Shown in pieces: positions 1 to 64,000 of a stretch of 64,000 nucleotides of DNA. The position numbers and the translations under genes were made by a program. The DNA comes from a virus, in the IMG/VR virus record IMGVR_UViG_3300045988_111022; one strand, given 5' to 3'. Every line of letters starts with the position of its first letter. Within the stretch, counting starts at the first letter, position 1. The notes under the pieces are model-generated. The model was not told where the DNA came from. It saw only the letters and a list, made by a program, of their open reading frames with translations, and ran no database searches.

Positions 1-445
1 GGCCGTAGAACGTCTGAGCATAGTTGAAGAGTGCGGTCAGCTGTGCGTGGATGGTGTAGAGGTACGTTTCCGAATAGGGGAGGCCCGTGGCTTTGCCCAT
101 CTCTTTCACTCGCTGTTGCCAATCTCGAATATCAAGAGCGGTAATCTCATTCATTTTTCGATTTCCAAGAAGCGGAACGATCTTGGTGTCAAAAATATTT
201 TGCTTGGTGTCCATTGTGGTGCCACGGACATGGTGCTCTCGGTCATTGAAGTACAGCTCCACAAAGCTGGCAAGAGTCATGTCACAGCTCTTGGCTTTTT
301 GCAAATGGAATTCGCGCTCCCACTCTTGCGCTTCACGTTTGGTTTTGAAGCCGCGCTTACGTTTCTGCTTTCGTTTCCCGGTGAAATCAGCGTAGCGAAA
401 CTGGCAGTACCATGTGCCTGTTTTTTCATCCTTATAGCAGGGCAT
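1..445 (-). CDS. int: Tyrosine integrase, N-terminal part only (gene runs off the left edge)
   Basis: Reverse-strand translation from the ATG at 445-443 reads MPCYKDEKTGTWYCQFRYADFTGKRKQKRKRGFKTKREAQEWEREF... This is the arm-type DNA-binding N-terminus typical of Tn916/phage-family tyrosine recombinases. AGGAGG lies at 451-460 (rc). It is absent from the ORF track because there is no stop inside the window. Confidence 0.85.
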   Translation of the reverse strand, partial: MPCYKDEKTGTWYCQFRYADFTGKRKQKRKRGFKTKREAQEWEREFHLQKAKSCDMTLASFVELYFNDREHHVRGTTMDTKQNIFDTKIVPLLGNRKMNEITALDIRDWQQRVKEMGKATGLPYSETYLYTIHAQLTALFNYAQTFYG

Positions 446-508
446 TAGAATATACCTCCTGACGTGTTTAGAAATCCCCGACCATTTTTATAATGGCCGG
501 GGTCTTTT

Positions 509-1540
509 TTATTTGGCGATGATGGAATTGAAATCGTCGATGTGCTCTGAATTGCTAAGCATGAGACATAGATTCAAACCAGCAGGGGAAGAAATGCGCA
601 GTCGGCCGCATTCACAGATGGAGCACTGGTGATTGTTTTTATAGCGCTTATCACGGGATCCGTCTGCATTTACCTTGAGCCACGTTTTGCCGACAACCTT
701 AGCATCCGCCGGAATTTCCATTTCAGAGGAATCCATGATTGGGTGAATGATGTCGGCGCAGTAATCAACTTCATCTGCATCGTAGGCACTCAGCTTTCCG
801 TCGTGAAGATAGAATATCTTATCGGGGAGAATATAGAACGATTCCTTCTTTGACAGAGCTGCAGAAAAATATGGAACATTGGTGCTGAGGTAATAGGGGA
901 GCTTCGGCATTCCAAGGAGCTTTTTGGGGAGAGTTGCTTCGCTGGCTCCTGCATTTGCTTTAGTGTTGTGTCCCTTTTCTATCTCCGTGACATACCATGC
1001 GGCATCGCAAGCGAATAGCTTTCGCCATGCGTGATACCAGTTCTCATAAGCGGCACGTTGTTCATCGGAGAAATCGTATTCCAAATTCACTTTGGCTTTA
1101 TAGTGGACGAACAAAAACGCAGCGAAAGAAAGGATTGTCAACAGGAGCCGCTGCGGAGTGTGAAGAACAATGAAAGCCAATAGGCTGACAGTGCCAATTA
1201 TAAAGAACGCTTTGTTGAGAAAACGAACTAAGTGGATTTGTTTCATAAGCGCCGCAAAATCGGCGTCCTTGTAGCTGTTCCGATCAGTGGACTGTATGAC
1301 CTCTGTTTCAAATGCTGGAGGCTGTTTGGAAAGCCTTGGCGTCTCAGCACTACGAATAGATTCCTCTGAAACATAACTGATTCCGGTTCCGGGGATGGAT
1401 GCTGTTTGTCTGATTTTTCCGTTAGCCGTTTTGGTGATTCGGTATCCGGGAACGCCCCACGAATACCCAACTCCACTTCCTGAAATATTGATGCGAAAGC
1501 CGCCGCCAAGACGAATGCTTTTTCTGTATCTGAATCCCAT
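509..1540 (-). CDS. DUF4236-type protein with central transmembrane segments
   Basis: N-terminus MGFRYRKSIRLGGGFRINISGSGVGYSWGVPGYRI matches the DUF4236 pattern. Hydrophobic stretch FFIIGTVSLLAFIVLH...LLLTILSFAAFLFVHY. 343 aa. Confidence 0.7.
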   Translation of the reverse strand: MGFRYRKSIRLGGGFRINISGSGVGYSWGVPGYRITKTANGKIRQTASIPGTGISYVSEESIRSAETPRLSKQPPAFETEVIQSTDRNSYKDADFAALMKQIHLVRFLNKAFFIIGTVSLLAFIVLHTPQRLLLTILSFAAFLFVHYKAKVNLEYDFSDEQRAAYENWYHAWRKLFACDAAWYVTEIEKGHNTKANAGASEATLPKKLLGMPKLPYYLSTNVPYFSAALSKKESFYILPDKIFYLHDGKLSAYDADEVDYCADIIHPIMDSSEMEIPADAKVVGKTWLKVNADGSRDKRYKNNHQCSICECGRLRISSPAGLNLCLMLSNSEHIDDFNSIIAK

Positions 1541-1654
1541 AACCTCACAACCCTTTCTGTTATTTATTCACGGATTTCGGTAGATGGCTGGAATCTGCTT
1601 GTAAGCTGTCTTACTCTTTCCAGTGGCGCGCTTGCGCCGGGAAGGAGTGAGAAG

Positions 1655-1786
1655 ATGCCTGCATCGGATGAGCGCTCCAGACATGGAAATGTGCTTGATG
1701 ATGTTCTTCGGGAAGAAATCAAGGATTTAACCCCGGAACAGGTCAAGCGGGTGCTTGAGTACATCGAAACGCTGAAACAGCAGTAA
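1655..1786 (+). CDS. Small hypothetical ORF (43 aa)
   Basis: ATG at 1655 preceded by GGAAGGAG. Translation MPASDERSRHGNVLDDVLREEIKDLTPEQVKRVLEYIETLKQQ. Followed by a +strand terminator. Below the track size cut-off. Confidence 0.3.
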   Translation: MPASDERSRHGNVLDDVLREEIKDLTPEQVKRVLEYIETLKQQ

Positions 1787-1802
1787 CGAGCACCGATGGC
1801 GC

Positions 1803-1834
1803 GGACAGGCCCTCTTTGGGAGCCTGTCCTTTTG
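1803..1834 (+). terminator. Rho-independent terminator
   Basis: GGACAGGC (1803-1810) pairs with GCCTGTCC (1822-1829), followed by TTTTG. Confidence 0.6.
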
Positions 1835-2158
1835 TTATTCGCGCAGGAATTTGACGAAGCGGACGTACTCTATTACCTTGCGCATTTCATCATCTGTCAG
1901 ATCGTGCGTGGAGTCCATGAGCCGCCTCTGCAAAGCGGAAAGATTCGACTCCGGGAAATCCACCTCCCCCCGGAGATAGGCTTCAGACACGCCATAGCGG
2001 GCGGCAATAGTGGCGATGTCCGAAGCGGTAGGAACAGATTTTCCCGCTTGCCAGCTCGCAACAAGGGTTCTGCTTTTCCCGCACAGGCGCGACATAAAAG
2101 CGCCCGATGAACCGTAATGTTCCATCAAATCGACAATGCGTTGGACAGTAATCGTCAT
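1835..2158 (-). CDS. XRE-family HTH regulator (repressor-like, switch module 1)
   Basis: MTITVQRIVDLMEHYGSSGAFMSRLCGKSRTLVASWQAGKSVPTASDIATIAARYGVSEAYLRGE is a Cro/C1-type HTH. Start moved to the internal ATG at 2158. Divergent from the + operon. Confidence 0.8.
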   Translation of the reverse strand: MTITVQRIVDLMEHYGSSGAFMSRLCGKSRTLVASWQAGKSVPTASDIATIAARYGVSEAYLRGEVDFPESNLSALQRRLMDSTHDLTDDEMRKVIEYVRFVKFLRE

Positions 2159-2205
2159 CCTTTTTACCAGCTTTCTTTCTGAAATCTTGTGTAATACGCT
2201 GAAAT

Positions 2206-2263
2206 CCAACACTTGTTAGATTTGCGGTCTTGTCGTCTAACAGGTGTTGGATTATTATATAAT
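2206..2263. promoter_or_regulatory. Divergent control region: 15-nt inverted repeat pair plus candidate rightward promoter
   Basis: CCAACACTTGTTAGA (2206-2220) and TCTAACAGGTGTTGG (2236-2250) are reverse complements with 1 mismatch. TTGTCG(2230-2235)-17 nt-TATTAT(2253-2258) places the right arm in the promoter spacer. TATAAT at 2258-2263. Confidence 0.5.
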
Positions 2264-2315
2264 CACAGTCAAACATTTGTTGGACTGCATGAGCAACAAC
2301 GGAGGTCGAAAAAAT

Positions 2316-2555
2316 ATGAAAATGGTAACGTACAAAGTGCTCAGCAAAGCAATGCGGGAGCTGACAGGGCAAGTTGCAGAGCTGGATGAAGCCATTGAAA
2401 TCCGCTTGGTGTTTGGCGAAAAAGTTAAAATCACCATTTCGATGGACTGGGCAACAATGGATGCAGCACGGGCCGCAGAACTCGCTGAGCATCTGGCAAA
2501 GGCGGCGGAGCTCGTGAACAACTTCAAGTACGCTGGTTATACGATTGTTAGATAA
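2316..2555 (+). CDS. Hypothetical early protein
   Basis: ATG at 2316, 6 nt after GGAGG (2301-2305). 79 aa. No recognisable motif. Confidence 0.65.
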   Translation: MKMVTYKVLSKAMRELTGQVAELDEAIEIRLVFGEKVKITISMDWATMDAARAAELAEHLAKAAELVNNFKYAGYTIVR

Positions 2556-2560
2556 GGGGA

Positions 2561-3154
2561 ATGGCCATGAAGTATTCAGACATCAACAAGATGTTCACGA
2601 CAGAGGTGAACAAGTATTTGGCGCAGGGGTATCGCTTCAACACCGCAAGCATGAATGGGAGTCAGAGTGAACTGGCCAAGGTCGATTTGACCAACGGAAC
2701 TGAAATCATCCGCATTGTGGCCCGCACTTTTTCCAAGGAGTGGGATAAGCAGGGCGTCGAGCTGTTCGTTGGCCGCGTGGCCGAGAAAGAGGGCATTCGG
2801 CCGGATGTAGCCTATTGCGTCAACACAATTTGGAACGGACGCTTGGAACAAGTCAGCAGCCAGCGGTTCTACGAGGTGAGCGGCTACGGAGATCCCGACA
2901 AGTTCTATGGGACGGAAGCGGACGCCGAAGCGGTCAGCAAAGTCCGTATGAGCCGCTATGCGCAGAGGCCGAATCGCAAGGCTAAGGACATGACCAACGC
3001 TGAAACCATCAAAATTGCTGTGCGGTTCATTCGCCGGAAACTTGGCATCAAGAACGTGGACAAGAAGCGCATTGAAGTGTTCCGCACGCCTGACCATCGG
3101 CACATCATCAATTATCGCGGCAAAGCATATCAGCTCAACAACAAGGGGGTTTGA
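2561..3154 (+). CDS. Hypothetical early protein (197 aa; alternative start 2567)
   Basis: Long ORF tightly following the previous gene. AAGGGG upstream. No motif recognised. Confidence 0.7.
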   Translation: MAMKYSDINKMFTTEVNKYLAQGYRFNTASMNGSQSELAKVDLTNGTEIIRIVARTFSKEWDKQGVELFVGRVAEKEGIRPDVAYCVNTIWNGRLEQVSSQRFYEVSGYGDPDKFYGTEADAEAVSKVRMSRYAQRPNRKAKDMTNAETIKIAVRFIRRKLGIKNVDKKRIEVFRTPDHRHIINYRGKAYQLNNKGV

Positions 3155-3156
3155 CT

Positions 3157-3384
3157 ATGTATTGTAACAAGTTTTTCAGAACCGAAGAGGAAGCCAAGGC
3201 TTTCAAGAAGTCTCACGGCGGGGCGCTGTACAAGAACATCAAGGGGAGTCACACCCGGCAAGCGTACCGGGTAGAAGCGATGATGGCCGTGCAGGACGGC
3301 TGGCTCCGCAGCACAGAGACGGATACGTACCCGTTCTGCGTTGCATGGAATGGCAAGCCGCTGTCGGCAGGAAAGGAGATTTAA
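3157..3384 (+). CDS. Hypothetical early protein (75 aa)
   Basis: ATG at 3157, 7 nt after AAGGGGG. Packed in the operon. Confidence 0.6.
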   Translation: MYCNKFFRTEEEAKAFKKSHGGALYKNIKGSHTRQAYRVEAMMAVQDGWLRSTETDTYPFCVAWNGKPLSAGKEI

Positions 3385-3387
3385 GCC

Positions 3388-3762
3388 ATGAAAGCATTAA
3401 AAATTGAGCCGGGAAAGGCCCCGGAACGCATTGACATTGGCAACGAACTTGAAGCCCTGCAAGACGCTGTGGGTGGCTACATTCAGGTGCTTTACCCGGA
3501 CCAGCACCGCCCGGTGGGCCTGATCTGCAACGAGGAGGGCAAGTGCATGGGCCTCAAGCCAAACCGGGCCCTGTACAGGGGCGGCAAGCCTTACGACGTC
3601 ATTGTTGGCACATTCCTCGTGGTTGGAGTCGATGAAGAGGACTTCACGGATCTGCGGGAAGAGGATGCAGCGTATTTTGAGAAGCTGTTCCATTCGCCGG
3701 AGAAGTTTAAGTACTTCGCAGGGCGGCTGGTCATCTCCAAGGTGGTTTCTGGCGGGGCTTGA
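3388..3762 (+). CDS. DUF3846-like protein
   Basis: MKALKIEPGKAPERIDIGNELEALQDAVGGYIQVLYP...ICNEEGK...PNRAL matches the DUF3846 pattern common on Firmicutes mobile elements. Confidence 0.6.
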   Translation: MKALKIEPGKAPERIDIGNELEALQDAVGGYIQVLYPDQHRPVGLICNEEGKCMGLKPNRALYRGGKPYDVIVGTFLVVGVDEEDFTDLREEDAAYFEKLFHSPEKFKYFAGRLVISKVVSGGA

Positions 3763-3777
3763 TGGCCCCGCTTTTTT
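3752..3777 (+). terminator. Rho-independent terminator ending early cassette 1
   Basis: GCGGGGC (3752-3758), loop TTGATG, GCCCCGC (3765-3771), then TTTTTT. Confidence 0.75.
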
Positions 3778-3779
3778 CA

Positions 3780-4010
3780 AAACCCGAAAAACCCATTCGG
3801 TTTTTTGGGTTTTGTTCGGTTTTTTCGGTTTTGATGGGTTTTGCGAAATGCAAAATAAAAGATGAAATTTGAATCGTAACTTTCAAATTTTAGGCAGAAA
3901 AACCGAAATTCTGTTAAAACTGAAACTCGATAGAACGACAAATTTTTGAAACGTGCGTAAAATGTGAAAACCTATTGGGTTTTTCAAAAACCGAAAAAAC
4001 CCATCTTCTT
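3780..4010. repeat. AT-rich non-coding block with GGGTTTT / CGGTTTT / AAAACC iterons (candidate origin or protein-binding array)
   Basis: aaaacccgaaaaacccattcggttttttgggttttgttcggttttttcggttttgatgggtttt (3779-3842) and gaaaacctattgggtttttcaaaaaccgaaaaaacccat (3966-4004). 3788-3813 is an exact reverse-complement copy of 13325-13350. Confidence 0.6.
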
Positions 4011-4041
4011 AAGAAAAGAAGAAGAAAAAGAATAAGAAGAT

Positions 4042-4061
4042 ATGAAGACTATCGTCTTCAT
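4042..4061 (-). terminator. Hairpin terminator for the minus-strand HTH gene
   Basis: ATGAAGAC-TATC-GTCTTCAT, followed on the minus strand by a T-rich tract (rc of 4010-4040). Confidence 0.45.
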
Positions 4062-4079
4062 CACGCGCGGGCGCGCGCG

Positions 4080-4322
4080 TTATATGGCCGACGACGACGA
4101 ATCCAACTGATGAAGAACAGGGTCGTCGGTACGGCCAAGCAGGTAGTCGACGGAACAGTCCAGCCTGTCGGCAAGAAGCATAAGGGTCTTGCCCGATGGT
4201 GGATCTTCGGCGTTTTTCCAGCGTGTAACAGCGCCAGAAGAGATGCCAAGCTCTTTTGCAAGCGGATTTGGCTTCGTACCTCGAAGAACGCACATCTGAT
4301 AGAATCGCTCCCAAAATATCAA
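4080..4322 (-). CDS. XRE-family HTH regulator (switch module 2)
   Basis: ...FWERFYQMCVLRGTKPNPLAKELGISSGAVTRWKNAEDPPSGKTLMLLADRLDCSVDYLLGRTDD. TTG start at 4322 chosen, 8 nt after GGAGG. The track start at 4361 would place the operators inside the gene. Confidence 0.75.
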   Translation of the reverse strand: MIFWERFYQMCVLRGTKPNPLAKELGISSGAVTRWKNAEDPPSGKTLMLLADRLDCSVDYLLGRTDDPVLHQLDSSSSAI

Positions 4323-4355
4323 AAATAGGACCTCCTTTTTGTGCAAAAGCATGAA

Positions 4356-4408
4356 TCTCACTAAAATGAGATTATCACATTGCTATCTCACAAAAGTGAG
4401 ATTATAAT
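4356..4408 (+). promoter_or_regulatory. Two palindromic operators plus near-consensus rightward promoter
   Basis: O1 TCTCACTAAAATGAGA (4356-4371). O2 TCTCACAAAAGTGAGA (4386-4401), 30 bp centre to centre. TTGCTA (4380-4385)-17 nt-TATAAT (4403-4408), with O2 filling the spacer. Confidence 0.7.
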
Positions 4409-4410
4409 AT

Positions 4411-4441
4411 ATCTAACAAATGATTCAAACACCTGTTAGAT
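4411..4441 (+). promoter_or_regulatory. 31-nt leader palindrome ATCTAACAAATG...ACACCTGTTAGAT
   Basis: Arms ATCTAACA / TGTTAGAT, immediately downstream of the -10 and 16 nt upstream of the ATG at 4457. Related copies at 7299-7329 and 2206-2250. Confidence 0.55.
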
Positions 4442-4456
4442 AGAAAGGACAATACC

Positions 4457-4660
4457 ATGACGAATGTTTACATTGACAGCCGCCGGGATGGGTACTCTCC
4501 CAGCCAGTGCCACGACACCATGACGGTGGGGGAGTTGATTGACATCCTGAGCCAGTACGACGAAGACCAGCCCGTCTACATTCGCAACGACAACGGCTAC
4601 ACCTACGGGAGCGTCCAGATGGACAGCGTTACCGAGGGAGAGGAGGACGAGGACGAATGA
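4457..4660 (+). CDS. Hypothetical small acidic protein (67 aa)
   Basis: First gene after the promoter. GAAAGGA RBS. Acidic C-terminus EGEEDEDE. Confidence 0.65.
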   Translation: MTNVYIDSRRDGYSPSQCHDTMTVGELIDILSQYDEDQPVYIRNDNGYTYGSVQMDSVTEGEEDEDE

Positions 4661-4917
4661 GACTTCTTGTTGAGTACACATCGCATGGCCGCGGTCCAGC
4701 GGCTCCGCAGACCTACAGCACCACGCTGGACATTGTGGACGATGTAGCGGAGCGGCTGTTAAAGGCCAAGACGCCGTACACATTCCGGGAGCGGAAGTAC
4801 TGCACACGGGAAGCGCTGATTCTTGCATTCCTGATTTACGACATCGAGAACCTGCAGGAACGGAGCTTCGGAGACAACGACCAGATTTTGAGCATCCGGC
4901 GGGATAGCCGGAACTGA
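4657..4917 (+). CDS. Hypothetical protein (86 aa)
   Basis: ATGA start/stop overlap with the previous gene. Confidence 0.6.
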   Translation: MRLLVEYTSHGRGPAAPQTYSTTLDIVDDVAERLLKAKTPYTFRERKYCTREALILAFLIYDIENLQERSFGDNDQILSIRRDSRN

Positions 4918-4931
4918 GGGAGGGCCACACG

Positions 4932-5084
4932 ATGAAGTTTGTAGCACCGATGGACACATGGGAGATAGTAGGCGGGAACCTGCCACCCATCCGGGTTCGC
5001 GCCCGGTCGTTCGATGAAGCCTTGAAGAAAGCAAGGCTTCGCAACCCCGGCTATTGCGCCGGCTGGGTCGTTGAGGAGGACTGA
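4932..5084 (+). CDS. Hypothetical small protein (50 aa, not in track)
   Basis: ATG at 4932 after GAGGGAGGG. MKFVAPMDTWEIVGGNLPPIRVRARSFDEALKKARLRNPGYCAGWVVEED. Its stop overlaps the next start (TGAATG). Confidence 0.55.
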   Translation: MKFVAPMDTWEIVGGNLPPIRVRARSFDEALKKARLRNPGYCAGWVVEED

Positions 5085-5429
5085 ATGATGTTCGACAAAG
5101 AGCTTATGAAGCAGCTGGCCACCATTCCAACCCAAAATCGGGAGGAATGGTTTGCCGAGCGCGACAAGCTGGAAACGCTTGCCGTCGAAATGACCCGCAT
5201 AAATGCGAAGGATATGGTGCAAAAGTACGGCATCGCACGGGTTCTGAGGGTGCTGGCGGCGACAATCAAACAAAATCCCAAGGATTACGATGCGGATGTG
5301 GTGGAAATGGCCGGATGGGTGCCGCCCGTCCGGGCGGGTCGGGATGCGGAGATGTGGTTCTGCTCAACCATCCACCGGGCATACGTCCAAGACCTGTTTC
5401 GCCAGTATGCGAACCTGCGCAAGCTGTGA
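5085..5429 (+). CDS. Hypothetical protein (114 aa)
   Basis: Packed same-strand ORF. No motif recognised. Confidence 0.65.
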   Translation: MMFDKELMKQLATIPTQNREEWFAERDKLETLAVEMTRINAKDMVQKYGIARVLRVLAATIKQNPKDYDADVVEMAGWVPPVRAGRDAEMWFCSTIHRAYVQDLFRQYANLRKL

Positions 5430-5445
5430 GAAAGGAGCCTAAACC

Positions 5446-5697
5446 ATGAAGTACGTCATTTTTACCTACGACATCCGCATGAAAGGCAAGGAAGACGAAG
5501 CCTGCATGACCGTCCTGCTGGATGATGACCGAGCAGCGGTCGTTAAGGCTGCATACGATAACCGGCAGGGGAGCAGCGAGATTGAGGACATCCTCTTGCG
5601 GTGCAAGGTCGATGACCTGTGCGCCGCCTGTGAAGCGCTCCGGGGGCGGAAGTACCTTCGCAACAGCATCAAGTGCGTGGAGATCGAGGAGGCTTGA
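5446..5697 (+). CDS. Hypothetical protein (83 aa)
   Basis: AAAGGAG RBS before the ATG at 5446. Confidence 0.65.
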   Translation: MKYVIFTYDIRMKGKEDEACMTVLLDDDRAAVVKAAYDNRQGSSEIEDILLRCKVDDLCAACEALRGRKYLRNSIKCVEIEEA

Positions 5698-5700
5698 GCC

Positions 5701-5892
5701 GTGAACATTGAAATTCAGTATCAGGCCGAGGATGGCGAGATTCAGTATTACCACTTTGAGTCGTGGGAACTGGCTGAAGACGATGCCTTTCGGGAGGCCA
5801 TGCAGGCATTCCGCAGCACTCGCACAGGAAAGAATAGGATGCTCTCTATCCGGGATGCATCGATTGGCGCAGGCCGCAACTGGAAAGAATAA
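5701..5892 (+). CDS. Hypothetical protein (63 aa, GTG start)
   Basis: GAGGAGG upstream. Packed in the operon. Confidence 0.5.
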   Translation: MNIEIQYQAEDGEIQYYHFESWELAEDDAFREAMQAFRSTRTGKNRMLSIRDASIGAGRNWKE

Positions 5893-5994
5893 CCCGCCTG
5901 ATGATGGCCGCTGGTATCGGCCGAAACCATTTTCGTGGCATCACGAGGATGGTCGCGGGAACCAACACCGCAAACCAAGGAAAGGAAGATTCAC

Positions 5995-6327
5995 ATGAAG
6001 TATGAAATCTACCAGCTGAAAGAGGACACCATGGAGCAGGTAAAACTGCGGTTCATGGCGTCCGATCAGGCCGCACAGCTGGGCGGCATCCACCGGGAGA
6101 ACTACCGTCTGGTGTACGAGGGTAATGTGGAAACCCGAAAGGACGCACAGCAGACGCTTGATGGCTTGTTCCGCAAGTTTAACATCGACAGGCCCGCAGG
6201 CTTCGAGGGCCACAGCTTGAGCGTGTCGGACATCATTTACCTCGCCGATGGGGAATCCTCCGACTGGTGGTTCTGCGATGCTTACGGTTGGAAGCTTCTG
6301 AGTGGAGAAGAATGGGGGCAGACCTGA
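5995..6327 (+). CDS. YodL-like small domain protein (tentative)
   Basis: MKYEIYQLKEDT...RFM...ENYRLVYEG...LDGLFRKFNIDRPAGFEGHSLSVSDIIYL...WWFCDAYGWKLL resembles the YodL-like domain seen on Firmicutes conjugative elements. ATG at 5995 after GGAAAGGAAG. Confidence 0.45.
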   Translation: MKYEIYQLKEDTMEQVKLRFMASDQAAQLGGIHRENYRLVYEGNVETRKDAQQTLDGLFRKFNIDRPAGFEGHSLSVSDIIYLADGESSDWWFCDAYGWKLLSGEEWGQT

Positions 6328-6530
6328 TGCGCCACTACACAAAAGCGGAGTGGGGCAAGATCCCGGAGGCCTACAAGGGCCGCTGGGAGCCGACGCCGTT
6401 CAACCTTGAGCGGGTGAAGAGCGGGGAGCTTCCGGCAGAGTACATCGGCAAACGGAACACCATCGTCAATGACGAGCATCACGGCACGGTGCTTATCACC
6501 GAGGACGCGCACTTCGTAATCGACGAATGA
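6327..6530 (+). CDS. Hypothetical protein (67 aa)
   Basis: TGATG overlap with the previous gene. Confidence 0.55.
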   Translation: MRHYTKAEWGKIPEAYKGRWEPTPFNLERVKSGELPAEYIGKRNTIVNDEHHGTVLITEDAHFVIDE

Positions 6531-6637
6531 GTACAATCGCTCAAAGAGGCGATTTGAGCCGCATTTTGCATCAAACGACAAATTCCTTGCGGAAGAATCA
6601 AAAACGCAAAATAGAGCCATCTGAGCAGCTCTAAGAA

Positions 6638-6949
6638 CTATTTCCGCTGACTCAGAATGAACTGAAGATAATCTGTAACCTTTTGGCGTTCATCATCTGT
6701 CAGATTCATCCGTTTCACGGCGGGGTCAACAGTGCGCCCCATGAGGAAGTCCATGGAGCAGTCGAGGTAGTCAGAGATGCGGGCAAGGCTATCAGCCGCC
6801 ATCATGCGGCCAGTGCGTAAGTTGGAAAGGGTGCCTTTGCTCATTCCGAGTTCGGCAAACATATCTTTCAGCTGGACATTGCGAGCTTTTGCTTGAAGCT
6901 TGATGTTTTCTGCAAGGGTTATAGAATCATACAAATTTTGGGTCGGCAT
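6638..6949 (-). CDS. XRE-family HTH repressor (CI-like, switch module 3)
   Basis: MPTQNLYDSITLAENIKLQAKARNVQLKDMFAELGMSKGTLSNLRTGRMMAADSLARISDYLDCSMDFLMGRT. Internal ATG at 6949 chosen. Divergent from the Cro-like gene. Confidence 0.8.
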   Translation of the reverse strand: MPTQNLYDSITLAENIKLQAKARNVQLKDMFAELGMSKGTLSNLRTGRMMAADSLARISDYLDCSMDFLMGRTVDPAVKRMNLTDDERQKVTDYLQFILSQRK

Positions 6950-6970
6950 TTTGTGTATCCTCACAAAACC

Positions 6971-7021
6971 TTGCAATCGCAATGATTTTGCCTTGAAATA
7001 TTGCAATCGCAAGATTATAAT
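6971..7021 (+). promoter_or_regulatory. Two TTGCAATCGCAA operators plus consensus-like rightward promoter
   Basis: TTGCAATCGCAA at 6971-6982 and 7001-7012 (30 bp apart). TTGAAA (6993-6998)-17 nt-TATAAT (7016-7021), with the second operator in the spacer. Same geometry as 4356-4408. Confidence 0.7.
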
Positions 7022-7027
7022 ACACTT

Positions 7028-7298
7028 GTACAAAACAAATGTCAGATTGAAAGGGTCAGCGCTTTCCATTCAGCGCGTTCCCCGAAGCCCCTCTGCAAAG
7101 GGGCTTCAACGTACCACGCAGTACAAACCATGCAAGTTGATTCCTCCTAATGACAGGCATCGCTGCAAAGCGCAGCGCCGATACTGCAAATCGGCGGTGC
7201 GCAGGTAAAGCGATTACTCCCCAAGAGCTTCTGCTTAACAGCTTAAAGGCGGGGGAACGCGTTGAATGGTGGGTACTGGCCCTTTTAGTCTATCAAAA
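7028..7298 (+). other. Long structured 5' leader or possible ncRNA between the promoter and the Cro-like gene
   Basis: No RBS-preceded +ORF. Hairpins: GAAGCCCCT-CTGCAA-AGGGGCTTC (7085-7108) and GCGCAGCGCCGAT-ACTGCAA-ATCGGCGGTGCGC (7170-7202, 1 mismatch). Confidence 0.4.
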
Positions 7299-7329
7299 AT
7301 CAAACAAGTGTTCAATACATTTGTTAGAT
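7299..7329 (+). promoter_or_regulatory. 31-nt leader palindrome ATCAAACAAGTG...ACATTTGTTAGAT
   Basis: Same length and arm sequence family as 4411-4441. Lies 28 nt upstream of the ATG at 7357. Confidence 0.55.
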
Positions 7330-7356
7330 AAATCTTTGTCTGGAAGGAGAAAAAAC

Positions 7357-7554
7357 ATGAAGAAAGTTCCGCTGCCAGAGTGGTGCGTGTCAGTCAAAAA
7401 AGCGATGGTTGAGCGCGACGATATGAGCGTCACCGAGCTGGCAAAAGAAATCGGGTACTCCCGCGCACACGTCAGCCAGGTCATCAATGGTACGATGGTG
7501 CCGTCTGCGAACATCAAGTCCGCGATTGAGTCCTGCCTGAACCTGCGGGCGTGA
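7357..7554 (+). CDS. Cro-like HTH protein (65 aa)
   Basis: MKKVPLPEWCVSVKKAMVERDDMSVTELAKEIGYSRAHVSQVINGT. GGAAGGAG RBS. Confidence 0.75.
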   Translation: MKKVPLPEWCVSVKKAMVERDDMSVTELAKEIGYSRAHVSQVINGTMVPSANIKSAIESCLNLRA

Positions 7555-7596
7555 TTTCTTACATCATAAGTTTACCAGAAAGGAGAGTTGTGCGAA

Positions 7597-8046
7597 ATGG
7601 CGGTTGATTGCCAGAATATCTACAAAAACGCGCGGAAATCTGCCGGAATGACGCAGGAAAAAGCCGCACAGCTTTTGAACGTGTCAGTTGATTCTCTGCG
7701 GGATTATGAGCAGAGCCAGCGCCCGGTACCCAGCGACGTGGCAAGCGCCATGTGCGATGTATACCAAGCCCCGTATCTTGCAGTTCAGCATCTGCGCCGG
7801 TCCTCAGAGCTGGGCAAGCGGGTGGTCCCGGAGATTCAGTTAAAGGACTTGCCGGAAGCTGTTCTCAGCGTTCTGGCGGCGGTTCAGAGGTTTATCGTAA
7901 AGCGCGATGCGATGATAGAGATCGTCGCAGATGGAAAAATCGAAGAGGACGAACAGGCTGAATGGAATGAGATCATGGATCGAATGAACAACCTGTTCGT
8001 GGCGATGGCCAATATGCGTTTTTCGAAAGGAGGGCGTCGGACGTGA
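7597..8046 (+). CDS. XRE-family HTH protein with C-terminal helical extension
   Basis: IYKNARKSAGMTQEKAAQLLNVSVDSLRDYEQSQRPVP. ATG at 7597, 9 nt after GGAGAG. Confidence 0.75.
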   Translation: MAVDCQNIYKNARKSAGMTQEKAAQLLNVSVDSLRDYEQSQRPVPSDVASAMCDVYQAPYLAVQHLRRSSELGKRVVPEIQLKDLPEAVLSVLAAVQRFIVKRDAMIEIVADGKIEEDEQAEWNEIMDRMNNLFVAMANMRFSKGGRRT

Positions 8047-8363
8047 AAGAATCGTACTTTATCGGCGTGAGCGAAGTGCAGGAAATTGTCGGATGCAGCA
8101 AATCCAGAGCCTATCAGTTTATCCAGCAGATGAACAAAGAGCTGGAAGCAAAGGGTCTGCTTACGTTTCCGGGCAGAGTGCCCCGGCGGTATGTGTTCGA
8201 GCGGTTCGGCATTACGGAGGTTCAGGATGATGCAAAAGGCAATAATCCCGCTGGTGGCAACAGCGGCGGCGCAACTACTGGTAATCGGAAGCATCGCCGC
8301 GGCGTTCGCTTTCCAACCGAAAGAAACGCAGCTCCCGATAGCGATGATTCCTGTGCAAGCTGA
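8043..8363 (+). CDS. Excisionase/MerR-type small HTH (Xis-like N-terminus, low-complexity tail)
   Basis: MKESYFIGVSEVQEIVGCSKSRAYQFIQQMNKELEAKGLLTFPGRVPRRYVFERFGI is an HTH_17/Xis-like pattern. The last ~45 codons overlap the next gene in another frame. Confidence 0.55.
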   Translation: MKESYFIGVSEVQEIVGCSKSRAYQFIQQMNKELEAKGLLTFPGRVPRRYVFERFGITEVQDDAKGNNPAGGNSGGATTGNRKHRRGVRFPTERNAAPDSDDSCAS

Positions 8364-8844
8364 CATCGAGCAGGGCGAGTGTATCCGGCGAGACCCGGCT
8401 CCCTATGAGCCGATTACATACCATGTGCCGCTGGATGAGGATTTACAGCAGTATACAGCCGAGATGTGCGACTTGTACGAAGTTCCGCTGGAGCTGGCCT
8501 ACGCCGTCATGCAGGTCGAGAGCGGCTATACGGTGAGCGCTACCAGCTCAACCGGGGATTATGGTCTGATGCAGATCAACAGCATCAATGCCGGATGGCT
8601 CAAAGATGAGCTGGGAGTCACGGATCTGTTGGATGCCTGCCAGAACATCAAGGCTGGGTGCTATATGCTCGGAAGCTATCTTGCCCTGTACGATGGAGAC
8701 ATCAAACGAACGATGATGGCGTACAACCTTGGGAAGAGCGGGGCAGAAAAGGCTTGGAATGCAGGAACCCGCAGCACTGCCTACACCGACAAGGTGTGGA
8801 GCGCAATGGTTGGCCTTTTGGAGGAAGAAAGGGATGTTTCGTAA
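8227..8844 (+). CDS. Membrane-anchored lytic transglycosylase (SLT domain)
   Basis: N-terminal anchor AIIPLVATAAAQLLVIGSIAAAFAF. SLT motifs AYAVMQVESGY...GDYGLMQIN...AYNLG. GGAGG 7 nt before the ATG at 8227. Confidence 0.8.
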   Translation: MMQKAIIPLVATAAAQLLVIGSIAAAFAFQPKETQLPIAMIPVQADIEQGECIRRDPAPYEPITYHVPLDEDLQQYTAEMCDLYEVPLELAYAVMQVESGYTVSATSSTGDYGLMQINSINAGWLKDELGVTDLLDACQNIKAGCYMLGSYLALYDGDIKRTMMAYNLGKSGAEKAWNAGTRSTAYTDKVWSAMVGLLEEERDVS

Positions 8845-9145
8845 GGTGATGCAAATGATTCAGGATTACGCGGAGAAGAAGCTGCTGGATGAAGTCTTTG
8901 CTACATACCTCGATGTGCAGGATGCCGCAGCTGAGATGGCGCAGGTGCTCCCGTGTCCCCGGTGTGGGAAGCTGACCATGAAGATGCGCTTGCACAGCAA
9001 CGCTCTTTCCCGTCAGGTTCCGGGCATCACGATTTGTGACCAGTGCGGAACCGAAGAAGCGCTGGATGCAATGGCGGGGAAGCCAAAGGATGCCCATGAA
9101 TGGGCGCTGGTCAAAGCCTACATGAAAGGAGCAAACCTCAAATGA
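8834..9145 (+). CDS. Zinc-ribbon protein (CPRC...CDQC)
   Basis: MFRKVMQMIQDY...LPCPRCGKLTM...ITICDQCGTEEALD. ATG at 8834 after GGAAGAAAGGG. Confidence 0.6.
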   Translation: MFRKVMQMIQDYAEKKLLDEVFATYLDVQDAAAEMAQVLPCPRCGKLTMKMRLHSNALSRQVPGITICDQCGTEEALDAMAGKPKDAHEWALVKAYMKGANLK

Positions 9146-9528
9146 AGCGCAGGGAAAAGAAGCTGAGCGTGATGGATTGGGTTCTAGTGGGCCTGCTGGA
9201 CACGCTGGCCGGGGTCGTAGCTGGAGGGCTGATGGCAATATGGCAGTTGCCGAGCGCCTACCGCTGGCGTGGCTACTGGGCAATCGGCGGCGAATGGCTG
9301 CTTGTCATCATTGCAATCATCATGGCGGTGCGGCTGACGCACGCATTCCAGATGTTCATGATTTTCGGAGGAAAGAAGCATGGTAAGATGCGCTCGGTGT
9401 CACAGGGTCATTACAGATCCGGCGGCAATCGATGCGGGGTACGGCGCAAAGTGTTACGCCAAGGAGTTCGGAAAGAAGCTGAAATCGCCCGCAAGACCTC
9501 GCAAGGGAAAGACCGCTACACAGCCTAA
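9142..9528 (+). CDS. Small membrane protein (3' end uncertain; overlaps the next gene)
   Basis: ATGA overlap with the previous gene. Two hydrophobic helices: VLVGLLDTLAGVVAGGLMAIW and GEWLLVIIAIIMAV. Confidence 0.5.
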   Translation: MKRREKKLSVMDWVLVGLLDTLAGVVAGGLMAIWQLPSAYRWRGYWAIGGEWLLVIIAIIMAVRLTHAFQMFMIFGGKKHGKMRSVSQGHYRSGGNRCGVRRKVLRQGVRKEAEIARKTSQGKDRYTA

Positions 9529-9634
9529 GAGCACCGCTGAGCGCCAAATCATCGGCCAACTCACGGTATATGACATACTCGCCGCACACGAAAAAAGCAC
9601 CGACCAGAACGGCCGGTGCGCTACAAATGGATAG
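9380..9634 (+). CDS. DUF6011-like protein
   Basis: MVRCARCHRVITDPAAIDAGYGAKCYAKE matches the CxxC...L/ITDP.S...G.G..C pattern. GGAGG RBS. Confidence 0.55.
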   Translation: MVRCARCHRVITDPAAIDAGYGAKCYAKEFGKKLKSPARPRKGKTATQPKSTAERQIIGQLTVYDILAAHEKSTDQNGRCATNG

Positions 9635-9751
9635 AGACCCGCACATTCCGTTGGCGCTTGATGCAGGAACATCAAGCCGGAAAATACAGGTCTCCACCAC
9701 ACACAACCATATTGTAGCATATTCGGTTGGATTTTTCAACAGGTACGAAGC

Positions 9752-9784
9752 GGCGAGAAAGGACTATCCTTTCTGCCGTTTTTC
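9752..9784 (+). terminator. Rho-independent terminator before the recombination operon
   Basis: GGCGAGAAAGGA-CTA-TCCTTTCTGCC followed by GTTTTTC. Confidence 0.6.
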
Positions 9785-9808
9785 TATGCAAAAATTAGGA
9801 GGTACAAC

Positions 9809-10798
9809 ATGGAAAAAGAACTTACTACCGCCACAACCACGCAGGAGCCGATGTTGGCCGAGAGTCTGATTGTGGTGCAGCAACTTCCTGTTATCAAAGA
9901 GCAACTGCACAGCATCAAGGCTCAGGCACAGGCGTCCGTGACGGAAGCGCTGGCGCTGGTTTGCACGGAAGAGACGCTCAAGGTCGTTAAGGAGCAGCGG
10001 GCAAAACTGAATCGTGACCGCAAGGATTTGGATGACCGTCGTGCAGTCGTTAAGAAGCAGATCATGAAGCCTTTTGAGGACTTCGACAAGGTTTACAAGG
10101 AATGCGTCACCGATGTCTATGGCCCTGCGGATGAAGCGCTGAAAGGTAAAATCACGGACGTGGAAGCCGGCTTGAAAGCTGACAAGGAGAAGAAAGTGGT
10201 CGCTTACTTCGACGAGCTGGTCAAGGCAAACGGGGTCGAGTGGGTCAGCTATGGGGACGTCGGCATTGCCGTTACCATGACGGCGAGCCTGAAATCTTTG
10301 AAGAGCAAGGTCAAGGATTACGTTGACCGCGTAGTGGCTGATGTGAACTGCATCAATGGCATGGAGAATGCCCCGGAGGTCATGGCCGAGTATAAGCAGT
10401 GCCGCAATCTGGCCGTTGCGATTAACAGCGTGAGCCAGCGCAAAGACCGTGTGGCCCGCGAGGAAGCTGAACGGAAACAGCGCCTTGAAGCCCAGCTTCG
10501 TGCGCAGGAAGCAGAGTCGGCGGTGCTGGATGCGGTAGAAGAAGAGCTGGCCGCGCCGCAAGTCATGGGCGCCGAGCCTCCGGTTATGGATGAGCAGGAG
10601 GTCGAAGAAACCCAACAGGAGAGCGAGGAACAGGTCATGACGGCCCAATTTGCTTTCATGGGCCGCACGTTCCAGTGCCGCGGTACATTGACCCAGCTCC
10701 GGGAGCTGAAGTCTTTCGTAAATGAAAAAATCGACGAGATCCAGAAGCATATGGATTCCGTCGGCATCGAGAATGAGGAGGTAAGCGACAATGGCTAA
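9809..10798 (+). CDS. DUF1351-like protein (RecT-associated)
   Basis: AGGAGG RBS. 329 aa, coiled-coil rich. LIVVQQLPVIKEQL... N-terminus and a position immediately upstream of recT, as in many Firmicutes phages. Confidence 0.6.
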   Translation: MEKELTTATTTQEPMLAESLIVVQQLPVIKEQLHSIKAQAQASVTEALALVCTEETLKVVKEQRAKLNRDRKDLDDRRAVVKKQIMKPFEDFDKVYKECVTDVYGPADEALKGKITDVEAGLKADKEKKVVAYFDELVKANGVEWVSYGDVGIAVTMTASLKSLKSKVKDYVDRVVADVNCINGMENAPEVMAEYKQCRNLAVAINSVSQRKDRVAREEAERKQRLEAQLRAQEAESAVLDAVEEELAAPQVMGAEPPVMDEQEVEETQQESEEQVMTAQFAFMGRTFQCRGTLTQLRELKSFVNEKIDEIQKHMDSVGIENEEVSDNG

Positions 10799-11750
10799 AG
10801 CAGTACAGCCGAAGAAATTGTACTTCTCTCAGGCAATGCAGACCGAGAAATACAAGAAACTCATAAATAATACCCTAGGCGATCCGGTACGCGCGGCACG
10901 ATTCGCTGCAAATATCACTTCTGCTGTGGCAGTTAACCCTACCTTGCAGGAGTGTGATGCAGGTACTATTTTGGCGGGTGCCCTTTTGGGTGAAAGCCTG
11001 CTCTTGCAGCCTTCCCCGCAGTTGGGCCAGTTCTACTTGGTGCCGTTCGAATCCAAAGCAAAACGTGACCGGCAGGGTAATGTGATTAAGCCGGCGTGTC
11101 TCAAGGCGCAATTCGTTTTGGGTTACAAGGGATACATCCAGTTGGCTCTGAGAACGGGCCAGTACAAGCGCCTGAATGTTCTGGAAGTCAAATCCGGGGA
11201 ACTGGGCGGTTGGGATCCCTTTGAAGAGCGTTTCCATGAAATGCACTTCATCGAAGATTTTGAAAAGCGTGCAGCAATGCCGACTGTGGGCTACATTGCC
11301 CATTTTGAGTATATCAATGGTTTCCAGAAAACGCTGTACTGGACGGCAGACCAGATGATGTCTCATGCGGACAAATATTCCCCGGCATTCAGCGCCGCCG
11401 CATATAAGAAGCTGCTGAATGGTGAGATTCCGCAGAATGAGTTGTGGAAGTATTCGAGCTTCTGGTACAAAGACTTCGACGGGATGGCCAAAAAGACCAT
11501 GCTGCGCCAGTTGATTTCCAAGTGGGGCATTATGACGGCAGAAATGACGATGGCCTATGAAAGAGACGGCCATGTGATGATGCCGGACACCGCGAGCGGA
11601 GACCTGTTGCCGGAAGTGACCGATACCCCGGAACTCAGCCAGCAGGATGAGCAGGAACAGCCCAAAATCGAGCGGACGGCCAAAACTATGGACTTGCCGG
11701 AGCCGGAAGCAGACGAAGTGAAAGCGGCTGTTGATTTGGCGACACTCTGA
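10791..11750 (+). CDS. recT: RecT-family single-strand annealing recombinase
   Basis: ...AANITSAVAVNPTLQECDAGTILAGALLGESLLLQPSPQLGQFYLVPF...FVLGYKGYIQLALRTGQYK are typical RecT core motifs. Confidence 0.85.
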   Translation: MAKAVQPKKLYFSQAMQTEKYKKLINNTLGDPVRAARFAANITSAVAVNPTLQECDAGTILAGALLGESLLLQPSPQLGQFYLVPFESKAKRDRQGNVIKPACLKAQFVLGYKGYIQLALRTGQYKRLNVLEVKSGELGGWDPFEERFHEMHFIEDFEKRAAMPTVGYIAHFEYINGFQKTLYWTADQMMSHADKYSPAFSAAAYKKLLNGEIPQNELWKYSSFWYKDFDGMAKKTMLRQLISKWGIMTAEMTMAYERDGHVMMPDTASGDLLPEVTDTPELSQQDEQEQPKIERTAKTMDLPEPEADEVKAAVDLATL

Positions 11751-12418
11751 TGGTCAAGTACAACATTATCAGCACCGGAAGTGACGGCAACGCTACGATT
11801 TTGGAAGATTTTGTGCTGATAGACTGCGGGGTGCCTTACAAAGCGCTGGAGCCATATGTGACGAAGCTGAAACTTGTGCTTTTGACGCATATTCATTCAG
11901 ATCACTTCCAAAAGCGCACCATCAAGCGGCTTGCCGAAGAACGGCCAACGCTGCGCTTTGGGTGTTGCCGCTGGCTGGCACCGCCGCTTCTGGCCGCAGG
12001 GGTGCCGGAACGTCAGATTGATGTGCTGGAACCCCGGACCATGTACGGATACGGCCTGTGCAATGTGATTCCGTTCATGCTGGTGCATAACGTGCCGAAC
12101 TGCGGGTACAAGGTGCATTTTCCATCTGGCAAGGCGATTTATGCCACTGACACCAACAACCTGAACGGGGTGCAGGCACTCGGATATGACCTCTATTTGA
12201 TAGAAGCCAATTACAGAGACGAGGACATTCAGGCCAAAATCGCAGAGAAAAAGGCTGCTGGACAGTATGCCTATGAGATGCAGGTGCTCAAGAATCACCT
12301 ATCGGAAGCAAAGTGCAATGATTTCTTGGTGAGAAATATGCAGGCGAACAGCGTGTATATTCCTATGCACGTTCATGTTGACAAGGAGAAAACGGATGGT
12401 CGTAACGGCGAAAATTGA
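11750..12418 (+). CDS. MBL-fold metallo-hydrolase (probable recombination exonuclease partner)
   Basis: VLLTHIHSDH (HxHxDH) motif. ATGA-type overlap with recT. Confidence 0.75.
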   Translation: MVKYNIISTGSDGNATILEDFVLIDCGVPYKALEPYVTKLKLVLLTHIHSDHFQKRTIKRLAEERPTLRFGCCRWLAPPLLAAGVPERQIDVLEPRTMYGYGLCNVIPFMLVHNVPNCGYKVHFPSGKAIYATDTNNLNGVQALGYDLYLIEANYRDEDIQAKIAEKKAAGQYAYEMQVLKNHLSEAKCNDFLVRNMQANSVYIPMHVHVDKEKTDGRNGEN

Positions 12419-13064
12419 AAAGCTGGAAGATGGAAAGCTCGTCCTGAAGCCCGATACGGACATCAGCCGCTTTGTGGAGCAGAAACGCCCCCGGCGGGTG
12501 GAAGTTCGGCTGGATGATGGACGCACGATTTCCGTTGACCAGCGCCGAAAGATTTTTGCCATCATCCGTGACATTTCTTTGTGGTCCGGCCATGAGCCGG
12601 AAGAACTTCGGCAGTATTTGGAATGGGATTTCTGCTCCCGCGCTATGCGGGAGTGGTTCTCCCTCTCAGACTGCGACATGACGACAGCACGAGAATTCAT
12701 TACTTACCTGATTTCGTTTTGTTTCCACTGGGGCGTTCCGACCAAGGATAGTCTGCTGACGCAGACGGACGACATTGGAAAGTACCTGTACCTGTGCCTT
12801 GAAAATCGCCGCTGCGCAATTTGCAACCGTCCGGCGGAGGTGCATCACGTTGACCGTATCGGCATGGGTATGGACAGAGAAAAGGTCGTCCACGTTGGCC
12901 TGAACGCAATCGCACTTTGCCGAGCACATCACGAGGAAGCGCACCGCCGGGAGAATGCGTTGTTCGCTGAGTACCACATCTATGGAATCAAGCTGGACAA
13001 GCACCTGTGCAAAGTGCTCTCCCTCAATCAAAAGCCGAAAGGGGAGGTGAAGCGTGGCGAATGA
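12396..13064 (+). CDS. HNH-like nuclease / DUF968-like protein
   Basis: C-terminal CAICNRPAEVHHVDRIGMG...ALCRAHHEEAH (CxxC...HH...HH..H). ATG at 12396 after AAGGAG. Confidence 0.55.
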   Translation: MVVTAKIEKLEDGKLVLKPDTDISRFVEQKRPRRVEVRLDDGRTISVDQRRKIFAIIRDISLWSGHEPEELRQYLEWDFCSRAMREWFSLSDCDMTTAREFITYLISFCFHWGVPTKDSLLTQTDDIGKYLYLCLENRRCAICNRPAEVHHVDRIGMGMDREKVVHVGLNAIALCRAHHEEAHRRENALFAEYHIYGIKLDKHLCKVLSLNQKPKGEVKRGE

Positions 13065-13779
13065 CTACATAAAGCTATGGGTGAAAGACTACCGAGCGCT
13101 ACTGGAACCGTTCAGTGAAGCAGAACGGGGGCGCATTTTGTGGGCGATGATGGACTACAAGGAATCGGGGACTGAGCCGAGCTTTTTAGGAAATGAACGC
13201 TTCGTCTGGGCAGCTATCAAGGCAAAGATTGATGCTTCCAATGAAGCCTACGAGCGACAAGCGGCGGCTAATCGTGCCAATGGTGCAAGGGGCGGAAGGC
13301 CGAGAAAAAATAAAGAAACTCCAGAAAACCCAAAAAACCGAATGGGTTTTGAACCTGCCAAAGAATCAGAGGGCGCAGACGAACAACAGGAGACATCAAC
13401 CGGCCCGCCCGACGGAAAGCCGGAATCCTACTGGATCTGGGCTGGGTGCGATAAGGTGCTCACGCCTTATATGGCCTCAGAATTCCGGGGCCTGCGGGAA
13501 GCAGGCGTAGAGGATGCCTTAGTGGTGGCCGCGCTGAAAGAAGCGATGCGCCATCAAGCAAAGTATCCTTGGGTCTATGCCAAGCGTCTGCTTGACCAAG
13601 CAACAGCACAAAAAATCACAACGCTGGAAGCGTGGGAAAAAGTACATATCACATACAAAGGAAACCGGGTTGACCGGGAGACGCCGAGTGGAAATAACTT
13701 CCTTGGCCTTGATAACAGCTTGAATCTCCTGAAAAGGAGACCTCTCAAAAAGCGGGCGGAGGAAGTTCCGCCAGACTAA
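13054..13779 (+). CDS. DnaD-domain replication organiser-like protein
   Basis: GTG start after GGGGAGGTG. N-terminal phage replisome-organiser-like region, a low-complexity linker, and a C-terminal DnaD-like segment (ALVVAALKEAMRHQAKYPWVYAKRLLDQ). Confidence 0.6.
   Translation: MANDYIKLWVKDYRALLEPFSEAERGRILWAMMDYKESGTEPSFLGNERFVWAAIKAKIDASNEAYERQAAANRANGARGGRPRKNKETPENPKNRMGFEPAKESEGADEQQETSTGPPDGKPESYWIWAGCDKVLTPYMASEFRGLREAGVEDALVVAALKEAMRHQAKYPWVYAKRLLDQATAQKITTLEAWEKVHITYKGNRVDRETPSGNNFLGLDNSLNLLKRRPLKKRAEEVPPD
13325..13350 (+). repeat. 26-nt element AAAACCCAAAAAACCGAATGGGTTTT inside the DnaD-like gene linker
   Basis: Exact reverse complement of 3788-3813. Its ends AAAACCC/GGGTTTT are self-complementary. 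Confidence 0.8.
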
Positions 13780-13791
13780 GGAGGCTTTCTA

Positions 13792-14736
13792 ATGGGAAGC
13801 GATATTCGCCATGTCCGCGGCGAGGCCCAGAAAGAGCTTGTGAAGAAGTTTGAAGTATTTACAAGCAAGGGGCGATCAAGGTGGCAGGTTTGGAGCGATT
13901 GGATTACGATAAGCGCCATCGCCGTGTCCAATGCGACGGACAAGAACCACTTCGATGAACGAGAGCGGCAGTACATGACTATCGTGAAAAAGTACACGAA
14001 GCAGGAAACAGATACGTTCGCAGATATGCTTTCGCTTCTGGTTATGGCGCTGGAGGATGACCCGGAACAGGATTTCCTTGGCGAGTTGTATATGCGCTTG
14101 GGGCTTGGAAATGACCATGCAGGCCAATTCTTTACGCCCTACCACCTGTGCGAGTTTACGTCAGCAGTAACGACCCCTGCGGAAGAGTTTCAGCAGAAAA
14201 TCGGAGACAGGGGATGGGTTGCAGTCTGTGATCCGACCTGCGGCGCTGGGGCCTTGCTGGTGGCGTTCGCAAACAAATGCAGAAAGAAAGGCATCAATTA
14301 TCAGACGGATGTGCTGTTTGTGGCGCAGGACATTGACTACATCGTGGGTATGATGTGCTATCTGCAAATGAGTCTGCTTGGAATGCCGGGATACGTCGTC
14401 ATCGGTGATACGCTTGCAAGCCCGTCTACGTCTTATGACAAAAGAGGGCTGATTCCAGTTGACAAAGGGAACGTCTGGTACACGCCGCTGCTCAGGATCC
14501 CGGTTTGGCAGTATCGAATCTTTATGGCGCAGATGGAGCTGGTCACTCAGCCGATAAAGGAAGAGCGTGCTGCGGATGCGCCAAAATCCGAACCACAGAA
14601 AGCCCTTGAAGCCACAAAAAAGAGTAAGCAACCAAAAGATACGGAAAAGCCAAAAGCCGCTAAAATGCCGCCCAAAGAGCCGGAGCAGGAACCGATATTC
14701 TCTGAGGGTAAGGGCGGGCAGTTGAGCTTTTTCTGA
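13792..14736 (+). CDS. HsdM/N6-adenine-methylase-like protein lacking the NPPY/F catalytic motif
   Basis: GQFFTP and CDPTCGAGALL (SAM motif I) are present, as is IGDTL. No NPP[YFW] or DPPY anywhere. C-terminal K/E/P-rich tail. Confidence 0.6.
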   Translation: MGSDIRHVRGEAQKELVKKFEVFTSKGRSRWQVWSDWITISAIAVSNATDKNHFDERERQYMTIVKKYTKQETDTFADMLSLLVMALEDDPEQDFLGELYMRLGLGNDHAGQFFTPYHLCEFTSAVTTPAEEFQQKIGDRGWVAVCDPTCGAGALLVAFANKCRKKGINYQTDVLFVAQDIDYIVGMMCYLQMSLLGMPGYVVIGDTLASPSTSYDKRGLIPVDKGNVWYTPLLRIPVWQYRIFMAQMELVTQPIKEERAADAPKSEPQKALEATKKSKQPKDTEKPKAAKMPPKEPEQEPIFSEGKGGQLSFF

Positions 14737-14748
14737 TAGGAGGACAAT

Positions 14749-15285
14749 ATGGATTCCACCACACACACCACAACCACAGTAGAGTTCGTCGATTGGCGGA
14801 CCAAGGCAAAAGAGAAGCTGGAGGCAGAGGACAAGTTGTTCAAAGGCGGGCGCGCCGCCGCGAGCGTTCAGAGCTATGTGCTGCGGGCACTGCTGAACTT
14901 TGCAGATCAGGAGCCGCGCTTCGCTGAGGTCGTTTGTAACACGGAGCGCACGTTCTCTGAATGCTGCGCGGCAGTCGTGCACAATGCGGGAGAGGTTCTG
15001 TCTGACCTTGAAGCGTATCGCAAGGCCGTGCAGTTCTACTTCCCCAATGCTGAAATCTCGTTTTCGATGAACATCAATCTTACCGGAACGCCGCCGACGG
15101 AAGAAGAGATGCGGGCGCCGGCAACCATTAAACCGGAGAACGCCACCCCGAATATTCCGAAACCGCAGGAGCCGGCAAAGGAAAAGCCCGACCAAAAGAA
15201 GCCGAAACCGGAGAAAAAGCCTGCAAAGAAGAAAGAGAAGCAGAGCGAGGATTCGATGCAGCTTTCCTTGGAGGGATGGTTCTGA
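14749..15285 (+). CDS. PcfK-like / AcrIIA9-family-like protein
   Basis: ...SVQSYVLRALLNFADQEPRFAEVVCNTERTFSECCAAVVHNAGEVLSDLEAYRKAVQFYFP fits the PcfK-like pattern. Lys/Pro-rich tail. Immediately upstream of the PcfJ-like gene. Confidence 0.5.
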   Translation: MDSTTHTTTTVEFVDWRTKAKEKLEAEDKLFKGGRAAASVQSYVLRALLNFADQEPRFAEVVCNTERTFSECCAAVVHNAGEVLSDLEAYRKAVQFYFPNAEISFSMNINLTGTPPTEEEMRAPATIKPENATPNIPKPQEPAKEKPDQKKPKPEKKPAKKKEKQSEDSMQLSLEGWF

Positions 15286-15824
15286 TGATTTTGGGATTCA
15301 AGGGATTCAAGCCGGGGCTGGTCGCAACGCTTGGAAACGGAAAATTCCAGTATGTTCCGAACGAGCTGAATGAGACGAAAAAGGCCATGTGCGCCAGCAC
15401 CGGGTTCCATTATTGCTTAGACCCGTGGGATTGCCTGAATTGGTACACATGGAACGGCAAGAATGAGTTTTGGGCAGTTGCGGCCGGGGGCGATGTTGAC
15501 GAGGATGGCTACGGAAGCCGGAGCAGCTGTACGAAGCTGGTTCCTCTCCGCAAGCTGACAGCAGAAGAATTTTTGCTGATGCACGCCAACTATGTGTTTG
15601 AGCATCCTGCGGAGAAGTTTGAGGACAGCTATAAAGGGCCATTTCATGTCGCATATGGCCGGGATAAGAAGCTGGCCGGAGAACTGGGAGAATGGCTCTG
15701 CTTCATCATCCAAGATCAGCAGGAGTCCATCTGCATTGCACAGCCGATTGACGGCGTGAAGATTTTGCCGGGGAAGAACTACACGGCAGAGAGCTTGGAG
15801 GCGGCACACAATGAAAAAGGCTGA
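15285..15824 (+). CDS. DUF7666-like protein
   Basis: MILGFKGFKPGLVATLGNGKFQYVPNE...CASTGFHYCLDPWDCLNWY. TGATG overlap with the previous gene. Confidence 0.45.
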   Translation: MILGFKGFKPGLVATLGNGKFQYVPNELNETKKAMCASTGFHYCLDPWDCLNWYTWNGKNEFWAVAAGGDVDEDGYGSRSSCTKLVPLRKLTAEEFLLMHANYVFEHPAEKFEDSYKGPFHVAYGRDKKLAGELGEWLCFIIQDQQESICIAQPIDGVKILPGKNYTAESLEAAHNEKG

Positions 15825-18006
15825 AGAATTGAAACTTTATGCGCCGGAACCGAAACGGCCAGAGCTGGATGCGGCACTGTGTATGTCAGTTGCCGAGGGG
15901 CAGGGCATGGGCCGCTACATCGAGGGAAAGGTGCTGACGGTGGCCGTCTGGGACAAAAAGGAAAAGCCGCTGGTCGTGTGGCGCTTTTTCGGGGATTACT
16001 GGACGGGGGAGCTTCGCGGGAACGAGAACCCGACTAAAGGCGAGCTTTCGCCGCGTCAAATTGAGGTCAAGCCCTGCCAGTGCTTGACATGGAGGACCGA
16101 AGTGCCGGCCACAAAAGGAGAATCGGAGCTCCTGCAGAACTATTTTAATGACTGCAGACCGGGATATCTGATTGGCATTGTAGAAGATGCACTGTCGGCT
16201 CATGCCAGGAAGAAGCGCGAAGAGCGCAACGCACGACAGGCGGCTGAGACCAAGAAGCTCTTTGAGAATCTGCCGGAGCCGCCGGAAGATCTCAGTAAAC
16301 AAGTTTTGAAAGTGTGCAGTGATGCGGGCTTTCTCTGGGTCACCAATGATAAACAGAACGTAATCGAACCCGGCGGCGTTGAGAAGAAAATCTCGATTCA
16401 GCGGGCAAGGTGCGATAGCTGCGGTGGTGAATATACGCTGTCGGAACTGCTCAAACACAAGAGCACAGCGACGTGCGAATGTTGCGGGGAGAAAATGCAG
16501 GTTCGCAATACCCGCTATTCGGTCAAAAGGTTATGGGCCGCAAGGACATTCCTTTGGAGCAAGCCGCAGGGGGATGGAGTCTGGATTCGCCGCTATCTGG
16601 TGTATTTCGATTTCAGAAATCATCGGGCAGAACCGGAATTTCACGGCCGTGGAATCTGGTGGACGGACGGAAAGACCATCAAGCAGTGGAAACGCGACTG
16701 GGGCGAAAAAGCTCAGTATATCATGTGCCAGCGCCCGAAGCTGTCCGCGATGCTGCTGGCCCCCTCTGGCCCGTATCAGCCGTACACGCTGGCATCCCAC
16801 ACTGACCAATTTGAGAGTGATGTTCGGAAAGTGTTGAAATCTGAATGGATGTACCAGTACGATAATCACCTCAATTTTCCGTGGGAAGTTCGGCAGTGGG
16901 AAATCGTGAATCGGTATCCGATGGCCGAAAGCCTTGTAAAAACGGGCTGGGCTGATGCGCTGTGCTCTCAGGTGTACGACGAATATGAACACAGCACCCG
17001 CATCAATCTTCGAGCAAAGACCTATTACGACGTGTTTGGCTTAAATCGTCAGGAGCTGGCTGTGGTCGCACAAAGCAAAAAGTCGTTCCGCGAGGTGGAT
17101 GATGCGTTGAAGTGGAAAGAAGCCGGCCTTGCAATCAATGACAAGAACATGAAGATGACGGCTAACATCCGAAATCTCTCAGGAATGGCCAAGACATTGC
17201 GGGAAAGCGGAATGACACGGAGCTTGAAATATCTACGCCAGCAGACAAGGCGAGTCACCGGAAGCTACAACGGTCAGATTGCTCTTCAAGTTGCATCGGT
17301 CTGGTTGGATTATATCGATATGGCCGGGCAGATGAAGATGAACTTGAATCTTGAAAAGGTTCGTTTTCCGCTGGATCTCAAGCGTCGCCACGATGATTTG
17401 GTTCTGGAGCGAAATAAGCAATGTCGAAAGGACGCCTTGAGAGGTGCCGCAAGCAGCATCAAAAAGGAAGCCAAGGAGCTGGAAAATCAGTTCCACATCG
17501 AGAACATCTACAAGAAAATCCGCAAAATCTACGAGTACGATGGAGCGGAATACATCATTCGGGTGCCGGATGGGGCAAAGGCCATTTTGGAAGAAAGCAG
17601 GTTTCTTGACCACTGCATCCAGCGCGGAACTAGGTACTTTGAGCGTATTGCCAAACGTGAGAGCTACATCTTCTTCATGCGGCGCAAGGCTGACCCGAAT
17701 ACCCCGTGGTATACCTTGGAGGTGGAGCCGGGCGGCACTGTCCGCCAAAAGCGCAGCTATAACAACGACCAGTACGCCGATTTGGAGGATGCGAAACCGT
17801 TTATTGCGGAATGGCAACAGGTCGTGCAGGGCCGCATGACAACGGCGGAAATTGATTTTGCACGGCAGTCCAAGGAAATCCGCGCACAGGAGTTTGCGGA
17901 ACTCAAGGAGAACGGAAACATTATCCGCACGGGTACGAATGCTGGCAAGCTGCTGGTTGACGAACTGATGCACGACTTGATGGAGGTGGAAAAGCGTGTC
18001 GGCTAA
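15811..18006 (+). CDS. PcfJ-like protein (731 aa)
   Basis: C-terminal LEESRFLDHCIQRGTRYFERIAKRESYIFFMRRKADPNTPWYTLEVEPGGTVRQKRSYNND matches the PcfJ-domain pattern. Internal CDSCGG...CECCG zinc ribbon. Confidence 0.6.
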   Translation: MKKAEELKLYAPEPKRPELDAALCMSVAEGQGMGRYIEGKVLTVAVWDKKEKPLVVWRFFGDYWTGELRGNENPTKGELSPRQIEVKPCQCLTWRTEVPATKGESELLQNYFNDCRPGYLIGIVEDALSAHARKKREERNARQAAETKKLFENLPEPPEDLSKQVLKVCSDAGFLWVTNDKQNVIEPGGVEKKISIQRARCDSCGGEYTLSELLKHKSTATCECCGEKMQVRNTRYSVKRLWAARTFLWSKPQGDGVWIRRYLVYFDFRNHRAEPEFHGRGIWWTDGKTIKQWKRDWGEKAQYIMCQRPKLSAMLLAPSGPYQPYTLASHTDQFESDVRKVLKSEWMYQYDNHLNFPWEVRQWEIVNRYPMAESLVKTGWADALCSQVYDEYEHSTRINLRAKTYYDVFGLNRQELAVVAQSKKSFREVDDALKWKEAGLAINDKNMKMTANIRNLSGMAKTLRESGMTRSLKYLRQQTRRVTGSYNGQIALQVASVWLDYIDMAGQMKMNLNLEKVRFPLDLKRRHDDLVLERNKQCRKDALRGAASSIKKEAKELENQFHIENIYKKIRKIYEYDGAEYIIRVPDGAKAILEESRFLDHCIQRGTRYFERIAKRESYIFFMRRKADPNTPWYTLEVEPGGTVRQKRSYNNDQYADLEDAKPFIAEWQQVVQGRMTTAEIDFARQSKEIRAQEFAELKENGNIIRTGTNAGKLLVDELMHDLMEVEKRVG

Positions 18007-18190
18007 AATTGAACTTTCTCTCGCGCCCGCCAAAGCAAAGGGCCTTTCGGAAGATGAACGTCTGGATTTGGGGCGGCTGCTCCTGAAAGCGGGATACCGA
18101 GTTGATATTGTACGCCGCCGCCCGAATACCAATCCGGGCACCCAGTACGAATATTTCATGGTTTTGGACAAAGGAGAGAATAATGCCTGA
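17996..18190 (+). CDS. Hypothetical protein (64 aa, GTG start)
   Basis: Overlaps the previous stop. No motif recognised. Confidence 0.5.
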   Translation: MSAKIELSLAPAKAKGLSEDERLDLGRLLLKAGYRVDIVRRRPNTNPGTQYEYFMVLDKGENNA

Positions 18191-18383
18191 CACCCGGAAG
18201 AATCACAACCCCAGCGGCGCGCCGGATCCTACACGGGTTCGGGCAGAGAGCAACATCCAGAGGGAAGAAGCTCGTGTGAGCGAGCTTGTTCACGTTCTGC
18301 GTTATGTGGCAGGTGCCGCCGGGTTTGAAATTGTGGAGCGAATTGTTCTCGTGGATAACCAGACGGGGAGGATTTATCGGTGA
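18183..18383 (+). CDS. Hypothetical protein (66 aa)
   Basis: ATG at 18183 after GGAGAG. Confidence 0.5.
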   Translation: MPDTRKNHNPSGAPDPTRVRAESNIQREEARVSELVHVLRYVAGAAGFEIVERIVLVDNQTGRIYR

Positions 18384-19366
18384 ACAGAACAAAGAATGAG
18401 TTGGCCGATTATGCTTGGAATCCGGTGACAGGGTGCCTGAAAGATTGTCGGTACTGCTATGCAAGGAAAAGCGCGATACGGTTTGCAAGCGATTGGCGCC
18501 GAAATTTGGCAGAGAGACCGAAAGTTCAGCAGGTGGGAGAAAAGCTCTTTGAGCTGGATACCCCGTGGGAAACGAAAAACAAGCACTTCCTGAACAGTCC
18601 AACGGGATTTCTGCCCACGATGCACAAATACCGTTTCGACTGGCCGCAAAAGGTCAAAGTTGGCTCAAGCATTATGGTATGCACAGACGGCGATTTATTC
18701 GGGCCGTGGGTTCCTGAAGAATGGATTCTTCAGGTGTTTGCGGCGGCTGATGAAGCACCCCAGCACCAGTACATTTTTCTGACGCAGTATCCGGAACGCT
18801 ATAAGCAGCTTGTGAATCACGAGAAGCTGCCCCAAAACAAGAATTTCTGGTACGGTTCGACAGCGACGGTCAGAGAAAGCAGCGTATGGGCGAACGAACA
18901 CTATAATACGTTCGTTGCGATAGAGCCGCTCCTTGGCCCGTTTGAGGGCGACGTGACAAAAGCGTTCCAGAAGTTGAAGTGGGTCATCATCGGCGCGGAA
19001 ACAGGCCGAAATGCAGGAAAGGTCATTCCTAAAGCGGAGTGGATTAAAGACATTCTTGCGTCAGCGGATGCAACCGACACACCTGTTTTCATGCGGAGCA
19101 GCATGGAAAGCGTGGTGGGCGCTGAGAATATGCGGCGCGAGAAACCACAGCCGCTTCTTCAGAGAGTTCCCAGCGACGTGCAGAAAGAGCGTCTGTGGGA
19201 GTATTGCACGGTCTGCGGCAAGTACAGACCGATGAAAGAAATGTACGCGCTGCTCTTGCGCAGAAAACGTGGAGATAGCCCGGAGCGGGTGGCTTATATG
19301 TGCCCGGAATGCTATGAGCAGTTCAGCAGAGACAATTTTGAGAAAGGAAAAGACGATGAAGTTTGA
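18380..19366 (+). CDS. Phage Gp37/Gp68 family (DUF5131) protein
   Basis: YAWNPVTGCLKDCRYCYA N-terminal signature. C-terminal CTVCG...CPEC zinc ribbon. Confidence 0.7.
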   Translation: MNRTKNELADYAWNPVTGCLKDCRYCYARKSAIRFASDWRRNLAERPKVQQVGEKLFELDTPWETKNKHFLNSPTGFLPTMHKYRFDWPQKVKVGSSIMVCTDGDLFGPWVPEEWILQVFAAADEAPQHQYIFLTQYPERYKQLVNHEKLPQNKNFWYGSTATVRESSVWANEHYNTFVAIEPLLGPFEGDVTKAFQKLKWVIIGAETGRNAGKVIPKAEWIKDILASADATDTPVFMRSSMESVVGAENMRREKPQPLLQRVPSDVQKERLWEYCTVCGKYRPMKEMYALLLRRKRGDSPERVAYMCPECYEQFSRDNFEKGKDDEV

Positions 19367-20441
19367 ACGAAGCGAAATTGGAGCGCTGTTCTCCAAGCTC
19401 CGAACAGCAGTGCCGGAAGTTCGCGCAGTGGGCAACGATAGCACGGGAATCCTGCTGAGTGGCCCGGATGCGTTCGCAACGAATTTGGAACTGAGCATTC
19501 GGGCAGAACTTTCCAGCCCGGTTCCGCAGGGCGTCGTTATTCCACCGCGTGGAGTGGATTTTATCAGCGGAGCAGTAGCCCCTGAAATCAACATCAACGT
19601 GACAAAGAGCGGGTTGGTCATAGAGTCCGGCACGGCGCGGGCACGGTTGAGCACGACGCCGGCAGAGAATTACCCCACATTTGATGGTCCGGGAAAGGAT
19701 GCGAAGCGCTGCGTGGTGAGAGCGAACGATTTGAGCTGGGCCATCTCAAAGGTTCTATACGCTGTGTCCAAGGAGGATCGGCATCCGGCGCACAAAGGGC
19801 TGTGCTTTTCCCACAACGGCGACGATACTTTGGAAATCTGCGCCCTGGATGGGTACAGAATGGCCATCAGCCGAATCGACTGCACCGCCGATGGCGATTT
19901 CAAGTTTGTGCTTCCGGCGGCAACGGCAAAGGCGATTGATACGCTGGGCCTTGATGGGAGCGTCAGTATTGAAAGAGACCGCAAAAAGGCCGTTTTCAGT
20001 GACAACAATTTTGAGGTAAAGTCTCGCCTGATCGCAGAACCGTTTCTGGATTATAGCAAAATTGCAGCCCAAAAGAGTGGGGGAACCAGAATCGTGCTTG
20101 ACAGAAAAGAATTGCTGGGCGTTCTGGGACGCGTCAAACTTGCTCGGTCTGCAGACGCAAAGGAAAAGAGCACCTTGGTGATGGATCTGGAACCCGGCGG
20201 CACAGGTAGAGCATCGATGCGTAGCACGATTGCGCAGATGAATGAGGAGTTTTCCTTCAACGGAAAGCTGGATGAGCGCCTGCGAATCGGCTTTAATCTG
20301 GAGTTCCTGAGCGAGGCATTGAAGTCGATGGAAGGAGACGAGGTCAGCGCATGGGTGGTCGGTCCTCTATCCCCCGTAAAGCTGATTGAGCCGCAGTATG
20401 AAGCGCTGGTGCTTCCTGTCAAGGTCAAGGAGGAAGCATGA
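19356..20441 (+). CDS. dnaN: DNA polymerase III beta sliding-clamp homologue (phage-encoded)
   Basis: ~360 aa. Clamp-like pattern: ...NLELSIRAEL..., ENYPTF, LDGYRMA, FLDYSKI, IGFNLEFLSEALKSM, SPVKL. Confidence 0.7.
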   Translation: MKFERSEIGALFSKLRTAVPEVRAVGNDSTGILLSGPDAFATNLELSIRAELSSPVPQGVVIPPRGVDFISGAVAPEININVTKSGLVIESGTARARLSTTPAENYPTFDGPGKDAKRCVVRANDLSWAISKVLYAVSKEDRHPAHKGLCFSHNGDDTLEICALDGYRMAISRIDCTADGDFKFVLPAATAKAIDTLGLDGSVSIERDRKKAVFSDNNFEVKSRLIAEPFLDYSKIAAQKSGGTRIVLDRKELLGVLGRVKLARSADAKEKSTLVMDLEPGGTGRASMRSTIAQMNEEFSFNGKLDERLRIGFNLEFLSEALKSMEGDEVSAWVVGPLSPVKLIEPQYEALVLPVKVKEEA

Positions 20442-20896
20442 TGCAGGGTAGAACTTTTCGTGGGCAGTCCCCAGATGGCACTTGGCATGAGGGATTCTTG
20501 ATTCGCTCCCCGGGTGTGAAGAACAGTCGCCCGGGTGAGGGCTGGTACATCAACTCCGAGCAAGAGCCGGCATACGCCCATCTCGTCAAGCCGTTTACGA
20601 TCGGCATGAACACGACTCTGACGGACGGAAACGGGGCACCTGTTTTTGAGGGGGACATTTTGAAAGACGATCGATGCGGCAAAGATGTGATTTTTGCCGT
20701 AAGATACGGCGAATACATCGACTACGGCGTAGGCCATATCGGATTCTACGCAGAATTTTCGGAGAACCGAAAGGAGTTTGTCGAGCATGGTCTTGCAAGC
20801 TTGGTTCTGACCGCAAAGGTGGTTGGAAATGTAGTGGACACGCCGGAGCTGATGGGCATGAGCACTGGAAAGGAGCAGCAACATGAAGTGGATTGA
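20438..20896 (+). CDS. YopX-family protein
   Basis: W.EG.L...TIGMNTTLTDGNGAPVFEGDILK...VVGNVVDTPELM. Confidence 0.7.
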   Translation: MMQGRTFRGQSPDGTWHEGFLIRSPGVKNSRPGEGWYINSEQEPAYAHLVKPFTIGMNTTLTDGNGAPVFEGDILKDDRCGKDVIFAVRYGEYIDYGVGHIGFYAEFSENRKEFVEHGLASLVLTAKVVGNVVDTPELMGMSTGKEQQHEVD

Positions 20897-21437
20897 GACG
20901 ATTACCCCGAAACAGGCGGTTGAAGAGCTGGGAGTACCTTATCACGGCTGGATGAGGGAGATGGATCGGGCATGGATCAGCGAAGACCAGAAGTACAGCG
21001 TGATGTCTCGTTTGCTCCGCACGGAATGGGGCAAGGTCGAACACGTCACGATTACGGCGGCAGAGGGCGTTGGCCGGAGTGACGGCAGCGGGGATATCCC
21101 GTGGGCCGTCAAGATGGAAATTAAAAACGACCTGTTCGGCGAGAAGCGAGTTGCCGTCGAGGTGTTCCCGACGCAGGACAGGTTGGTGGATGTCTGCGAC
21201 TGCTATCACCTCTGGGTGTTCGAGAAAGGATTCCAGCTTCCGTTCGGTATCCACCCGCGCGATAAGAAAACGGTGACGGTCAATCGCGGCAGTACCAGAG
21301 TCCGAGCCATTGACGGCGCAGGGCGTGAACGCAGCATCAAAGAGCTGCTGGAAGAGAATGGCGCGGCGGACGTTCCTAAACAGGCATATGCACAGGCTAT
21401 GGCCGGATATATGATGAAAAATCTTCTGGGAGGGTGA
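20883..21437 (+). CDS. Conserved phage protein (DUF7694-like, tentative)
   Basis: EWGKVEHVTIT...IPWAVKMEIKNDLFGEKRVAVEVFP...CYHLWV. Confidence 0.5.
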   Translation: MKWIETITPKQAVEELGVPYHGWMREMDRAWISEDQKYSVMSRLLRTEWGKVEHVTITAAEGVGRSDGSGDIPWAVKMEIKNDLFGEKRVAVEVFPTQDRLVDVCDCYHLWVFEKGFQLPFGIHPRDKKTVTVNRGSTRVRAIDGAGRERSIKELLEENGAADVPKQAYAQAMAGYMMKNLLGG

Positions 21438-21506
21438 TGCAAGTGGATGGCGATATAGACCGCCAGAGCGAAGCGCACCCGCCGAAACCAGAGAAGGGGC
21501 GAGACG

Positions 21507-21692
21507 ATGGCAAAGTATGAGATGCTTATCGCTGCATCCGGGAAACATGGCTCTGCACTCCTGCCGTATGTGCTGGTTGACGATAGAAGCGGTAAAAGCG
21601 CAGCGGCGCGGGCAAAAGCGATGGCCAAGGCTTGTTACCCGGAGTATGAGAAATTCGACGTGGCGAAGATGGAGGTGATTTCAGATGAATGA
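21507..21692 (+). CDS. Hypothetical protein (61 aa)
   Basis: Packed same-strand ORF. Confidence 0.5.
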   Translation: MAKYEMLIAASGKHGSALLPYVLVDDRSGKSAAARAKAMAKACYPEYEKFDVAKMEVISDE

Positions 21693-21936
21693 AAAGGGAT
21701 TGATGGAACAGTCGAACGCAGCGATTAAAGCGGCGCTAGAGCTGTACGCGGCTGACCATGGGAAGTTGAACGATGGTGACAGCTTTACGACAAAGCTCAA
21801 TAACTGTGTGCTCACCATTTCGCTGAAAGATGGGAGCTTGGACGTGCAGTTTGACCCGGACGCAGACGTCGCGGTGGACACCCCGTACACACTGGACATG
21901 AAGCTCGACATTTATAAGGAGGAAGACAATGGATGA
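21685..21936 (+). CDS. Hypothetical protein (83 aa)
   Basis: Overlaps the previous stop. Confidence 0.55.
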   Translation: MNEKGLMEQSNAAIKAALELYAADHGKLNDGDSFTTKLNNCVLTISLKDGSLDVQFDPDADVAVDTPYTLDMKLDIYKEEDNG

Positions 21937-22399
21937 GTACATCAACCGTGAGGACGTATTGAAATGCCTGGAGTATAACACGATTCAGAAGCCGAGTGCG
22001 AATGATGTTGTTTCTGCGACTCTCCGGGTAGCGCGGGAAAAGGTCGAGAAACTTCCTGTTGCACAGGAAGAAGCGCTCTTTTCTTTCTGGCGCGACCCCG
22101 ACAAGGATCCTCCGAAAGTTGAGACGGAAGTGCTGATTCTGTTTGAAACAGCCTGCGGCGGATATGGGATTACGACAGCGCACTATGAAGACGGGAGCGT
22201 TTTTTTACAAGATAGCGTATGGTATTGGGAAGACCTTCCCGATTGGGGGACATACGACGAGGAGCGGGACGACTACAAAATCCCGAAAGGCTGGTGGGAA
22301 TACCGCCACTTCAACCAGGATGACGTTTACAATAACCGTGTAGATTCTCCCGTGGTTGGGTGGATGCCTTTGCCGCCGAAGGAGGTAGTGAAAAAATGA
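21929..22399 (+). CDS. DUF551-like protein
   Basis: C-terminal ...VVGWMPLPPKE and the W..DPPK...VLILF pattern. Confidence 0.5.
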   Translation: MDEYINREDVLKCLEYNTIQKPSANDVVSATLRVAREKVEKLPVAQEEALFSFWRDPDKDPPKVETEVLILFETACGGYGITTAHYEDGSVFLQDSVWYWEDLPDWGTYDEERDDYKIPKGWWEYRHFNQDDVYNNRVDSPVVGWMPLPPKEVVKK

Positions 22400-22908
22400 G
22401 AACGCTTAACGCTGACCAGCTGAAAGCTGTGCTGAGCATGGAAAGTTCACTGGGACATATTCACACGCTGGCAGATGTCGAAAATACGATTGACTTTCTT
22501 GCCAAAGAAGAACAGGAAGTCACAAACGGTGTAGAAAAATTCAACATTTTCGATACCATGTGGTCAAGGAAAATTCAGGCGGCGTTTCCGCAGTCGTTCG
22601 TGAATATGCAAAATGAACTCATTTTCAGCCTGAGAACTGATTCCGGCTTCAGTCTGAAAGATGTGACCGACGAAACCCAGCTGAAAGCAAAAATTCTGGA
22701 GTGGCTTACGCGGACTGCAATTAAGGCAGTTTCGCCCAAGGAAAGAAAACTTCATTTTGAGGGCATCAACAAGCTGCTGGGTACGAATTTTACGTTAGAG
22801 GAAATGACGGACATCTATACATATCTCGGAAATGGAATCAATCACGACCTTTGCGTGAAGTTTGTGGAGAGCGGCTACGACATGACGATGATTCAAAAAG
22901 AAGGGTGA
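22396..22908 (+). CDS. Hypothetical protein (170 aa)
   Basis: ATGA overlap with the previous gene. No motif recognised. Confidence 0.6.
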   Translation: MRTLNADQLKAVLSMESSLGHIHTLADVENTIDFLAKEEQEVTNGVEKFNIFDTMWSRKIQAAFPQSFVNMQNELIFSLRTDSGFSLKDVTDETQLKAKILEWLTRTAIKAVSPKERKLHFEGINKLLGTNFTLEEMTDIYTYLGNGINHDLCVKFVESGYDMTMIQKEG

Positions 22909-22912
22909 GCAA

Positions 22913-23584
22913 ATGGATAAGCAAAAGATTAAGAGTGTTCCGAGGCTGACGACCGACAACCCGGTGGACAATTTTCAGACTGCCCTCAACTTTACTGACG
23001 TCAGCGAGGACGGCTGGGTATGGCTGCGGCAACCTGAAATGGCACTGACCGAGTATGCGCGGCAGCTCGTCAAGGGGCATGGCAGCAGCATCGATCTGGG
23101 CTGCAACGATATGGAGCTCTCCGAAAGTCTGACCGATCACCTCTTCGACGACCCGAAGCAGAGCATTGATGGACTGATCGCAGAGCACTACACGATTTTG
23201 TGGGCCTACGCGACCCTGCGGGAAAAGCTCAAATGGTACGAGGATGCAGGAATCCCGGTCATTCCTAATTACGGTCTGAGTACCATCCGGCGGGCGATCA
23301 ATCGGTACGGCACCGCCCCTCAGCTCCAGATGGCGATCAAGGAAATGTCAGAGCTCACGAAGGCAATCTGCAATCTCCAGCGGGCCGTAACCTTCAACTA
23401 CCGCAACGGTGCGAAGATCAAGGTCGCCCACGAGAGCGTCAGGGAAGAAATCGCGGATGTCTATGTTATGCTGGCACAGCTTGTGGAAATCATCGGAAAG
23501 CCGGAAGAAGTACAGCAGATTGTGCTCGAAAAGCTCGACCAGCTCAAAGGCTGTTTAGACGACGGGGAGGTACGCAGTGAGTAA
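22913..23584 (+). CDS. Protein with C-terminal MazG-like NTP-pyrophosphohydrolase-like helix bundle
   Basis: QLQMAIKEMSELTKAICNLQR...VREEIADVYVMLAQLVEIIG resembles the MazG EExxE/D core. Confidence 0.45.
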   Translation: MDKQKIKSVPRLTTDNPVDNFQTALNFTDVSEDGWVWLRQPEMALTEYARQLVKGHGSSIDLGCNDMELSESLTDHLFDDPKQSIDGLIAEHYTILWAYATLREKLKWYEDAGIPVIPNYGLSTIRRAINRYGTAPQLQMAIKEMSELTKAICNLQRAVTFNYRNGAKIKVAHESVREEIADVYVMLAQLVEIIGKPEEVQQIVLEKLDQLKGCLDDGEVRSE

Positions 23585-23888
23585 AGAAATCTTACTTATA
23601 CGCAATGATGATGGCGAATTCGAGCTGTACGATGACACCTACGATGTGGTCATTCATTGCAAAAATCGGCAGGGCATGAAAGAAACCTGCGAGATTCTGC
23701 GCAAGGTAGGCACCGACGAGAAAGCACCCAACGCTTTATTGATGGATCCTGTTGATATGGCGATTGCCATAAGGAACCATTGTAAATCACGCACAGGTGG
23801 GTGCGAGGGCTGCTGCTTTGACAGGCCGACCAGCGATAACGGGGATGGTGAATGCGTTTTGGGCTGTCCTGAAGATTGGGAGGTGTGA
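23577..23888 (+). CDS. Cys-rich hypothetical protein (GTG start)
   Basis: CKSRTGGCEGCCF...GECVLGCPEDW. Confidence 0.5.
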   Translation: MSKEILLIRNDDGEFELYDDTYDVVIHCKNRQGMKETCEILRKVGTDEKAPNALLMDPVDMAIAIRNHCKSRTGGCEGCCFDRPTSDNGDGECVLGCPEDWEV

Positions 23889-24165
23889 GACTGAGGAGCG
23901 TCTGAACGAGTATACAATTCAAAATCCACAGACGGTGAGTTGGGAGAACTTTGCAAAACTGCCGCCGAAAGCTGCTCTGAAGCTAGTATCAACTTTTGGG
24001 CGGCTGCTGGATACATGAAAGCCTACATTCAGAACCACCTCGATGACTCGGTATGGGAAAGCGTTGACACTCCAAGCCCACTGAGAGCCGATTTCAAAAT
24101 TCACTTTTTGGGTGGCCGATGCTTTATGTGTTCGGTAACTGGTGAGCAGTAGAAAGGTTTTAGCT

Positions 24166-24414
24166 ATGGCAAAAATCATCTGGATATGTCCTTTTTGTGG
24201 GGCGACTACGGAAGAGGTTCGCGAAACTGACCTTGTCCCGTTCCACAACCACCCCATCACCCTAAATAGGGAGTGTCAAAGGTGCATATACAGGCAGCAC
24301 TGGAATGACCTTTCCATGCTGGGGGTTCTTCCTTCTATTGGTAGCGGCGAAGAAGTTCGTAGCGCAGAGTATTATCACGATGTATGGGGGTTTGATTATT
24401 ATGGTCCAGGGTAA
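24166..24414 (+). CDS. Zinc-ribbon protein (82 aa)
   Basis: MAKIIWICPFCGATTEE...ECQRCIY. GAAAGG RBS. Confidence 0.55.
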   Translation: MAKIIWICPFCGATTEEVRETDLVPFHNHPITLNRECQRCIYRQHWNDLSMLGVLPSIGSGEEVRSAEYYHDVWGFDYYGPG

Positions 24415-24955
24415 AGCTGTTTTGCTGAGCGTCCGTCCAAACTGGTGCAAGCTGATTTGGGCCGGGATGAAAACGGTTGAAGTGCGCAAGACCTGCCCAA
24501 AGCTCGAAACGCCGTTTAAGGTGTACATTTACTGTTCCGGCAATAGCGGATGGCTAATGAGGTTACCAAAGGGCTTGCGGAAGATGGACAGAAAAGTAAT
24601 TGGTGAGTTTGTCTGCGATGAGGTTTACAAGGTCGATAGAGATAGCGTGGGGTTCAATTTTACAGCCCCAAGTCTGGATTTGCCGGTTTACACCATGCCA
24701 GAAAATAACGATGAGTACCGAAATGTCCAGCGAGAGGAACTTACTACTTGCCTGACCGACGAACAGCTCTCTAAATATCTTGGGATACACCCCGGCTGGG
24801 GATGGCACATTTCCAACTTGAAAATTTATGACCGACCACTCGGCCTGCGAGAACTCACTGGCTTGCAAGAGACACGGTTTGGTATGCGGCCTGTGGAAAT
24901 TACCAGCCCGCCCCAGAGCTGGCGCTATGTGGAGGATGCAGAATGTACGTCATGA
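24401..24955 (+). CDS. ASCH-domain protein
   Basis: AVLLSVRPNWCKLIWAGMKTVEVRKTCPK...FKVYIYCS...IGEFVCDEVY is a typical ASCH/PUA-like N-terminus. Confidence 0.65.
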   Translation: MVQGKAVLLSVRPNWCKLIWAGMKTVEVRKTCPKLETPFKVYIYCSGNSGWLMRLPKGLRKMDRKVIGEFVCDEVYKVDRDSVGFNFTAPSLDLPVYTMPENNDEYRNVQREELTTCLTDEQLSKYLGIHPGWGWHISNLKIYDRPLGLRELTGLQETRFGMRPVEITSPPQSWRYVEDAECTS

Positions 24956-25254
24956 ACAAAAAATGGGACTCCATCACGAACATTGCCCAGTGCACCAGCG
25001 TGTATGTGAGTCCCGAACACGAAATCAAAGCGGTTCCTACCGGTGGCGGCGCGGTATATCGTCTGGGTCAGTACGAAACGGCGGAAATTGCCCGCGCCGT
25101 TCTGAATGATTTGCATATTCACGTTGCGACTGGCTGCACCTACCAGATGCCGAACGACCAGAGGGCGCTGGTTCTGGCTCGCGGCATGAGTGATGAACGG
25201 CCTGAAAAGTTTGCCGGGAATGGCAAGAAGCCGGTGCGCAGGGGAGGATCCTGA
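24943..25254 (+). CDS. Hypothetical protein (103 aa)
   Basis: Overlaps the previous stop. Confidence 0.55.
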   Translation: MYVMNKKWDSITNIAQCTSVYVSPEHEIKAVPTGGGAVYRLGQYETAEIARAVLNDLHIHVATGCTYQMPNDQRALVLARGMSDERPEKFAGNGKKPVRRGGS

Positions 25255-25457
25255 TGGAGAAAACAGGTGCGGTTCTCCCGTGTCCTAAATGCGGAAGCAG
25301 ATTTCTGGCATGGGGAAAACCTTTTAGAAGTACGACGCCAAGGCTTATCGTATTGCTGGGGAGCCGTCGCAGAATTGTCTGCTGCATGATGTGTGGGTAC
25401 TATGCACCCGTAAAAGACTGGAACAGAGAGGAGCAAGCAAATGAAAGCACACGTTGA
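25254..25457 (+). CDS. Lar-family-like restriction-alleviation zinc ribbon (copy 1)
   Basis: LPCPKCGS...VCCMMCGYYAPVKDWNRE (CPxCG ... CxxCG ... WN.R). Confidence 0.5.
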   Translation: MEKTGAVLPCPKCGSRFLAWGKPFRSTTPRLIVLLGSRRRIVCCMMCGYYAPVKDWNREEQANESTR

Positions 25458-25647
25458 ACCTAAGAGCAAGGAATGCCCGTTCTGCGGCGCATCTACCTAT
25501 GAAGTTATGAGTGGTACGGGCGTGAAATGTATTCGGTGCACCAATAAGAGAACTTGCGGTGCAATCGTCAGTTTTAACAACAAGGGCTGTGATGAACGCG
25601 GTGTTTCGCCGGTGGTGTATTTCAATCGGCGGGCAGGAAAGGAGTGA
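25441..25647 (+). CDS. Lar-family-like restriction-alleviation zinc ribbon (copy 2)
   Basis: KECPFCGASTYEV...VKCIRCTNKRTCGAIVSF...YFNRR. Confidence 0.5.
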   Translation: MKAHVEPKSKECPFCGASTYEVMSGTGVKCIRCTNKRTCGAIVSFNNKGCDERGVSPVVYFNRRAGKE

Positions 25648-25653
25648 ATAAGG

Positions 25654-26058
25654 GTGCCGTGCTATGAGGTCGCAATCGAAGCAAGAAAAAATGATACGGC
25701 AGAAAAATGTATATTTTCTGCATGGATTCGTGGAGAAAACACTCCGAAAGCTGTAGAAGAAGCCTTGCAGAAAGTAGCTTATGAGCACCCCGATTTTGGA
25801 ATGCTGCGCCCGGTATGCGTAGAAGAGCAAAAATCGGTAGCAGCGTGTTGGCAGGAAGCATCGGCACCTCGCCGGCAGTGGAAAATAGTTCATAAGTACA
25901 AAGTGGAATATAGATCCCCAGTGAGTAATAGGAAACTGCTCAAAAAATCTTATGTGTGGGCAGTATCCGCAGAAGAAGCTGTGGGCTATGCAAAAGAGAA
26001 TGTTGGAATTTCGGGACTTATAGTGAATGCGGAGGAATCTAATGAATCTGATTCGTGA
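25654..26058 (+). CDS. Hypothetical protein (134 aa, GTG start)
   Basis: Packed ORF after AAGGAG. Confidence 0.55.
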   Translation: MPCYEVAIEARKNDTAEKCIFSAWIRGENTPKAVEEALQKVAYEHPDFGMLRPVCVEEQKSVAACWQEASAPRRQWKIVHKYKVEYRSPVSNRKLLKKSYVWAVSAEEAVGYAKENVGISGLIVNAEESNESDS

Positions 26059-26194
26059 AATTTTCTTTAGTCCGATGGTCGTGGATGCGGCCGGAATTAT
26101 CCTGATCGCGGCCGCATTGCCCATGGCGGGCTGGTCCTGGGCCGTGAATCACATGGCGGGCCCGAAGGTCAAAAATGCAAAGGAGGGCACATGA
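26042..26194 (+). CDS. Small membrane protein (50 aa, not in track)
   Basis: ATG at 26042 after GGAGG. MNLIREIFFSPMVVDAAGIILIAAALPMAGWSWAV... Confidence 0.45.
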   Translation: MNLIREIFFSPMVVDAAGIILIAAALPMAGWSWAVNHMAGPKVKNAKEGT

Positions 26195-26322
26195 AAGCAC
26201 ATCTGGCGTTCCTGTGCAATGGCCGGTGCCAGTGGTGTAAGAACTATTGGAACTGCAGCAAAACAAAAAGGCTCTTGGCAAAAATTTGGGGGTGCAAAGA
26301 TTGGAGATGGCAAAACAGATGA
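26191..26322 (+). CDS. Small Cys/Trp-rich ORF (43 aa, not in track)
   Basis: ATGA overlap with the previous ORF. AGGAGG 4 nt upstream. MKAHLAFLCNGRCQWCKNYWNCSKTKRLLAKIWGCKDWRWQNR. Confidence 0.35.
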   Translation: MKAHLAFLCNGRCQWCKNYWNCSKTKRLLAKIWGCKDWRWQNR

Positions 26323-27011
26323 AGAACATTCGCCAGCAGCGGGCCGATGAACGGGATAAGACGGCGCAGATCTTCACTTGGTGTATGGTAGTGGCCATGC
26401 ACCAGGAAGAGGGCATTGGAGCTACGCGCCTAGAGCGGGCCTGTAATGAAATGCACGAGTTTCAGCAGCGGTACAAAACAAAAATCCTGACCGAGAACCG
26501 CAAAAGCGCAACAGATGCTATGCGGGAGGACTTGAAGGGCATCTGCGATTTCGAGATCCGGCTTCCGCAGACTAAAGCTCCGCGCAACCGCAGGGAAGAA
26601 CAGATTCGCATGGCTCAGAATGAGGGGGCGGAAATTGCATGGTTGGTTATGGCGGCGACAACGCACCTGACCTTCGGTTTCGGTAAGGAACGGCTTGCCC
26701 GCCTGAAGCGGGAAACGCTGGATAATTACCGGCAGTACATCGGATGGGTAGAGCAGGACGGTGAAGCCTACGCAATGGAGCTGCTTCGCCGCTGTTCGGA
26801 GCAGGCTTTGCAGGAAGAACTCAAAGTCAACGATATGCGGGAAAGCAAGAATCATATCCTGCCCGGTGGCTTCGCAGAGACCCAGAGTGCGGATATGCTG
26901 TGGGCGATGGAGGCCGTATCGGCTAAGATGGCGGCAGAGCGGGGCATCAAGCGTGTGCCGCTGGCGGTTCTGAGTCAGAGCGAGGTGACCCGCAGGATGA
27001 AATCTATCTGA
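26307..27011 (+). CDS. Hypothetical protein (alternative start 26319)
   Basis: 234 aa ORF. No motif recognised. Confidence 0.6.
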   Translation: MAKQMKNIRQQRADERDKTAQIFTWCMVVAMHQEEGIGATRLERACNEMHEFQQRYKTKILTENRKSATDAMREDLKGICDFEIRLPQTKAPRNRREEQIRMAQNEGAEIAWLVMAATTHLTFGFGKERLARLKRETLDNYRQYIGWVEQDGEAYAMELLRRCSEQALQEELKVNDMRESKNHILPGGFAETQSADMLWAMEAVSAKMAAERGIKRVPLAVLSQSEVTRRMKSI

Positions 27012-27112
27012 GTAATAAAAAAGAGGATCGCTTGCGCAATCCCCCGATAGAGCAAGTCTATTATACCTAAATTGATGTATTTTGGCAACGATAGAACAGG
27101 AGGGTACGCAAA

Positions 27113-27679
27113 ATGACTATCCCGGAAGAAATGATGGCCGTTATTCAGGAAACTGCAAGAAAGGCTGCTCGTGAGGGCGCCAAGGAAGTTATCGCAGAAC
27201 AGACCCGCAAAGCCGCAGGCCGCTGTGACCGCCGACTTCGGAACACGAAGCTGTTGCTGAAAAACTATCGGATGTTCAAGAAGCACTGCACGGGCGCGGT
27301 CTATACGGACGAAACGGGTGACCATGACGGCAAGGAAGAAGAAACTGCGCTGGAACTGCTTGATATGATGCTTCAGCGCAATAACGCGATTACGGTCGAA
27401 TCGATCCGCAACTCCTGCCGCCGTACAAAAATCATGGTTCGTCATATTGATTCGATGCTGGCCCTGTACGAGACGTACTGCGAACAGAGCAAGAATGAGG
27501 CCCATAAGCGCGGCTACCGCATCATCAAAGCGATGTACATTGACGACGAGGCCAAGTCCATTGAGCAGCTTGCGGCGCTGGAGGGCGTGAGCACCCGTCA
27601 GGCATACCGAGACCACGATGCAGCCGTTGAAAAAATCTCGGCGCTCATGTTCGGCATTGATGCCTTGGACATGGAGTAG
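27113..27679 (+). CDS. Sigma-70 region-4-like / ArpU-RinA-like late transcription regulator
   Basis: LLLKNYRMFKKH... and C-terminal HTH SIEQLAALEGVSTRQAYRDHDAAVEKISALMFG. Sits immediately upstream of the late/packaging genes. Confidence 0.5.
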   Translation: MTIPEEMMAVIQETARKAAREGAKEVIAEQTRKAAGRCDRRLRNTKLLLKNYRMFKKHCTGAVYTDETGDHDGKEEETALELLDMMLQRNNAITVESIRNSCRRTKIMVRHIDSMLALYETYCEQSKNEAHKRGYRIIKAMYIDDEAKSIEQLAALEGVSTRQAYRDHDAAVEKISALMFGIDALDME

Positions 27680-27684
27680 GCCGA

Positions 27685-27729
27685 TGTCAAAATCATGTCA
27701 TTTACACGGCATGAAAAATGTGGTAGAAT
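27685..27729 (+). promoter_or_regulatory. Candidate late promoter with upstream TGTCA-N6-TGTCA element
   Basis: TGTCAAAATCATGTCA (27685-27700). TTTACA (27701-27706)-17 nt-TAGAAT (27724-27729), with TG at 27721-27722 (extended -10). Confidence 0.55.
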
Positions 27730-27760
27730 AATACCGTAAAATTCTAATCATAGCGCATTG

Positions 27761-27794
27761 CCCGCCCGGTTTCGCCACCGAGCGGGTATTTTTA
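27761..27794 (+). terminator. Terminator-like hairpin inside the operon leader (possible attenuator)
   Basis: CCCGCCCGG (27761-27769) / CCGAGCGGG (27778-27786), 1 mismatch, followed by TATTTTTAT. Located between the promoter and the first gene. Confidence 0.45.
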
Positions 27795-27873
27795 TGCCCG
27801 GAAAGGAGGCAGAAAACCGCCGCTCCCCAATTTGACCCGCAACGCCAGCGGGATAGCAAAGAAGGGAGAAAAA

Positions 27874-28461
27874 ATGAATCAGCAAGTAGTGTATCAGGAT
27901 ATTTCGCAGATCCATCCCTATGAGAACAATCCCCGGAACAACGAAGCGGCCATTGAGCCTGTTGCGCAGAGCATCAAGCGGTTTGGCTTCCGTGTCCCCA
28001 TCCTCATCGACGGAAAAGGAACTATCATCGCAGGACACACCCGCTATGAGGCCGCAAAACGGCTTGGCATGGACAAAGTGCCGTGTATTCGGGTCGATGA
28101 CCTGACGGATGAGCAAATCCGCGCATACCGCATCGCAGACAACAAGGTGGCCGAGGCTTCTTCGTGGAATGATGATGTTCTCCGCGCCGAAATGGACGCG
28201 CTGAAAGCCTTGGACGTTGATTTGACGGACACGGGTTTCAGCGAGGTGGAGCTTGATGGGCTTCTTCGGGAAGTGGAGGATGCCGACTTCGAGGAGTTCT
28301 TTACGGAACCCGTCCAACAGCCGCCCAAAGCGGCCGATGCAGAGCAGAGCGCCGAGACCCAGCAATCTACCCAACCGGAATCTTCTCAGCTCGCTGTGCC
28401 GCAGCAGAGCGGCTCTAAGCTCATCCAATGTCCGCATTGCGGAGAATGGTTTGAGACATGA
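27874..28461 (+). CDS. ParB N-terminal-domain protein with C-terminal zinc ribbon (DpdB-like role possible)
   Basis: ISQIHPYENNPRNN...VPILIDGKGTIIAGHTRYEAAKRLGMDKVPC...LTDEQIRAYRIADNK are classic ParB/Srx-fold motifs. CPHCGEW at the C-terminus. Confidence 0.75.
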   Translation: MNQQVVYQDISQIHPYENNPRNNEAAIEPVAQSIKRFGFRVPILIDGKGTIIAGHTRYEAAKRLGMDKVPCIRVDDLTDEQIRAYRIADNKVAEASSWNDDVLRAEMDALKALDVDLTDTGFSEVELDGLLREVEDADFEEFFTEPVQQPPKAADAEQSAETQQSTQPESSQLAVPQQSGSKLIQCPHCGEWFET

Positions 28462-29207
28462 GGCTATGTCTGGCAGGTACATTCCCGGCCGAGAAGATTG
28501 TGAAAGAGTACCATCCAGAATATGTTCTGGAGAGCTTCTTTTACATCCGACCATGGCAAATCGAAGAAATTCCAAAATGGAAAATGTTCCTGCTCGACAG
28601 CGGGGCATTTACTTTTATGCACGGTATAGAAGCGTCTTCAAAGCCGGTAGATTGGGATGGATACCTGAGTCGGTACATCGACTTTATCAACCGCAACAAC
28701 GTGCAGCATTTCTTCGAGCTGGATGTGGATTCCATCGTAGGTTATGACGCTGTAAAACGCATGAGAGCGCGCCTTGAAGCAGAGACAGGAAAGCAAAGCA
28801 TTCCGGTCTGGCACCGCTCCCGTGGTCTGGACGAGTTCAAGCGCCTGTGTAGGGATTATCCCTATATCGGCATCGGCGGCTTCGCAATCAAGCACATACA
28901 GCCCAGCGAGTACGGCTATATCCGTCGTTTGGTGCAGTATGCAAATTCTTGCGGGGTGCGGGTGCATGGTCTGGGGTACACCAAAAAGGATGCAGTGAGT
29001 TTCGGCTTTTACAGCGTGGACAGCACGACATGGACCACACAGGTCAATTTCGGAGGGCTGTCATACTTCAATGGCACAGAGATGGTCGTGGTCAGACCGC
29101 CCAAGGGGATGATCGGCGCAGACTATCGCCGCCGCCGGGAGTACTCGTTGAGAGAGTGGATAAAGTACCAGAAATACCTTGATACGAAAGGAAAATGGCG
29201 TGGATAA
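28458..29207 (+). CDS. dpdA: TGT-fold DNA-guanine transglycosylase-like protein (DpdA-like)
   Basis: FLLDSGAFTF aligns with the TGT DSGGFQ catalytic-Asp motif. YSVDSTTW aligns with the second Asp motif (FDCV/FDS). IGIGG barrel strand. ATGA overlap with the ParB-like gene. Confidence 0.6.
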   Translation: MRLCLAGTFPAEKIVKEYHPEYVLESFFYIRPWQIEEIPKWKMFLLDSGAFTFMHGIEASSKPVDWDGYLSRYIDFINRNNVQHFFELDVDSIVGYDAVKRMRARLEAETGKQSIPVWHRSRGLDEFKRLCRDYPYIGIGGFAIKHIQPSEYGYIRRLVQYANSCGVRVHGLGYTKKDAVSFGFYSVDSTTWTTQVNFGGLSYFNGTEMVVVRPPKGMIGADYRRRREYSLREWIKYQKYLDTKGKWRG

Positions 29208-30042
29208 AGAAATCGTCTACCGCGTCGAGGATGGCATGGACAGGGAAAAGATTCTCTGCACCACCTACCAGATGCGGAATTTTTATATGCAGTTCAGAGA
29301 CGGATTTTTCACCAATCTGGACGTTATGAACTATATCCAGCACCTCGCCGCCGCCCATATGGCGAAAAAAGGGATGAACGTGCTGGATGTGTGCTGTGGG
29401 CGCTCTCTGATGCTCCCGCTGCTGCGCTACTACGCAAAGGACATTGCATCCTACACTGGAGTGGACATCAGCAAGGCGAACATCAAGGAAGCGATGCGCG
29501 GCGCAACTGCAAAGAACCTCGAACCCAAGGATTTGGCCTCCTACTACCCGTTCCGGGTGGGCTGGAAGCTGGGCAACGTCGCAGAGATGTCTAAGGTCAT
29601 CCCGGCGGGCTTTGCCGACTTCGTGATTTACACCTCCGCCATCGAGCATATGCACCCTACGGACGGCGCAAAAAGCCTTGTAGAATGCTACAAGGTGATG
29701 AAGCCGGGTGCAAAGATGTTTCTCTCCTGTCCGAACACCCCAGGCAATGGGTATCAAACCCAGTACCGCGCTCATGTCTATGAGTGGGGCTACGATGAAC
29801 TGAAAGCCAAGCTGACCGAAATCGGATTCAGTATTGTGCAGGAGGTCGGTTTGGTCACCAGCGTCCGCGAAATGGACGAGTTCTATTCCAAACAGCCGTC
29901 GGCGCTCAAGGATTTCTATGAACGCATGAAGTCCTATGTCCCGTCTGCATTTCTCACAGCGTTTATGGCTATCCCATTCCCGCGTGAGGCGAAAGAGCTG
30001 TTGTTCATCGTCCAGAAGCCGAAAGGAGAGGAAAATGCCTAA
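29179..30042 (+). CDS. Class I SAM-dependent methyltransferase (start uncertain: 29179, 29200 or 29233)
   Basis: VLDVCCGRS motif I, then VDIS, then FVIYTSAIEHM. No DNA-MTase DPPY/NPPY or PC motif. Confidence 0.75.
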   Translation: MIRKENGVDKEIVYRVEDGMDREKILCTTYQMRNFYMQFRDGFFTNLDVMNYIQHLAAAHMAKKGMNVLDVCCGRSLMLPLLRYYAKDIASYTGVDISKANIKEAMRGATAKNLEPKDLASYYPFRVGWKLGNVAEMSKVIPAGFADFVIYTSAIEHMHPTDGAKSLVECYKVMKPGAKMFLSCPNTPGNGYQTQYRAHVYEWGYDELKAKLTEIGFSIVQEVGLVTSVREMDEFYSKQPSALKDFYERMKSYVPSAFLTAFMAIPFPREAKELLFIVQKPKGEENA

Positions 30043-30346
30043 GTTCAAGAATGAGTATGGGGTGTCGAAAATCAAGTACACCCAGAAGTGCAGATGCTTT
30101 TGCCCTATCGGAAAGGCAGACTACACGAACAACTTCACCGTGACTATCACTCCGAAGAAGTGGATCCCGGACTACTGCGAAATCGACAAGTTCATTCGTG
30201 AGCAGCTGGATGGAAAGAGCCTTGTCATTGAGGACGCCGCCTGCAAGCTGAAGCAGTGGCTCACGGGGGAGATTCATCCCTACTGGGTCGAGGTCGAGTC
30301 GGATGTGACCGACGGTGTGCACGGCCATGTAACGGTAACAGTATAA
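30035..30346 (+). CDS. QueF-like T-fold protein (preQ0 reductase/amidinotransferase family)
   Basis: CFCPIGKADY aligns with QueF LCPxTGQPD (catalytic Cys/Asp). ...VIED... and PYWVEVESDV...G align with the QueF core. The E-x-K-S-x-K NADPH motif is not conserved. GGAGAGG RBS. Confidence 0.6.
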   Translation: MPKFKNEYGVSKIKYTQKCRCFCPIGKADYTNNFTVTITPKKWIPDYCEIDKFIREQLDGKSLVIEDAACKLKQWLTGEIHPYWVEVESDVTDGVHGHVTVTV

Positions 30347-30360
30347 GGGAGGGGCGCAAG

Positions 30361-30822
30361 ATGAAAAATACTCGTGCTCTTTGCCAGACCGCCGTTGTTG
30401 CAGCATTGTATGTGGCGCTGACCACCTTGAACCCCCTGTCGTGGGGTGCAATCCAATTCCGGGTTGCAAATATGCTCTGTGCACTCCCGTTCAAGGACAA
30501 GAAATATGCCCCGGCGGTTCTGCTGGGAATCGCAATCGCAAACGCAACCAGCCCGTTTGGGCCTGTCGATGTGGCCTTTGGTCTGATGGCTGAGGGCGTG
30601 GCGTATCTCCTTGTTGTTTGGGGGCCGTGGAAAAAGCTGGGGATTTTGTGGAAAGCTGTTATCCTCTCTTTGTCCGTGGCTCTGTTCATCGGGGTGGAGC
30701 TGTACGCAATGGTGGGAGCGCCGTTCCTGCTGACGGCCGCAGGGCTGTTCGTTGGCACTTTCTTGGCCGTGGAACTCGGCAACATGGTGATTTCTAAAAC
30801 CGCTCTTGCAAGAATCGTGTAA
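30361..30822 (+). CDS. queT: QueT queuosine-precursor transporter (ECF S-component type)
   Basis: AVVAALYVALTTLNPLSWGAIQFRVANMLCALPFKDKKYAPAVLLGIAIANATSPFGPVDVAFG closely follows the QueT signature (AALYV.LT...S.G.IQFR..E.L..L.F..KY...G..IAN..S.FG..D). Confidence 0.8.
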   Translation: MKNTRALCQTAVVAALYVALTTLNPLSWGAIQFRVANMLCALPFKDKKYAPAVLLGIAIANATSPFGPVDVAFGLMAEGVAYLLVVWGPWKKLGILWKAVILSLSVALFIGVELYAMVGAPFLLTAAGLFVGTFLAVELGNMVISKTALARIV

Positions 30823-30936
30823 GAGGGGGCGCGGCGCTGGCTCTGCAAAGGGTCGGCGCTTTTTCTTTGGAACAACATAACCGTCAGGCCAAATACCGGG
30901 CGAGCAGAACAAAGAGGGATAGTGGTGGCGATGTAG

Positions 30937-31791
30937 ATGGAAACGCGAGACAAGGCGTTCACCCTTTATAAGAAAGGGATGGGATGCACCGAAATCTCAA
31001 AGAAGCTGGGCGTATCGCTGAACACGGTCAAGTCTTGGAAAAAGCGGTATTGGGATGCACAAAAGGGTGCACCCAAGAAGCGCACCCCGTCGCACCCAAA
31101 GGGTGCATCTTCAAAATGCACCCAGCAAGACCCGGCGGCTCAGCCTGAGAAGAAACCGAATCTCGGCGGCGCGCCGAAAGGGAACGTCAATGCTGTTGGC
31201 AATCATGGCGGGGCACCGCCGGGAAATCAGAACGCGCTAAAGCACGGCGGTTGGTCTGCTGTGATGTTTGGCGCGTTTTCCGAAGAAAACCAGAAAGCTA
31301 TACAGGACTGCACGAAAGACGTGGATGCAGAGGACCTGCTGATACAGGAGCTTCAACTGCTGACCGCCCGCGAAGCATTTCTGCTCCAGCGCATTACGGC
31401 GGCTCAGGAAAAGAAGCAGCACATCCAGTCGGTGCATACATCAAAATCCAGCAGGTCTTTTACCCGGCTGGATGAGGATAAAGAAAAAGAGGCCCACGAC
31501 AAGGAGGTTTACATTGAGCGGATAGATGCAAAGGTGCAAAGGGAAGAGCGCCTTCCTGGCACCAGCGTTGAGACATCAACCACCACCGAATCAAGCTACC
31601 TTATCGTGGAGCGCTTAGAGCGGCTGTTGACCGATGTACAGCGCCAGAAGTCTAAGGTGATACAGCAGCTTGCCGACCTGCGCAGAATGAGCAACAGCGG
31701 CAAGAATGAGCTGGTAGACGACTGGGTAGCGGCAGTCGAGGCGGCGGACGCAGAAGTGGAGGGTGAAGACGATGGCGCTGAGACAACGTGA
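30937..31791 (+). CDS. Terminase small subunit
   Basis: N-terminal HTH (MGCTEISKKLGVSLNTVKSWKKRY) and GAPKGNVNAVGNHGGAPPGNQNALKHGG repeats typical of TerS/YjcR-like proteins. Precedes TerL. Confidence 0.75.
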   Translation: METRDKAFTLYKKGMGCTEISKKLGVSLNTVKSWKKRYWDAQKGAPKKRTPSHPKGASSKCTQQDPAAQPEKKPNLGGAPKGNVNAVGNHGGAPPGNQNALKHGGWSAVMFGAFSEENQKAIQDCTKDVDAEDLLIQELQLLTAREAFLLQRITAAQEKKQHIQSVHTSKSSRSFTRLDEDKEKEAHDKEVYIERIDAKVQREERLPGTSVETSTTTESSYLIVERLERLLTDVQRQKSKVIQQLADLRRMSNSGKNELVDDWVAAVEAADAEVEGEDDGAETT

Positions 31792-33169
31792 AGTCTTCGC
31801 CAAACGGCTCCCGCTGTACCGCAAAGACCCCTGCTTGTTCTTCAAAGAGGTCACACGCTTCAAGCCGGATAGATGGCAAAAAGAAGCGGCCACGGCCATT
31901 GCACAGCACCGCAAAGTTTCCATCCGTTCAGGACAGGGCGTTGGAAAAACAGCTTTTGAAGCAAACTTGGTGCTCTGGTTTTTGGCTTGCTTCCCGTATC
32001 CCCGCGTCGTGTGCACGGCACCGACCCGCCAGCAGTTGAACGATGTGCTCTGGGCTGAGATTGCCAAGTGGCAGGAGCGCAGTCCTGTCTTGCAGGCCAT
32101 GCTTGTATGGACAAAGACCCGCGTCTACATGAGGGGGCACGAGAAGCGCTGGTTCGCCGTGGCCCGCACGGCCACGAAGCCGGAAAATATGCAGGGCTTC
32201 CATGAAGACAATATGCTTTTCGTGGTGGACGAGGCATCTGGCGTTGCCGACCCCATCATGGAGGCTATACAGGGTACGCTTTCCGGAGACAACAACCGCT
32301 TACTGATGTGCGGAAACCCAACGCAGAACACTGGCACATTCCACGATTCGCACACCGTGGATGCCCAGTCCTACTACTGCATGAAGGTGTCCAGCAGGGA
32401 CAGCCCCCGCACGAATAAGCAAAATATCGCTGACTTGGAGCGAAAGTTCGGCAAGAACAGCAATGTGGTCCGCGTCCGTGTTGACGGCGAGTTCCCGGAA
32501 AATGAGGACGACGTCTTTATTCCGATGGCGCTTGCCACAAAAGCGGTCAATACTGAACCGCTTGAGCACAGCACTCCGGCCAGAATCTCCATTGGGTGCG
32601 ACGTGGCCCGCTTTGGCAACGACGACACCGCCATTGCGAAGAACATTGACGGGGACATTAAAAAGCTGGTCACGCGCCACGGCCAAGACCTGTACGCGAC
32701 AGCCGATGACATTATCGAAATGTACAAGGCCCTGCGCACAGCGTATCCGCAGTATCGCGGTCTGATCTATGCGATTATTGACGATACGGGTGTGGGCGGC
32801 GGAGTGACGGATATTCTCAACAGGGAGAAGATTCGGCAGAAGCTGAACAAACTCATGGTTGTTCCTGTCAATTTCTCGTCTGCTGTTCCTGACAAGGAAG
32901 CCGCCGGGAGATATGCCGATATTTCAACATGGATGTGGGCTGTCCTGCGCGACATGGCGGCGTCTGGTCTCCTGCATTTGCCGGATGACGCGACCTTGAT
33001 AGGTCAGCTCACGACCCGCAAGTACATCTTCAGCGGCGCGCCCTCCAAGCTGAAACTTGAAAGCAAAGAGGCTCTAAAGAAGCGCGGCCTGACCAGCCCG
33101 GACCGGGCTGATGCAGTTGCGCTGGCATTATACGAGGGCGGAATTTTTGATGTCCACAGCCTGATTTAA
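31772..33169 (+). CDS. Terminase large subunit
   Basis: Walker A-like SGQGVGKT, Walker B LFVVDEA, and a C-terminal nuclease-like region. Sits between TerS and the portal. Confidence 0.85.
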   Translation: MALRQREVFAKRLPLYRKDPCLFFKEVTRFKPDRWQKEAATAIAQHRKVSIRSGQGVGKTAFEANLVLWFLACFPYPRVVCTAPTRQQLNDVLWAEIAKWQERSPVLQAMLVWTKTRVYMRGHEKRWFAVARTATKPENMQGFHEDNMLFVVDEASGVADPIMEAIQGTLSGDNNRLLMCGNPTQNTGTFHDSHTVDAQSYYCMKVSSRDSPRTNKQNIADLERKFGKNSNVVRVRVDGEFPENEDDVFIPMALATKAVNTEPLEHSTPARISIGCDVARFGNDDTAIAKNIDGDIKKLVTRHGQDLYATADDIIEMYKALRTAYPQYRGLIYAIIDDTGVGGGVTDILNREKIRQKLNKLMVVPVNFSSAVPDKEAAGRYADISTWMWAVLRDMAASGLLHLPDDATLIGQLTTRKYIFSGAPSKLKLESKEALKKRGLTSPDRADAVALALYEGGIFDVHSLI

Positions 33170-33190
33170 CGTAATCGGAAAGGAGAAAGC

Positions 33191-35539
33191 GTGAAAAAAG
33201 TTATTCCCGGAAAAATTAAAACACAGCTGCGCCTTGACGGTTACTATAATGTGCTGAACAAGTACGGCACCCAGCACGACAGCACGGAGTACTACCAGTG
33301 GGCGTCTGGCTCTGCGGTAAGCGATACGGAGCTGGCTGATCTCTATGCAGGAAACGGGTTGTTCTCAACCATTATTGATGCCCCGGCGGACGACGCAACC
33401 AAGAACGGCATCGACCTCGGCATCAAGGACAAAGACTTGCAGAAACAGCTCGACAACCACTTGCAGACCATCCGATACCAGAGCAAATTCGCCAAGGCTT
33501 TGCGCTGGGCGCGGCTCTTTGGCGGTGCTGCTGTGGTGATGCTGGTTGACGACGGGCGGCTCCTGCAGGATCCTTTGAACTGGCGTGACGTGCACGGCGT
33601 CGAAGAGCTGTTGGTATATGGCCGCAACGAAATGTATCCTCTTTGGGTCAATGGGTATGAGAACAACCCGGACGATGAGGATTACCGCCGGGGAGGCACT
33701 GGCATCCCGGAGTACTACCAAGTCAACAGCGTGTACGGCAACTATGTTGTGCATTCGTCCAGATGCCTTGTTTTCCATAACTCGGACATCCCGGAAAGCT
33801 CCACTATGGCTAATCTCTACCGCACATGGGGCATCCCGGAGTATCTGCGCATTCGTGAAGAGCTGAGAAATGCCAGCATAGGCCCCGGCTATTCTATCCG
33901 CCTGCTGGAGCGGCTGTCGATGGTGACCTACAAGATGAAGAATCTTGCTGGTGTGCTTTCCACGGCAGACGGCGAGGATACGGTTCTTCAGCGTATGGAA
34001 ATGCTTGACCTTGCCCGTAATCTGCTGAACATGGTCATTATTGATGCCGACGGCGAGGATGTGGGCGTTCAATCCCTGTCTGTTGCTGGCGTTAAGGACA
34101 TTCTGGACAATGCCTGTGCGATGTTGTCTGCTGTATCTCATATCCCACAGACGCGGCTTTTTGGGCGTTCCCCGGCGGGCGAGAATGCCACTGGAGAGAG
34201 TGACCTTGAGAATTACAAGGAATTCGTCGGAGGTCTCCAAAACGGTGACCTCCGCGATAACACCCGTACCCTCGTTGAGCTGATTCTTCGCGGCATGGTT
34301 TGGAACAGGGAAGTCGAGGAGATACCTGAGTACACCGTGACCTACAAGAGCGCGTGGAGCCCGTCTGACGATGAAAAGGCAGCACAAGACCAAGCTGCCG
34401 CAGTGGCACAGCTCACCAGAGCGCAGACCGCTGGCACATACGTCACAAATGGAATTGTCGAAGCTGAAGAAGTTCGCCGTGCGATGGTTCGGGACGAACA
34501 GTTTGACCCGGAGAATATTCTCACGGAAGCGGACATCCACCAAGACTGGGGTCTTGGCGGAGCCGATACCCAGCAGGAAGCCGCTGATGGTCAGCAACAG
34601 AACGTCGCGGACGCAAGCGGTCTTGTTACCGATGAGGGAGACTGCGGCTATGTGGCGGGCTTTGTCGTGCAGGATGGCAAGATCCTCTGCGGGCGTCGCT
34701 CCGATGGTCAAGGCTGGTGTGGCCCCGGTGGGCATATCGAGCCGAAAGAAACGCCGGGGGTGGCCTTCCGCCGGGAAGCCAAAGAAGAGTTTGGAATTGA
34801 CGTTGGGAATATTACCTATCTTGGTAACTGCAAAGGAAAACCGGATGAAATCCTCCCTGTGCAGATATACCGCGTCAACGACTATGCAGGTATCCCGGTG
34901 TGCGATCAGGAAGAGATGTTCACCGCCACATGGTTCACCCCGGAACAGATTCTTGCCCAAGAGGTCCCCGGCGGGCTGGTGTTCGACCCATTCCGCAGGA
35001 GCGTGGAAGAATACCTCGACCAGCTGGGCCTGACGCTGGATGACTTCGACCCCAATAAGCACAAACGCGATGAGGACGGAAAGTTCTCCAGCATGGGGAA
35101 CACAACATCAAAAGATGAATCGGGCAAGGAAAATTCGTCAAAAGACTTGAATGATTCCCAAAGTCATGCTAAAATAAATTCTAACGCAGTTTCGGCAAAA
35201 GGCGCAAACGCTTTCAAAGTGAAAGGGTTTCCCAACAAGCAGAAGCTGAACAACCACTGGCAGAACGGAAGAACCCACGCCGCTGAGTACGCTCCCGATG
35301 GCATTACAACAAAGGAGCAGTACGAAAAGCGGGCGGTTCAACTTCTGGAAAGCCCCTGTGGGAACGGTATCAAGGGCTATAAGACAAAAGATGGCCTTAT
35401 ATGCCGATACGATACGAAGAAAAATGACTTTGCGAAAGGTTCCCCGGAGAAAGGCGTAAGAACGATGTTCAAGCCCGATGATGGGGAAGAGTATTATAGA
35501 CGCCGACTTGAGGCCGAGGGAATAGAGAACGATGAATGA
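33191..35539 (+). CDS. Portal protein (DUF1073-type) fused to a NUDIX hydrolase domain and a C-terminal nuclease-toxin-like domain
   Basis: N-terminal ~470 aa are DUF1073 portal-like. NUDIX box GGHIEPKETPGVAFRREAKEEFGI is at nt 34727-34798. The C-terminal ~140 aa (HWQNGRTHAAEY...ICRYDTKKNDFAKG...RTMFKP) resemble BECR-type nuclease modules of polyvalent phage proteins. Confidence 0.75.
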   Translation: MKKVIPGKIKTQLRLDGYYNVLNKYGTQHDSTEYYQWASGSAVSDTELADLYAGNGLFSTIIDAPADDATKNGIDLGIKDKDLQKQLDNHLQTIRYQSKFAKALRWARLFGGAAVVMLVDDGRLLQDPLNWRDVHGVEELLVYGRNEMYPLWVNGYENNPDDEDYRRGGTGIPEYYQVNSVYGNYVVHSSRCLVFHNSDIPESSTMANLYRTWGIPEYLRIREELRNASIGPGYSIRLLERLSMVTYKMKNLAGVLSTADGEDTVLQRMEMLDLARNLLNMVIIDADGEDVGVQSLSVAGVKDILDNACAMLSAVSHIPQTRLFGRSPAGENATGESDLENYKEFVGGLQNGDLRDNTRTLVELILRGMVWNREVEEIPEYTVTYKSAWSPSDDEKAAQDQAAAVAQLTRAQTAGTYVTNGIVEAEEVRRAMVRDEQFDPENILTEADIHQDWGLGGADTQQEAADGQQQNVADASGLVTDEGDCGYVAGFVVQDGKILCGRRSDGQGWCGPGGHIEPKETPGVAFRREAKEEFGIDVGNITYLGNCKGKPDEILPVQIYRVNDYAGIPVCDQEEMFTATWFTPEQILAQEVPGGLVFDPFRRSVEEYLDQLGLTLDDFDPNKHKRDEDGKFSSMGNTTSKDESGKENSSKDLNDSQSHAKINSNAVSAKGANAFKVKGFPNKQKLNNHWQNGRTHAAEYAPDGITTKEQYEKRAVQLLESPCGNGIKGYKTKDGLICRYDTKKNDFAKGSPEKGVRTMFKPDDGEEYYRRRLEAEGIENDE

Positions 35540-35729
35540 CGAAACCATTTGCCCGCTGTGTGGGCAGCATCACTTTGAAGAGAACGACGATTTTGAGGAA
35601 TGCCCTGTGTGCGGTTGGGTGAATGACGGCGTACAGCGCGCAGATCCCGATTATCGCGGCGGGTATAACCGCATCAGCCTGAACGAAGCAAAAAAGAAAT
35701 TTGCCGCAGGCAAAAAGGTGTTTGATTAA
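35532..35729 (+). CDS. CPCC-family cysteine-rich protein
   Basis: ICPLCGQHHFEENDDFEECPVCGWVNDGVQRADPDYRGGYNRISLNEAKKKF. Confidence 0.7.
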   Translation: MNDETICPLCGQHHFEENDDFEECPVCGWVNDGVQRADPDYRGGYNRISLNEAKKKFAAGKKVFD

Positions 35730-35743
35730 CAATAACGGCGTTG

Positions 35744-35792
35744 AGAGCCTTTGCAGGTGACGCGAGAGCGTCCTTTGCGAAGGCTCTTTTTG
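35744..35792 (+). terminator. Terminator-like hairpin
   Basis: AGAGCCTTTGC (35744-35754) / GCGAAGGCTCT (35777-35787), 1 mismatch, followed by TTTTT. Confidence 0.5.
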
Positions 35793-35795
35793 TTT

Positions 35796-35871
35796 GCAGT
35801 CATAGCTCAGTTGGTAGAGCGCCTGCCCTCCAAGCAGGATGCCGCGGGTTCGAGCCCCGTTGACTGCTCCA
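35796..35871 (+). tRNA. tRNA, probable Gly (anticodon UCC) with C at position 33
   Basis: Hand-folded cloverleaf: acceptor GCAGTCA/TGACTGC, D arm GCTC-AGTTGGTA-GAGC, anticodon arm CCTGC-CCTCCAA-GCAGG, T arm GCGGG-TTCGAGC-CCCGT. CCA is encoded. Confidence 0.75.
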
Positions 35872-35874
35872 TAT

Positions 35875-35947
35875 CGAGGGTTGGCCAAGTTGGATAAGGC
35901 ATGGGCCTTTGACTCCCAGACCGCCGGTTCGAGTCCGGTACCCTCGA
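35875..35947 (+). tRNA. tRNA-Gln (anticodon UUG)
   Basis: Acceptor CGAGGGT/ACCCTCG, D arm GCC-AAGTTGGATAA-GGC (Gln-like), anticodon loop CTTTGAC, T arm GCCGG-TTCGAGT-CCGGT. No encoded CCA. C31-U39 mismatch. Confidence 0.7.
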
Positions 35948-35952
35948 CTTAT

Positions 35953-36029
35953 GCTGGTGTAGCTCAGTTGGACAGAGCAGTTGATTTGTAATCTTCAGGT
36001 CGTGGGTTCAAATCCCATCCCCAGCTCCA
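35953..36029 (+). tRNA. tRNA-Thr-like (anticodon UGU) with weakened stems
   Basis: Acceptor GCTGGTG/CCCCAGC (one U-C mismatch). Anticodon arm GTTGA-TTTGTAA-TCTTC (two U-U mismatches). T arm GTGGG-TTCAAAT-CCCAT. CCA is encoded. Confidence 0.55.
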
Positions 36030-36232
36030 TCCGCAGTACACCGTAATCGGCACCTCGATGGCATGAGGAAGCGCCGACCCCGCTCCCAACAGACCGCTGC
36101 GAAGTGTTCTGGCCTGTTCCATGACTGAGCCAGCGCGGATCCATATGCCGCGTTCCTTCCGCTTCGCCTTGGACGGATGCGCGCTGTAAGCAAAAGGTCA
36201 AACCCATTCAAGTGCTGCATGCCATGAACGTA
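36030..36232 (+). other. Unassigned ~200-nt segment between the tRNA cluster and a terminator (possible ncRNA or tRNA remnant)
   Basis: No RBS-preceded ORF. Bounded downstream by a strong terminator, so it is probably co-transcribed with the tRNAs. Confidence 0.3.
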
Positions 36233-36267
36233 AAGGCCCTGTATCTTCAATGATGCAGGGCCTTTTT
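36233..36267 (+). terminator. Rho-independent terminator
   Basis: AAGGCCCTG (36233-36241) / CAGGGCCTT (36256-36264), followed by TTTTT. Confidence 0.75.
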
Positions 36268-36311
36268 GATGCCGGCAGAGGGAAGATTCCCGGAAAGATA
36301 AAGAGGTGTTT

Positions 36312-37232
36312 ATGCCAGTGAGAAACAACGGCCCCGGCGAATACAGTCGGGCTTCTACGACAAGAAAATCAAAGGTCGAGCCGGAATACCCGCAATGGGC
36401 AGAAAGTAAGATGCGAGCCATTGAGAACAGGCGCTTAAAAGAGCTTCAAGCTGTGGTGCGCGATTCAATGCCTGAGATACTGGCCATCGCTGCGGATGAA
36501 ATGGATACGGCTTCTGAAAGCATCAGAAAAGATGGATACAGCGACATGGTGCGCCGCATCCAGAACAGGTTCCGCATTATGCGTGATCGGCTCAGTCGGC
36601 GGCTGAAAACCGACCCGTTGGAACGTGATGTCCGCCGCTGTGCGGATTATACAGACCGCCGCCAGCTCCAAGAATGGCAACGCAGTGTCCGGGCCACACT
36701 CGGCATCGACATCAGCAAGGACTTCTTCATTGGTGAGCGGTATGAGCAGATGCTTTCAAGGTGGGTGGAGCAAAATGTTTCTTTCATAACCAGCATCGAG
36801 AGCGATTGCTTTGATGATATGGAGAAAATCATTATTGACGGCTTTACAAAGGGCCGAACACCCGCCGCAATTTCAAATGAGATACAGCGGCGCTTCGATG
36901 TGACCAAATCGAAAGCGAACCTTTTGGCTCGCGACCAGATTGGAACATTGAGCGCAGACCTGACTCGTACTCGACAGGAGTCCGCCGGGGTAAAGGAGTA
37001 CATCTGGCGTTCGTCCGGCGACGAACGTGTGCGCGCGTGCCATCGTGAACTTGATGGTAAGACGTTTCGTTATGATGACCCGCCAGCAATGTGGTACATG
37101 ACGAAGCGAGGGAAAATCTACACCGGGAGACACTGCAACCCCGGCGAGGATTACCAGTGCCGCTGTGTTGCAAAACCCGTTTTTGACTTTAATAGGCTCA
37201 ATTCTCAAGCCTTTAAGGAGAAGAAACAATGA
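36312..37232 (+). CDS. Minor head protein (Mu F / SPP1 gp7 family)
   Basis: ...KANLLARDQIGTLSADLTRTRQESAGVKEYIWRSSGDERVRACHRELDGKTF...HCNPGEDYQCRC is the typical Phage_Mu_F C-terminal core. Confidence 0.8.
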   Translation: MPVRNNGPGEYSRASTTRKSKVEPEYPQWAESKMRAIENRRLKELQAVVRDSMPEILAIAADEMDTASESIRKDGYSDMVRRIQNRFRIMRDRLSRRLKTDPLERDVRRCADYTDRRQLQEWQRSVRATLGIDISKDFFIGERYEQMLSRWVEQNVSFITSIESDCFDDMEKIIIDGFTKGRTPAAISNEIQRRFDVTKSKANLLARDQIGTLSADLTRTRQESAGVKEYIWRSSGDERVRACHRELDGKTFRYDDPPAMWYMTKRGKIYTGRHCNPGEDYQCRCVAKPVFDFNRLNSQAFKEKKQ

Positions 37233-38599
37233 ATCAGAAAAATCCGCCGCAAGTCCTTCGGAGCGAAATGCGTGCTGACAGCGTGCCTGTCGATGAGCAT
37301 TACAGCACCGAGGGATATTTTTATGATAACCCCATCCTGACCCGCACCGGCATCTTCAAGTACAAGCTGGAAGATGGTTCGGAACGTCGAGAACTGCGCA
37401 GGCCGGAAGATGTGTTTGACCCGGCGAGCCTTGCAAGCTATGAGGGAAAGCCCATCATCATTACCCACGATGCGCAGGTGATAGACAAAGACAATGCCCG
37501 CCGGGAGAGAGTGGGAACAATCCTGACTCCCGGACAGCAGGAAGGCGAGACCGTCCGTGCCAAAATCGTCATTGACGACCCCGATGCTGTAAAGGCGTCG
37601 GGCCTGCGCGAGCTGTCCGTTGGATATTATCAGGATCTTATCATGGAACCCGGAGAGTGGGAGGGAGAGCCTTACGATGCAATCCAGACCCACATCCGCG
37701 TGAATCATCTTGCGCTGGTTGCCGTCGCCCGCGCCGGAGATGATGCAAGACTGAATATGGACGGCCAAGACAATGGAGGTACTGACCCTATGGATGACGA
37801 GAACAAGAAGACCTGCACCACCATGGACGACGATACTACCGTGGAACCCGATAAGCAGACTGCGGATGATGGCGAAGGCGCTTCCCCTGCGACTTCGTCC
37901 CTTGACCCTGCCGGCATCGAGGCGGCTATCAAGGCATATCTGGCCGCTACTGGCGGTGCAACTGCTGACGATGAGAACGACCCGGCGGCGGGTGGTGACC
38001 CCACCAAGCCGACTGAGGACGATGGTGAAGATGATGCCACCACACCCGACGTTCTGGCGGACATTACGGCCCGCCGGGATGCAATGGAGGATGGTCCCGC
38101 AAAGTCCGACATCAACACCCTGCTGTCTATGCTGGAGGCTGAGAAAGCCCGTGCGGATGCCGCTGAAGACGATGTCAAACAGCCGCCCACAGAAGATGAG
38201 GACGACGCCTCTGACAATGACAGAGGCCAGCTGAACCATGACAGTCTCGACGCCATCGTCAAGAAGAAGGTCGACCAGCGCATGGAGCTGTGCCGTCTGG
38301 GCGACAAACTGCATCTGGATGGCATGTACACCCTGCCTGTGATGCAGGCAAAGAAAAAGGTCATCAGAACTGTTCTGCCCGGTATGCGTCTGGACGGGAA
38401 AGGCGACGCATACATCAACGCAGCTTTTGACATTGCCAAGGGCAAGGTCGATGGCCGCAAGACCGTGAACGATCAGCGTCGGCAGGTGTTCAATGCGGAT
38501 TCCGCAAATGCGGCGACCCGTAACGCGGGTGCCAAGAACGACCCCGACACCGCTCGTACCCGCATGATCCAGCGTCACGCTGGCGAAAAGGAGGACTAA
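37229..38599 (+). CDS. DUF2213-type prohead scaffold/protease-like protein
   Basis: N-terminus TRTGIFKYKLEDGSERRELRRPEDVFDPASLASYEGKPIIITH...ELSVGY...VNHLALV. Acidic low-complexity centre. Confidence 0.7.
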   Translation: MNQKNPPQVLRSEMRADSVPVDEHYSTEGYFYDNPILTRTGIFKYKLEDGSERRELRRPEDVFDPASLASYEGKPIIITHDAQVIDKDNARRERVGTILTPGQQEGETVRAKIVIDDPDAVKASGLRELSVGYYQDLIMEPGEWEGEPYDAIQTHIRVNHLALVAVARAGDDARLNMDGQDNGGTDPMDDENKKTCTTMDDDTTVEPDKQTADDGEGASPATSSLDPAGIEAAIKAYLAATGGATADDENDPAAGGDPTKPTEDDGEDDATTPDVLADITARRDAMEDGPAKSDINTLLSMLEAEKARADAAEDDVKQPPTEDEDDASDNDRGQLNHDSLDAIVKKKVDQRMELCRLGDKLHLDGMYTLPVMQAKKKVIRTVLPGMRLDGKGDAYINAAFDIAKGKVDGRKTVNDQRRQVFNADSANAATRNAGAKNDPDTARTRMIQRHAGEKED

Positions 38600-38602
38600 G
38601 CT

Positions 38603-39091
38603 ATGAGCAATATGGCTGTACAGATGAATTACGGTGAGCCGAGCCGCGGCATGCCCGGTGGCCTTTATGACCGGGCCGAGTATGAAGCTGTGACCCGCCG
38701 CAATAGCGCTGAGGATAAGGCGCTGTGCTTTGGATACGGTGTCGTGCAGGGTGCAGAGCCGGGAAAGGACATTGCGCTTCCTGCAACGGACGTAACTGCT
38801 GACAAGTTCGAGGGCGTTGTGATGTACAGCGCCAATGTCGAGATGGACGATGATGGTGCCGTACTCCTGCGGAAGAACCAGATCGTCGATGTCTGCCAGT
38901 CCGGCAAGCTGTGGGTGCAGCTGGTCGATTCGGTGGAGCCTGCCTATGGCCAGCCCGTGTACCTTGTGACCACTGGCGCTGACGCCGGAAAGTTTACCCC
39001 GACCAAGGGAACCAATCTGGCAGTGAAGGCGCGCTTCATCGGCGCGGCTGTGAACGGCATCGCCCCTGCTCAGTTCGTGACTCAGCTTTAA
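38603..39091 (+). CDS. Capsid cement/decoration-like protein
   Basis: Sits between the DUF2213 and major capsid genes. 162 aa. Pattern recalled from cement-protein (Gp24-like) families. Confidence 0.45.
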   Translation: MSNMAVQMNYGEPSRGMPGGLYDRAEYEAVTRRNSAEDKALCFGYGVVQGAEPGKDIALPATDVTADKFEGVVMYSANVEMDDDGAVLLRKNQIVDVCQSGKLWVQLVDSVEPAYGQPVYLVTTGADAGKFTPTKGTNLAVKARFIGAAVNGIAPAQFVTQL

Positions 39092-39105
39092 GGAGGTAGA
39101 AATCT

Positions 39106-40170
39106 ATGTCTAAATTCAATCCTTTCGACCCCGCAAACGGCTACAGCGAGGAGGACCGCGTCGCTCTGGAGACGAAGTGCGCTTCGCTGATTAACCGCGC
39201 CTATCGCAACCCGTTCCCCGGTGCTTCGCTTCGTCACGACGGCGCGGACAATGCGGGCATCTTCTTTGCCAAGCAGCTGGCGCACATCAAGACCAAGGCA
39301 TACGACAAGGAGTTCCCGGAGCTGTCCGGCCTGAAGCTGTTCCCCCAGACAAGCGATACGGATGAGGGTGCAAGCTACACCGAGTACTACTCCTATGAGC
39401 CTGTCGGCTTCGCTGCTATCATCGCGAACTACGCTTCGGATCTGCCGCGTGTTGACGTGAAAGGCACTCCCCATCGTGCCGAAATCGTCAACATCGGCGA
39501 CAGCTATGGTTACAACGTGCAGGAGCTGCGCGCATGCCGCCGGAACGCCGTTCTGGGCATCATGAAGTCTCTGGATGCTGTCCGTGCCGAAGCCGCCCGC
39601 CGGGTTTATGATGTCAAGGTGAACCACCTGATCTGGAACGGCGACGAGAAGGCAAAAATCGTTGGTATCCTCTCTTCGGATAACAATATCCCCGTCTACA
39701 CACTGCAGAACGGTGCTGGGGGCAAGGCTGACTGGGCAAACAAGACTGCCGATGAGATCGCCGCTGACATTGCCGGCATCCTGAACTACATCGACACTCT
39801 GACCCAGAGCGTTGAGCACCCGGACAGCTGGGTTATGCCGAACGACCTGTACACCGCTCTGAACCTGCGTCGCATCGATGGCACTGGCGAATCCGTGCTG
39901 TCCTACATCAAGGAGCACACTCCCCAGATCAAAAACTGGGAGACTGCTGGCGAGCTGTCCAAGAGCAACAAGGACTACAACACCACCGGAAAGAACATCG
40001 GCCTGCTGTACACCAAGGATGCCGATAAGATGTACCATGATGTGCCTATGGCGTTCCTCCAGCATGCGCCGCAGGACCGCAACCTTGAAATCGTCATCAA
40101 CTGCGAGGGCCGCGACGCCGGCATGGTTATTCCTTATCCGCTGTCCGCCTGCCTCGTCTACGGCCTGTAA
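39106..40170 (+). CDS. Major capsid protein (DUF2184 / encapsulin-like family)
   Basis: FFAKQLAHIKTKAYDKEFPELSGLKLFPQ...YYSYEPVGFAAIIANYASDLPRVDV...YGYNVQELRA. AAGGAGG RBS. Confidence 0.8.
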   Translation: MSKFNPFDPANGYSEEDRVALETKCASLINRAYRNPFPGASLRHDGADNAGIFFAKQLAHIKTKAYDKEFPELSGLKLFPQTSDTDEGASYTEYYSYEPVGFAAIIANYASDLPRVDVKGTPHRAEIVNIGDSYGYNVQELRACRRNAVLGIMKSLDAVRAEAARRVYDVKVNHLIWNGDEKAKIVGILSSDNNIPVYTLQNGAGGKADWANKTADEIAADIAGILNYIDTLTQSVEHPDSWVMPNDLYTALNLRRIDGTGESVLSYIKEHTPQIKNWETAGELSKSNKDYNTTGKNIGLLYTKDADKMYHDVPMAFLQHAPQDRNLEIVINCEGRDAGMVIPYPLSACLVYGL

Positions 40171-40185
40171 GAAAGGAGCCTGCTT

Positions 40186-40410
40186 ATGAAAATCAAGAAT
40201 ATCAGCGTAAAGCCGATTTGCATTGGCGATGTCTCTCTGCTTCCTGGCGAAACTGCGCAGGTCGAAACCGTCTATGCCGATGCTGTGGCGTTCTACATCA
40301 GCATGGGCTATGTGCAGGAGGTCGCAGAGAAGAAGACCCGCGGCAAGGCAAAGGCTCCCGATACGGAGCCTAATACCGTTGCAGAGGAAGCCGCAGAGGA
40401 CGAGTCCTGA
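40186..40410 (+). CDS. Hypothetical head-associated protein (74 aa)
   Basis: AAAGGAG RBS. Packed in the head module. Confidence 0.55.
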   Translation: MKIKNISVKPICIGDVSLLPGETAQVETVYADAVAFYISMGYVQEVAEKKTRGKAKAPDTEPNTVAEEAAEDES

Positions 40411-40793
40411 TGGACACCGTCGATGTTGCGGCGGTCACCAAAATCGTGAAGATGGTGGGAGCGGAGTTCAAAGAGGTGTCCGATGATGACATCGGGTTTT
40501 GGATTGAGCTTCAAGCCCCTGTTATTTCCAGAAAGAAATTCGGCACTGATTATAATCTGGCGCTGGCTCTTTTGGTGTGCCATGCTATGAAAATGGCTGG
40601 CAACGGTGACAACTCGCTGGGGACAATTTCCGATACGGGACGGCTTGCTAGCGTATCAGAGGGCGGAGTAAGCATTTCCTTTGCGACGTCTACTGCGGGA
40701 ACAGCGGGGGACGCAGCCTATCAGCTCACATCGTATGGGTTGCAGTTCATCGAGATTCGGAACAGGCATATCGTTCCCATTATGATTCGGTAA
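40410..40793 (+). CDS. DUF4054-like head-tail connector protein
   Basis: ...LALALLVCHAMKMAG...GRLASVSEGGVSISFA...LTSYGLQFIEIR. Confidence 0.6.
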   Translation: MDTVDVAAVTKIVKMVGAEFKEVSDDDIGFWIELQAPVISRKKFGTDYNLALALLVCHAMKMAGNGDNSLGTISDTGRLASVSEGGVSISFATSTAGTAGDAAYQLTSYGLQFIEIRNRHIVPIMIR

Positions 40794-40805
40794 GAGGGTG
40801 AATGT

Positions 40806-41336
40806 ATGGCTATTGCCGGAGAATTTGGGCTCGACCTGACCCCGGAGGGAAGAGCGGCACTGTCATTGCTGGATGAACTGGAGGACATCGTTGTTGAGGT
40901 CGGATACCAAGCCGATCAAATGGCGATTGACGGCGAGACCTCGCTGGCAGAGATTGCCTATTGGAATCACTATGGGACTTTGCATAAGGATGGCTCCGTG
41001 ATGATCCCGGCACGTCCATTCATGGATGCACTTCAAAAGCACCCCGATGAATTGGCGGAGTTCTCACAGAAAGCGGCGTCGAACCTCAATACCGCCGAAA
41101 CTGTAGCGAGTGCAATCGGCGCTCAAGCTAGTTCTATGATTCAGGACGCTATCAGAGACGAAGATTGGACGCCTAATGCGCCGATTACGGTTGAGGGTGG
41201 ATGGATGGTAAACGAGTACGGCAAGAATGGCCCTGTCCCAGTCCATATTGACGGAAAAGGCTCTACAAAGCCTTTGATTGACACTGGAACCATGAGACAG
41301 CAGTGCGGATTTCGCCTCGTGAAAGGGGAAAAATGA
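40806..41336 (+). CDS. Head-tail joining protein (HK97 gp10-like, tentative)
   Basis: Position in the module. ...IAYWNHYGT...IPARPFM... Confidence 0.45.
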   Translation: MAIAGEFGLDLTPEGRAALSLLDELEDIVVEVGYQADQMAIDGETSLAEIAYWNHYGTLHKDGSVMIPARPFMDALQKHPDELAEFSQKAASNLNTAETVASAIGAQASSMIQDAIRDEDWTPNAPITVEGGWMVNEYGKNGPVPVHIDGKGSTKPLIDTGTMRQQCGFRLVKGEK

Positions 41337-41701
41337 ACATCTTCAAACGGTCTTACAAAGTGCGGCGGTACGGAAGAACCAGCTGGGAAGATGGTGTGGC
41401 GTCCGCCGGGTATGAGGATGTGCAGCTTATGCTGGATGTTCAAGCCAAGACGAGACGGAACCAAGATGACCCGGCGGGCAGGACGACCGCGGGAACGCTG
41501 ACGGTGTACAGCGACATGGAGCTTCACCCGGCGGAGTCTGACGATCAGACGGACGGTGACCGCTTGTTCTACATGGGCAAGTGGTACGTCTGCAAGTCGT
41601 CGATTTACTGGGGGAACACTATTCTGTCGCACTGGATTTCGGAGTTTGAGGCGGTCGATGGCGAGAATGAAAGGGGGAAGAGGGACGATGACGGAAGCTG
41701 A
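41333..41701 (+). CDS. Hypothetical neck/tail-completion protein
   Basis: ATGA overlap with the previous gene. 122 aa. Confidence 0.5.
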   Translation: MNIFKRSYKVRRYGRTSWEDGVASAGYEDVQLMLDVQAKTRRNQDDPAGRTTAGTLTVYSDMELHPAESDDQTDGDRLFYMGKWYVCKSSIYWGNTILSHWISEFEAVDGENERGKRDDDGS

Positions 41702-42278
41702 GTGCAGGGCCGAGATTCGTAAGTTTTTCATGGAGCTTTACCCTGCCTGCACGGTCATTTACTCTTACCCCGGCAATGCGGCCCGCCCGCCTGCGCCCTA
41801 CGTCGTGCTTGACTTTGATGCCGCCGACAGTTTTCAAATTGACGAATACGTAGATGATGGGATTTTGCAGCAGACATGGTACATGAGCATGCCGTTTTCT
41901 GCGGAGCTGGTTGCGCAGAGCAAGGTGGTTCATGGCGGCGGAGTAAAAAAGGCTCTTCTGTCAACGGCTGTTGATGACCTTGCCCAGAGTATCCGCTTTT
42001 TCCAAAGCTCCTACGCAGAAGATAAAATGCGTCTGCTGAACATTTCGGTAACGGCCACAGGAAACCCAGAGCAGATCCATAACAGCGTGTCCGGTGTGGA
42101 ACGGGCGCGCTGTTCTTTTTCTGTGGATTTCGTTCAGAACACGAAGGAGTATGCAGCACTGCATCCACAGGACGGTGAGTACATTGCCGACCACGACAGC
42201 GCGGCATCGAAAGAACTTGCAGATATGCAGGCTGGATATTTCACAGAAGTTGAAATTGAACCACAAATCAAGGAATAA
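41688..42278 (+). CDS. Hypothetical tail-terminator-position protein
   Basis: ATG at 41688 after GGGGGAAGAGGG. 196 aa. Precedes the sheath gene. Confidence 0.5.
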   Translation: MTEAECRAEIRKFFMELYPACTVIYSYPGNAARPPAPYVVLDFDAADSFQIDEYVDDGILQQTWYMSMPFSAELVAQSKVVHGGGVKKALLSTAVDDLAQSIRFFQSSYAEDKMRLLNISVTATGNPEQIHNSVSGVERARCSFSVDFVQNTKEYAALHPQDGEYIADHDSAASKELADMQAGYFTEVEIEPQIKE

Positions 42279-42290
42279 AGGAGTGAGAGC

Positions 42291-43337
42291 ATGACCATTG
42301 ACCAAATCATCAAGGTCGATATTGCCATTTCGGAAGCAATGGCAATCGACGGCGGCTATGACACCATTCTTATCATCGGCCCCCTGCCGAAAACTCCCGG
42401 CGGTCATATGACTCCCGATGTTGCTGGTTATACCGGTACGCAGGATCTGAAGAGTGCCGGCTTCTCGACGGACGACCCGGTTTATATCGCCGCATCCAAG
42501 GTCTTTGCCCAGTCGCCCAAAGCTACCATGGTGATGGTGGCTGTTCAGAAGACAACTTCCGGATCGGCGGAAAAGGTAGATGTTACTCTTGACCGCGCAA
42601 AGGCGGTTCCGGGCTGGTACTGCATCTGTCCGGCAGGCATCAAGGAGGATTTTTACCAGAGCATTGCAGACTGGACGGAATCCAATGAGAAGTTCTGCGT
42701 CTGTGAGACTACGGGAATTTCCGCATCGCCTGTCTCCGATGCGATGTTCCGCACGGCCGTCATTCATGCAACGAAAGAAAACGACTGCGTGAATGCGGCA
42801 TATGCGGCCAAGTTCTTGTCGTATGAGCCGGGCAGCGAACTGTGGGCGTATAAGTCCCTCAGCATGGTCGAGGCGCAGAGCCTGTCCACCACGGACATCG
42901 CCAGCTTGGAAAGCCGCAATGTCTCGTACTACACCACCATCGGCAGTCAGGCAATGGTACAGGGCGGCAAGGTGTCCGCAGGCGAGTGGATTGATACTAT
43001 TCGCTTCCGTGACTGGCTCAAGACTCAGATTCAGCAGAATGTTATCAATTTGATGCTGTCTTTGCCCAAGGTTCCTTATACGGATCCCGGTATCGGGCTG
43101 GTTCAGAATGCCGTGACTGCGGCGTTGGATGCAGGCGTGGAAGCGGGTGGCATCGCACGGCCGTCTAGCGACGAAGCAACTGGAACTATTACCCCGTCCT
43201 ATACCATTACCGTTCCGAAAGCTGCAGAGCTGGATGCGGCAACACGCAAGACCCGCGTGCTGCCGAAAGTGAAGTGGTCGGCACAGTTGGCTGGTGCGCT
43301 GATTGCAACGGAAATTGGCGGTACGTTGAACTATTAA
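42291..43337 (+). CDS. Tail sheath protein (DUF3383 family)
   Basis: 348 aa. ...DTILIIGP...AAYAAKFLSYEPGS..WAYK.L......YYT.IG...GG.VS.GEWID.IRF.DWL pattern. Followed by the tube gene. Confidence 0.7.
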   Translation: MTIDQIIKVDIAISEAMAIDGGYDTILIIGPLPKTPGGHMTPDVAGYTGTQDLKSAGFSTDDPVYIAASKVFAQSPKATMVMVAVQKTTSGSAEKVDVTLDRAKAVPGWYCICPAGIKEDFYQSIADWTESNEKFCVCETTGISASPVSDAMFRTAVIHATKENDCVNAAYAAKFLSYEPGSELWAYKSLSMVEAQSLSTTDIASLESRNVSYYTTIGSQAMVQGGKVSAGEWIDTIRFRDWLKTQIQQNVINLMLSLPKVPYTDPGIGLVQNAVTAALDAGVEAGGIARPSSDEATGTITPSYTITVPKAAELDAATRKTRVLPKVKWSAQLAGALIATEIGGTLNY

Positions 43338-43356
43338 GCGAAAGGAGATGTGTTAA

Positions 43357-43782
43357 ATGGCTCGTGCCGATGTTCACGTTTATTCTTTTAAGAATGTCAT
43401 CTGCGCAATCGGCTCCCATATGCCGAGCGGCTTTGCAGGTGATAACTGTATCACTATTACGCCGCAGGGTGACGGTATCACCGATGAGGCGGGCGCCGAT
43501 GGCGAAGTCGTAGTCTCCAACTCCGATGACCCTCGCTATGAAGTTAAGATGATTTTTGTGTATGGTTCCAAGTCAAACGCAGTTCTGCGTAAACTCTACA
43601 ACCTGCAAAAGCAGTCCTCTGGAGGCTATTTCTTCCCGCTGATGATTCGTGATTTGGGAGATAACCCCCAGTTTACGGCATCTAAGGCATGGGTGTCCAA
43701 GCCCGCGCCCATCATGTACGGCGCAAAAGGCGGCAATCAGGAGTGGACCATCCGGTGTGTGGGCGAGTTTGCCCCGGAATAA
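43357..43782 (+). CDS. Tail tube protein (DUF3277 family)
   Basis: MARADVHVYSFKNVICAIGSHMPSGFAGDNCITITP...YEVKMIF. Confidence 0.65.
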   Translation: MARADVHVYSFKNVICAIGSHMPSGFAGDNCITITPQGDGITDEAGADGEVVVSNSDDPRYEVKMIFVYGSKSNAVLRKLYNLQKQSSGGYFFPLMIRDLGDNPQFTASKAWVSKPAPIMYGAKGGNQEWTIRCVGEFAPE

Positions 43783-43799
43783 GGAAAGGATGATGTAAC

Positions 43800-44333
43800 A
43801 TGAAAATGAAACGGATGGAGATGCGCGATGTCTCCATTGGCGAATACCAGTTCAAGATTCGCCCGTTTGGAGCTAAAGACGCCCTCTATATTTTTGGTGA
43901 CGTGGCATCTATTCTCCTGCCCATCCTCGGCTCTGTGGCTGTGGCAAGCGATGATAAGGATGCCGTTGAAATGGAAATGTTCGACGGTGTGGATTTGGAC
44001 ACGGAATCCTTGACGAAAGCGCTGGGACGCATTAACGGAAAAGCGCTTTCTAAACTGGTTTCTGAGCTTATCATGGAGCACAGCAATGTGAGCTATCGAG
44101 ACCCGGACAGAGGGTCTTATCAGCCTGTCACTGAGGATGAGTTCGATGAGATTTTCTGCCAGTACCTTGCAGGAGTGTTCTCGCTTTGCGCTGAGATTAT
44201 CAAACTGAATTTCAGCGGTTTTTTCAAAGATGCGAGCACCCTCTTTGGAGGCCTTATCAAAGTGCGCCGGGGGGATCGCTCGAAGAATACGGAGAATTCG
44301 ACAACGAACGAGTTACAGACCTCGAATGGGTAA
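43800..44333 (+). CDS. Tail assembly chaperone (0-frame product)
   Basis: Sits between the tube and tape-measure genes. 177 aa. Confidence 0.65.
   Translation: MKMKRMEMRDVSIGEYQFKIRPFGAKDALYIFGDVASILLPILGSVAVASDDKDAVEMEMFDGVDLDTESLTKALGRINGKALSKLVSELIMEHSNVSYRDPDRGSYQPVTEDEFDEIFCQYLAGVFSLCAEIIKLNFSGFFKDASTLFGGLIKVRRGDRSKNTENSTTNELQTSNG
44219..44225 (+). promoter_or_regulatory. Candidate -1 programmed frameshift heptamer T_TTT_TTC
   Basis: 0-frame codons are GGT TTT TTC. The -1 frame is open from ~44193 to the stop at 44480-44482. Confidence 0.5.
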
Positions 44334-44482
44334 TGTATACCCTAATTCGTGAACGGGTCGCATCCATGTATGAGCTGACCTATGTTTACAATCTGGATGA
44401 GATGCTGAAGCTGTATGACCTGATTATGATGCAGCGCGACATTGAGTACAGTAGGAGCCAAAAAGAGAGAGGGGGTGAGTAA
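44333..44482 (+). CDS. Tail chaperone -1 frame extension (or independent 49-aa ORF)
   Basis: TAATG overlap. MYTLIRERVASMYELTYVYNLDEMLKLYDLIMMQRDIEYSRSQKERGGE. Ends 1 nt before the tape-measure start. Confidence 0.55.
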   Translation: MYTLIRERVASMYELTYVYNLDEMLKLYDLIMMQRDIEYSRSQKERGGE

Positions 44483-46390
44483 GTGCCAGCGGCAAGAGAG
44501 ACGGTCATCGGAAAGTTTGTAAACCAGATTCTGTTCAAAGTTGATAAAAGCTCCATCAACGAGGCGAAAAGCGCCATTGGTGAGGTGAAAAGCTTTGCGG
44601 CTAAGGCTCTTGGCGTCATCGGAATTGGATTCTCTTTTACGCAGCTGAGCAGCATAGCAGAAGAATTTGGCGGCATTAACGATGTAATTCGCGGAGCAAC
44701 CCGCGAGTTGGGAGACCAAGCGGAAATCCAGCAAAAGATTCTGCAAGGGGCTCAGGATTGCCGTGAAGAATACGGGGTTATGGCGGGGGACGTGACAAAG
44801 CTGGTGCAGCTGAACAGCAAACTGTTCCCGGTTGATGATGCCGTAAAGTTTGTTTCGCTTGTCGAAAAACTGGAAAAGGGATCCGGCAGAGAGACGAATC
44901 TTGACAGCACCATGAGCGTGCTGCAAAAGGCCATCTCTTCGGGCAAGCTGGACAAGTCTGGCTTTTCCAACTTAAAGACAGCAGCCCCAGAGGTTGTAAA
45001 AGCCATTTCGTCTGCAATGGGGGTGTCCGAAAAGCAACTTCAAAATCTGGCAGAGAGCGGAAAACTTTCCGCAAAGCAACTGAAAGAAGCGTTTTTCGCG
45101 GCGGAAAGTGACATTCAAAAGAACTTTGATGAACTTGGCTTTGGAATTGGAGACGCTCTTACCTATGCCAGAAATCAGTGGGGACTTTGGATTGCGAGCA
45201 TGGACGATATGCTCAATATCACGACCCGCATTGGAACCGAAATAAAAAATATAAGTGATTTTCTGATAGGGAAAGCACAAAAATTCACATCGTGGCTCAA
45301 GAGTGTTTCGGATAAGCTGGGCGGCGTGGAACAGCTACTGAAGTTAATTGCGCTGGCAGCGACGGCACTTTTTCTCGCAACAAACGGGAATAAGGTGCTG
45401 TCGTTCCTTGGCGGGGCCGTAAAGTTGCTAAAAGGATTTAATGTCCAAACGGCGCTCGCAGCCGCAAAATGGCTTCTGTTGTTCCTTGTGCTGGAAGATG
45501 TTTTTACTTTCCTGCAAGGCGGAGACAGCGTTTTTGGGCGACTCTTAAGCGATGCTGGCGTGGATGTCGATGCGCTCAGAGAAAAAATCTCGAATTTCTT
45601 CTCTGATGCAAAACAATTCGGAAAAAATGCCCTTGATAGTCTGAAGCAATTCTGGAGTGAGCACGGCGATAACGTGCTTGCAGTTCTGCAATGGCTGTGG
45701 CAGGGATGCGTTGACCTGACGGCGGATATTGTTACTTTGGGTGGCCACTTGTTCGACCTTCTGGGCGGTCTTATCACTGGATTTCAGACAGGAGATTGGA
45801 CACAGTTTCTTCAAGGTTGCAAAGAGCTGTGGCAAGATTTTCTCGATATTTTGAACGGCATTGGACGAGCAGTTTTTGGTGAGCTGTGGGATCCGTTGGT
45901 GGGTTCCATGAACGACGCATGGAATCTGCTGAAAGGATTCTTTAGCTGGTTTGGAGACAAAATTCAGTGGGCGAGAAATCTCTGGAGTGGCGTTAAAGAA
46001 TTCTTTAATGGTGCTGATTCTGATGACGAAGCGGGTGATAGCCAATCTGTAAAGCCAAAAGGTTCTGGAAGGGCAACTGGCGCAGGAACGGAAAGAAGAC
46101 CTGCCAACAACACAGGAAATCCCGCGAAAAGCACGAACACGGAAGCAAATCGGAAAGCCACGAATGCCTTTATTTCTGGAGGCCGTCCAGTGTCTACCAG
46201 AACAGCGGCGCAGAAGCCTATATCCCAGACCACCAACAATAAGTCAATCAACGTGAAGCAGGAAAATAAGCAGCAGTACACATTCCAAGTCACGGAAAGA
46301 GCTGCTGCTGACCGTTTGAGTACTACGGTTCGTTCGCAGGAAACGCAGTCCACGGATGAATTGGCGAGAGCGTTGAATTACGGGAGGTGA
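44483..46390 (+). CDS. Tail tape measure protein
   Basis: 635 aa (GTG start), helical and repeat-rich with hydrophobic central segments. Canonical position. Confidence 0.85.
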   Translation: MPAARETVIGKFVNQILFKVDKSSINEAKSAIGEVKSFAAKALGVIGIGFSFTQLSSIAEEFGGINDVIRGATRELGDQAEIQQKILQGAQDCREEYGVMAGDVTKLVQLNSKLFPVDDAVKFVSLVEKLEKGSGRETNLDSTMSVLQKAISSGKLDKSGFSNLKTAAPEVVKAISSAMGVSEKQLQNLAESGKLSAKQLKEAFFAAESDIQKNFDELGFGIGDALTYARNQWGLWIASMDDMLNITTRIGTEIKNISDFLIGKAQKFTSWLKSVSDKLGGVEQLLKLIALAATALFLATNGNKVLSFLGGAVKLLKGFNVQTALAAAKWLLLFLVLEDVFTFLQGGDSVFGRLLSDAGVDVDALREKISNFFSDAKQFGKNALDSLKQFWSEHGDNVLAVLQWLWQGCVDLTADIVTLGGHLFDLLGGLITGFQTGDWTQFLQGCKELWQDFLDILNGIGRAVFGELWDPLVGSMNDAWNLLKGFFSWFGDKIQWARNLWSGVKEFFNGADSDDEAGDSQSVKPKGSGRATGAGTERRPANNTGNPAKSTNTEANRKATNAFISGGRPVSTRTAAQKPISQTTNNKSINVKQENKQQYTFQVTERAAADRLSTTVRSQETQSTDELARALNYGR

Positions 46391-46396
46391 TGCGCT

Positions 46397-46966
46397 GTGC
46401 TGGCAAAGCAACCTGCATCCCTCGGCGGATTTGAGTTCGATGCAATCGTCAAAAGGTCAGAAACGATGACCTGTGATGTGCCGGAGTATGCAACAGAGGA
46501 AGGATACTCCATTACGGACAACATCTGCCTAAAACCCCGTGAGCTGGAAATCGAAGCTATCATCACCAATAGCCCTGTCACATGGGCTGAGCAACACGCG
46601 GCATCATCGAGCCGTGTTGAGACGATGGTTGAAGAACTTCGCCAGCTGTGGCTGAAAAAGACTCCGGTTTCGTTTACCGCGGCTGGCGACAGCTACGAAA
46701 ATATGTGCATCACGAGCATTACCGCCCCTCGAACGGTTGAGGACGGCAGTAGTACCCGGCTGACCATCAAGCTGAAGCAAGCGTCTATCAACTCCACCGA
46801 TATGGCAAATATCAGCGTGAAGTACATTCGCGGAGGAACATCTAAGAAAAACACGGGCGCTGGACAAAAAAGCTCATCGTCTACATCTGGCACCCAGAAG
46901 GACGAAAAGGCCACAAAATCCAGCATTTTGTGTTCTGGCGCAAAAGCTATTGGCCTTTTCAAGTGA
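46397..46966 (+). CDS. Tail/baseplate protein (Mu gp43-position)
   Basis: GTG start after GGGAGGTGA. 189 aa. Confidence 0.5.
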   Translation: MLAKQPASLGGFEFDAIVKRSETMTCDVPEYATEEGYSITDNICLKPRELEIEAIITNSPVTWAEQHAASSSRVETMVEELRQLWLKKTPVSFTAAGDSYENMCITSITAPRTVEDGSSTRLTIKLKQASINSTDMANISVKYIRGGTSKKNTGAGQKSSSSTSGTQKDEKATKSSILCSGAKAIGLFK

Positions 46967-46975
46967 GGTGTGCAA

Positions 46976-47302
46976 ATGGAATACTACGAGATTTCCGTGC
47001 CGGATCGCAATGATTCGGTGATGCGCGTAAACCTTGACGGCACATACTACTACCTCCGGGTTACATGGAACGCTTACGGAGAATTTTGGATGCTGAGTAT
47101 CTACGATGCAGATATGCAGATGAAAATCGGCATGGCAAAGCTCGTGCCGGGAGCGATCTGGAACTTCTACTATCTCAACTCGAACGGTCCGCCGGGAATC
47201 CTTGGCGTTCAAACAGACAAGGAACGCATCGGCAGGCAAGATTTCGTTGATGCGGTGGCTCACCTGTACTATCTGCCGGCTGAACAGATGGGGGTGCAGT
47301 GA
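46976..47302 (+). CDS. Hypothetical baseplate-module protein
   Basis: ATG at 46976, 6 nt after GAGGTG. Confidence 0.5.
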   Translation: MEYYEISVPDRNDSVMRVNLDGTYYYLRVTWNAYGEFWMLSIYDADMQMKIGMAKLVPGAIWNFYYLNSNGPPGILGVQTDKERIGRQDFVDAVAHLYYLPAEQMGVQ

Positions 47303-48180
47303 TGGAAGAATTTGGCCGTCAGTACAGAGTACGAATCGGAAAGAACAACTCCACGGGCCGAGAACTCGGCAAGCCAAATGAGGCAACGGGCAGAGCGCTT
47401 CGGTGTCAATTCTCCTGCGAAGTTGGTGACAGCTCAAGTTCCAACACCGGAAAAATTACGTTGTGGAACTTGGCAGATGAGACCCTGCGCCTGTTGGAAC
47501 AAGAGGATTGCTTGATTGAGCTGAGTGCAGGGTACAAGGACGACCTGCCCACGATAATGGGCGGAACTCTGACGTACTTTGAAACTGAGCAGAGTGGCGC
47601 AGATCAGCAAACTACAATAGAGTTTGTGGATAGCTTTACATCGTGCCGAGACAACACAGTAAGCCTCAGCTATTCCGGCACGGTTTCAGGAGATAAAATC
47701 GTGCGCGACGCGGCGCAGATTATGGGTTGTGAGGTTAAATTCTCCAAGTCTGCTAAGTTGATAGACTTCACGAATTTTGCGTTTGTAGGGGCAGGAAAAA
47801 CTTTGATTGAAAGGGTTTGCAACCGCAGCAAAATGCGCTGGAGCCTGCAAAACGGAATTGTCCAAATCTGCGCATTGGACGAGCCAATAACAATGGCCGC
47901 TTATGTGTTGTCCGCAAGCACGGGCCTTATCGGTTCCCCGAAGCCTGTCTTTGAGTCTGCATCTACGAGCGATAAAAAGAGCAGCAATGCTTCCAAGCGC
48001 AAGGCGAAAAAGGGCATCGAAGTCACCTATGTACTTAATGGCCATATCCAAGTGGACGATTATGTAAAAATTGACTCAAAATCGTACAAAGGCAATTATA
48101 GAGCGTCCAAAATTAAATTTACCGGCGACACAGAGGGCGACGACTGGAAATGTGTAGCGCTGTTTGTGGAGGTGAAGTGA
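47299..48180 (+). CDS. Baseplate hub protein (Mu gp44 / gpD-like position)
   Basis: 293 aa. ATGA overlap with the previous gene. Sits upstream of the spike gene. Confidence 0.55.
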   Translation: MMEEFGRQYRVRIGKNNSTGRELGKPNEATGRALRCQFSCEVGDSSSSNTGKITLWNLADETLRLLEQEDCLIELSAGYKDDLPTIMGGTLTYFETEQSGADQQTTIEFVDSFTSCRDNTVSLSYSGTVSGDKIVRDAAQIMGCEVKFSKSAKLIDFTNFAFVGAGKTLIERVCNRSKMRWSLQNGIVQICALDEPITMAAYVLSASTGLIGSPKPVFESASTSDKKSSNASKRKAKKGIEVTYVLNGHIQVDDYVKIDSKSYKGNYRASKIKFTGDTEGDDWKCVALFVEVK

Positions 48181-48181
48181 T

Positions 48182-48877
48182 ATGAAACAGGACTTCCTTG
48201 ATGCAGTATCTTCCCTTGTTGGGCGGCTGATGGAAGATTCGATTCATACATCTGCACCCTCCAAGGTCGGAAAGGTAGAGAATAACCATACTGCAAAGCT
48301 TACCCCGAACCTCAAGGTGACGACAGATGATGGCCGAGAAGTTCCTTACCCGGAAATATCAGGCACTATCATTCTGATGCCCTGTGGAGCAGGTGGGACG
48401 GTTGGTTTTGCCTTTCCGGTGAAGTCGGATGACGGGTGCCTTGCTCTCTTCAACGAGGGCGGCTCAGGAACAGACCTCAAATGGGATCTTTCGAATGCAG
48501 CTTTGCTTCCGGGCCTTTACCAGTCGCCGGGTGAGCAGGTAAAAAAGGCCGGGAGCGAAGAAGCGGCCATCATGTTTGCGCCGAGCTCTACTATCACGGT
48601 CACGAAAGACAAAATCGAAATCAAAAAGGATGATACCAAAATTACGGTGACATCTGATTCCATAAAGATGGAAAAAGGCAGCACGACTGTTACAGCATCA
48701 ACTTCGAGTGTTGATGTGGTGTCTCCGAGTTTGAGCATCAAGGGAAACACCAAGGTGAATGGCAATATCTCGGTGACGGGAAACGTGACAATTTCCGGCA
48801 CATTGACGCTCGGCGGAATTGTGATGAATACGCACACGCACGCCGGCGTGCATGGACAAACTGGAGGACCTGTATAA
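48182..48877 (+). CDS. Baseplate central spike (gpV / Gp138-N-like)
   Basis: C-terminal beta-helix repeats and ...GGIVMNTHTHAGVHGQTGGP, a typical spike tip. Confidence 0.7.
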   Translation: MKQDFLDAVSSLVGRLMEDSIHTSAPSKVGKVENNHTAKLTPNLKVTTDDGREVPYPEISGTIILMPCGAGGTVGFAFPVKSDDGCLALFNEGGSGTDLKWDLSNAALLPGLYQSPGEQVKKAGSEEAAIMFAPSSTITVTKDKIEIKKDDTKITVTSDSIKMEKGSTTVTASTSSVDVVSPSLSIKGNTKVNGNISVTGNVTISGTLTLGGIVMNTHTHAGVHGQTGGPV

Positions 48878-49254
48878 TGGCTTTAAGAGACCTTGCGCTC
48901 TCCAAAAGCGGAGACCTGCTGATAAACGAGAGCGGAGATTTTACAATCATCGACTCGGTTCGACAGGGCATCCAAATCAAATTGAGGTGGATCAAGGGCG
49001 AGTGGGTCTTTAATCCTGAGATGGGCGTTCCTTATTTTGAATCGATTTTAGTGAAGACGCCAAACCGAGCGCTTATCGAAAAAACGCTGCGTGACCAGAT
49101 TTTAAGCGTGTCTGGAGTTACAAGCGTTGGCTCGATAAACCTTGTGATGAATAAGAAAAAACGAACTCTCTCTGCAAAATTTACCGCAAAAACGATAGAG
49201 GGAGTGCTGGAAAGCGAGGTGAACCTTTCGCATGGAATACGGAATAACGGCTAA
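48877..49254 (+). CDS. Baseplate wedge protein (gpW/gp25-like)
   Basis: DLALSKSGDLLINESGDFTIIDSVRQGIQIKLRWIKGEWVFNPEMGVPYF. Confidence 0.6.
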   Translation: MALRDLALSKSGDLLINESGDFTIIDSVRQGIQIKLRWIKGEWVFNPEMGVPYFESILVKTPNRALIEKTLRDQILSVSGVTSVGSINLVMNKKKRTLSAKFTAKTIEGVLESEVNLSHGIRNNG

Positions 49255-50743
49255 TGGATTTTCGATGCGGCGACTGGATGAAATTTATAATGCTTCCTGT
49301 AAGAGATTTGAGGATGAAATTGGAGTGAATCCGTCCGAGAATCCGCAAAGTGTTATGAATGTGCTTTTTACAATTTTTTCTGATGCCCCGGCGGAAATGT
49401 GGGAAGCGTTTGCGGCAAGTTATCAGCAACTCTATCCGAACACTGCGGAGGGGATTGCACTGGATAATGCTATGCAGATCGGAGGTGTCAACCGCATTGG
49501 ACAGGCACGCACAAAGTATACGTTGTCCTGCACTGGGCGAGAGGGAACGATAATTCCTGCAGGTGCGCTGGTTCAGTCGAGTACGTATCCACAACGTCAA
49601 TTCCGAGCCAAAGGCGTATCCACGATTTCAAGTGCAAACTGGAAAAGAATTGGAATCCGACCAATCGAGAGCGTGAGTGGAACGATTACGTTTGAATTTG
49701 GCGTGTCCAGAAATGCGACTTCGGGTGAAGTTGGCAGCTATTCCGAGTCGGCCAGCATCACAAAACAGCTTTCGGTGAGTTCGTACAGTGATGCTTACAC
49801 AAAAATCCTGGCAGAGCTTCAGAAATTCGATGCGCTCACCAAGTTTGGCATCAAAGTCGAAGATTCCGCGGATGAACAGGGAAAGCATACGATTGTGCTG
49901 TCGGCCTCTGGCGCGGCCGACAGCTTTTCTGCATCTCTTTGCAGGTACATTACGGTTGTTGACGTGACCAGCAACATCCTTTTTGAGAGCGTCGAATACG
50001 GAAACTATGTGCAGGCAGATAAGACCATCGACCAAATCGTGACTTCTGTTGACGGCTGGGACTCCTGCATAAATGAAATTCCACCCATAAAGGGCAGATT
50101 GACACAGAAAGACTCTGAGGCTCGTGCTAGTTATACTAATCGCGTGGCAAGCCGCGGTACAGGAACAGTCAATGCTATTGTGTCATTGCTTTATAGTGAT
50201 GTTGAGGGTGTGACATTCGCCGCGGGCTATCAAAATGACAACGACGAGAAAGATACGGCTGGGCGCCCGCCACACTGCATTGAGATAATCGTGCAAGGTG
50301 GTTTGGATGAGGACGTTTCGGATATTATCTGGAAAAATAAGCCCGGTGGAATTCGAGCATACGGAAGTCATTACGCATATGCTACAGATATAAATGGAAT
50401 TCGGCAGTATGTCGAATTTACACGTGTCAAGGATGTCTATTTGCTTCTGTCTGTTAAGGTCACGAGCAATGATGAACTGGATGCAGATTTTGAGACTAGA
50501 ATCAAGTCACTGCTAATGGCGGAAAAACTCTTGGTGGGATCTCCTATTCGATTGCAAAAGTTTATTAGACCCATTATAGAGAATGTGTCTGGCGTTGATT
50601 ATATCGAAATTCGAGGAATTCTTTCGGAAAAGCAGGATATTGAAGATGTAGAGGACGGTGCTATGCTTACAGGGGCTGTTCCGGTCAGCATCAGCCAGCA
50701 ACCAGTTGTTACAATGGATGGAATTCGGGTGGTAAAAGCATGA
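49232..50743 (+). CDS. Baseplate J-like protein
   Basis: 503 aa. ...LYPNTAEGIALDNAMQIGGVNR...A...L...G..GT.IPAG is the Baseplate_J pattern. Confidence 0.75.
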   Translation: MEYGITANGFSMRRLDEIYNASCKRFEDEIGVNPSENPQSVMNVLFTIFSDAPAEMWEAFAASYQQLYPNTAEGIALDNAMQIGGVNRIGQARTKYTLSCTGREGTIIPAGALVQSSTYPQRQFRAKGVSTISSANWKRIGIRPIESVSGTITFEFGVSRNATSGEVGSYSESASITKQLSVSSYSDAYTKILAELQKFDALTKFGIKVEDSADEQGKHTIVLSASGAADSFSASLCRYITVVDVTSNILFESVEYGNYVQADKTIDQIVTSVDGWDSCINEIPPIKGRLTQKDSEARASYTNRVASRGTGTVNAIVSLLYSDVEGVTFAAGYQNDNDEKDTAGRPPHCIEIIVQGGLDEDVSDIIWKNKPGGIRAYGSHYAYATDINGIRQYVEFTRVKDVYLLLSVKVTSNDELDADFETRIKSLLMAEKLLVGSPIRLQKFIRPIIENVSGVDYIEIRGILSEKQDIEDVEDGAMLTGAVPVSISQQPVVTMDGIRVVKA

Positions 50744-50985
50744 TTTCAGCCTATAAAGAGCTGTATGCCAAACTCCCAACGCAATTTCAGCTTGAATCGT
50801 ATGAGGAAAGCTGTCTGGGCGACTATGTGTGCGATACACAGGAAGATTTGAAAAATCTTCCTAACAACTGCACGATGGGGAGTACTGCAAGAGTGATTAG
50901 TCCTCTGGCTGTCTATAAAAGGAACTCTACGGGAAAATGGGTTCTGCAAGAGACGATAAACGGGGAGCAAAGCGATGGCAGTTGA
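50740..50985 (+). CDS. Small fibre-associated protein (81 aa)
   Basis: ATGA overlap with the previous gene. Motif DTQEDLKNLP...GSTARV...G.WV is shared with the N-terminus of 55968-56873. Confidence 0.5.
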   Translation: MISAYKELYAKLPTQFQLESYEESCLGDYVCDTQEDLKNLPNNCTMGSTARVISPLAVYKRNSTGKWVLQETINGEQSDGS

Positions 50986-51556
50986 GACATTGAACGAAAA
51001 AACAATTAAAGTGGAAAAAATGTCTGTACTCGACGGAGTTGTTTGGGCATTTGCCCCTGAGTATGAGTACTTGTCTGCGGCACTGGAAGGATTTGAGTGG
51101 ATTAACAACATTGATATATGCAATGGCGTTTTACTTGACCGAATCGGCCAGTTGGTATGCCTTACTCGTCAGCAGGCTGGGACGATGATTGGAAGCCGCG
51201 AATTGGCAGACAACGATGATGTTTATCGCATTTGCTTGAAGTACAAAGCTTATGTTAATTCATGTCATTGCACACCGGATGAAATAATCGAGGCCACTAT
51301 GATTATTTTTGATGCAACAGAGGTCGTTTATAGTGAGCGACGTGACATCCCGGCAACAATTTACCTTTCAGTTTCGGCGCCATTCTCCGATTTGGTTCTG
51401 GCGATTCTTGGCACACATGACTTGGTGGTACATCCTGCTGGAGTGAAGGTCAGAATTAACTGCTCAACTGAAGACGCAGAGACATTTGGTTTCACAGACT
51501 TGAATCCGCGAGTTGCTGGATTTGGTAAAGGAATATTTGCCCAATCAATCAATTAA
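50975..51556 (+). CDS. Baseplate protein (gpI / DUF2313-like position)
   Basis: 193 aa. Follows the J-like protein, as in Mu/P2 baseplates. Confidence 0.5.
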   Translation: MAVETLNEKTIKVEKMSVLDGVVWAFAPEYEYLSAALEGFEWINNIDICNGVLLDRIGQLVCLTRQQAGTMIGSRELADNDDVYRICLKYKAYVNSCHCTPDEIIEATMIIFDATEVVYSERRDIPATIYLSVSAPFSDLVLAILGTHDLVVHPAGVKVRINCSTEDAETFGFTDLNPRVAGFGKGIFAQSIN

Positions 51557-51570
51557 CAGGGGGTGATTCT

Positions 51571-52605
51571 ATGGCGGATGCACGTTCGGGAGCGGAACTG
51601 GCCGACTATTCCAAGGTGGCATTTTCGGTTGGGGGCGTTCGGCAGGAAATTTCGATTGACGATTGGCGAAATGGATGGGCCGCAATCGTTGGCGGCTTGA
51701 ACGGAAAACCGACAAGTCAACAGTTTAACATGGTGTTCTATATTCTGTCTGTGTTGCTAAATCAGAACATTTCGGATGTTTCGGCGGTTAAGAGTACGGC
51801 AAACGCAGCATTGCCGAAAGAAAGCTTTACGGCGGAACAGATTGTGGCGCTGCTTTCTGAGTATGGGCGTATGTCTGGATGCAATGCAGATATGCTGGAC
51901 GGAAAGCACGCGGACGCATTTGCTGCGGATAAGCACAGCCATTCGGCAAGTGACATTACAAGCGGGAATTTGCCGATTGAACGCGGCGGTACTGGCGCTG
52001 GCACCTCTGCTGATGCGTGTCGTGCTCTTGGCGCTATGCGGAACACAGGCGGTACCTTTACGGGAACGGTCTATTTTGCAAATGGCACAGCGCACTACGT
52101 CAGCTCTGCGGGAGATGCGCATTTTAGATCGGTGACTGCGAGCGAGGACATTCATGCAAAACGAGTGTTTGAAGCGGTCTACAACGACTACGCGGAGCTG
52201 ATGCCCCGCGGCGAGGACACCGAACCGGGTGATATTATTGCGCTGGATACTAACAGCCGGCAAGAAAAATATGTCAAAGCAACCAATCTTTCGAGCCGGA
52301 TTGCTGGAATCCATTCGGACGAATACGGAATGCTGATCGGCGGAGAGCGGGTCAATGATGGGGAGGATTTCTTGAAAAAGAATCTTCCCCGTTTTATTCC
52401 TGTTTCGCTTGCCGGACGTGTCCACACAAAGGTCATTGGCCCGGTAAACACGGGAGACTGCATTGTGCTTTCCCATATTCCGGGGGTTGGCCGTGCGGCA
52501 AAACCGTGTGAATATGTTGACCCGTGCAAAGTGGTTGGTTATGCGGTTGAGGGTGACAATTTGACTGAACAGCGTCGGCTTAAAGTCAGAGTGAGAGGTG
52601 CTTAA
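51571..52605 (+). CDS. Tail fibre protein
   Basis: ADMLDGKHADAFAADKHSHSASDITSGNLPIERGGTGAGT is a signature fibre motif. The C-terminal domain has a GD.I pattern. Confidence 0.75.
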   Translation: MADARSGAELADYSKVAFSVGGVRQEISIDDWRNGWAAIVGGLNGKPTSQQFNMVFYILSVLLNQNISDVSAVKSTANAALPKESFTAEQIVALLSEYGRMSGCNADMLDGKHADAFAADKHSHSASDITSGNLPIERGGTGAGTSADACRALGAMRNTGGTFTGTVYFANGTAHYVSSAGDAHFRSVTASEDIHAKRVFEAVYNDYAELMPRGEDTEPGDIIALDTNSRQEKYVKATNLSSRIAGIHSDEYGMLIGGERVNDGEDFLKKNLPRFIPVSLAGRVHTKVIGPVNTGDCIVLSHIPGVGRAAKPCEYVDPCKVVGYAVEGDNLTEQRRLKVRVRGA

Positions 52606-53717
52606 TGGCTAACTGGGGGCAAAAAGTCTATCCCTCGGACTACTCCGAAATCAAAGCCTTGCTCAAGGCTGAGATAGGGAGACGCGGGAAAACGGAGGGA
52701 ACAGCGCGAGGGCAGAGCGTCGGCAGCATGGCGAGCTATAACGACTCTGCATACGACTTCTCGACACAACCGAAAGCAGGCGCGTACATCAAAAACGAGC
52801 ACATCCAAAAAATTACGAAGCCTTTGGATGCAATCAAAGGAACATCGACTACGCCCGGGAATGGGGTGCAAATCACAGCGAGCAGGCTGAGTCAAGCAGC
52901 GGCGGTGTTGAGTGAGCTGAGCGCAATCCCGGAAACCGCTACATCAAGCGGGTGTGCTGGCCGCTGTTCAGGCCTATGTTCTACGGGATGCAATACGGCT
53001 TGCACGAGCTGTACAGGCTCCTGTACTGGGAGCTGCACAGGGTCTTGCGTGGCATCGTGCGCCAATGATTGCGCTGGCGGATGCAAGGGAAGCTGCCAGG
53101 GAACGTGCATGGGGTCCTGCACGGGAACCTGCACTAGAGCGTGTGCAAATAACTGCTCCAGCACTTGCACGGGGTCCTGTACGGGGTCCTGCACGGGTTC
53201 GTGTACGGGAACGTGCACAAAGGCGTGTGCGAATGATTGTGCCGGCACTTGCGCGGGGTCCTGTACGGGAAGCTGTACGGGAAGCTGCACTGGAAGTTGC
53301 ATCGGAGGCTGTAACACAACTTGCACGAAGAATTGCGCAAATAACTGTTCTGGTTCCTGCTCCGGCGGATGTTCGGGCGGCTGCTATGGTTCGTGTGATG
53401 GGTGCTCTTCGACTTGTGAGGGCGGCTGTGGAAGCAGCTGTTCTGATAATTGCTCAAGTAAATGTATCCAGCAATGCAGTTCGACGTGTGCGAATGACTG
53501 CTCCGGCAGCTGTGTGAACCTTGGTTGTGCATTCAACTGCGGAAGTGACTGCTCTAACCATTGCTCCGGCGGCTGTTCTGGAGGCTGTGGTTCTCAATGC
53601 AGAAGCGGCTGTGACGTCTTTTGCACGGGGTGCAGTTCAACGTGCGCAGATGACTGCTCCGGATCCTGCAGCGGTGGTTGTAGTGGCTGCTCTGGCTTCC
53701 TGTGGAGCAAATCGTGA
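52605..53717 (+). CDS. CXXX-repeat cysteine-ladder protein (putative rSAM substrate; fibre-module protein)
   Basis: 370 aa. After ~110 N-terminal residues there are 63 Cys, and 57 of the 62 Cys-Cys intervals are exactly 4 residues (CTGS, CSGG, CAND...). TAATG overlap with the fibre gene. Confidence 0.85.
   Translation: MANWGQKVYPSDYSEIKALLKAEIGRRGKTEGTARGQSVGSMASYNDSAYDFSTQPKAGAYIKNEHIQKITKPLDAIKGTSTTPGNGVQITASRLSQAAAVLSELSAIPETATSSGCAGRCSGLCSTGCNTACTSCTGSCTGSCTGSCVASCANDCAGGCKGSCQGTCMGSCTGTCTRACANNCSSTCTGSCTGSCTGSCTGTCTKACANDCAGTCAGSCTGSCTGSCTGSCIGGCNTTCTKNCANNCSGSCSGGCSGGCYGSCDGCSSTCEGGCGSSCSDNCSSKCIQQCSSTCANDCSGSCVNLGCAFNCGSDCSNHCSGGCSGGCGSQCRSGCDVFCTGCSSTCADDCSGSCSGGCSGCSGFLWSKS
52940..53700 (+). 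repeat. Degenerate 12-nt-period tandem repeat (coding, TGC-NNN-NNN-NNN)
   Basis: For example tgcacggggtcctgtacggggtcctgcacgggttcgtgtacgggaacgtgcac. Encodes the CXXX ladder. Confidence 0.85.
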
Positions 53718-53734
53718 TGAAAGGAGAAATCCAA

Positions 53735-54316
53735 ATGGAGACAACGCTTCATTTTGCACAGAATGCAGATGCAGGAACGGAAGAATCCTATCTCAGGAAT
53801 CTTCCGCTTCTGAAGCTGCTTGCAAAAGAGAACATTGAAGCAGACGATTGGAGCGTCCTGCTTGCGGCAACGCCGAATAATGAGGACAAGTTGTTGTGGT
53901 GTCTTGGTTACACGGGTACCCTCTGTGCGCTGGACGCAACGGACTTTGATGATTGGGTGGTTTACTGCTCTACGGTGGTTCTGTCTGCGCTGGAGGCGTG
54001 CGGGGTTGAAGCGCCCGATGAACGGAAGAATCTTCTGTCCATCGGGCTGGCGGCGCGCACATTCAATTTTTCTGGCAACCCGGTGACAAAAAATCTGAAA
54101 TGTGCAGAAACGATTCAAGGCGCGGCAAGCTATAACTGCACTGAGGATGCCGACATTTTTTCGATGTGGTATCTTTTGCAGGTGCTTACTGAGTATCTGC
54201 GGCTGGACTTCAACGGCAATCTCCGGGAACTGATTGACGCCATGAAAACCATGAACAAGATTCGTGACCGTTACCGTCAGATCGCAGACCGCCTCCCGAA
54301 GATGGATGCCTGCTAA
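53735..54316 (+). CDS. Hypothetical protein of the CXXX cassette (193 aa)
   Basis: ATG at 53735, 7 nt after AAAGGAG. No motif recognised. Confidence 0.65.
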   Translation: METTLHFAQNADAGTEESYLRNLPLLKLLAKENIEADDWSVLLAATPNNEDKLLWCLGYTGTLCALDATDFDDWVVYCSTVVLSALEACGVEAPDERKNLLSIGLAARTFNFSGNPVTKNLKCAETIQGAASYNCTEDADIFSMWYLLQVLTEYLRLDFNGNLRELIDAMKTMNKIRDRYRQIADRLPKMDAC

Positions 54317-54326
54317 GGAGAAGAAT

Positions 54327-54629
54327 ATGAAAGCCATTAAATTGACCACGGCGGAAAGCGAAGCGGTGGAGCGAGCTTACTATGAAGCAAGCTCTTTTGA
54401 AGCGCTGATGGCGGTTCTGTGCCGCCAGCTTAACGCGGATGCAAATCCGGAAACCGCAAAGGTGATCCGCCATTATGCAGAACTGTGCCGTGCGGCTCAA
54501 ATGAAGCTGAAGATGGTACAGGAAATGGTGATCTCCCGGTATCTTGACCATCAGACGTCGGCGGGTGTGCAGTACAGGTTTGATTTTGTTCGAGAGGAGG
54601 TCGTTCTCCTTGAAGCAACGGCGAATTGA
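54327..54629 (+). CDS. Small helical protein of the CXXX cassette (100 aa; possible modification-system partner)
   Basis: ATG at 54327, 6 nt after AAGGAG. Immediately upstream of the rSAM gene. Confidence 0.65.
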   Translation: MKAIKLTTAESEAVERAYYEASSFEALMAVLCRQLNADANPETAKVIRHYAELCRAAQMKLKMVQEMVISRYLDHQTSAGVQYRFDFVREEVVLLEATAN

Positions 54630-54642
54630 GGATTATGGAAAC

Positions 54643-55953
54643 ATGGTCCAAAGGCTGTATGCGCGCGATACTGCGGCTGAGAACCGCGTCTGTTGCCGGA
54701 ACATTACGTTCCAAGTGACAAGCGGGTGCAATCTCAGGTGCTCATACTGCTATGAGCACCACAAGAGCGTTGAGCGAATGAGCATCGAGACCGGGCGAAA
54801 GGTCGTAGATTACATCCTTGACCTGTACGAGAAAAATGAGTCCGATTTCGTAAATCAGAATACGCGGGCAGTTGTGCTGGATTTTATTGGCGGAGAGCCA
54901 TTGCTTGAAGCCGAACTGATTGAGCACATCTGCGACTACTGGTTCTCAGAGTGCTACCGCCGAGAGATTCCGCTTGCGCCGTTCACGAGGATCAGCTTTG
55001 CGACGAATGGCAAGTTGTGGTTTTCTTCGGCGGCGCAGCACCTGTTCGCAAAATACCATGAGATGATGTCTGTGACTGTCAGCATTGACGGCGTTCAAGA
55101 GTTGCATGACAAGTACAGAGTGGATGAGCATGGGATTGGCAGCTTTTCGCTGGCATGGAAGGCATTTCAGGCAGGAAAAAAGGATTTTGGGTGGCTTACG
55201 TCCAAGATGACCTTTGTTCCGGGATCTTTTCAGTACATTGCCGACAGCATCAAAATGATGCTGGATGAGGGATGCGTGGAAATCGCTTGCAACTACGCTT
55301 ACGAACCTGTCTACACTCCCGAAGATGGCCGTACACTGTATGAACAGATGCAGATGGTCTCTGACTACATTATTTCCCGACGAATGGATGTCACGATTAC
55401 GATGCTGGACGACCTTTTGGGCGGACAGGCTAAGGATGACAATAATTTCTGCGGCGGTACGGGAGCGATGCTGTCGTTTGCACCGGATGGGAGTGCCTAT
55501 CCCTGCATTCGGTACGCTCCGATTTCCATTGGCGAGGAAAAATCGCAGAAAGTCCGTTTCGGCAGCATCTATGATGGACTGTATGCCACGGATGCCCAGC
55601 GTCAGGCAAAAGCGGAATTGGATGCCATCACCCGTACATCTCAATCTCCGCAGGAGTGCTTAGAGTGCCCTGTATCAGCTGGCTGTGGCTGGTGTAGCGG
55701 CCTTAACTATGAATTATTCGGTACGGCCAATAAACGCTCCACAGCCATTTGTTGGGCGCACAAAGCGCGTGTTCTGGCAAGCTGTTACTATCACAATCGC
55801 CGTTATCTGGAAATCGGAGACCGTCTCCCAATCGAGGTGAGGCTTCCGGCCGAAGATGGGCTGAAGATTCTGCCCGCCGAGAAATGGGCGGAGCTGATGC
55901 ACATTGAGACAGCGGCGCTCATGAAGTTTGCTGATGAAGTCGGGATTAGTTGA
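54643..55953 (+). CDS. Radical SAM / SPASM-domain maturase (anSME-like architecture)
   Basis: TSGCNLRCSYCYEHH (CX3CX2C). C-terminal Cys clusters CGGTGAMLSFAPDGSAYPC and CLECPVSAGCGWCSG. Confidence 0.85.
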   Translation: MVQRLYARDTAAENRVCCRNITFQVTSGCNLRCSYCYEHHKSVERMSIETGRKVVDYILDLYEKNESDFVNQNTRAVVLDFIGGEPLLEAELIEHICDYWFSECYRREIPLAPFTRISFATNGKLWFSSAAQHLFAKYHEMMSVTVSIDGVQELHDKYRVDEHGIGSFSLAWKAFQAGKKDFGWLTSKMTFVPGSFQYIADSIKMMLDEGCVEIACNYAYEPVYTPEDGRTLYEQMQMVSDYIISRRMDVTITMLDDLLGGQAKDDNNFCGGTGAMLSFAPDGSAYPCIRYAPISIGEEKSQKVRFGSIYDGLYATDAQRQAKAELDAITRTSQSPQECLECPVSAGCGWCSGLNYELFGTANKRSTAICWAHKARVLASCYYHNRRYLEIGDRLPIEVRLPAEDGLKILPAEKWAELMHIETAALMKFADEVGIS

Positions 55954-55967
55954 AAGGAGGGAGCGCA

Positions 55968-56873
55968 ATGGCAATCCTCATTGCCGATACCAAGTTGGAG
56001 ACCGAAACCGATGCTTGGTATATGTTCTATGCTGACACAAAGGAAGACATACAAACATTGCCGACGAGTACATCTACAGGATCTTCTTATCGGGTAAGAA
56101 AGTATGCTCGACCGACGAGCGTTGCATACTGCATAGAAGAAGCAAGGCAGTATATGCTGGATAGCAAAGATCGGTGGCGCGCAATGTGCGGTCTTTCTGA
56201 TAGCGTTTTGGATGCCTTGAGTAAAAGTGCTGCAGAACTTTTGGCTATATGCAAGGACACGGAGAACTTTCGGGATGAAGCGGTGAAAAGTGCTGAAAAG
56301 GCAGAGAAAGATAAAGAAGCATCTGCTGCCAATGCTCTCGCTGCAGATAGAAGCGCGAAAAAAGCCAGTGAGAGCGAGGGCGTTGCTTCTCAAAAAGCAG
56401 AAAATGCGAAAGAAGCAGCAGAAGCTTCAAACAAATCCGCTGAAGAAGCATCGAAAAGTGCGGCAGGTGCACTTGCAAGTGAGCAGGCTGCGTCTGAGAG
56501 CGCACGACTTTCCTCTATTAGCGAAGCCGCTTCAAAAGATGCAATGAATGAGGCTAAAGATTTTTCAAATTCAGCGTCGAAATCTGCTAGAGAGGCTCTT
56601 GAATCAAAACGTGCTGCAGAAGACGCTGCCAATAGTGCCTCCGAATCCAGCCTTGCCGCCGCAAGTTCGGAGAGAGCGGCAACAGAAAAAGCGGCAGAAT
56701 CATCTGAACTGGCAATAAGGACCGAAAAAAATGCAGAGTTATCAAAAGAAAGCAGTGAAACGGCTATTAAAGCAGCTGCAGAAGCAAAGAAAGCTCTGTC
56801 AATGCTGTCATTCGCTTTTGGAATCGATGATGAGGGCCGTTTTTCGCTGTTTGCGAAAAAATCTATAACATAA
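55968..56873 (+). CDS. Ala/Ser/Glu-rich coiled-coil fibre-like protein
   Basis: GAAAGGAGGGAG RBS. Long SAxxA/KxAxEAxxS heptad-like low-complexity region. The N-terminal motif is shared with 50740-50985. Confidence 0.65.
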   Translation: MAILIADTKLETETDAWYMFYADTKEDIQTLPTSTSTGSSYRVRKYARPTSVAYCIEEARQYMLDSKDRWRAMCGLSDSVLDALSKSAAELLAICKDTENFRDEAVKSAEKAEKDKEASAANALAADRSAKKASESEGVASQKAENAKEAAEASNKSAEEASKSAAGALASEQAASESARLSSISEAASKDAMNEAKDFSNSASKSAREALESKRAAEDAANSASESSLAAASSERAATEKAAESSELAIRTEKNAELSKESSETAIKAAAEAKKALSMLSFAFGIDDEGRFSLFAKKSIT

Positions 56874-56888
56874 ATGGTTATAATCTAA

Positions 56889-56908
56889 CAAAAATGATAC
56901 GAACAGAT
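56889..56908 (+). promoter_or_regulatory. TATAAT followed by the ATCTAACAA half-site (internal promoter candidate)
   Basis: TATAAT at 56889-56894. ATCTAACAAAAATGAT at 56893-56908. Same -10/CTAACA juxtaposition as at 4403-4420 and 62399-62411. Confidence 0.35.
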
Positions 56909-56948
56909 GTTTTGTTGATATAATCGGCAATGGAAAGGGGAACGAGCA

Positions 56949-58679
56949 ATGGACGGTTGGGATTTTGTTGGTCATCCGGTGACGGATGAATCGGCAAAGG
57001 AAGCAATCGAGCAATTAAAAAGGCAAAACGACATTCTGACTGGCATAGCTGCCGGTAATGCTGGTGCTGAGTTCGTTGACGCAATCTTCGATGGCCTGTT
57101 GGATGGTCAGAACACGAGTGAGGTGTTCTGGAATTGGTGGCCACTGTCTACCGGAAACGGCGCGACAAAATACCAGCGCTTGGAGCGTTTCGCCAAGATG
57201 CTGGCCAAGTATACAAAAGGCAAAACCTACACCGTGCGCTTTTACGGCGATGATGTGAGTAGCGACTATACAGGCACTCCGCTGGATGACTTGGCGGACG
57301 GCCGTGAAGCTGCGCCGCTCCTGACGGATACAAGCCCTGAGACAGCGGATTGGTCTGAGGAAGACCCGTTTACATGGTATATCCGTGCGAATGCGCTTTC
57401 TCTGGAAGATGGCACCATGAATGTGCTGGCGCTGGAGGGCGAAGCAGAGTTTGACCTTTCGGGCGAGACGGCTCCCGTCTACTGCTTTGCGCTGGCGTTG
57501 ACCATGAAAGAATGGGAGGACGGCACCTATATCTATAACAGTTGGCGTACCTTCTCCGGCGGTGGCTATGAACCTATGGCTGGTGATGTAGCCCCGGACA
57601 AGAGCCGCCGCTGGCTGACATGGCACCCTGCGTTCCATGGCGGTAAAAATTCCAAGGGCGGCATGACCAGCGGTGCCGGACTGCCCCCGATGCCGTGGAC
57701 AAGCGCCAACGATGCCATCACTCTGGCTCGTAAAATCACGGCTTATGATGCCTTGTGGACTGACTGCGACCAGCAGTATGTTTTGGCTCAGTGGCGGCTG
57801 CGCCATTGGACGCTGAGCAACAGCGGCAAGCTGGAGGGCTGCACGTCCTACAATTACCAGTATACCCCGGCGGTGGCCGAGACCGGAGTAAAGCGTGTGC
57901 TTGCGACGAAAGCGCAGGGCGCAAACTTCCTCGTGGGTTCTGCGGTATGTATGGGCGAGCGCGGCGAAAATACCAGCACAGACCGCAATTTGTCCTATAA
58001 CCATGACATTTTCAACTGGGCCAAGATTTCCAGCATTACCAATGTGACCGTGAACGATACGGAGTATGTGGCTCTGAACCTTGAGCTGGATGCTCCCATT
58101 GACACCACAACCACAATGCTGGTCTCTACTATGCCGTGGGAGTCCGGCACGACTGAGGTGGTTCCGGGTCACAGCGATGGATGCCGTGGTAATCTGACGA
58201 ATGGCAAATATCCGTACCGCGTGGCGGGCATCGAGATGCAGATTGGCGCATACGTCGAGCAGCTGGACCCTCTGTGGAAAGCAAGCCTCGTCGATGATGA
58301 CCATTGGCATTACGATGTGTTCTCCTGCAAGAGCGGTGAGAAGCAGGTCGGTTCTATTTCTTCGGACTATGCCCAGACCGGCTCCTTCGACCTGAACGAC
58401 AAGGCAACTTGGTCGTGGCATTATATCCGCAAGCTGGGCAAGCTTGGCGCGGAAGCCATGATGTATGAAAAGTTCAATGGCAGTGGCTCCACCTATGTAC
58501 GGGCTGCGTTCATTTCGCCCGGTTCGGCGGGCGTGTACGCCCCTTGGCGCGGTGGCAACCTGGATGACGGTGCTAACTGCGGCCTGCCTTGTGCGAATGG
58601 CAACAATGGCCCCGGCACGGCGAACTGGAACGGTGTGCCTCGGCATGCTGATGATAAAATAGCCCTCAAAAGGGCATAA
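56949..58679 (+). CDS. Large distal fibre / receptor-binding-like protein (576 aa)
   Basis: Position in the module. C-terminus PWRGGNLDDGANCGLPCANGNNGPGTANWNGVPR resembles the Gly/Asn-rich lectin-like tips of phage fibres. Confidence 0.55.
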   Translation: MDGWDFVGHPVTDESAKEAIEQLKRQNDILTGIAAGNAGAEFVDAIFDGLLDGQNTSEVFWNWWPLSTGNGATKYQRLERFAKMLAKYTKGKTYTVRFYGDDVSSDYTGTPLDDLADGREAAPLLTDTSPETADWSEEDPFTWYIRANALSLEDGTMNVLALEGEAEFDLSGETAPVYCFALALTMKEWEDGTYIYNSWRTFSGGGYEPMAGDVAPDKSRRWLTWHPAFHGGKNSKGGMTSGAGLPPMPWTSANDAITLARKITAYDALWTDCDQQYVLAQWRLRHWTLSNSGKLEGCTSYNYQYTPAVAETGVKRVLATKAQGANFLVGSAVCMGERGENTSTDRNLSYNHDIFNWAKISSITNVTVNDTEYVALNLELDAPIDTTTTMLVSTMPWESGTTEVVPGHSDGCRGNLTNGKYPYRVAGIEMQIGAYVEQLDPLWKASLVDDDHWHYDVFSCKSGEKQVGSISSDYAQTGSFDLNDKATWSWHYIRKLGKLGAEAMMYEKFNGSGSTYVRAAFISPGSAGVYAPWRGGNLDDGANCGLPCANGNNGPGTANWNGVPRHADDKIALKRA

Positions 58680-58895
58680 GCGTTTCATTGCGCCTGTGGC
58701 TTGACCACTAAGATCATGTTATACCGACACCATGCAGCTGAGCGTTTCGAGAGATACGGACGCATTGGTGAGAGCGTGGCCGCAGTTTTTGGGACTGCGT
58801 GGCGGCGAGTAGTAGAAATCCGTTCTGCCTGATTTAAGGCCGGGGACGGCAACCGAAAGTCGTTGAACATCAGCAAGTTTGGAGGCTTTAAGGAT
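58680..58895 (+). other. Structured non-coding leader upstream of the RT (candidate ncRNA)
   Basis: 216 nt without a credible ORF. Imperfect hairpins: ACACCATGC...GCATTGGTG (about 58726-58772), GGCCGCAG-TTTTTGGGA-CTGCGTGGC, CCGTTCTGCC...GGCCGGGGACGG. Confidence 0.35.
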
Positions 58896-60140
58896 ATGAA
58901 AACAAAGAGGTTCTTACAGCTCACGCACGCAATGTGTGAGCAGGCTGTCCTTGAAGCGTTTGATAAAAAATGGTTCCGCCGGGATTACCTCGCCACGGTG
59001 GAGAAATATGGAGGTGTGAGCCGTGCAGAATTATCGCGCGCCGCCCGGTTAAACGACTGGAATCTGCGTTTGGAAGTAGTGAACAGCATTGCTCTCGAAA
59101 TGGAACAACGCGTGGAAGACCTTGTGGAAGGCGAGACGGACGACCTCGACCTTGAACCTGTGAGCGTATTTTATCGAATTGATGGGATCAGCATGAAACG
59201 GCGTGAGCTGTCCAACTGCTGCCCGATGCACCAAGCCTTTGGACATTTGGCGGTGATTGGACTGCGGCCGCTGCTTCGCGCAAAATTGCTTCCGTATCAA
59301 TTCGCCAGCATCCCCGGAAAGGGGCAGATTGCTCTAAAACGTCAGGTTGAGCGTTGGCTTCGCAGGAAAAGCCTTGGAATTCAACACGCAGTCAAGCTGG
59401 ATGTGCAGGGAGCGTATGCCCATACGAAACAGGCTGTCGTGATGGATATTCTGCGGCGTGAGATTCCGGGTGCGACATGGTTGCTGGCGGTCATCAAATG
59501 CTTGCTAGCGATGGCACCGGGCGAGGGACTGCTCATTGGCGGATACCTCGAAGCGTGGCTTTTCAACCTTGTTGCCAGCTATATGCTGGTAAAGGTGTTG
59601 AGCTATGCAAAGACTCGCCGAGGAGCGTCTACGCCGTTTGTGACCCGCAGCGGCAGCTATATGGACGACCTTGTTCTACTTGGGCGACGATGGGCCGATA
59701 TACAAAGTGCGGCCCGGAAATTGACTAAGTGGGCGCTGGCTGAATTTGGGCTGACCATAAAAACCGAGTGGGTTCGGGTGGATTTTCTAAGCGCGGCTGA
59801 AGAACATCAGCGCCGACACATGACTGGAGCGGCGAAAGGGTGTCCGGGCTTGGATATGGCTGGCTATGTGATGCACCGTACCTACACCACGATACGCCCC
59901 AGAATTTTTCTGAGGGCTCGGCGGCAGTACATTCGAGCCAAGGCTGATGTTTCACGAAATGGATATGTGCCGGTCTGGCGGTCATACAAGCTGGTCAGCT
60001 ATAACGGCTATTTTGACTGGACAAAATCTCGTGCAATCAGCGAAGCCCTAAAACAGAAAAAGCTGTTCACGGCCGCAAAAGTAGCAATCCGCGTAACGGC
60101 ACAAAGAAATGCAATGAAGAAAGTGAGGATAGCAGCATGA
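58896..60140 (+). CDS. Reverse transcriptase (unclassified; non-canonical motif 4)
   Basis: RT motifs: SIPGKGQIALKR (1/2), KLDVQGAYAH (A/3), GLLIGGYLEAWLFNL (B/4; no SQ), SYMDDLVLLG (C/5, YxDD), GLTIKTEW (D/6). GGAGG RBS. ATGA overlap with the next gene. Confidence 0.8.
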   Translation: MKTKRFLQLTHAMCEQAVLEAFDKKWFRRDYLATVEKYGGVSRAELSRAARLNDWNLRLEVVNSIALEMEQRVEDLVEGETDDLDLEPVSVFYRIDGISMKRRELSNCCPMHQAFGHLAVIGLRPLLRAKLLPYQFASIPGKGQIALKRQVERWLRRKSLGIQHAVKLDVQGAYAHTKQAVVMDILRREIPGATWLLAVIKCLLAMAPGEGLLIGGYLEAWLFNLVASYMLVKVLSYAKTRRGASTPFVTRSGSYMDDLVLLGRRWADIQSAARKLTKWALAEFGLTIKTEWVRVDFLSAAEEHQRRHMTGAAKGCPGLDMAGYVMHRTYTTIRPRIFLRARRQYIRAKADVSRNGYVPVWRSYKLVSYNGYFDWTKSRAISEALKQKKLFTAAKVAIRVTAQRNAMKKVRIAA

Positions 60141-60469
60141 TTTTTATCGAGAACCTTGACCATAATCCGCAGGCAGTAACGCTGGAAAAACTGCCGGATG
60201 GTACGGCTTGGCTGTACCTGCGTAAGGACGCTCATGAGGTGCGAACCGAGGCTCCCGAAGGAGAGCAGGGCGGTACTTCGTGGGAATGCACCACGGCGCT
60301 TTGTAAGTTGGGCGCTGATTATACGGAGGAGACCGAAGAGAGCATCACGGCTGCAGCTGATGATTGGTGGGTCTATGCAGAAGCGTGGACGACTGCCGAT
60401 GACGCTGCGCCCTCTCTGGAAGAGCGAGTGAGCGTGCTGGAAACCATGTTCATGGGAGGTGAGCTGTAA
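60137..60469 (+). CDS. Hypothetical protein (XkdW-position)
   Basis: 110 aa. Translationally coupled to the RT and to the XkdX-like ORF. Confidence 0.55.
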   Translation: MIFIENLDHNPQAVTLEKLPDGTAWLYLRKDAHEVRTEAPEGEQGGTSWECTTALCKLGADYTEETEESITAAADDWWVYAEAWTTADDAAPSLEERVSVLETMFMGGEL

Positions 60470-60609
60470 TGGGCAAGGAGCAATTTTATCGCACCATGTA
60501 TCGCATGAAGAAAATCACCGCCGTTGGCGTATGGGAAAAAGTGGATGAGGGCGAACTGACGAAAGCTCAGGCACTCCGCATCTGCGGCCCGCGTCCGAAA
60601 GAGTCCTGA
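60469..60609 (+). CDS. XkdX-like small protein (46 aa, not in track)
   Basis: TAATG overlap. MGKEQFYRTMYRMKKITAVGVWEKVDEGELTKAQALRICG fits the XkdX pattern. Confidence 0.55.
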   Translation: MGKEQFYRTMYRMKKITAVGVWEKVDEGELTKAQALRICGPRPKES

Positions 60610-60625
60610 CGGGAAGGTGCTTTGA

Positions 60626-60781
60626 TTGAGCCGAGAACAAAAGCTCGAAGCTCTATTGGCATCTGCGGTTCATCTTCTGGATTGCTGGGAGGATATTTCA
60701 GTTGAGACAGGAGAAGAGCCGGAAAATTATGGTGAGCAGAGAGCAATCCTGCAAGCCGAATACGATGCTATAAAGTGTTGA
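60626..60781 (+). CDS. Small ORF (51 aa, TTG start, not in track)
   Basis: GGGAAGGTG upstream. MSREQKLEALLASAVHLLDCWEDISVETGEEPENYGEQRAILQAEYDAIKC. Followed by a terminator. Confidence 0.35.
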   Translation: MSREQKLEALLASAVHLLDCWEDISVETGEEPENYGEQRAILQAEYDAIKC

Positions 60782-60785
60782 GAGA

Positions 60786-60816
60786 AGCCGTGCTGATGGT
60801 CAGCACGGCTTTTTTG
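60786..60816 (+). terminator. Strong rho-independent terminator before the lysis genes
   Basis: AGCCGTGCTGA-TGG-TCAGCACGGCT (11-bp stem) followed by TTTTTT. Confidence 0.85.
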
Positions 60817-60833
60817 TTTGAAATGGAGGTGGA

Positions 60834-61502
60834 TTGATTTTGATTTCCCCGTATAAGAACACTTTCAGAGTATCGCAAGCGTATAGGCATCTGAGGTCGG
60901 ATGGCACATATCACCAAGGCTATGACCTCGTGGGCATCGGAGACAAGCACATTTACTCTCCTGTATACGGTACGGTTATTCGTGCTGGATGGGAGTGTGC
61001 AACGCTCCCCAAAAAGGGTTTTGGTCAGCGCGTTGTGCTTAGGGTGGGGTGCACGAACTACTATATGTACTTTGGGCATCTGTCGCAAATCAATGTGGCC
61101 GCAGGTCAAAAGCTGAAGCCGGGTGACCTGATCGGCGTTGAGGGAAGTACGGGACACAGCACCGGAAGTCACCTGCACTGGGAAATCCGTATCAACGACA
61201 TTAAAACGGGCTATGTGTCGGTGTATCATTATGCAGGAATCCCCAACATGCCCGGTTCGGCATCGTATACGTCTAACTGGGCGGCTGAAATCTTCGGCCC
61301 CGGAAATCTGATAAAGCCGACCAGCGGTTATCCGCAGCGGCTGTATAATTCCGCGCTTCAAGGGGCGCTGGGCATCAACCAAGACGGCGTCTTTGGTGCA
61401 AACACTGAAAAGGCCGTCAAAGAATTCCAGACGGCGCACGGCCTGACTGCGGATGGTATCGTTGGAACGCAGACAAAGGCGGCGCTTTCCAAGCTGTTTT
61501 GA
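60834..61502 (+). CDS. Endolysin: M23 peptidase domain plus PG_binding_1 domain
   Basis: HQGYDL...GTVIRAG...YFGHLSQINVAAGQKLKPGDLIGVEGSTGHSTGSHLHWEIR (LytM/M23). C-terminal LQGALGINQDGVFGANTEKAVKEFQTAHGLTADGIVGTQT. TTG start after GGAGGTGG. Confidence 0.85.
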   Translation: MILISPYKNTFRVSQAYRHLRSDGTYHQGYDLVGIGDKHIYSPVYGTVIRAGWECATLPKKGFGQRVVLRVGCTNYYMYFGHLSQINVAAGQKLKPGDLIGVEGSTGHSTGSHLHWEIRINDIKTGYVSVYHYAGIPNMPGSASYTSNWAAEIFGPGNLIKPTSGYPQRLYNSALQGALGINQDGVFGANTEKAVKEFQTAHGLTADGIVGTQTKAALSKLF

Positions 61503-61517
61503 GAAAGGGGATAAGGT

Positions 61518-61826
61518 ATGAATACTGCTACTATCATTACGGTTGCCATTATGGCCGTGGCGCTGGTCGTTGTTGCGGCCTGCATGATTCGTTTGGGGTA
61601 CAAAGCACTGCTGGCCGAATGGGCGATTGAGGCCATCACCAAAGCTGAAAAAGAGTTCGTCGGCACCAAGCTGGGCGAAGCCCGTTTGGCGGTTGTCGTG
61701 TCGTGGCTGCGCGCAAAGGTTCCCGCTCCCCTGCGCTTTCTGGTTACGGACAGCATGATTCAGAAAGTGGTGCAGATGACCTTTAATGCAGCCAAGGCAG
61801 GGCTGGAGGTGCTGAAGGATGCTTAA
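61518..61826 (+). CDS. Holin-like membrane protein (LL-H-like)
   Basis: N-terminal TM IITVAIMAVALVVVAACMI and a helical C-terminus. Adjacent to the endolysin. Confidence 0.6.
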   Translation: MNTATIITVAIMAVALVVVAACMIRLGYKALLAEWAIEAITKAEKEFVGTKLGEARLAVVVSWLRAKVPAPLRFLVTDSMIQKVVQMTFNAAKAGLEVLKDA

Positions 61827-61915
61827 ACGGTGCGTGGAATGGCTCTTAGACCGTCTCCCCGTCACGAGATGGATCGAATTGCTGACACTCACCGACGACT
61901 GAAAGGAGGATACAG

Positions 61916-62308
61916 GTGCTTGCAGGAACAGCCGAAGTGTTTACTGTCACCGTTCCGGCGTGGATCTTGGCGGCGCTGGCGTTCTTAGGAACTGTTTTGG
62001 GCGGCGCGATTTCCTTTGCCGTGAATCAGCTTCTTATCAAGGGCGCGGCGGACCGTGCGGCAAAGAAGCGCGAAAAGGAAGATGAACAACGCCGTGAACG
62101 GTATATTTTGCAGATGGACAGCCGTAAGGCTACATTCGACCTGCTATCCTGCATTTGTGCCGGCATTGAGCGGATGGAAACGGAAACTGGGCAGATTTAC
62201 TGGAACGGAGAGCTGAAACGCTGTCTCTCCCATTTGGAAGGCGTGGATGAACGGTACAGAGAATCAGACCAGCGGCAGCTTGCTGAACTGAATACTCGGA
62301 ACAAATGA
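61916..62308 (+). CDS. Membrane-anchored protein (lysis accessory?)
   Basis: GTG start after AAAGGAGGA. TM WILAALAFLGTVLGGAISFAV, then a charged coiled coil. Confidence 0.5.
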   Translation: MLAGTAEVFTVTVPAWILAALAFLGTVLGGAISFAVNQLLIKGAADRAAKKREKEDEQRRERYILQMDSRKATFDLLSCICAGIERMETETGQIYWNGELKRCLSHLEGVDERYRESDQRQLAELNTRNK

Positions 62309-62310
62309 CA

Positions 62311-62366
62311 ACACCCCCGTCACCTGTCAGATGAAAAGTCGAAACAGGTGACGGGGGTGTTTTTTG
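62311..62366 (+). terminator. Very strong rho-independent terminator (provisional right end of the phage late region)
   Basis: ACACCCCCGTCACCTGT (62311-62327) / ACAGGTGACGGGGGTGT (62344-62360), followed by TTTTTT. Confidence 0.9.
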
Positions 62367-62385
62367 CTTTTTATGCAATAAAGAA

Positions 62386-62411
62386 TCACAAAATTCGTGA
62401 TAATCTAACAA
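62386..62411 (+). promoter_or_regulatory. Palindrome TCAC-N7-GTGA overlapping GATAAT and an ATCTAACAA half-site
   Basis: TCACAAAATTCGTGA at 62386-62400. GATAAT at 62399-62404. ATCTAACAA at 62403-62411. Upstream of the XRE gene. Confidence 0.35.
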
Positions 62412-62468
62412 TCCCCTGATTTTTCCAGAAGAAAAGAATATCTTTTATTGTAAGGAGCGAGCGAGTAT

Positions 62469-62738
62469 ATGATTAGAATTTTACTGTCCAAGAAGCTAGG
62501 CGAGCTGAAATGGACGCAAGCAGATCTGGCACGCGCTACAGGCATTCGGCCGACTACAATCAGTGATTACTACAACGAAATTGCAGAGAGAATGAATCTG
62601 AATCATTTGGACCTCATCTGCGAAGCGCTGGATTGCGAACCGGACGAAATACTTGTACGTGTTCCAAATCCTGAACCAAGGGTAAGGAATCGTACTGGCT
62701 TTGAGAAACCCGCGACGGAATCAAAAGTCGGTATATAA
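62469..62738 (+). CDS. XRE-family HTH regulator
   Basis: LGELKWTQADLARATGIRPTTISDYYNEIAERMNLNHLDLICEALDCEPDEIL. Confidence 0.8.
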   Translation: MIRILLSKKLGELKWTQADLARATGIRPTTISDYYNEIAERMNLNHLDLICEALDCEPDEILVRVPNPEPRVRNRTGFEKPATESKVGI

Positions 62739-62946
62739 GGGAAAGGGCGGCTTTCGGGTCGTCCTTTTTCTGTTGCGTGACATTTGTATGAAACAAATGT
62801 ATTATAATAATGTATATGGCAGTTGAATGGAGCATTTGATGGTCCGCCGGGGTGAATTTTGTGCCACCTTGAAAAAAGTGCGGTTTTGTGGTATTCTTTA
62901 TGTGACAAATGATTCATTCAAGTGTTATATAAAAGTAGGTGAGCCG

Positions 62947-63762
62947 ATGGGAGAGAATAAGACGCCGCAGGAGTTGGACTTTGAGCGGAAGCATGAAGAG
63001 TATCTGCATCGGATTCAGAATCTTCGCCTTATCGACGATAACTTTATGACGAAAGTTTTTGAAGATAAAGAGTGTTCGGAGTTTCTGCTTCAGGTGATTT
63101 TAGACCGTGATGACCTGACAATTCGTGAAGTTCACAGTCAATACGGCTTGAATAATATTCAAGGTCGCTCGGCCCGCTTGGATATTCTAGCCGTGGATGA
63201 GCAGAATAAAGCCTATAACATTGAGATCCAGCGCAACGACCGCGGTGCAGAGGTCAGACGAGCTCGTTACAACAGCGGTTTGATGGATGCCAATATTACG
63301 GAGCCGGGTGATCGTTACGACCAACTATATGAAACCTATGTGATATTTATCACTGAAAATGATATTTTGAAAGCCGGTCTCCCGATTTATCATATCGAAC
63401 GGACAATCCAAGAAACGGGAATGCCGTTCGGAGATGGAGCACATATTATTTATGTGAACTCTCAAATCAAGGATGATACCAAACTGGGCCGTTTGATGCA
63501 GGATTTTACCTGCACAAACCCGGATGATATGAATTATCCGGTACTGGCGCAGCGGGTACGCTATTTCAAAGAGGACACGAAAGGAGTGGCAACTATGTGC
63601 AGAGCTTTTGAAGAAGTGAGAGAAGAAGGCATGCGGGCAAATGCACTTGAGGCGGCCAAGCGGTTGCTCTTAGGCGGCAAGTTGTCCTATGAGGAAATTG
63701 CCGAAGCTCAAGGGCTGACCGTCGAGGAAGTCAAGGCGCTTGACGCAAAGCGGTCCGCCTGA
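62947..63762 (+). CDS. Rpn-family / PD-(D/E)XK nuclease-type putative transposase
   Basis: RLIDDNFMTKVFEDKECSEFLLQVIL...RSARLDILAVDEQNKAYNIEIQRND...YVIFITENDI... is the typical Rpn/YhgA-like core (D...E.Q). ATG at 62947 after AGGTGAG. Confidence 0.75.
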   Translation: MGENKTPQELDFERKHEEYLHRIQNLRLIDDNFMTKVFEDKECSEFLLQVILDRDDLTIREVHSQYGLNNIQGRSARLDILAVDEQNKAYNIEIQRNDRGAEVRRARYNSGLMDANITEPGDRYDQLYETYVIFITENDILKAGLPIYHIERTIQETGMPFGDGAHIIYVNSQIKDDTKLGRLMQDFTCTNPDDMNYPVLAQRVRYFKEDTKGVATMCRAFEEVREEGMRANALEAAKRLLLGGKLSYEEIAEAQGLTVEEVKALDAKRSA

Positions 63763-64000
63763 TGCTGTGACATCATTTTGACAGCAATTTTCGTTGTAGT
63801 CAAAAACACACAATGAACGGAGTGGAAAATACACTCCGCCAAATCGGAAAATTGTACCTGTTACAACCAGAAAACAGCTTTCCAGAATCGAGCTCGAGTA
63901 ATGGAATATGAGAAAATAAAACGTGTCTACGACTGAAAAATGATAAATTTCGGAAGAATGACATCACTTTGACATCACCTGCGGCAAAAAGCACCTGCTG

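Follow-up and report, generated by a model that had tools for sequence, protein, structure and literature searches.

Organization of the locus

The window (the whole 64,000-nucleotide stretch of viral DNA analyzed, IMG/VR record IMGVR_UViG_3300045988_111022) harbors on its + strand five overlapping or near-abutting genes in the order ParB_N-DpdA-MTase-T-fold-QueT, bounded by a conserved promoter and a terminator. A consensus scan places a sigma-70-type promoter (TTTACA-17-TAGAAT with an extended TG) at 27701..27729 (+). Promoter-like sites are no more numerous in the window than expected by chance (4 against 3.4 in shuffles), and the -10 region TGnGnTAnAAT with the ensuing CGTAAAATTCTAATC block is kept in seven diverged loci. 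Within the 145-nt leader, close to the promoter, lies a GC-rich hairpin with a T-run resembling a terminator or attenuator (27760..27795, +), which is maintained across loci through compensatory changes (one pair, for example, is CG in three sequences and GC in three). This hairpin matches no Rfam family, and the Rfam search found no known riboswitch on the phage operon.

The first gene, g1 (27874..28461, +), was identified with Pfam and PHROG as coding for a ParB_N protein of 195 aa and overlaps by 4 nt the DpdA gene g2 (28458..29207, +; 249 aa). The gene g3 (+), which overlaps g2, codes for a class I SAM methyltransferase of about 280 aa that ends at 30042 and starts at 29179 or 29200, probably at the GTG at 29200. 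It is followed, with an 8-nt overlap, by the T-fold gene g4 (30035..30346, +; 103 aa) and, after a 14-nt gap, by queT, or g5 (30361..30822, +; 153 aa). An intrinsic-terminator-like hairpin of 12 pairs with a T-run (30833..30870, +) occupies the interval between queT and terS. The module stands at the head of the packaging genes, with terS, terL and portal directly 3' of it. Purifying selection acts on each of the five module genes (dN/dS 0.03-0.31), and every locus of the window's lineage that covers the full module, about 65-70 in number, has them in this order. No homologs of FolE, QueD, QueE, QueC, QueF or YhhQ were found by phmmer among 650 stop-to-stop ORFs of the window. The initial annotation, which had described five translationally coupled genes behind this promoter in a window free of de novo synthesis genes, is therefore confirmed in its coordinates and overlaps, and the five gene identities are borne out by profile, homology and fold evidence.

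A complete chromosome of the gut bacterium Faecalibacterium prausnitzii holds a prophage 97-100% identical to this phage at the protein level. F. prausnitzii is thus the host, and the phage is temperate and a very common prophage.

The predicted transglycosylase, its neighbors and the transporter

The g2 protein matches phrog_887 (3e-58) and is homologous to the DpdA of phage 9g (28.5% identity, E 5e-6 by tblastn), but has no Pfam match, including none to Pfam TGT, no PADLOC DpdA match, and neither a PUA nor a Zn domain. Its AlphaFold2 model (pLDDT 90) retrieves tRNA-guanine transglycosylases (TGTs) as top Foldseek matches (2.5e-6). In an alignment with the experimentally validated DpdAs of phages 9g and CAjan, residues D47, G49, F51, H119, H170 and D188 are the same throughout. 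The two aspartates fall in the motifs DSGAF and VDSTTW that had been proposed as catalytic, with roles taken from the study of the S. Montevideo DpdA (PMC10164549). On fold, homology and catalytic residues, g2 is a DpdA, with a predicted DNA guanine transglycosylase activity within the TGT superfamily.

This membership of the superfamily is also compatible with a very improbable alternative, an auxiliary metabolic or lysogenic-conversion cassette whose target is queuosine in host tRNA rather than phage DNA. More preQ1 would enter through QueT, and the TGT-like and accessory enzymes would alter Q-tRNA status in favor of phage or lysogen translation. The host lineage indeed relies on salvaged preQ1 and regulates queT, which in F. 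prausnitzii is under preQ1-III riboswitch control (PMC11130926, PMC11625349), and QueT alone would help a Q-auxotrophic lysogen. However, g2 is homologous to DNA-acting DpdAs and not to bacterial TGT, as is also argued by the missing Pfam TGT match and the missing PUA and Zn domains. Moreover, in six lineages a gene with a DNA-binding ParB domain adjoins dpdA or shares its cluster, the promoter-proximal terminator and the position at the head of the packaging genes suit late lytic rather than lysogenic expression, and the tRNA genes of the phage (Gly, Gln and Thr) do not code for Q-tRNAs.

The ParB N-terminal domain reported for g1 stands (Pfam ParB_N at 3e-8, phrog_620 at 8e-63), while the reported zinc ribbon is instead a single C-terminal CPHC knuckle, kept in distant homologs. 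In PADLOC, g1 comes closest to the ParB domain of type II methyltransferases (2.7e-31) and has no match to DpdB, and orthology with DpdB was rejected on these grounds. The DpdB-like role earlier assigned to g1 is consequently not borne out, and the proposal that it assists DpdA now draws on recurrent adjacency: parB adjoins dpdA in the lineage of the window and in lineages L072, L076, L082 and L092, and lies one to four genes away in the same cluster in L074 and L077. This adjacency could be partly coincidental, as genes of the ParB type often occur close to those for phage packaging.

The g3 protein, as annotated, is a class I SAM methyltransferase (Methyltransf_23/11/25 matches, motif VLDVCCGRS), weakly similar to mRNA cap guanine-N7 methyltransferases. 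Its family numbers 755, with identities of 67-97% among the listed members, and g3 shows a dN/dS of 0.03. It lies directly 3' of dpdA whether the cluster is of the salvage or the de novo type, and is the most conserved partner of DpdA. A DpdM-like identity was considered and rejected, DpdM being a DUF3109 protein and g3 a class I Rossmann methyltransferase.

The assignment of g5 to QueT holds (PF06177 at 2.3e-27, 96.5 bits against a cut-off of 33.7; phrog_27044 at 2e-67). By these matches it is the S component of an ECF transporter for queuosine precursors, in a family whose substrate specificity is not readable from sequence (PMC11130926).

A T-fold family nearest to QueF-L

The g4 protein matches no Pfam (QueF and PTPS included), PHROG or NCBIfam model. 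Its predicted model has the bbaabb topology of a T-fold, with moderate confidence (pLDDT 66) and the Cys loop as its least confident part. The top Foldseek match is QueF-L (5jyx/5k0p; TM 0.66-0.76, 18-20% identity), and hhalign favors QueF-L (91.6%) over QueF (14.7%). The earlier description as a QueF-like T-fold is thus right in the fold, the retained Cys and the missing NADPH motif, but the protein is nearer to QueF-L than to QueF. Across the wider family (209 representatives) neither E66 nor H96 varies, and 75 of 76 sequences have C23; the thioimide Cys and the anchoring Glu are thus kept, and a motif D46-Y47 is the family's own. One member of the g4 cluster is called 'archeaosine synthase' in an automated GenBank TPA annotation. 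The Asp of the QueF motif, which g4 had been said to keep, is D29, at Cys+6 and not Cys+7; it is not kept in the wider family, and the aligned position is Tyr30. Since the conserved catalytic Asp is missing, the conversion of the precursor earlier ascribed to g4 has no defined chemistry. Judged from sequence and model, g4 founds a T-fold family whose nearest relative is the archaeosine synthase QueF-L.

This relationship raises the possibility, which we regard as unlikely, that g4 is a true archaeosine-synthase analog that uses ammonium to turn preQ0, either free or already in DNA as dPreQ0, into the amidine G+. In that case the known modification dG+, or dG+ with an added methyl group, would be expected in the phage DNA. 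The structure and profile matches, the alignment of the g4 Cys with Cys21 of QueF-L, the missing NADPH motif and the automated name all point this way, and the co-occurrence of the T-fold gene with QueC elsewhere fits a path from 7-carboxy-7-deazaguanine (CDG) through preQ0 to G+. Against it, the identity is low, and 69 of the 76 family members have Tyr where QueF-L has its catalytic Asp28. The transporter genes close by point to a free base as substrate, whereas the QueF-L of P. calidifontis turns over only preQ0-tRNA (PMC5485725), and QueT is reported to favor preQ1, which has no nitrile (PMC11625349).

Interchangeable precursor-supply cassettes

Related lineages carry the same genes with different supply functions. 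The sister lineage L082 has ParB-DpdA-MTase-QueT without the T-fold gene, which is thus dispensable there, whereas L092 has ParB-DpdA-MTase-QueD-QueE-FolE-terS and L088 DpdA-MTase-x-QueD-QueE-FolE. The QueD-QueE-FolE cassettes, which occupy the exact slot held by T-fold+QueT in the window, lack QueC, and in L088 neither QueC nor QueF is present within 10 kb on either side. Outside the lineage of the window, the T-fold gene mostly lies directly 5' of a YhhQ transporter gene (YhhQ/Vut_1 being the next gene 3' in L074, L076, L078, L079/L080 and L089), and it adjoins DpdA and/or QueC in L071, L077 and L079. From gene content, ParB-DpdA-MTase is a conserved, putatively functional core combined with at least three interchangeable precursor-supply cassettes (QueT, T-fold+QueT and QueD-QueE-FolE).

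That the same core carries swappable supply cassettes supports the reading of the locus as a salvage module, and the model originally put forward (import, insertion into DNA by DpdA and possible tailoring) fits this comparative evidence. Its description as unusual was overstated: the exact proteins of the module occur on at least 1000 contigs, DpdA modules with a linked transporter recur in several more lineages and one isolated Fusobacterium phage, and transporters of this kind had been reported from phages before (YhhQ, as well as the QueT of Dp-1).

No one substrate scheme fits all these contexts, with de novo cassettes lacking QueC and some T-fold modules including it. A unifying scheme, distinctly doubtful in our view, is that every cassette delivers CDG, with the T-fold protein acting as an NADPH-independent 'preQ0 nitrilase' that regenerates CDG from imported preQ0 (thioimide to thioester to acid) and the methyltransferase esterifying the carboxylate. 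It would account for the two independent de novo versions of the core without QueC or QueF; gut Ruminococcaceae mostly lack Q synthesis genes (PMC11130926), so that CDG would be the end point there. One DpdA is able to insert CDG (PMC10516641, Table 2), g4 keeps Cys and Glu without the NADPH motif, and enzymes of the Methyltransf_11/23/25 type include many O-methyltransferases. If true, the DNA would contain a CDG methyl ester, bringing the natural derivatives to nine. On the other hand, QueC converts CDG to preQ0, and its presence with the T-fold gene in L071, L077 and L079 would create a futile cycle; in L082 QueT stands without a T-fold gene, QueC may come from the hosts of L088 and L092, and nothing in the sequence points to O-methylation.

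Proposed mechanism

It is likely, from the sequence evidence, that the phage modifies its own DNA after replication with a salvaged 7-deazaguanine base. QueT would dock on the energizing module of the host ECF transporter and import a precursor, most likely preQ1 or preQ0, from the gut pool. As the phage queT has no preQ1 riboswitch, this import could outlast the shut-off of the riboswitch-controlled host queT. DpdA would then exchange guanine in phage DNA for the imported base by the two-Asp mechanism of TGT/DpdA enzymes, with D47 as general acid/base and D188 as nucleophile, and the ParB-domain protein would probably be its DNA-binding or loading partner, analogous but not orthologous to DpdB. 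More tentatively, the T-fold protein may hold a 7-cyano-type deazaguanine through Glu66, with Cys23 attacking the nitrile to give a thioimide that might be resolved in an NADPH-independent step, yielding an amidine, amide or acid. Gene linkage suggests that the methyltransferase may act on the base either before or after its insertion, adding a methyl group to the 7-substituent or elsewhere. The modified base would shield the phage DNA from restriction. The methyltransferase and the QueF-L-like T-fold represent two new accessory enzyme families, and the final base may be a new, possibly undescribed one.

Comparison with known systems

Close parallels are found in the Queuovirinae, Enterobacteria phage 9g (dG+) and phage CAjan (dPreQ0), whose homologous DpdAs (about 21-28% identity with that of the window) have the same catalytic Asp, Phe and His, and where guanine is swapped post-replication as an anti-restriction measure. 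CAjan also has a precursor transporter, YhhQ. However, these phages encode the full FolE-QueD-QueE-QueC set, and YhhQ is dispensable in them. The module of the window has no synthesis genes and uses QueT in place of YhhQ; its ParB-domain protein, class I methyltransferase and QueF-L-like T-fold are additions. Streptococcus phage Dp-1 (DpdA, QueC/D/E, QueF and QueT; DNA with dPreQ1) is, like the phage studied here, a Firmicute phage combining QueT, DpdA and a QueF-family T-fold. Dp-1, however, has de novo synthesis genes, and its QueT is only about 46% identical to g5 over a third of the length. Furthermore, phage QueFs, including the unimodular group to which that of Dp-1 presumably belongs, are reportedly real reductases with an intact NADPH motif (PMC10516641), whereas g4 lacks this motif and any Pfam QueF match.

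The nearest relative of g2 in an isolated phage (37.7% identity) is in Fusobacterium phage phiFN37, known from annotation only (ParB-like, DpdA, DUF6884, YhhQ). It shares the ParB-DpdA-x-transporter layout with no synthesis genes nearby, but its transporter is YhhQ/Vut_1 and not QueT, and a DUF6884 gene stands in place of the methyltransferase and T-fold pair. The bacterial Dpd system (DpdA, the ParB-like ATPase DpdB and DpdC) likewise joins a TGT-family DNA transglycosylase with a double-displacement Asp mechanism to a ParB-superfamily protein. Its DpdB is DndB/SspE-like with a DGQQR motif, whereas g1 is of the short ParB_N type fused to phage DNA methyltransferases, and its restriction components are absent from the window because the phage module would serve counter-defense.

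Further tailoring of a 7-deazaguanine by a dedicated enzyme is known from the Cellulophaga phage proteins DpdM (mdPreQ1) and DpdL (dDG). DpdM, however, is a DUF3109 metalloprotein and g3 a class I SAM methyltransferase, while DpdL is a QueD paralog and g4 a QueF-L-like protein without a PTPS match. Cellulophaga phage phiST, with FolE-QueD-QueE but no QueC and a CDG-tailoring enzyme, parallels L088 and L092. Finally, the archaeosine synthase QueF-L of Pyrobaculum calidifontis (PDB 5jyx, 5k0p) is, like g4, a unimodular T-fold of about 100 aa without the NADPH motif, in which the Cys of the CP(I/L) loop and the helix Glu align. In contrast to this archaeal enzyme, the g4 family, at 18-20% identity, does not keep the general-acid Asp, has an invariant His96 and D46-Y47 of its own, and is found in phages beside transporters.

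Organization of the module

The region 27685-30822 carries five genes, all on the + strand, which code for a ParB N-terminal-domain protein (27874-28461, 195 aa), DpdA (28458-29207, joined to the preceding gene by an ATGA overlap), a class I SAM methyltransferase (29179 or 29200 to 30042, overlapping dpdA), a 103-aa T-fold protein (30035-30346, with an 8-nt overlap with the methyltransferase gene) and QueT (30361-30822, after a 14-nt gap). On the 5' side they are preceded by a promoter at 27701-27729 (TTTACA-17-TAGAAT, extended TG) and on the 3' side followed by a strong hairpin resembling a terminator (30833-30860). Promoter-like sites are not above chance in the region (4, versus 3.4 in shuffled sequences); this promoter and the following 20 nt are kept in seven diverged relatives. 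Purifying selection acts on each of the five genes; the dN/dS of the methyltransferase is 0.03 and that of the T-fold gene 0.15-0.31, values that are approximate because dS is near saturation. Since terS, terL and the portal gene follow on the 3' side, the module stands at the start of the packaging gene block of a tailed phage. A phmmer search of the window's 650 stop-to-stop ORFs found no FolE, QueD, QueE, QueC, YhhQ or QueF, and the sole blastn match of the entire module to GenBank phages is a 231-bp ParB-domain segment of a Streptococcus phage methyltransferase.

The 145-nt leader (27730-27873) is conserved and structured. An invariant CGTAAAATTCTAATC block comes right after the -10 element, a GC-rich hairpin with a T-run (27760-27795) is preserved through compensatory changes, and a predicted helix between CTCCC (27823-27827) and GGGAG (27864-27868) would sequester the Shine-Dalgarno sequence of the ParB-domain gene. 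A riboswitch was considered and dropped, as this structure fits no known Rfam family and none is recognisable on the operon (no match in 27400-31000 at gathering thresholds or at E<=5). The leader may represent an antitermination-controlled start of a late operon or a new regulatory RNA. A 188-aa protein encoded just 5' of the promoter (27113-27679; phrog_1558), whose C terminus weakly matches a transcriptional regulator, is a candidate late activator or antiterminator of the operon.

A MazG-like nucleoside triphosphate pyrophosphohydrolase (22913-23584; phrog_2245, 6e-107) is encoded 5' of the module, and the portal protein (33191-35539; phrog_15528, 1253 bits) has a NUDIX/MutT hydrolase domain fused to it (about residues 490-591), the same portal and NUDIX Pfam pair being present in the related locus L001. 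The phage tRNA genes (35796-36029) are Gly-TCC, Gln-TTG and Thr-TGT, none of which decodes the queuosine (GUN-anticodon) family.

DpdA and its conserved partners

The second protein is assigned to DpdA by its fold, homology and catalytic residues, guanine exchange in DNA being its putative activity here. It has no match in Pfam or NCBIfam, matches phrog_887 (3e-58), and is related to the DpdA of phage 9g, which is experimentally validated like that of CAjan (tblastn, 28.5% identity over 76% of the query, E 5e-6), and to that of Fusobacterium phage phiFN37 (37.7% identity). Its homologues number 3,471. A search of PDB sequences with the DpdA family profile was uninformative, giving chance matches only, so that the protein could be placed only by comparing folds. 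Its AlphaFold2 model (pLDDT 90) adopts the TGT TIM-barrel fold, and its best Foldseek matches in the PDB are the human, archaeal, mouse and Zymomonas tRNA-guanine transglycosylases (E 2.5e-6 to 1e-4). In the LLDSGAF motif (D47-S-G-A-F51), residues D47, G49 and F51 do not vary, either relative to the DpdAs of 9g and CAjan or among 36 family members, and D188 of the S-x-D-S motif (VDSTTW) is likewise invariant within the family and against both phage enzymes. In the S. Montevideo DpdA, Asp95 of DSGxF is the general acid/base, Phe99 the gate and Asp256 the nucleophile (PMC10164549). Judging by alignment, D47 and F51 correspond to this general acid/base and gate, and D188 would be the counterpart of Asp256, through the alignment of phage DpdAs rather than a structural superposition. 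The initial annotation of a TGT-fold protein with two catalytic Asp is thus borne out. Candidate counterparts of the base-recognition Asp130 and His181 of the S. Montevideo enzyme are D89, D91, H119 and H170, none of which varies within the family; both His residues are also invariant across the DpdAs compared, in most of which D91 is aligned too. That the module is directed at tRNA metabolism instead is considered very unlikely.

The first gene codes for a ParB N-terminal domain (Pfam, 3e-8; phrog_620, 8e-63) with a ParB-type GHTR box, and its closest PADLOC profile is that of a ParB domain fused to type II methyltransferases (2.7e-31). Bacterial DpdB is characterized by a DndB/SspE-like architecture and a DGQQR NTPase motif (PMC10164549). 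The phage protein lacks both and shares with DpdB its genomic linkage to dpdA; moreover, no DpdB match was obtained among the PADLOC defence-system profiles, so that its assignment as a DpdB-type protein does not hold. The zinc ribbon attributed to it reduces to a single C-terminal CPHC knuckle, which recurs in distant homologues adjoining DpdA. The ParB_N gene lies directly 5' of dpdA in the window's lineage and in the related loci L072 (phiFN37), L076, L082 and L092, and is one to four genes apart within the dpdA cluster of L074 and L077.

The methyltransferase gene is found directly 3' of dpdA in every context examined. Its product belongs to a family of 755 members, and all its family matches are to class I SAM methyltransferases (Methyltransf_23/11/25/31), with a weak likeness to cap guanine-N7 methyltransferases. 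It is unrelated to DpdM, the dPreQ1 methyltransferase with a DUF3109 fold and CxxxCxxCC metal sites (PMC10516641), as it has neither a DUF3109 match nor this motif; the DpdM-like enzyme envisaged previously is therefore not what is present. No other component of the module is as well conserved: it shows 68-75% identity across lineages (window versus L082, L088 and L092), where the adjacent DpdA is at 66%, at 43% or undetectable by tblastn. This suggests that the gene is either under very strong constraint or has spread recently by horizontal transfer.

A QueF-L-like T-fold protein

The 103-aa protein matches no curated family. Only 37 close relatives were retrieved by a word-indexed search, and an exhaustive profile search identified 209 cluster representatives, all of about 100-110 aa. 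DSSP assignment on its model (pLDDT 66, moderate, the Cys loop being least confident) gives E-E-H-H-E-E, that is the bbaabb topology of the T-fold, and Foldseek places QueF-L first (TM 0.66-0.76), followed by GTP cyclohydrolase I, with DHNA also matched. Against PDB sequences, the family profile matches QueF-L nearly over its full length (hmmsearch, 9e-4) and H. pylori DHNA in a match confined to the helical segment (1.3e-5). Comparison with hhalign gives a probability of 91.6% for QueF-L (E 8e-7, 75 columns) versus 14.7% for B. subtilis QueF, a provisional sequence being used for the latter. The Pfam QueF profile has no match to the protein and a weak one in 8 of 76 relatives. One GenBank TPA record carries the automatic label 'archeaosine synthase' on a member of its cluster.

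Among 76 diverse members E66 and H96 are invariant, and C23 (75/76), G26, Y30, D46, Y47 and N6 nearly so. By both hmmsearch and hhalign, C23 falls on Cys21 of QueF-L, the Cys that forms the thioimide (Cys55 has this role in the B. subtilis QueF). E66 is aligned with the Glu that anchors the substrate, which is E97 of the B. subtilis enzyme and lies in the HEE segment of QueF-L. The general acid/base Asp of QueF and QueF-L (Cys+7) corresponds to Tyr30 in 69 of the 76, and D29 of the window protein sits at Cys+6, where relatives have a Trp in 30 cases and an Asp in only 6. The Cys/Asp pair initially read from LCPxTGQPD is consequently kept for its Cys and lost for its Asp. The initially noted absence of the NADPH motif E(S/L)K(S/A)hK(L/Y)(Y/F/W) is confirmed across the 76-member alignment, the corresponding segment being (D/E)49-(V/I)-(D/E)-K-F-I. 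Taken together, the alignment, fold and residue pattern place the protein in a new branch of the T-fold superfamily that resembles QueF-L and retains part of the QueF catalytic set; its description as QueF-like thus stands for the T-fold, with QueF-L as the nearer relative.

QueF-L carries out the ammonium-dependent conversion of nucleic-acid-bound preQ0 to the archaeosine-type base G+ (PMC5485725). The phage protein shares with this archaeosine synthase the T-fold, Cys and Glu, but not the catalytic Asp, and the formation of dG+ in DNA by a QueF-L-like reaction appears unlikely.

A metal cluster formed by C19, C21, C23 and C48 was rejected: of the four, C23 alone is kept across the wider family. 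Within the phage lineage (window versus L001-L070), the T-fold gene has diverged more than the other four, with 66-72% identity versus 86-97% for its neighbours, and one cluster, P0005, looks recombinant between two allele groups. No member of the family was found by tblastn of the protein and two distant relatives against 50,697 GenBank phage records, CAjan gp39 (107 aa, near yhhQ) and the phiFN37 ORFs gave nothing at E<1 with the T-fold HMM, and a BFVD fold search returned weak T-fold matches only.

QueT, host and prevalence

The last gene of the operon codes for a QueT transporter protein, as first annotated, which is the S component of an ECF system for queuosine precursors, matching Pfam PF06177 well above the curated cut-off (96.5 bits versus 33.7, E 2.3e-27, 136 of 141 profile positions). 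The specificity of this family for preQ1, preQ0 or queuine varies among members and is unpredictable from sequence (PMC11130926). Ruminococcaceae are generally devoid of queuosine (Q) synthesis genes, and the queT gene of F. prausnitzii is under a preQ1-III riboswitch (PMC11130926, PMC11625349). A prophage with proteins 97-100% identical is carried by a complete F. prausnitzii chromosome and by Faecalibacterium MAGs. The prophage is present in sequenced, cultivable strains, for example that of NZ_CP186691.1. Its exact protein sequences occur on at least 1000 contigs, and the order of the five genes followed by terS is kept in about 65-70 fetched loci of its lineage. No close isolate exists in GenBank, the sole megablast match of the structural region being to the terL of Faecalibacterium phage Roos, at 71%.

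Supply cassettes in related loci

The slot 5' of terS is occupied by ParB-DpdA-MTase-T-fold-QueT in the window, by ParB-DpdA-MTase-QueT in L082-84, and by ParB-DpdA-MTase-QueD-QueE-FolE in L092 (3730-7348). A transporter cassette and a de novo cassette therefore share one place behind the same core. The L085/L088 lineage has the arrangement PolA-DpdA-MTase-x-QueD-QueE-FolE (L088, 10001-13157), and its 10-kb flanks are free of QueC, QueF and transporter genes. Since the de novo versions in L088 and L092 encode QueD, QueE and FolE without QueC or QueF, the phage-encoded pathway would end at 7-carboxy-7-deazaguanine (CDG) unless the host provides QueC.

Distant relatives of the T-fold protein (31-43% identity) lie in other modules. 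Their gene is directly 5' of a YhhQ/Vut_1 transporter gene in L074, L076, L078, L079/L080 and L089, and adjoins DpdA and/or QueC in L071, L077 and L079. By comparison with the window, the transporter has been replaced non-orthologously, QueT for YhhQ, beside one T-fold family. This replacement and the shared place of the supply cassettes are the strongest evidence that QueT serves the supply of precursor to DpdA, and that the T-fold protein probably does so as well.

These distant modules often include a ParB gene, and sometimes a small HAD-like, a PRTase-like or a different class I methyltransferase gene. The methyltransferase of the L077 module was discarded as an orthologue of the window enzyme, the similarity being at fold level only (E 0.008). 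Small PRTase-like and HAD-like phosphatase genes lie between DpdA/QueC and the T-fold gene in L076 (2332-3098), L077 (1841-2188) and L079 (5351-5701); the PRTase-like protein has a PRPP-motif region and a weak match to Pfam Pribosyltran. PRTase and HAD steps are known in the pathways of deazapurine nucleoside antibiotics, and by analogy these genes would hint at nucleotide-level intermediates.

The isolated phage phiFN37 has the order ParB-DpdA-DUF6884-YhhQ. Its DUF6884 protein (5748-6182; PF21818, 6e-41, with a weak YaaA-like match), encoded between DpdA and YhhQ, takes the place that the T-fold gene has in other modules and is an uncharacterised candidate accessory protein. Three ParB-like genes are present within 10 kb in this phage.

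Proposed function

With a DpdA placed by fold, homology and catalytic residues, a transporter of the QueT family, a T-fold protein with Cys and Glu, and their genomic linkage, the module is likely a salvage-fed 7-deazaguanine DNA-modification system. QueT, together with the host ECF module, would import a 7-deazaguanine base; DpdA, probably aided by the ParB-domain protein, would exchange G in phage DNA; the T-fold enzyme would process a nitrile-bearing precursor without NADPH; and methylation of the base would fall to the methyltransferase. Which base results in the end is not predictable. The lack of QueC in the de novo cassettes points to a CDG-based chemistry, in which a CDG methyl ester would be made in DNA with the T-fold protein acting as a 'preQ0 nitrilase'; however, QueC lies inside some T-fold modules and the L082 lineage dispenses with the T-fold gene, and we regard this scheme as quite unlikely. 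As these contexts conflict and no single scheme fits all of them, the CDG ester, dG+ and tRNA schemes are retained as rivals of the salvage-fed system in its general form.

More tentatively, the DpdA-linked methyltransferase and the T-fold enzyme of this prevalent prophage might yield a 7-deazaguanine beyond the eight known in DNA, from precursors supplied by other gut bacteria. Candidates for such a base are a CDG methyl ester or a methylated amidine or amide. If so, phage anti-restriction chemistry would be coupled to community cross-feeding in F. prausnitzii, a keystone gut commensal in which this prophage is among the most prevalent. If the chemistry holds, the methyltransferase would be a new tailoring enzyme, and a new DNA base might be added as well; a phage would be seen to exploit an ECF transporter for the hypermodification of DNA in a host auxotrophic for Q; and sequencing or restriction anomalies of F. 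prausnitzii phage DNA would be explained.

Comparison with known systems

Modification of DNA with 7-deazaguanines by DpdA is an established phage counter-defence, and the tailoring enzymes described include Gat-QueC, ArcS, QueF, DpdM, DpdN and DpdL. To our knowledge, all characterised cases either make their own base or rely on a host that makes it. Eight 7-deazaguanines are known from DNA, and DpdM, DpdN and DpdL are described as enzymes that tailor them (PMC10516641). In 2019, phage YhhQ homologues were noted, as well as DpdA-only phages possibly relying on host or imported precursors (PMC6884629). CAjan carries a yhhQ gene, dispensable there (PMC7544227), and Dp-1 has an annotated QueT like the present module, so that phage deazaguanine clusters with a transporter were known before. 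Given this and the number of contigs carrying its exact proteins, the module, at first described as unusual, is in fact common. Three of its features appear undescribed in the literature searched: a class I methyltransferase as conserved partner of DpdA, a transporter-linked family of QueF-L-like T-fold proteins, these two being candidate enzyme families without a characterised member, and a cassette-swapping architecture. The latter represents a widespread gut-phage design, in which a ParB-DpdA-MTase core is combined with a plug-in supply consisting of a transporter, a transporter and a T-fold protein, or a truncated de novo pathway.

Follow-up and report, generated by a model that had tools for sequence, protein, structure and literature searches.

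We propose that a temperate phage of Faecalibacterium prausnitzii carries on its portal protein a polymorphic toxin-immunity system together with a NUDIX effector, a reading that we regard as probable. We favour it because the architecture is conserved under purifying selection, because the C-terminal domain (TOX) and the protein encoded next to it (CPCC) match chains 8ey4_A and 8ey4_I, respectively, and because the active-site-type motifs of TOX are conserved. Further support comes from the carriers identified for TOX, which are head proteins, from predicted disorder in the linkers and from a head maturation protease gene in the phage; moreover, every type of C-terminus is paired with a small downstream open reading frame (ORF) of its own. 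Elements of this kind have already been described, as MuF toxins and as PBECR-portal and Nudix-portal fusions, and the present gene is a well-supported further example. Judged from its sequence, the gene product, with two effector-type domains (NUDIX and TOX) on one portal polypeptide, is a polyvalent protein.

The window is the whole stretch of DNA that was analysed, 64,000 nucleotides of the IMG/VR virus record IMGVR_UViG_3300045988_111022. It contains the following features:

33191..35539, + strand: ORF for portal + NUDIX + colicin-D-like toxin, 782 aa, matched end to end by phrog_15528
33191..34525, + strand: portal domain, aa 1-445 (PF06381; solved portals; folded in AlphaFold2)
34526..34636, + strand: linker 1, aa 446-482, predicted disordered (pLDDT <50)
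34637..35041, + strand: NUDIX domain, aa 483-617 (PF00293; Nudix box at 34727-34798)
35042..35185, + strand: linker 2, aa 618-665 (pLDDT <50; motif HKRDEDGKF at 35060-35086)
35093..35782, + strand: swappable predicted toxin-immunity cassette, comprising the rest of linker 2, TOX and CPCC (blastn against the related locus L095)
35186..35536, + strand: TOX, aa 666-782, predicted RNase of BECR fold, colicin-D/CdiA-CT-like (8ey4_A profile and fold matches)
35532..35729, + strand: Cys_rich_CPCC zinc ribbon, 65 aa, predicted cognate immunity protein (PF14206, E 7e-16)
36306..37232, + strand: MuF-like minor head protein, toxin-free here (PF04233, E 2e-20)
37229..38599, + strand: DUF2213 / head maturation protease (PF09979, E 3e-30; phrog_530, E 7e-82)

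Architecture and integrity of the portal gene

The 782-aa ORF starts with GTG, 6 nt downstream of an AAGGAG Shine-Dalgarno sequence, and is set within a terminase-portal-MuF-protease-capsid module. It encodes three blocks: a portal, a NUDIX domain and a C-terminal domain of 117 aa. Residues 2-782 align with positions 20-794 of the 794-position profile phrog_15528, annotated 'portal protein', and the exact protein occurs on 492 contigs. The first block matches Phage_portal_3 (PF06381, formerly DUF1073) over aa 47-402 (E 2.2e-69; 234 bits, with a cut-off of 33.8) and the solved portals 8hds, 9jlf, 9l01 and 7kln (E 5e-18 to 7e-11). A search of the whole window with Rfam returned three tRNAs and nothing else; these phage tRNA genes stand directly downstream, at 35796-36029. 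The head maturation protease gene, two genes downstream, encodes a candidate processor of the linkers.

In a full-length AlphaFold2 model, the three blocks are folded and the two linkers between them have a pLDDT below 50. Linker 1 shares merely 40-60% amino-acid identity with its counterparts in the 85% clade, and has acquired indels. The motif in linker 2 occurs once in the window and stands ahead of the toxin domain in many carriers; the same linker holds both the cassette breakpoint and a set of natural lesions. All three domains are under purifying selection, with dN/dS between 0.04 and 0.11 (portal 0.04-0.056, NUDIX 0.07-0.11, TOX 0.048-0.055). The initial annotation had described a single three-part ORF with a DUF1073 portal in residues ~1-470, and had left to structure prediction whether its extra domains are flexibly tethered. 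The PF06381 and PF00293 matches and the distinct C-terminal domain bear out the first two points, and the low-confidence linkers of the model point to flexible tethering.

That annotation also allowed for a frameshift by which the ORF would really be two or three genes. We attach virtually no weight to an assembly or sequencing error of this sort. Separate ORFs are indeed found on some contigs (L001-L004, L050), but one intact frame of 779-782 aa is kept in 56 of 57 independent IMG/VR loci from two clades, a count based on unbiased loci with full coverage, drawn from many samples and spanning ~15% sequence divergence. Within the 98%-identity clade, none of the 28 unbiased loci has a broken linker junction. 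Further, the isolated and sequenced Faecalibacterium phage FP_Brigit has the fused architecture at 38% identity. The split forms are the product of four different single lesions (two deletions, of 17 nt and 1 nt, a 4-nt duplication and a nonsense substitution), and the same allele is also found intact. On these comparative sequence data, an artefact is already refuted.

A programmed frameshift at the linker was also considered and rejected, since the four lesions are unrelated and share no slippery site. That these variants, which are rare in nature, separate toxin from portal shows that the fusion is dispensable, a point against our preferred reading. The split variants carry a free toxin ORF of 148 aa with its own ATG (M635), preceded by a GAGGA Shine-Dalgarno-like sequence. 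Members of 465/466 aa in the 90% cluster of the portal were examined as possible truncated portals and discarded, as look-up identified them as the upstream large-terminase gene; the cluster is probably contaminated via read-through products such as P0163.

The NUDIX domain

The middle block matches PF00293 over aa 489-589 (E 1.3e-16; 61 bits against a cut-off of 21.1). Its Nudix box, GGHIEPKETPGVAFRREAKEEFGI, spans G513-I536 and is complete; from G514 to I536 it fits the pattern G-x5-E-x7-R-E-U-x-E-E-x-G-U. No substitution occurs at G514, E520, R528, E529, E532 or E533 among 45 relatives, the most distant of which share ~38% identity (alignment A3). The complete box placed here by the initial annotation is thus confirmed, by an exact motif fit and by the invariance of its catalytic-box residues.

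The same annotation had suggested that this domain could act on NAD, ADP-ribose (ADPR) or cyclic-nucleotide signals. This is not supported, as the nearest characterised relatives are MTH1/NUDT1 (MTH1, E 6.5e-9), RppH (E 1.5e-8), NudG and MutT, and ADPR pyrophosphatases match much more weakly (ADPRase 1v8i, E 3e-3). Pro551 lies 15 residues past the Nudix box and, in the subset of relatives inspected by eye, is conserved in some only; we take a proline at this position to be associated with ADPRases. None of the curated NCBIfam equivalog cut-offs was reached in the NCBIfam search. As to membership in the T4 NudE clade, the pairwise BLASTP similarity to T4 NudE is marginal (E 0.016).

The C-terminal domain, its downstream gene and their exchange

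TOX has no match in Pfam or NCBIfam, PBECR models and Pfam Colicin_D included, even at E<=10. Searches with 43 members of its family were equally empty, and none of these matches a PBECR model at E<=1. The toxin fragment of 8ey4 is likewise without a Pfam family. However, a TOX profile matches this CdiA-CT toxin in the PDB (8ey4_A, E 1.8e-6). The AlphaFold2 model of TOX (pLDDT 84) has three helices followed by four strands and, as modelled, conforms to the BECR fold, in which a helical N-terminal part precedes a four-stranded antiparallel sheet. The best Foldseek match is again 8ey4_A (TM 0.83, rmsd 1.8), followed by the colicin D tRNase structures 1tfo, 1v74 and 5znm (probability 0.90-0.95). 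The initial annotation, which likened the last ~140 aa to BECR-type toxin modules and named a lack of profile hits as a reason to abandon the idea, is therefore sustained at the level of fold; the lack is real for Pfam, PBECR families included, and is overturned by the PDB match.

In alignment A2, H689, R694, H696, E699, R739, Y740, K761 and P762 are invariant, and T758 is present in at least 90% of sequences. The Tox-Colicin D clade is defined by the signature [KH]K, Hxx[ED], [ST] and [TS]xxK (PMC3482391); by inspection, without superposition of active sites, H696-A-A-E699 and T758-M-F-K761 fit the second and fourth of these elements. TOX is carried by 1080 representative proteins at E<=1e-3 and is always C-terminal. 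The carriers identified are head proteins, namely portals of PF06381 and PF04860, the DUF2213 protease (as in locus L090, where TOX is fused to a DUF2213 protein) and MuF, and among them secretion or receptor-binding domains were never found.

Directly after TOX, in ten of ten loci and also in Streptococcus MuF-toxin phages, stands the CPCC ORF. The two genes overlap by 8 nt, from the ATG of CPCC to the stop codon of the portal, and CPCC is translationally coupled to the portal-toxin gene. The encoded protein matches the immunity chains of the CDI toxin-immunity complex, 8ey4_I and 8ey3_A (E 2.4e-15), and protein P0066 is a natural TOX-CPCC fusion. With both partners homologous and their genes adjacent, TOX and CPCC belong, on sequence grounds, to the CdiA-CT(O32:H37)/CPCC toxin-immunity family represented by 8ey4. 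Literature searches found no paper on Cys_rich_CPCC or on CPCC as a CdiA immunity protein, and no publication on 8ey4. Neither the CPCC gene nor the polymorphism of the C-terminus figured in the initial annotation.

This polymorphism is apparent from blastn against L095, where homology stops at 35092 and restarts at 35783. In L092-L095, the cassette is replaced by an unrelated C-terminus and an acidic ORF of 84-85 aa, with 96-98% identity retained over aa 1-633. The exchange point falls just after the conserved HxRDxxGxF motif. A third C-terminal type is followed by its own 78-aa ORF, and a further relative (P0205) has an added ART domain. Relatives with only portal and NUDIX lack the small downstream ORF, and MuF directly follows the portal. 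Pfam gave no match to the alternative C-terminus or its downstream ORFs. A conserved carrier with variable C-termini exchanged together with a downstream gene constitutes a polymorphic toxin system, in which the roles of toxin and immunity are predicted.

These exchanges bear on the idea that the C-terminal domains never leave the portal and have a part in packaging or retaining DNA, as the barrel of the P22 portal does, with their enzyme-like features vestigial. Portals have their C-termini turned towards the packaged DNA, and nucleic-acid binding by a NUDIX or RNase fold is conceivable. Nevertheless, we judge such a role highly improbable. Conservation extends to the Nudix-box glutamates, to H-x-x-E and T-x-x-K and to a dedicated immunity gene, and close relatives that share the capsid module have unrelated domains in place of this C-terminus, or none. 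Natural relatives with portal and NUDIX alone, and the split variants, already point the same way.

A more serious alternative, which we still consider unlikely, is that the toxin-immunity pair is not injected. Instead, it would act in the producing cell or lysogen (in addiction, abortive infection or superinfection exclusion) or as a bacteriocin released on lysis, the portal fusion being a way of co-regulating or sequestering the toxin. A toxin that never reached the cytoplasm of its own host would need no immunity gene, the split variants offer a free toxin with its own start, and roles in competition are also discussed by Jamet et al. (PMC5576092). Yet TOX recurs on head-internal proteins (two portal families, the head protease and MuF) and never on secretion or receptor-binding domains, here it belongs to a late structural operon, fusion is retained in 56 of 57 loci, and a translocation domain for uptake from outside is absent. 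Protection of lysogens is not supported, because the immunity gene is part of the late operon and the scan for an internal promoter of the toxin/immunity gene was at chance level (one consensus match against 1.1 expected).

Proposed delivery and relation to known systems

Under the reading that we prefer, of a toxin-immunity system and a NUDIX effector carried by the portal, the immunity protein would silence the RNase late in infection, during assembly of the portal dodecamer. Extending inwards from the portal crown, the C-terminal part would place NUDIX and toxin inside the capsid on disordered tethers, at no more than 12 copies each. A portal normally remains in the capsid, which speaks against delivery; release might be effected by the head maturation protease, or by ejection itself, and the freed NUDIX and toxin would enter the next host with the DNA. 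The RNase would then cut a specific RNA, most likely a tRNA anticodon loop in the style of colicin D, so that translation would be arrested or reprogrammed in cells without matching immunity, and NUDIX would hydrolyse an NDP-X substrate. We speculate, while considering it unlikely, that the 12 portal subunits act together as a toxin launcher with exchangeable cassettes. Particles of this very abundant phage would then serve as strain-discriminating weapons in the human gut, their tRNA cleavage hitting cells without the matching CPCC allele and sparing kin lysogens, and the three tRNA genes might help phage translation to survive the phage's own RNase.

F. prausnitzii ranks among the dominant commensals of the human gut, and gut metagenomes very often contain this phage lineage. 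The locus offers a clean natural case in which a portal, rather than MuF, bears a polymorphic toxin whose immunity partner can be recognised. The alternative cassette, the toxin-less relatives and the split variants provide natural controls. The locus also links the CPCC family (PF14206; phrog_6332, 'unknown function') to a predicted immunity role, and a toxin family without annotation, with ~1000 representative clusters, to a CDI complex that has been solved but is apparently unpublished. If delivery proves true, the long-standing prediction that effectors fused to portal or MuF are injected would be settled.

Head packaging and injection have been proposed for PBECR-portal fusions (PMC5512222), for Nudix-portal fusions (PMC9503650) and for MuF toxins (PMC5576092); the first two proposals agree with the initial annotation's general view of a polyvalent head protein. 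The MuF polymorphic toxins of temperate phages (Jamet et al. 2017, PMC5576092), described earlier as a 'MuF phage-capsid-like system' (Zhang et al. 2012, PMC3482391), likewise join a variable C-terminal toxin to a head-internal structural protein, with a small immunity gene directly downstream. They too occur in prophages of gut Firmicutes and have been proposed to be delivered with the DNA, and the same TOX and CPCC pair is present on Streptococcus phage MuF proteins (phrog_2494). Here, by contrast, the carrier is the portal, at 12 copies per virion (MuF is reported at 1-2 copies in SPP1), the phage's own MuF gene is toxin-free, and NUDIX stands between carrier and toxin.

According to Iyer et al. 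2017 (PMC5512222), the simplest PBECR architectures are fusions with MuF and portal domains, and injection is predicted. PBECR domains share with TOX an N-terminal helix and four-stranded sheet; their helical part contains a His, and strand 4 a Ser/Thr, as in TOX. TOX differs in lacking a Pfam PBECR match and in belonging to the CdiA-CT/colicin-D-like family. It also has an immunity gene, none being mentioned for PBECR-portal fusions in the PBECR section of that paper. Nudix domains fused to Portal, MuF or capsid protease have been read as head-packaged (Iyer et al. 2022, PMC9503650, section 3.5.2). Those domains are described as T4 NudE-like, whereas the one described here is marginal to T4 NudE and nearer to MutT, MTH1, RppH and NudG.

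Both partners are homologous to CdiA-CT/CdiI of E. coli O32:H37 (8ey4, 8ey3), and TOX resembles colicin D in its fold and in its Hxx[ED] and [TS]xxK motifs. The carrier is a phage portal, in contrast to the type V secretion filament of CDI or the translocation domain of colicin, and the pre-toxin motif is HxRDxxGxF in place of VENN. Unlike the colicin D/ImmD pair, an ImmD-type immunity protein is not found at this locus and the CPCC zinc ribbon (PF14206) stands in its place.

Megablast of the gene against GenBank phages gave no match, and FP_Brigit surfaced by protein-level search only. This closest isolated phage has a portal (AUV56649, in MG711465) that shares 37.6% identity over aa 14-761 and is annotated only as 'portal protein'. 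It differs in a diverged toxin subtype and in extra genes between terminase and portal. Like the locus described here, FP_Brigit encodes a portal with NUDIX and a related C-terminal domain and, next in order, a 62-aa CPCC protein, MuF, a DUF2213 protein and the major capsid protein.

The portal fusion gene

The window carries one reading frame that joins a portal, a NUDIX domain and a toxin-like C-terminus, followed by a small gene and further head genes.

Features of the head region (window coordinates)
33191..35539, +, fusion ORF, 782 aa, GTG start (ORF listing of the window)
35186..35536, +, C-terminal domain of the fusion (TOX), aa 666-782
35532..35729, +, Cys_rich_CPCC zinc ribbon (CPCC), 65 aa; PF14206, E 7e-16
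36306..37232, +, minor head protein (MuF)
37229-38599, +, DUF2213 gene, 'head maturation protease' in PHROGs, E 7e-82

The GTG is preceded, 6 nt away, by an AAGGAG ribosome-binding site. The initial annotation had proposed an N-terminal DUF1073 portal and a complete NUDIX box at nt 34727-34798, and Pfam agrees on both, with PF06381 (Phage_portal_3, formerly DUF1073) on aa 47-402 (E 2.2e-69) and PF00293 (NUDIX) on aa 489-589 (E 1.3e-16). The box occupies exactly those nucleotides and satisfies the canonical pattern; across 45 relatives, at identities down to ~38%, its Gly, Glu and Arg positions do not vary. By motif the NUDIX domain is predicted to be catalytically intact. Residues 43-431 match solved portals, Pam3 8hds among them. 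The PHROG profile phrog_15528, 'portal protein', covers the protein end to end, so the whole architecture is already present in phage databases, labelled as portal only.

AlphaFold2 modelling of the full-length portal with 45 homologues gave confident blocks at ~aa 40-445, 483-617 and 666-780, with pLDDT below 50 in the linkers (aa 446-482 and 618-665). In solved portals, the C-terminal crown is oriented to the capsid interior. By analogy, the NUDIX and TOX appendages would hang inside the head.

A first look-up queried the C-terminal 156 aa, and was biased toward a 148-aa product; it returned close relatives (P0002; loci L001-L004) in which the last 148 aa form a separate ORF. The DNA alignment of L001-L004 reveals four distinct single lesions: a deletion of 17 nt, a nonsense change (AAG>TAG), the loss of 1 nt and a duplication of 4 nt. 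All fall within ~40 nt just 5' of Met635, at a site equivalent to window 35060-35092. Met635 is the start of the detached ORF and is preceded by a GAGGA Shine-Dalgarno-like sequence. An unbiased IMG/VR scan with the whole protein yielded 57 full-coverage loci, 56 of which hold an intact single ORF of 779-782 aa and fall into two clades (98-100% and 84-86% identity). The sole exception, L050, is frameshifted in the linker at ~aa 656. None of the 28 unbiased loci in the 98%-identity clade has a damaged junction, the lesion-bearing allele also occurs in intact form, and the exact 782-aa protein is present on 492 contigs. Between the two clades, dN/dS is 0.04-0.056 for the portal, 0.07-0.11 for NUDIX, 0.048-0.055 for the C-terminal domain and 0.17 for the downstream CPCC gene. 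The fusion is thus genuine, with selection acting on all three domains, and does not consist of two or three genes joined by a sequencing frameshift. Split forms go back to rare natural lesions that arose independently, and they show that the phage can dispense with the appendage.

The 90%-identity cluster of the window portal also contains the 465/466-aa large terminase encoded just upstream, probably because some genes were called as read-through or fused products; P0163 (792 aa, matching portal, AAA_19 and NUDIX) is an example. Cluster sizes for the portal are consequently inflated by terminase contamination (compare L098-L100). A 565-aa antisense ORF (33365-35062, -) also crosses the portal gene, and similar long antisense ORFs lie over other + strand genes. 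These look like by-products of composition, not genes, since every recognised gene is encoded by the + strand and GC skew stays positive throughout.

The predicted C-terminal toxin and immunity protein

TOX has no Pfam or NCBIfam match, alone or among 43 family members, and is therefore not a member of a Pfam PBECR family. Its family profile matches a single PDB chain, 8ey4_A (E 1.8e-6), the toxin (88 residues) in an E. coli O32:H37 complex of a contact-dependent growth inhibition toxin with its immunity protein. We found no papers on this complex, which is apparently unpublished. The AlphaFold2 model of TOX (pLDDT 84, pTM 0.78) has three helices, then a four-stranded antiparallel sheet, then a C-terminal helix. 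Foldseek against the PDB places 8ey4_A first (E 1e-4, TM 0.83 on target, rmsd 1.8 Å), followed only by the colicin D tRNase (1tfo, 1v74, 5znm; probability 0.90-0.95).

Invariant or near-invariant residues of TOX are N688, H689, W690, R694, H696, E699, Y711, R739, Y740, T758, K761 and P762. Among them, H696-x-x-E699 and T758-x-x-K761 agree with the signature 'Hxx[ED] ... [TS]xxK' that Zhang et al. 2012 (PMC3482391) list for Tox-Colicin D. They also agree with the general BECR configuration, His in the helical part and Ser/Thr in strand 4, as set out by Iyer et al. 2017 (PMC5512222). The earlier suggestion of a BECR-type toxin thus holds at the level of fold and motif, though not as Pfam PBECR membership.

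CPCC starts at an ATG within the portal gene, and the two reading frames share 8 nt at the portal stop codon. Among PDB sequences, CPCC matches 8ey4_I and 8ey3_A (E 2.4e-15), which represent the immunity chain crystallised with the toxin of 8ey4_A. Each member of one solved toxin-immunity pair is therefore represented here by a homologue, in adjacent, translationally coupled genes. The pairing is general: a CPCC ORF overlaps the end of the TOX homologue in all 10 genome loci with downstream sequence available, Streptococcus phages encode a MuF-TOX protein and then a CPCC-like ORF, and the metagenomic protein P0066 is a TOX-CPCC fusion.

Directly 3' of the toxin-immunity cassette, at 35796-36029, are tRNA genes for Gly-TCC, Gln-TTG and Thr-TGT. 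They lie outside the swapped segment and are kept in phages with an alternative C-terminus, so a role for them as resistant replacements against the predicted tRNase is only a speculation.

Polymorphism, cassette exchange and head-protein carriers

A whole-protein search shows portal and NUDIX to be the conserved core of the lineage, down to ~36% identity, with variable C-termini. P0116 and P0121 share 96-98% identity with the window protein over aa 1-633 and then have an unrelated end of ~125 aa; their loci encode an 84-85-aa acidic ORF in place of CPCC. In blastn against L095, homology runs up to 35092 and restarts at 35783, so 35093-35782 (the linker remainder, TOX and CPCC) forms a cassette that can be exchanged. 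Its left breakpoint comes directly after the motif HKRDEDGKF (35060-35086), which occurs once in the window and has variants 5' of the toxin domain on many other carriers. The lesions of the split variants sit at this same junction.

A third C-terminal type (P0210, P0225; L103) has the motif HAAYRMNERGFS, resembles DUF4258/BrnT on visual inspection, and precedes another small ORF, of 78 aa. Other relatives bear a diverged TOX subtype, like that of the Faecalibacterium phage FP_Brigit, on the portal-NUDIX scaffold, and a 1342-aa relative has an ADP-ribosyltransferase domain (PF03496) inserted before NUDIX. Scaffold variants beyond the window type are seen in P0210/P0225, P0205 and P0115/P0212/P0213/P0222. 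In relatives with portal and NUDIX only, MuF follows the portal directly, without a small ORF. Every toxin type thus comes with a distinct small ORF behind it, and the toxin-less form lacks one; this pattern defines polymorphic toxin systems.

At least three short motifs recur 5' of the toxin domain on differing carriers (P0010, P0178, P0205, P0194-P0204 and others): HxRDxxG[KRQ]F, W[IK]TxNGxH[IV]xI and GSGNxGHxGRPGxxGGS. These may be recombination landmarks or processing sites.

The TOX profile matches 1080 representative clusters among 1.84 billion (E<=1e-3), and the domain is C-terminal among the matches listed. Proteins identified as carriers are portals of PF06381 and of the unrelated PF04860 family (the latter in L081, L083, L085 and L087), along with MuF, a VG15-like protein and, in L090, a DUF2213 protein. 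This repeated capture by prohead-internal proteins is the main, indirect argument for packaging in the head.

Host, proposed delivery and known systems

Faecalibacterium prausnitzii strain 2 has, in its complete chromosome (L078; NZ_CP186691.1, 2344754-2353100), a copy at 99% identity that is frameshifted inside the portal domain at ~aa 422-434 by either prophage decay or sequencing error, and copies at 84-87% identity occur in Faecalibacterium MAGs. The window therefore belongs to a temperate phage of F. prausnitzii. Among isolated phages the closest is FP_Brigit (MG711465), whose 828-aa 'portal protein' (AUV56649) has the same architecture, at 37.6% identity over aa 14-761.

Other genes in the window
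10791-11750, RecT, early/replication region
13792-14736, N6 DNA methylase, early/replication region
15811-18006, PcfJ-like protein, early/replication region
18380-19366, DUF5131, early/replication region
19269-20441, DnaN-like sliding clamp, early/replication region
27832-28461, ParB N-terminal-domain protein, early/replication region
28458-29207, DpdA-like 'queuine tRNA-ribosyltransferase'; phrog_887, E 3e-58, no Pfam match
29179-30042, methyltransferase, between the DpdA-like and QueT genes
30358-30822, QueT transporter; PF06177 in relatives' gene tables

The DpdA-like and QueT genes, just upstream of the terminase genes, together with the methyltransferase suggest 7-deazaguanine modification of phage DNA.

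In the favoured reading, CPCC would keep the RNase neutralised during assembly, and the head would enclose as many as 12 NUDIX-TOX appendages. These would be freed to leave with the DNA when the disordered linkers are cut, most plausibly by the head maturation protease. In the recipient the RNase would cut a specific RNA, predicted to be a tRNA by analogy with colicin D, which cuts the anticodon loops of tRNA-Arg. NUDIX would act on an NDP-X substrate. It matches zebrafish and human MTH1/NUDT1 (E 6.5e-9), Bdellovibrio RppH (E 1.5e-8), NudG (E 7e-6), NUDT12 (E 6e-5), ADPR pyrophosphatase (E 3e-3) and, pairwise, T4 NudE (E 0.016); its NCBIfam matches, of MutT, RppH and NudG types, are all far under curated cut-offs. 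The degradation of NAD, ADPR or cyclic-nucleotide signals, as first suggested, is possible, with no more support than pyrophosphohydrolysis of RNA 5' ends or of nucleotides. For the effector, Jamet et al. offer host takeover, lysis-lysogeny bias or killing of non-kin cells (PMC5576092).

The case has good support and ecological relevance, would hold no surprise for a specialist, and has predicted delivery as its key step. All elements of the system are already in the literature: PBECR fusions to MuF and portal (PMC5512222), Nudix fusions to MuF, Portal and capsid protease (PMC9503650), and MuF polymorphic toxins with immunity genes from Firmicutes prophages (PMC5576092). What is new is the combination of NUDIX and toxin on one portal, the demonstration that a portal C-terminus can act as a true polymorphic toxin locus whose types are matched by immunity ORFs, and an unannotated toxin family that, with the CPCC family, is tied to the 8ey4 complex.
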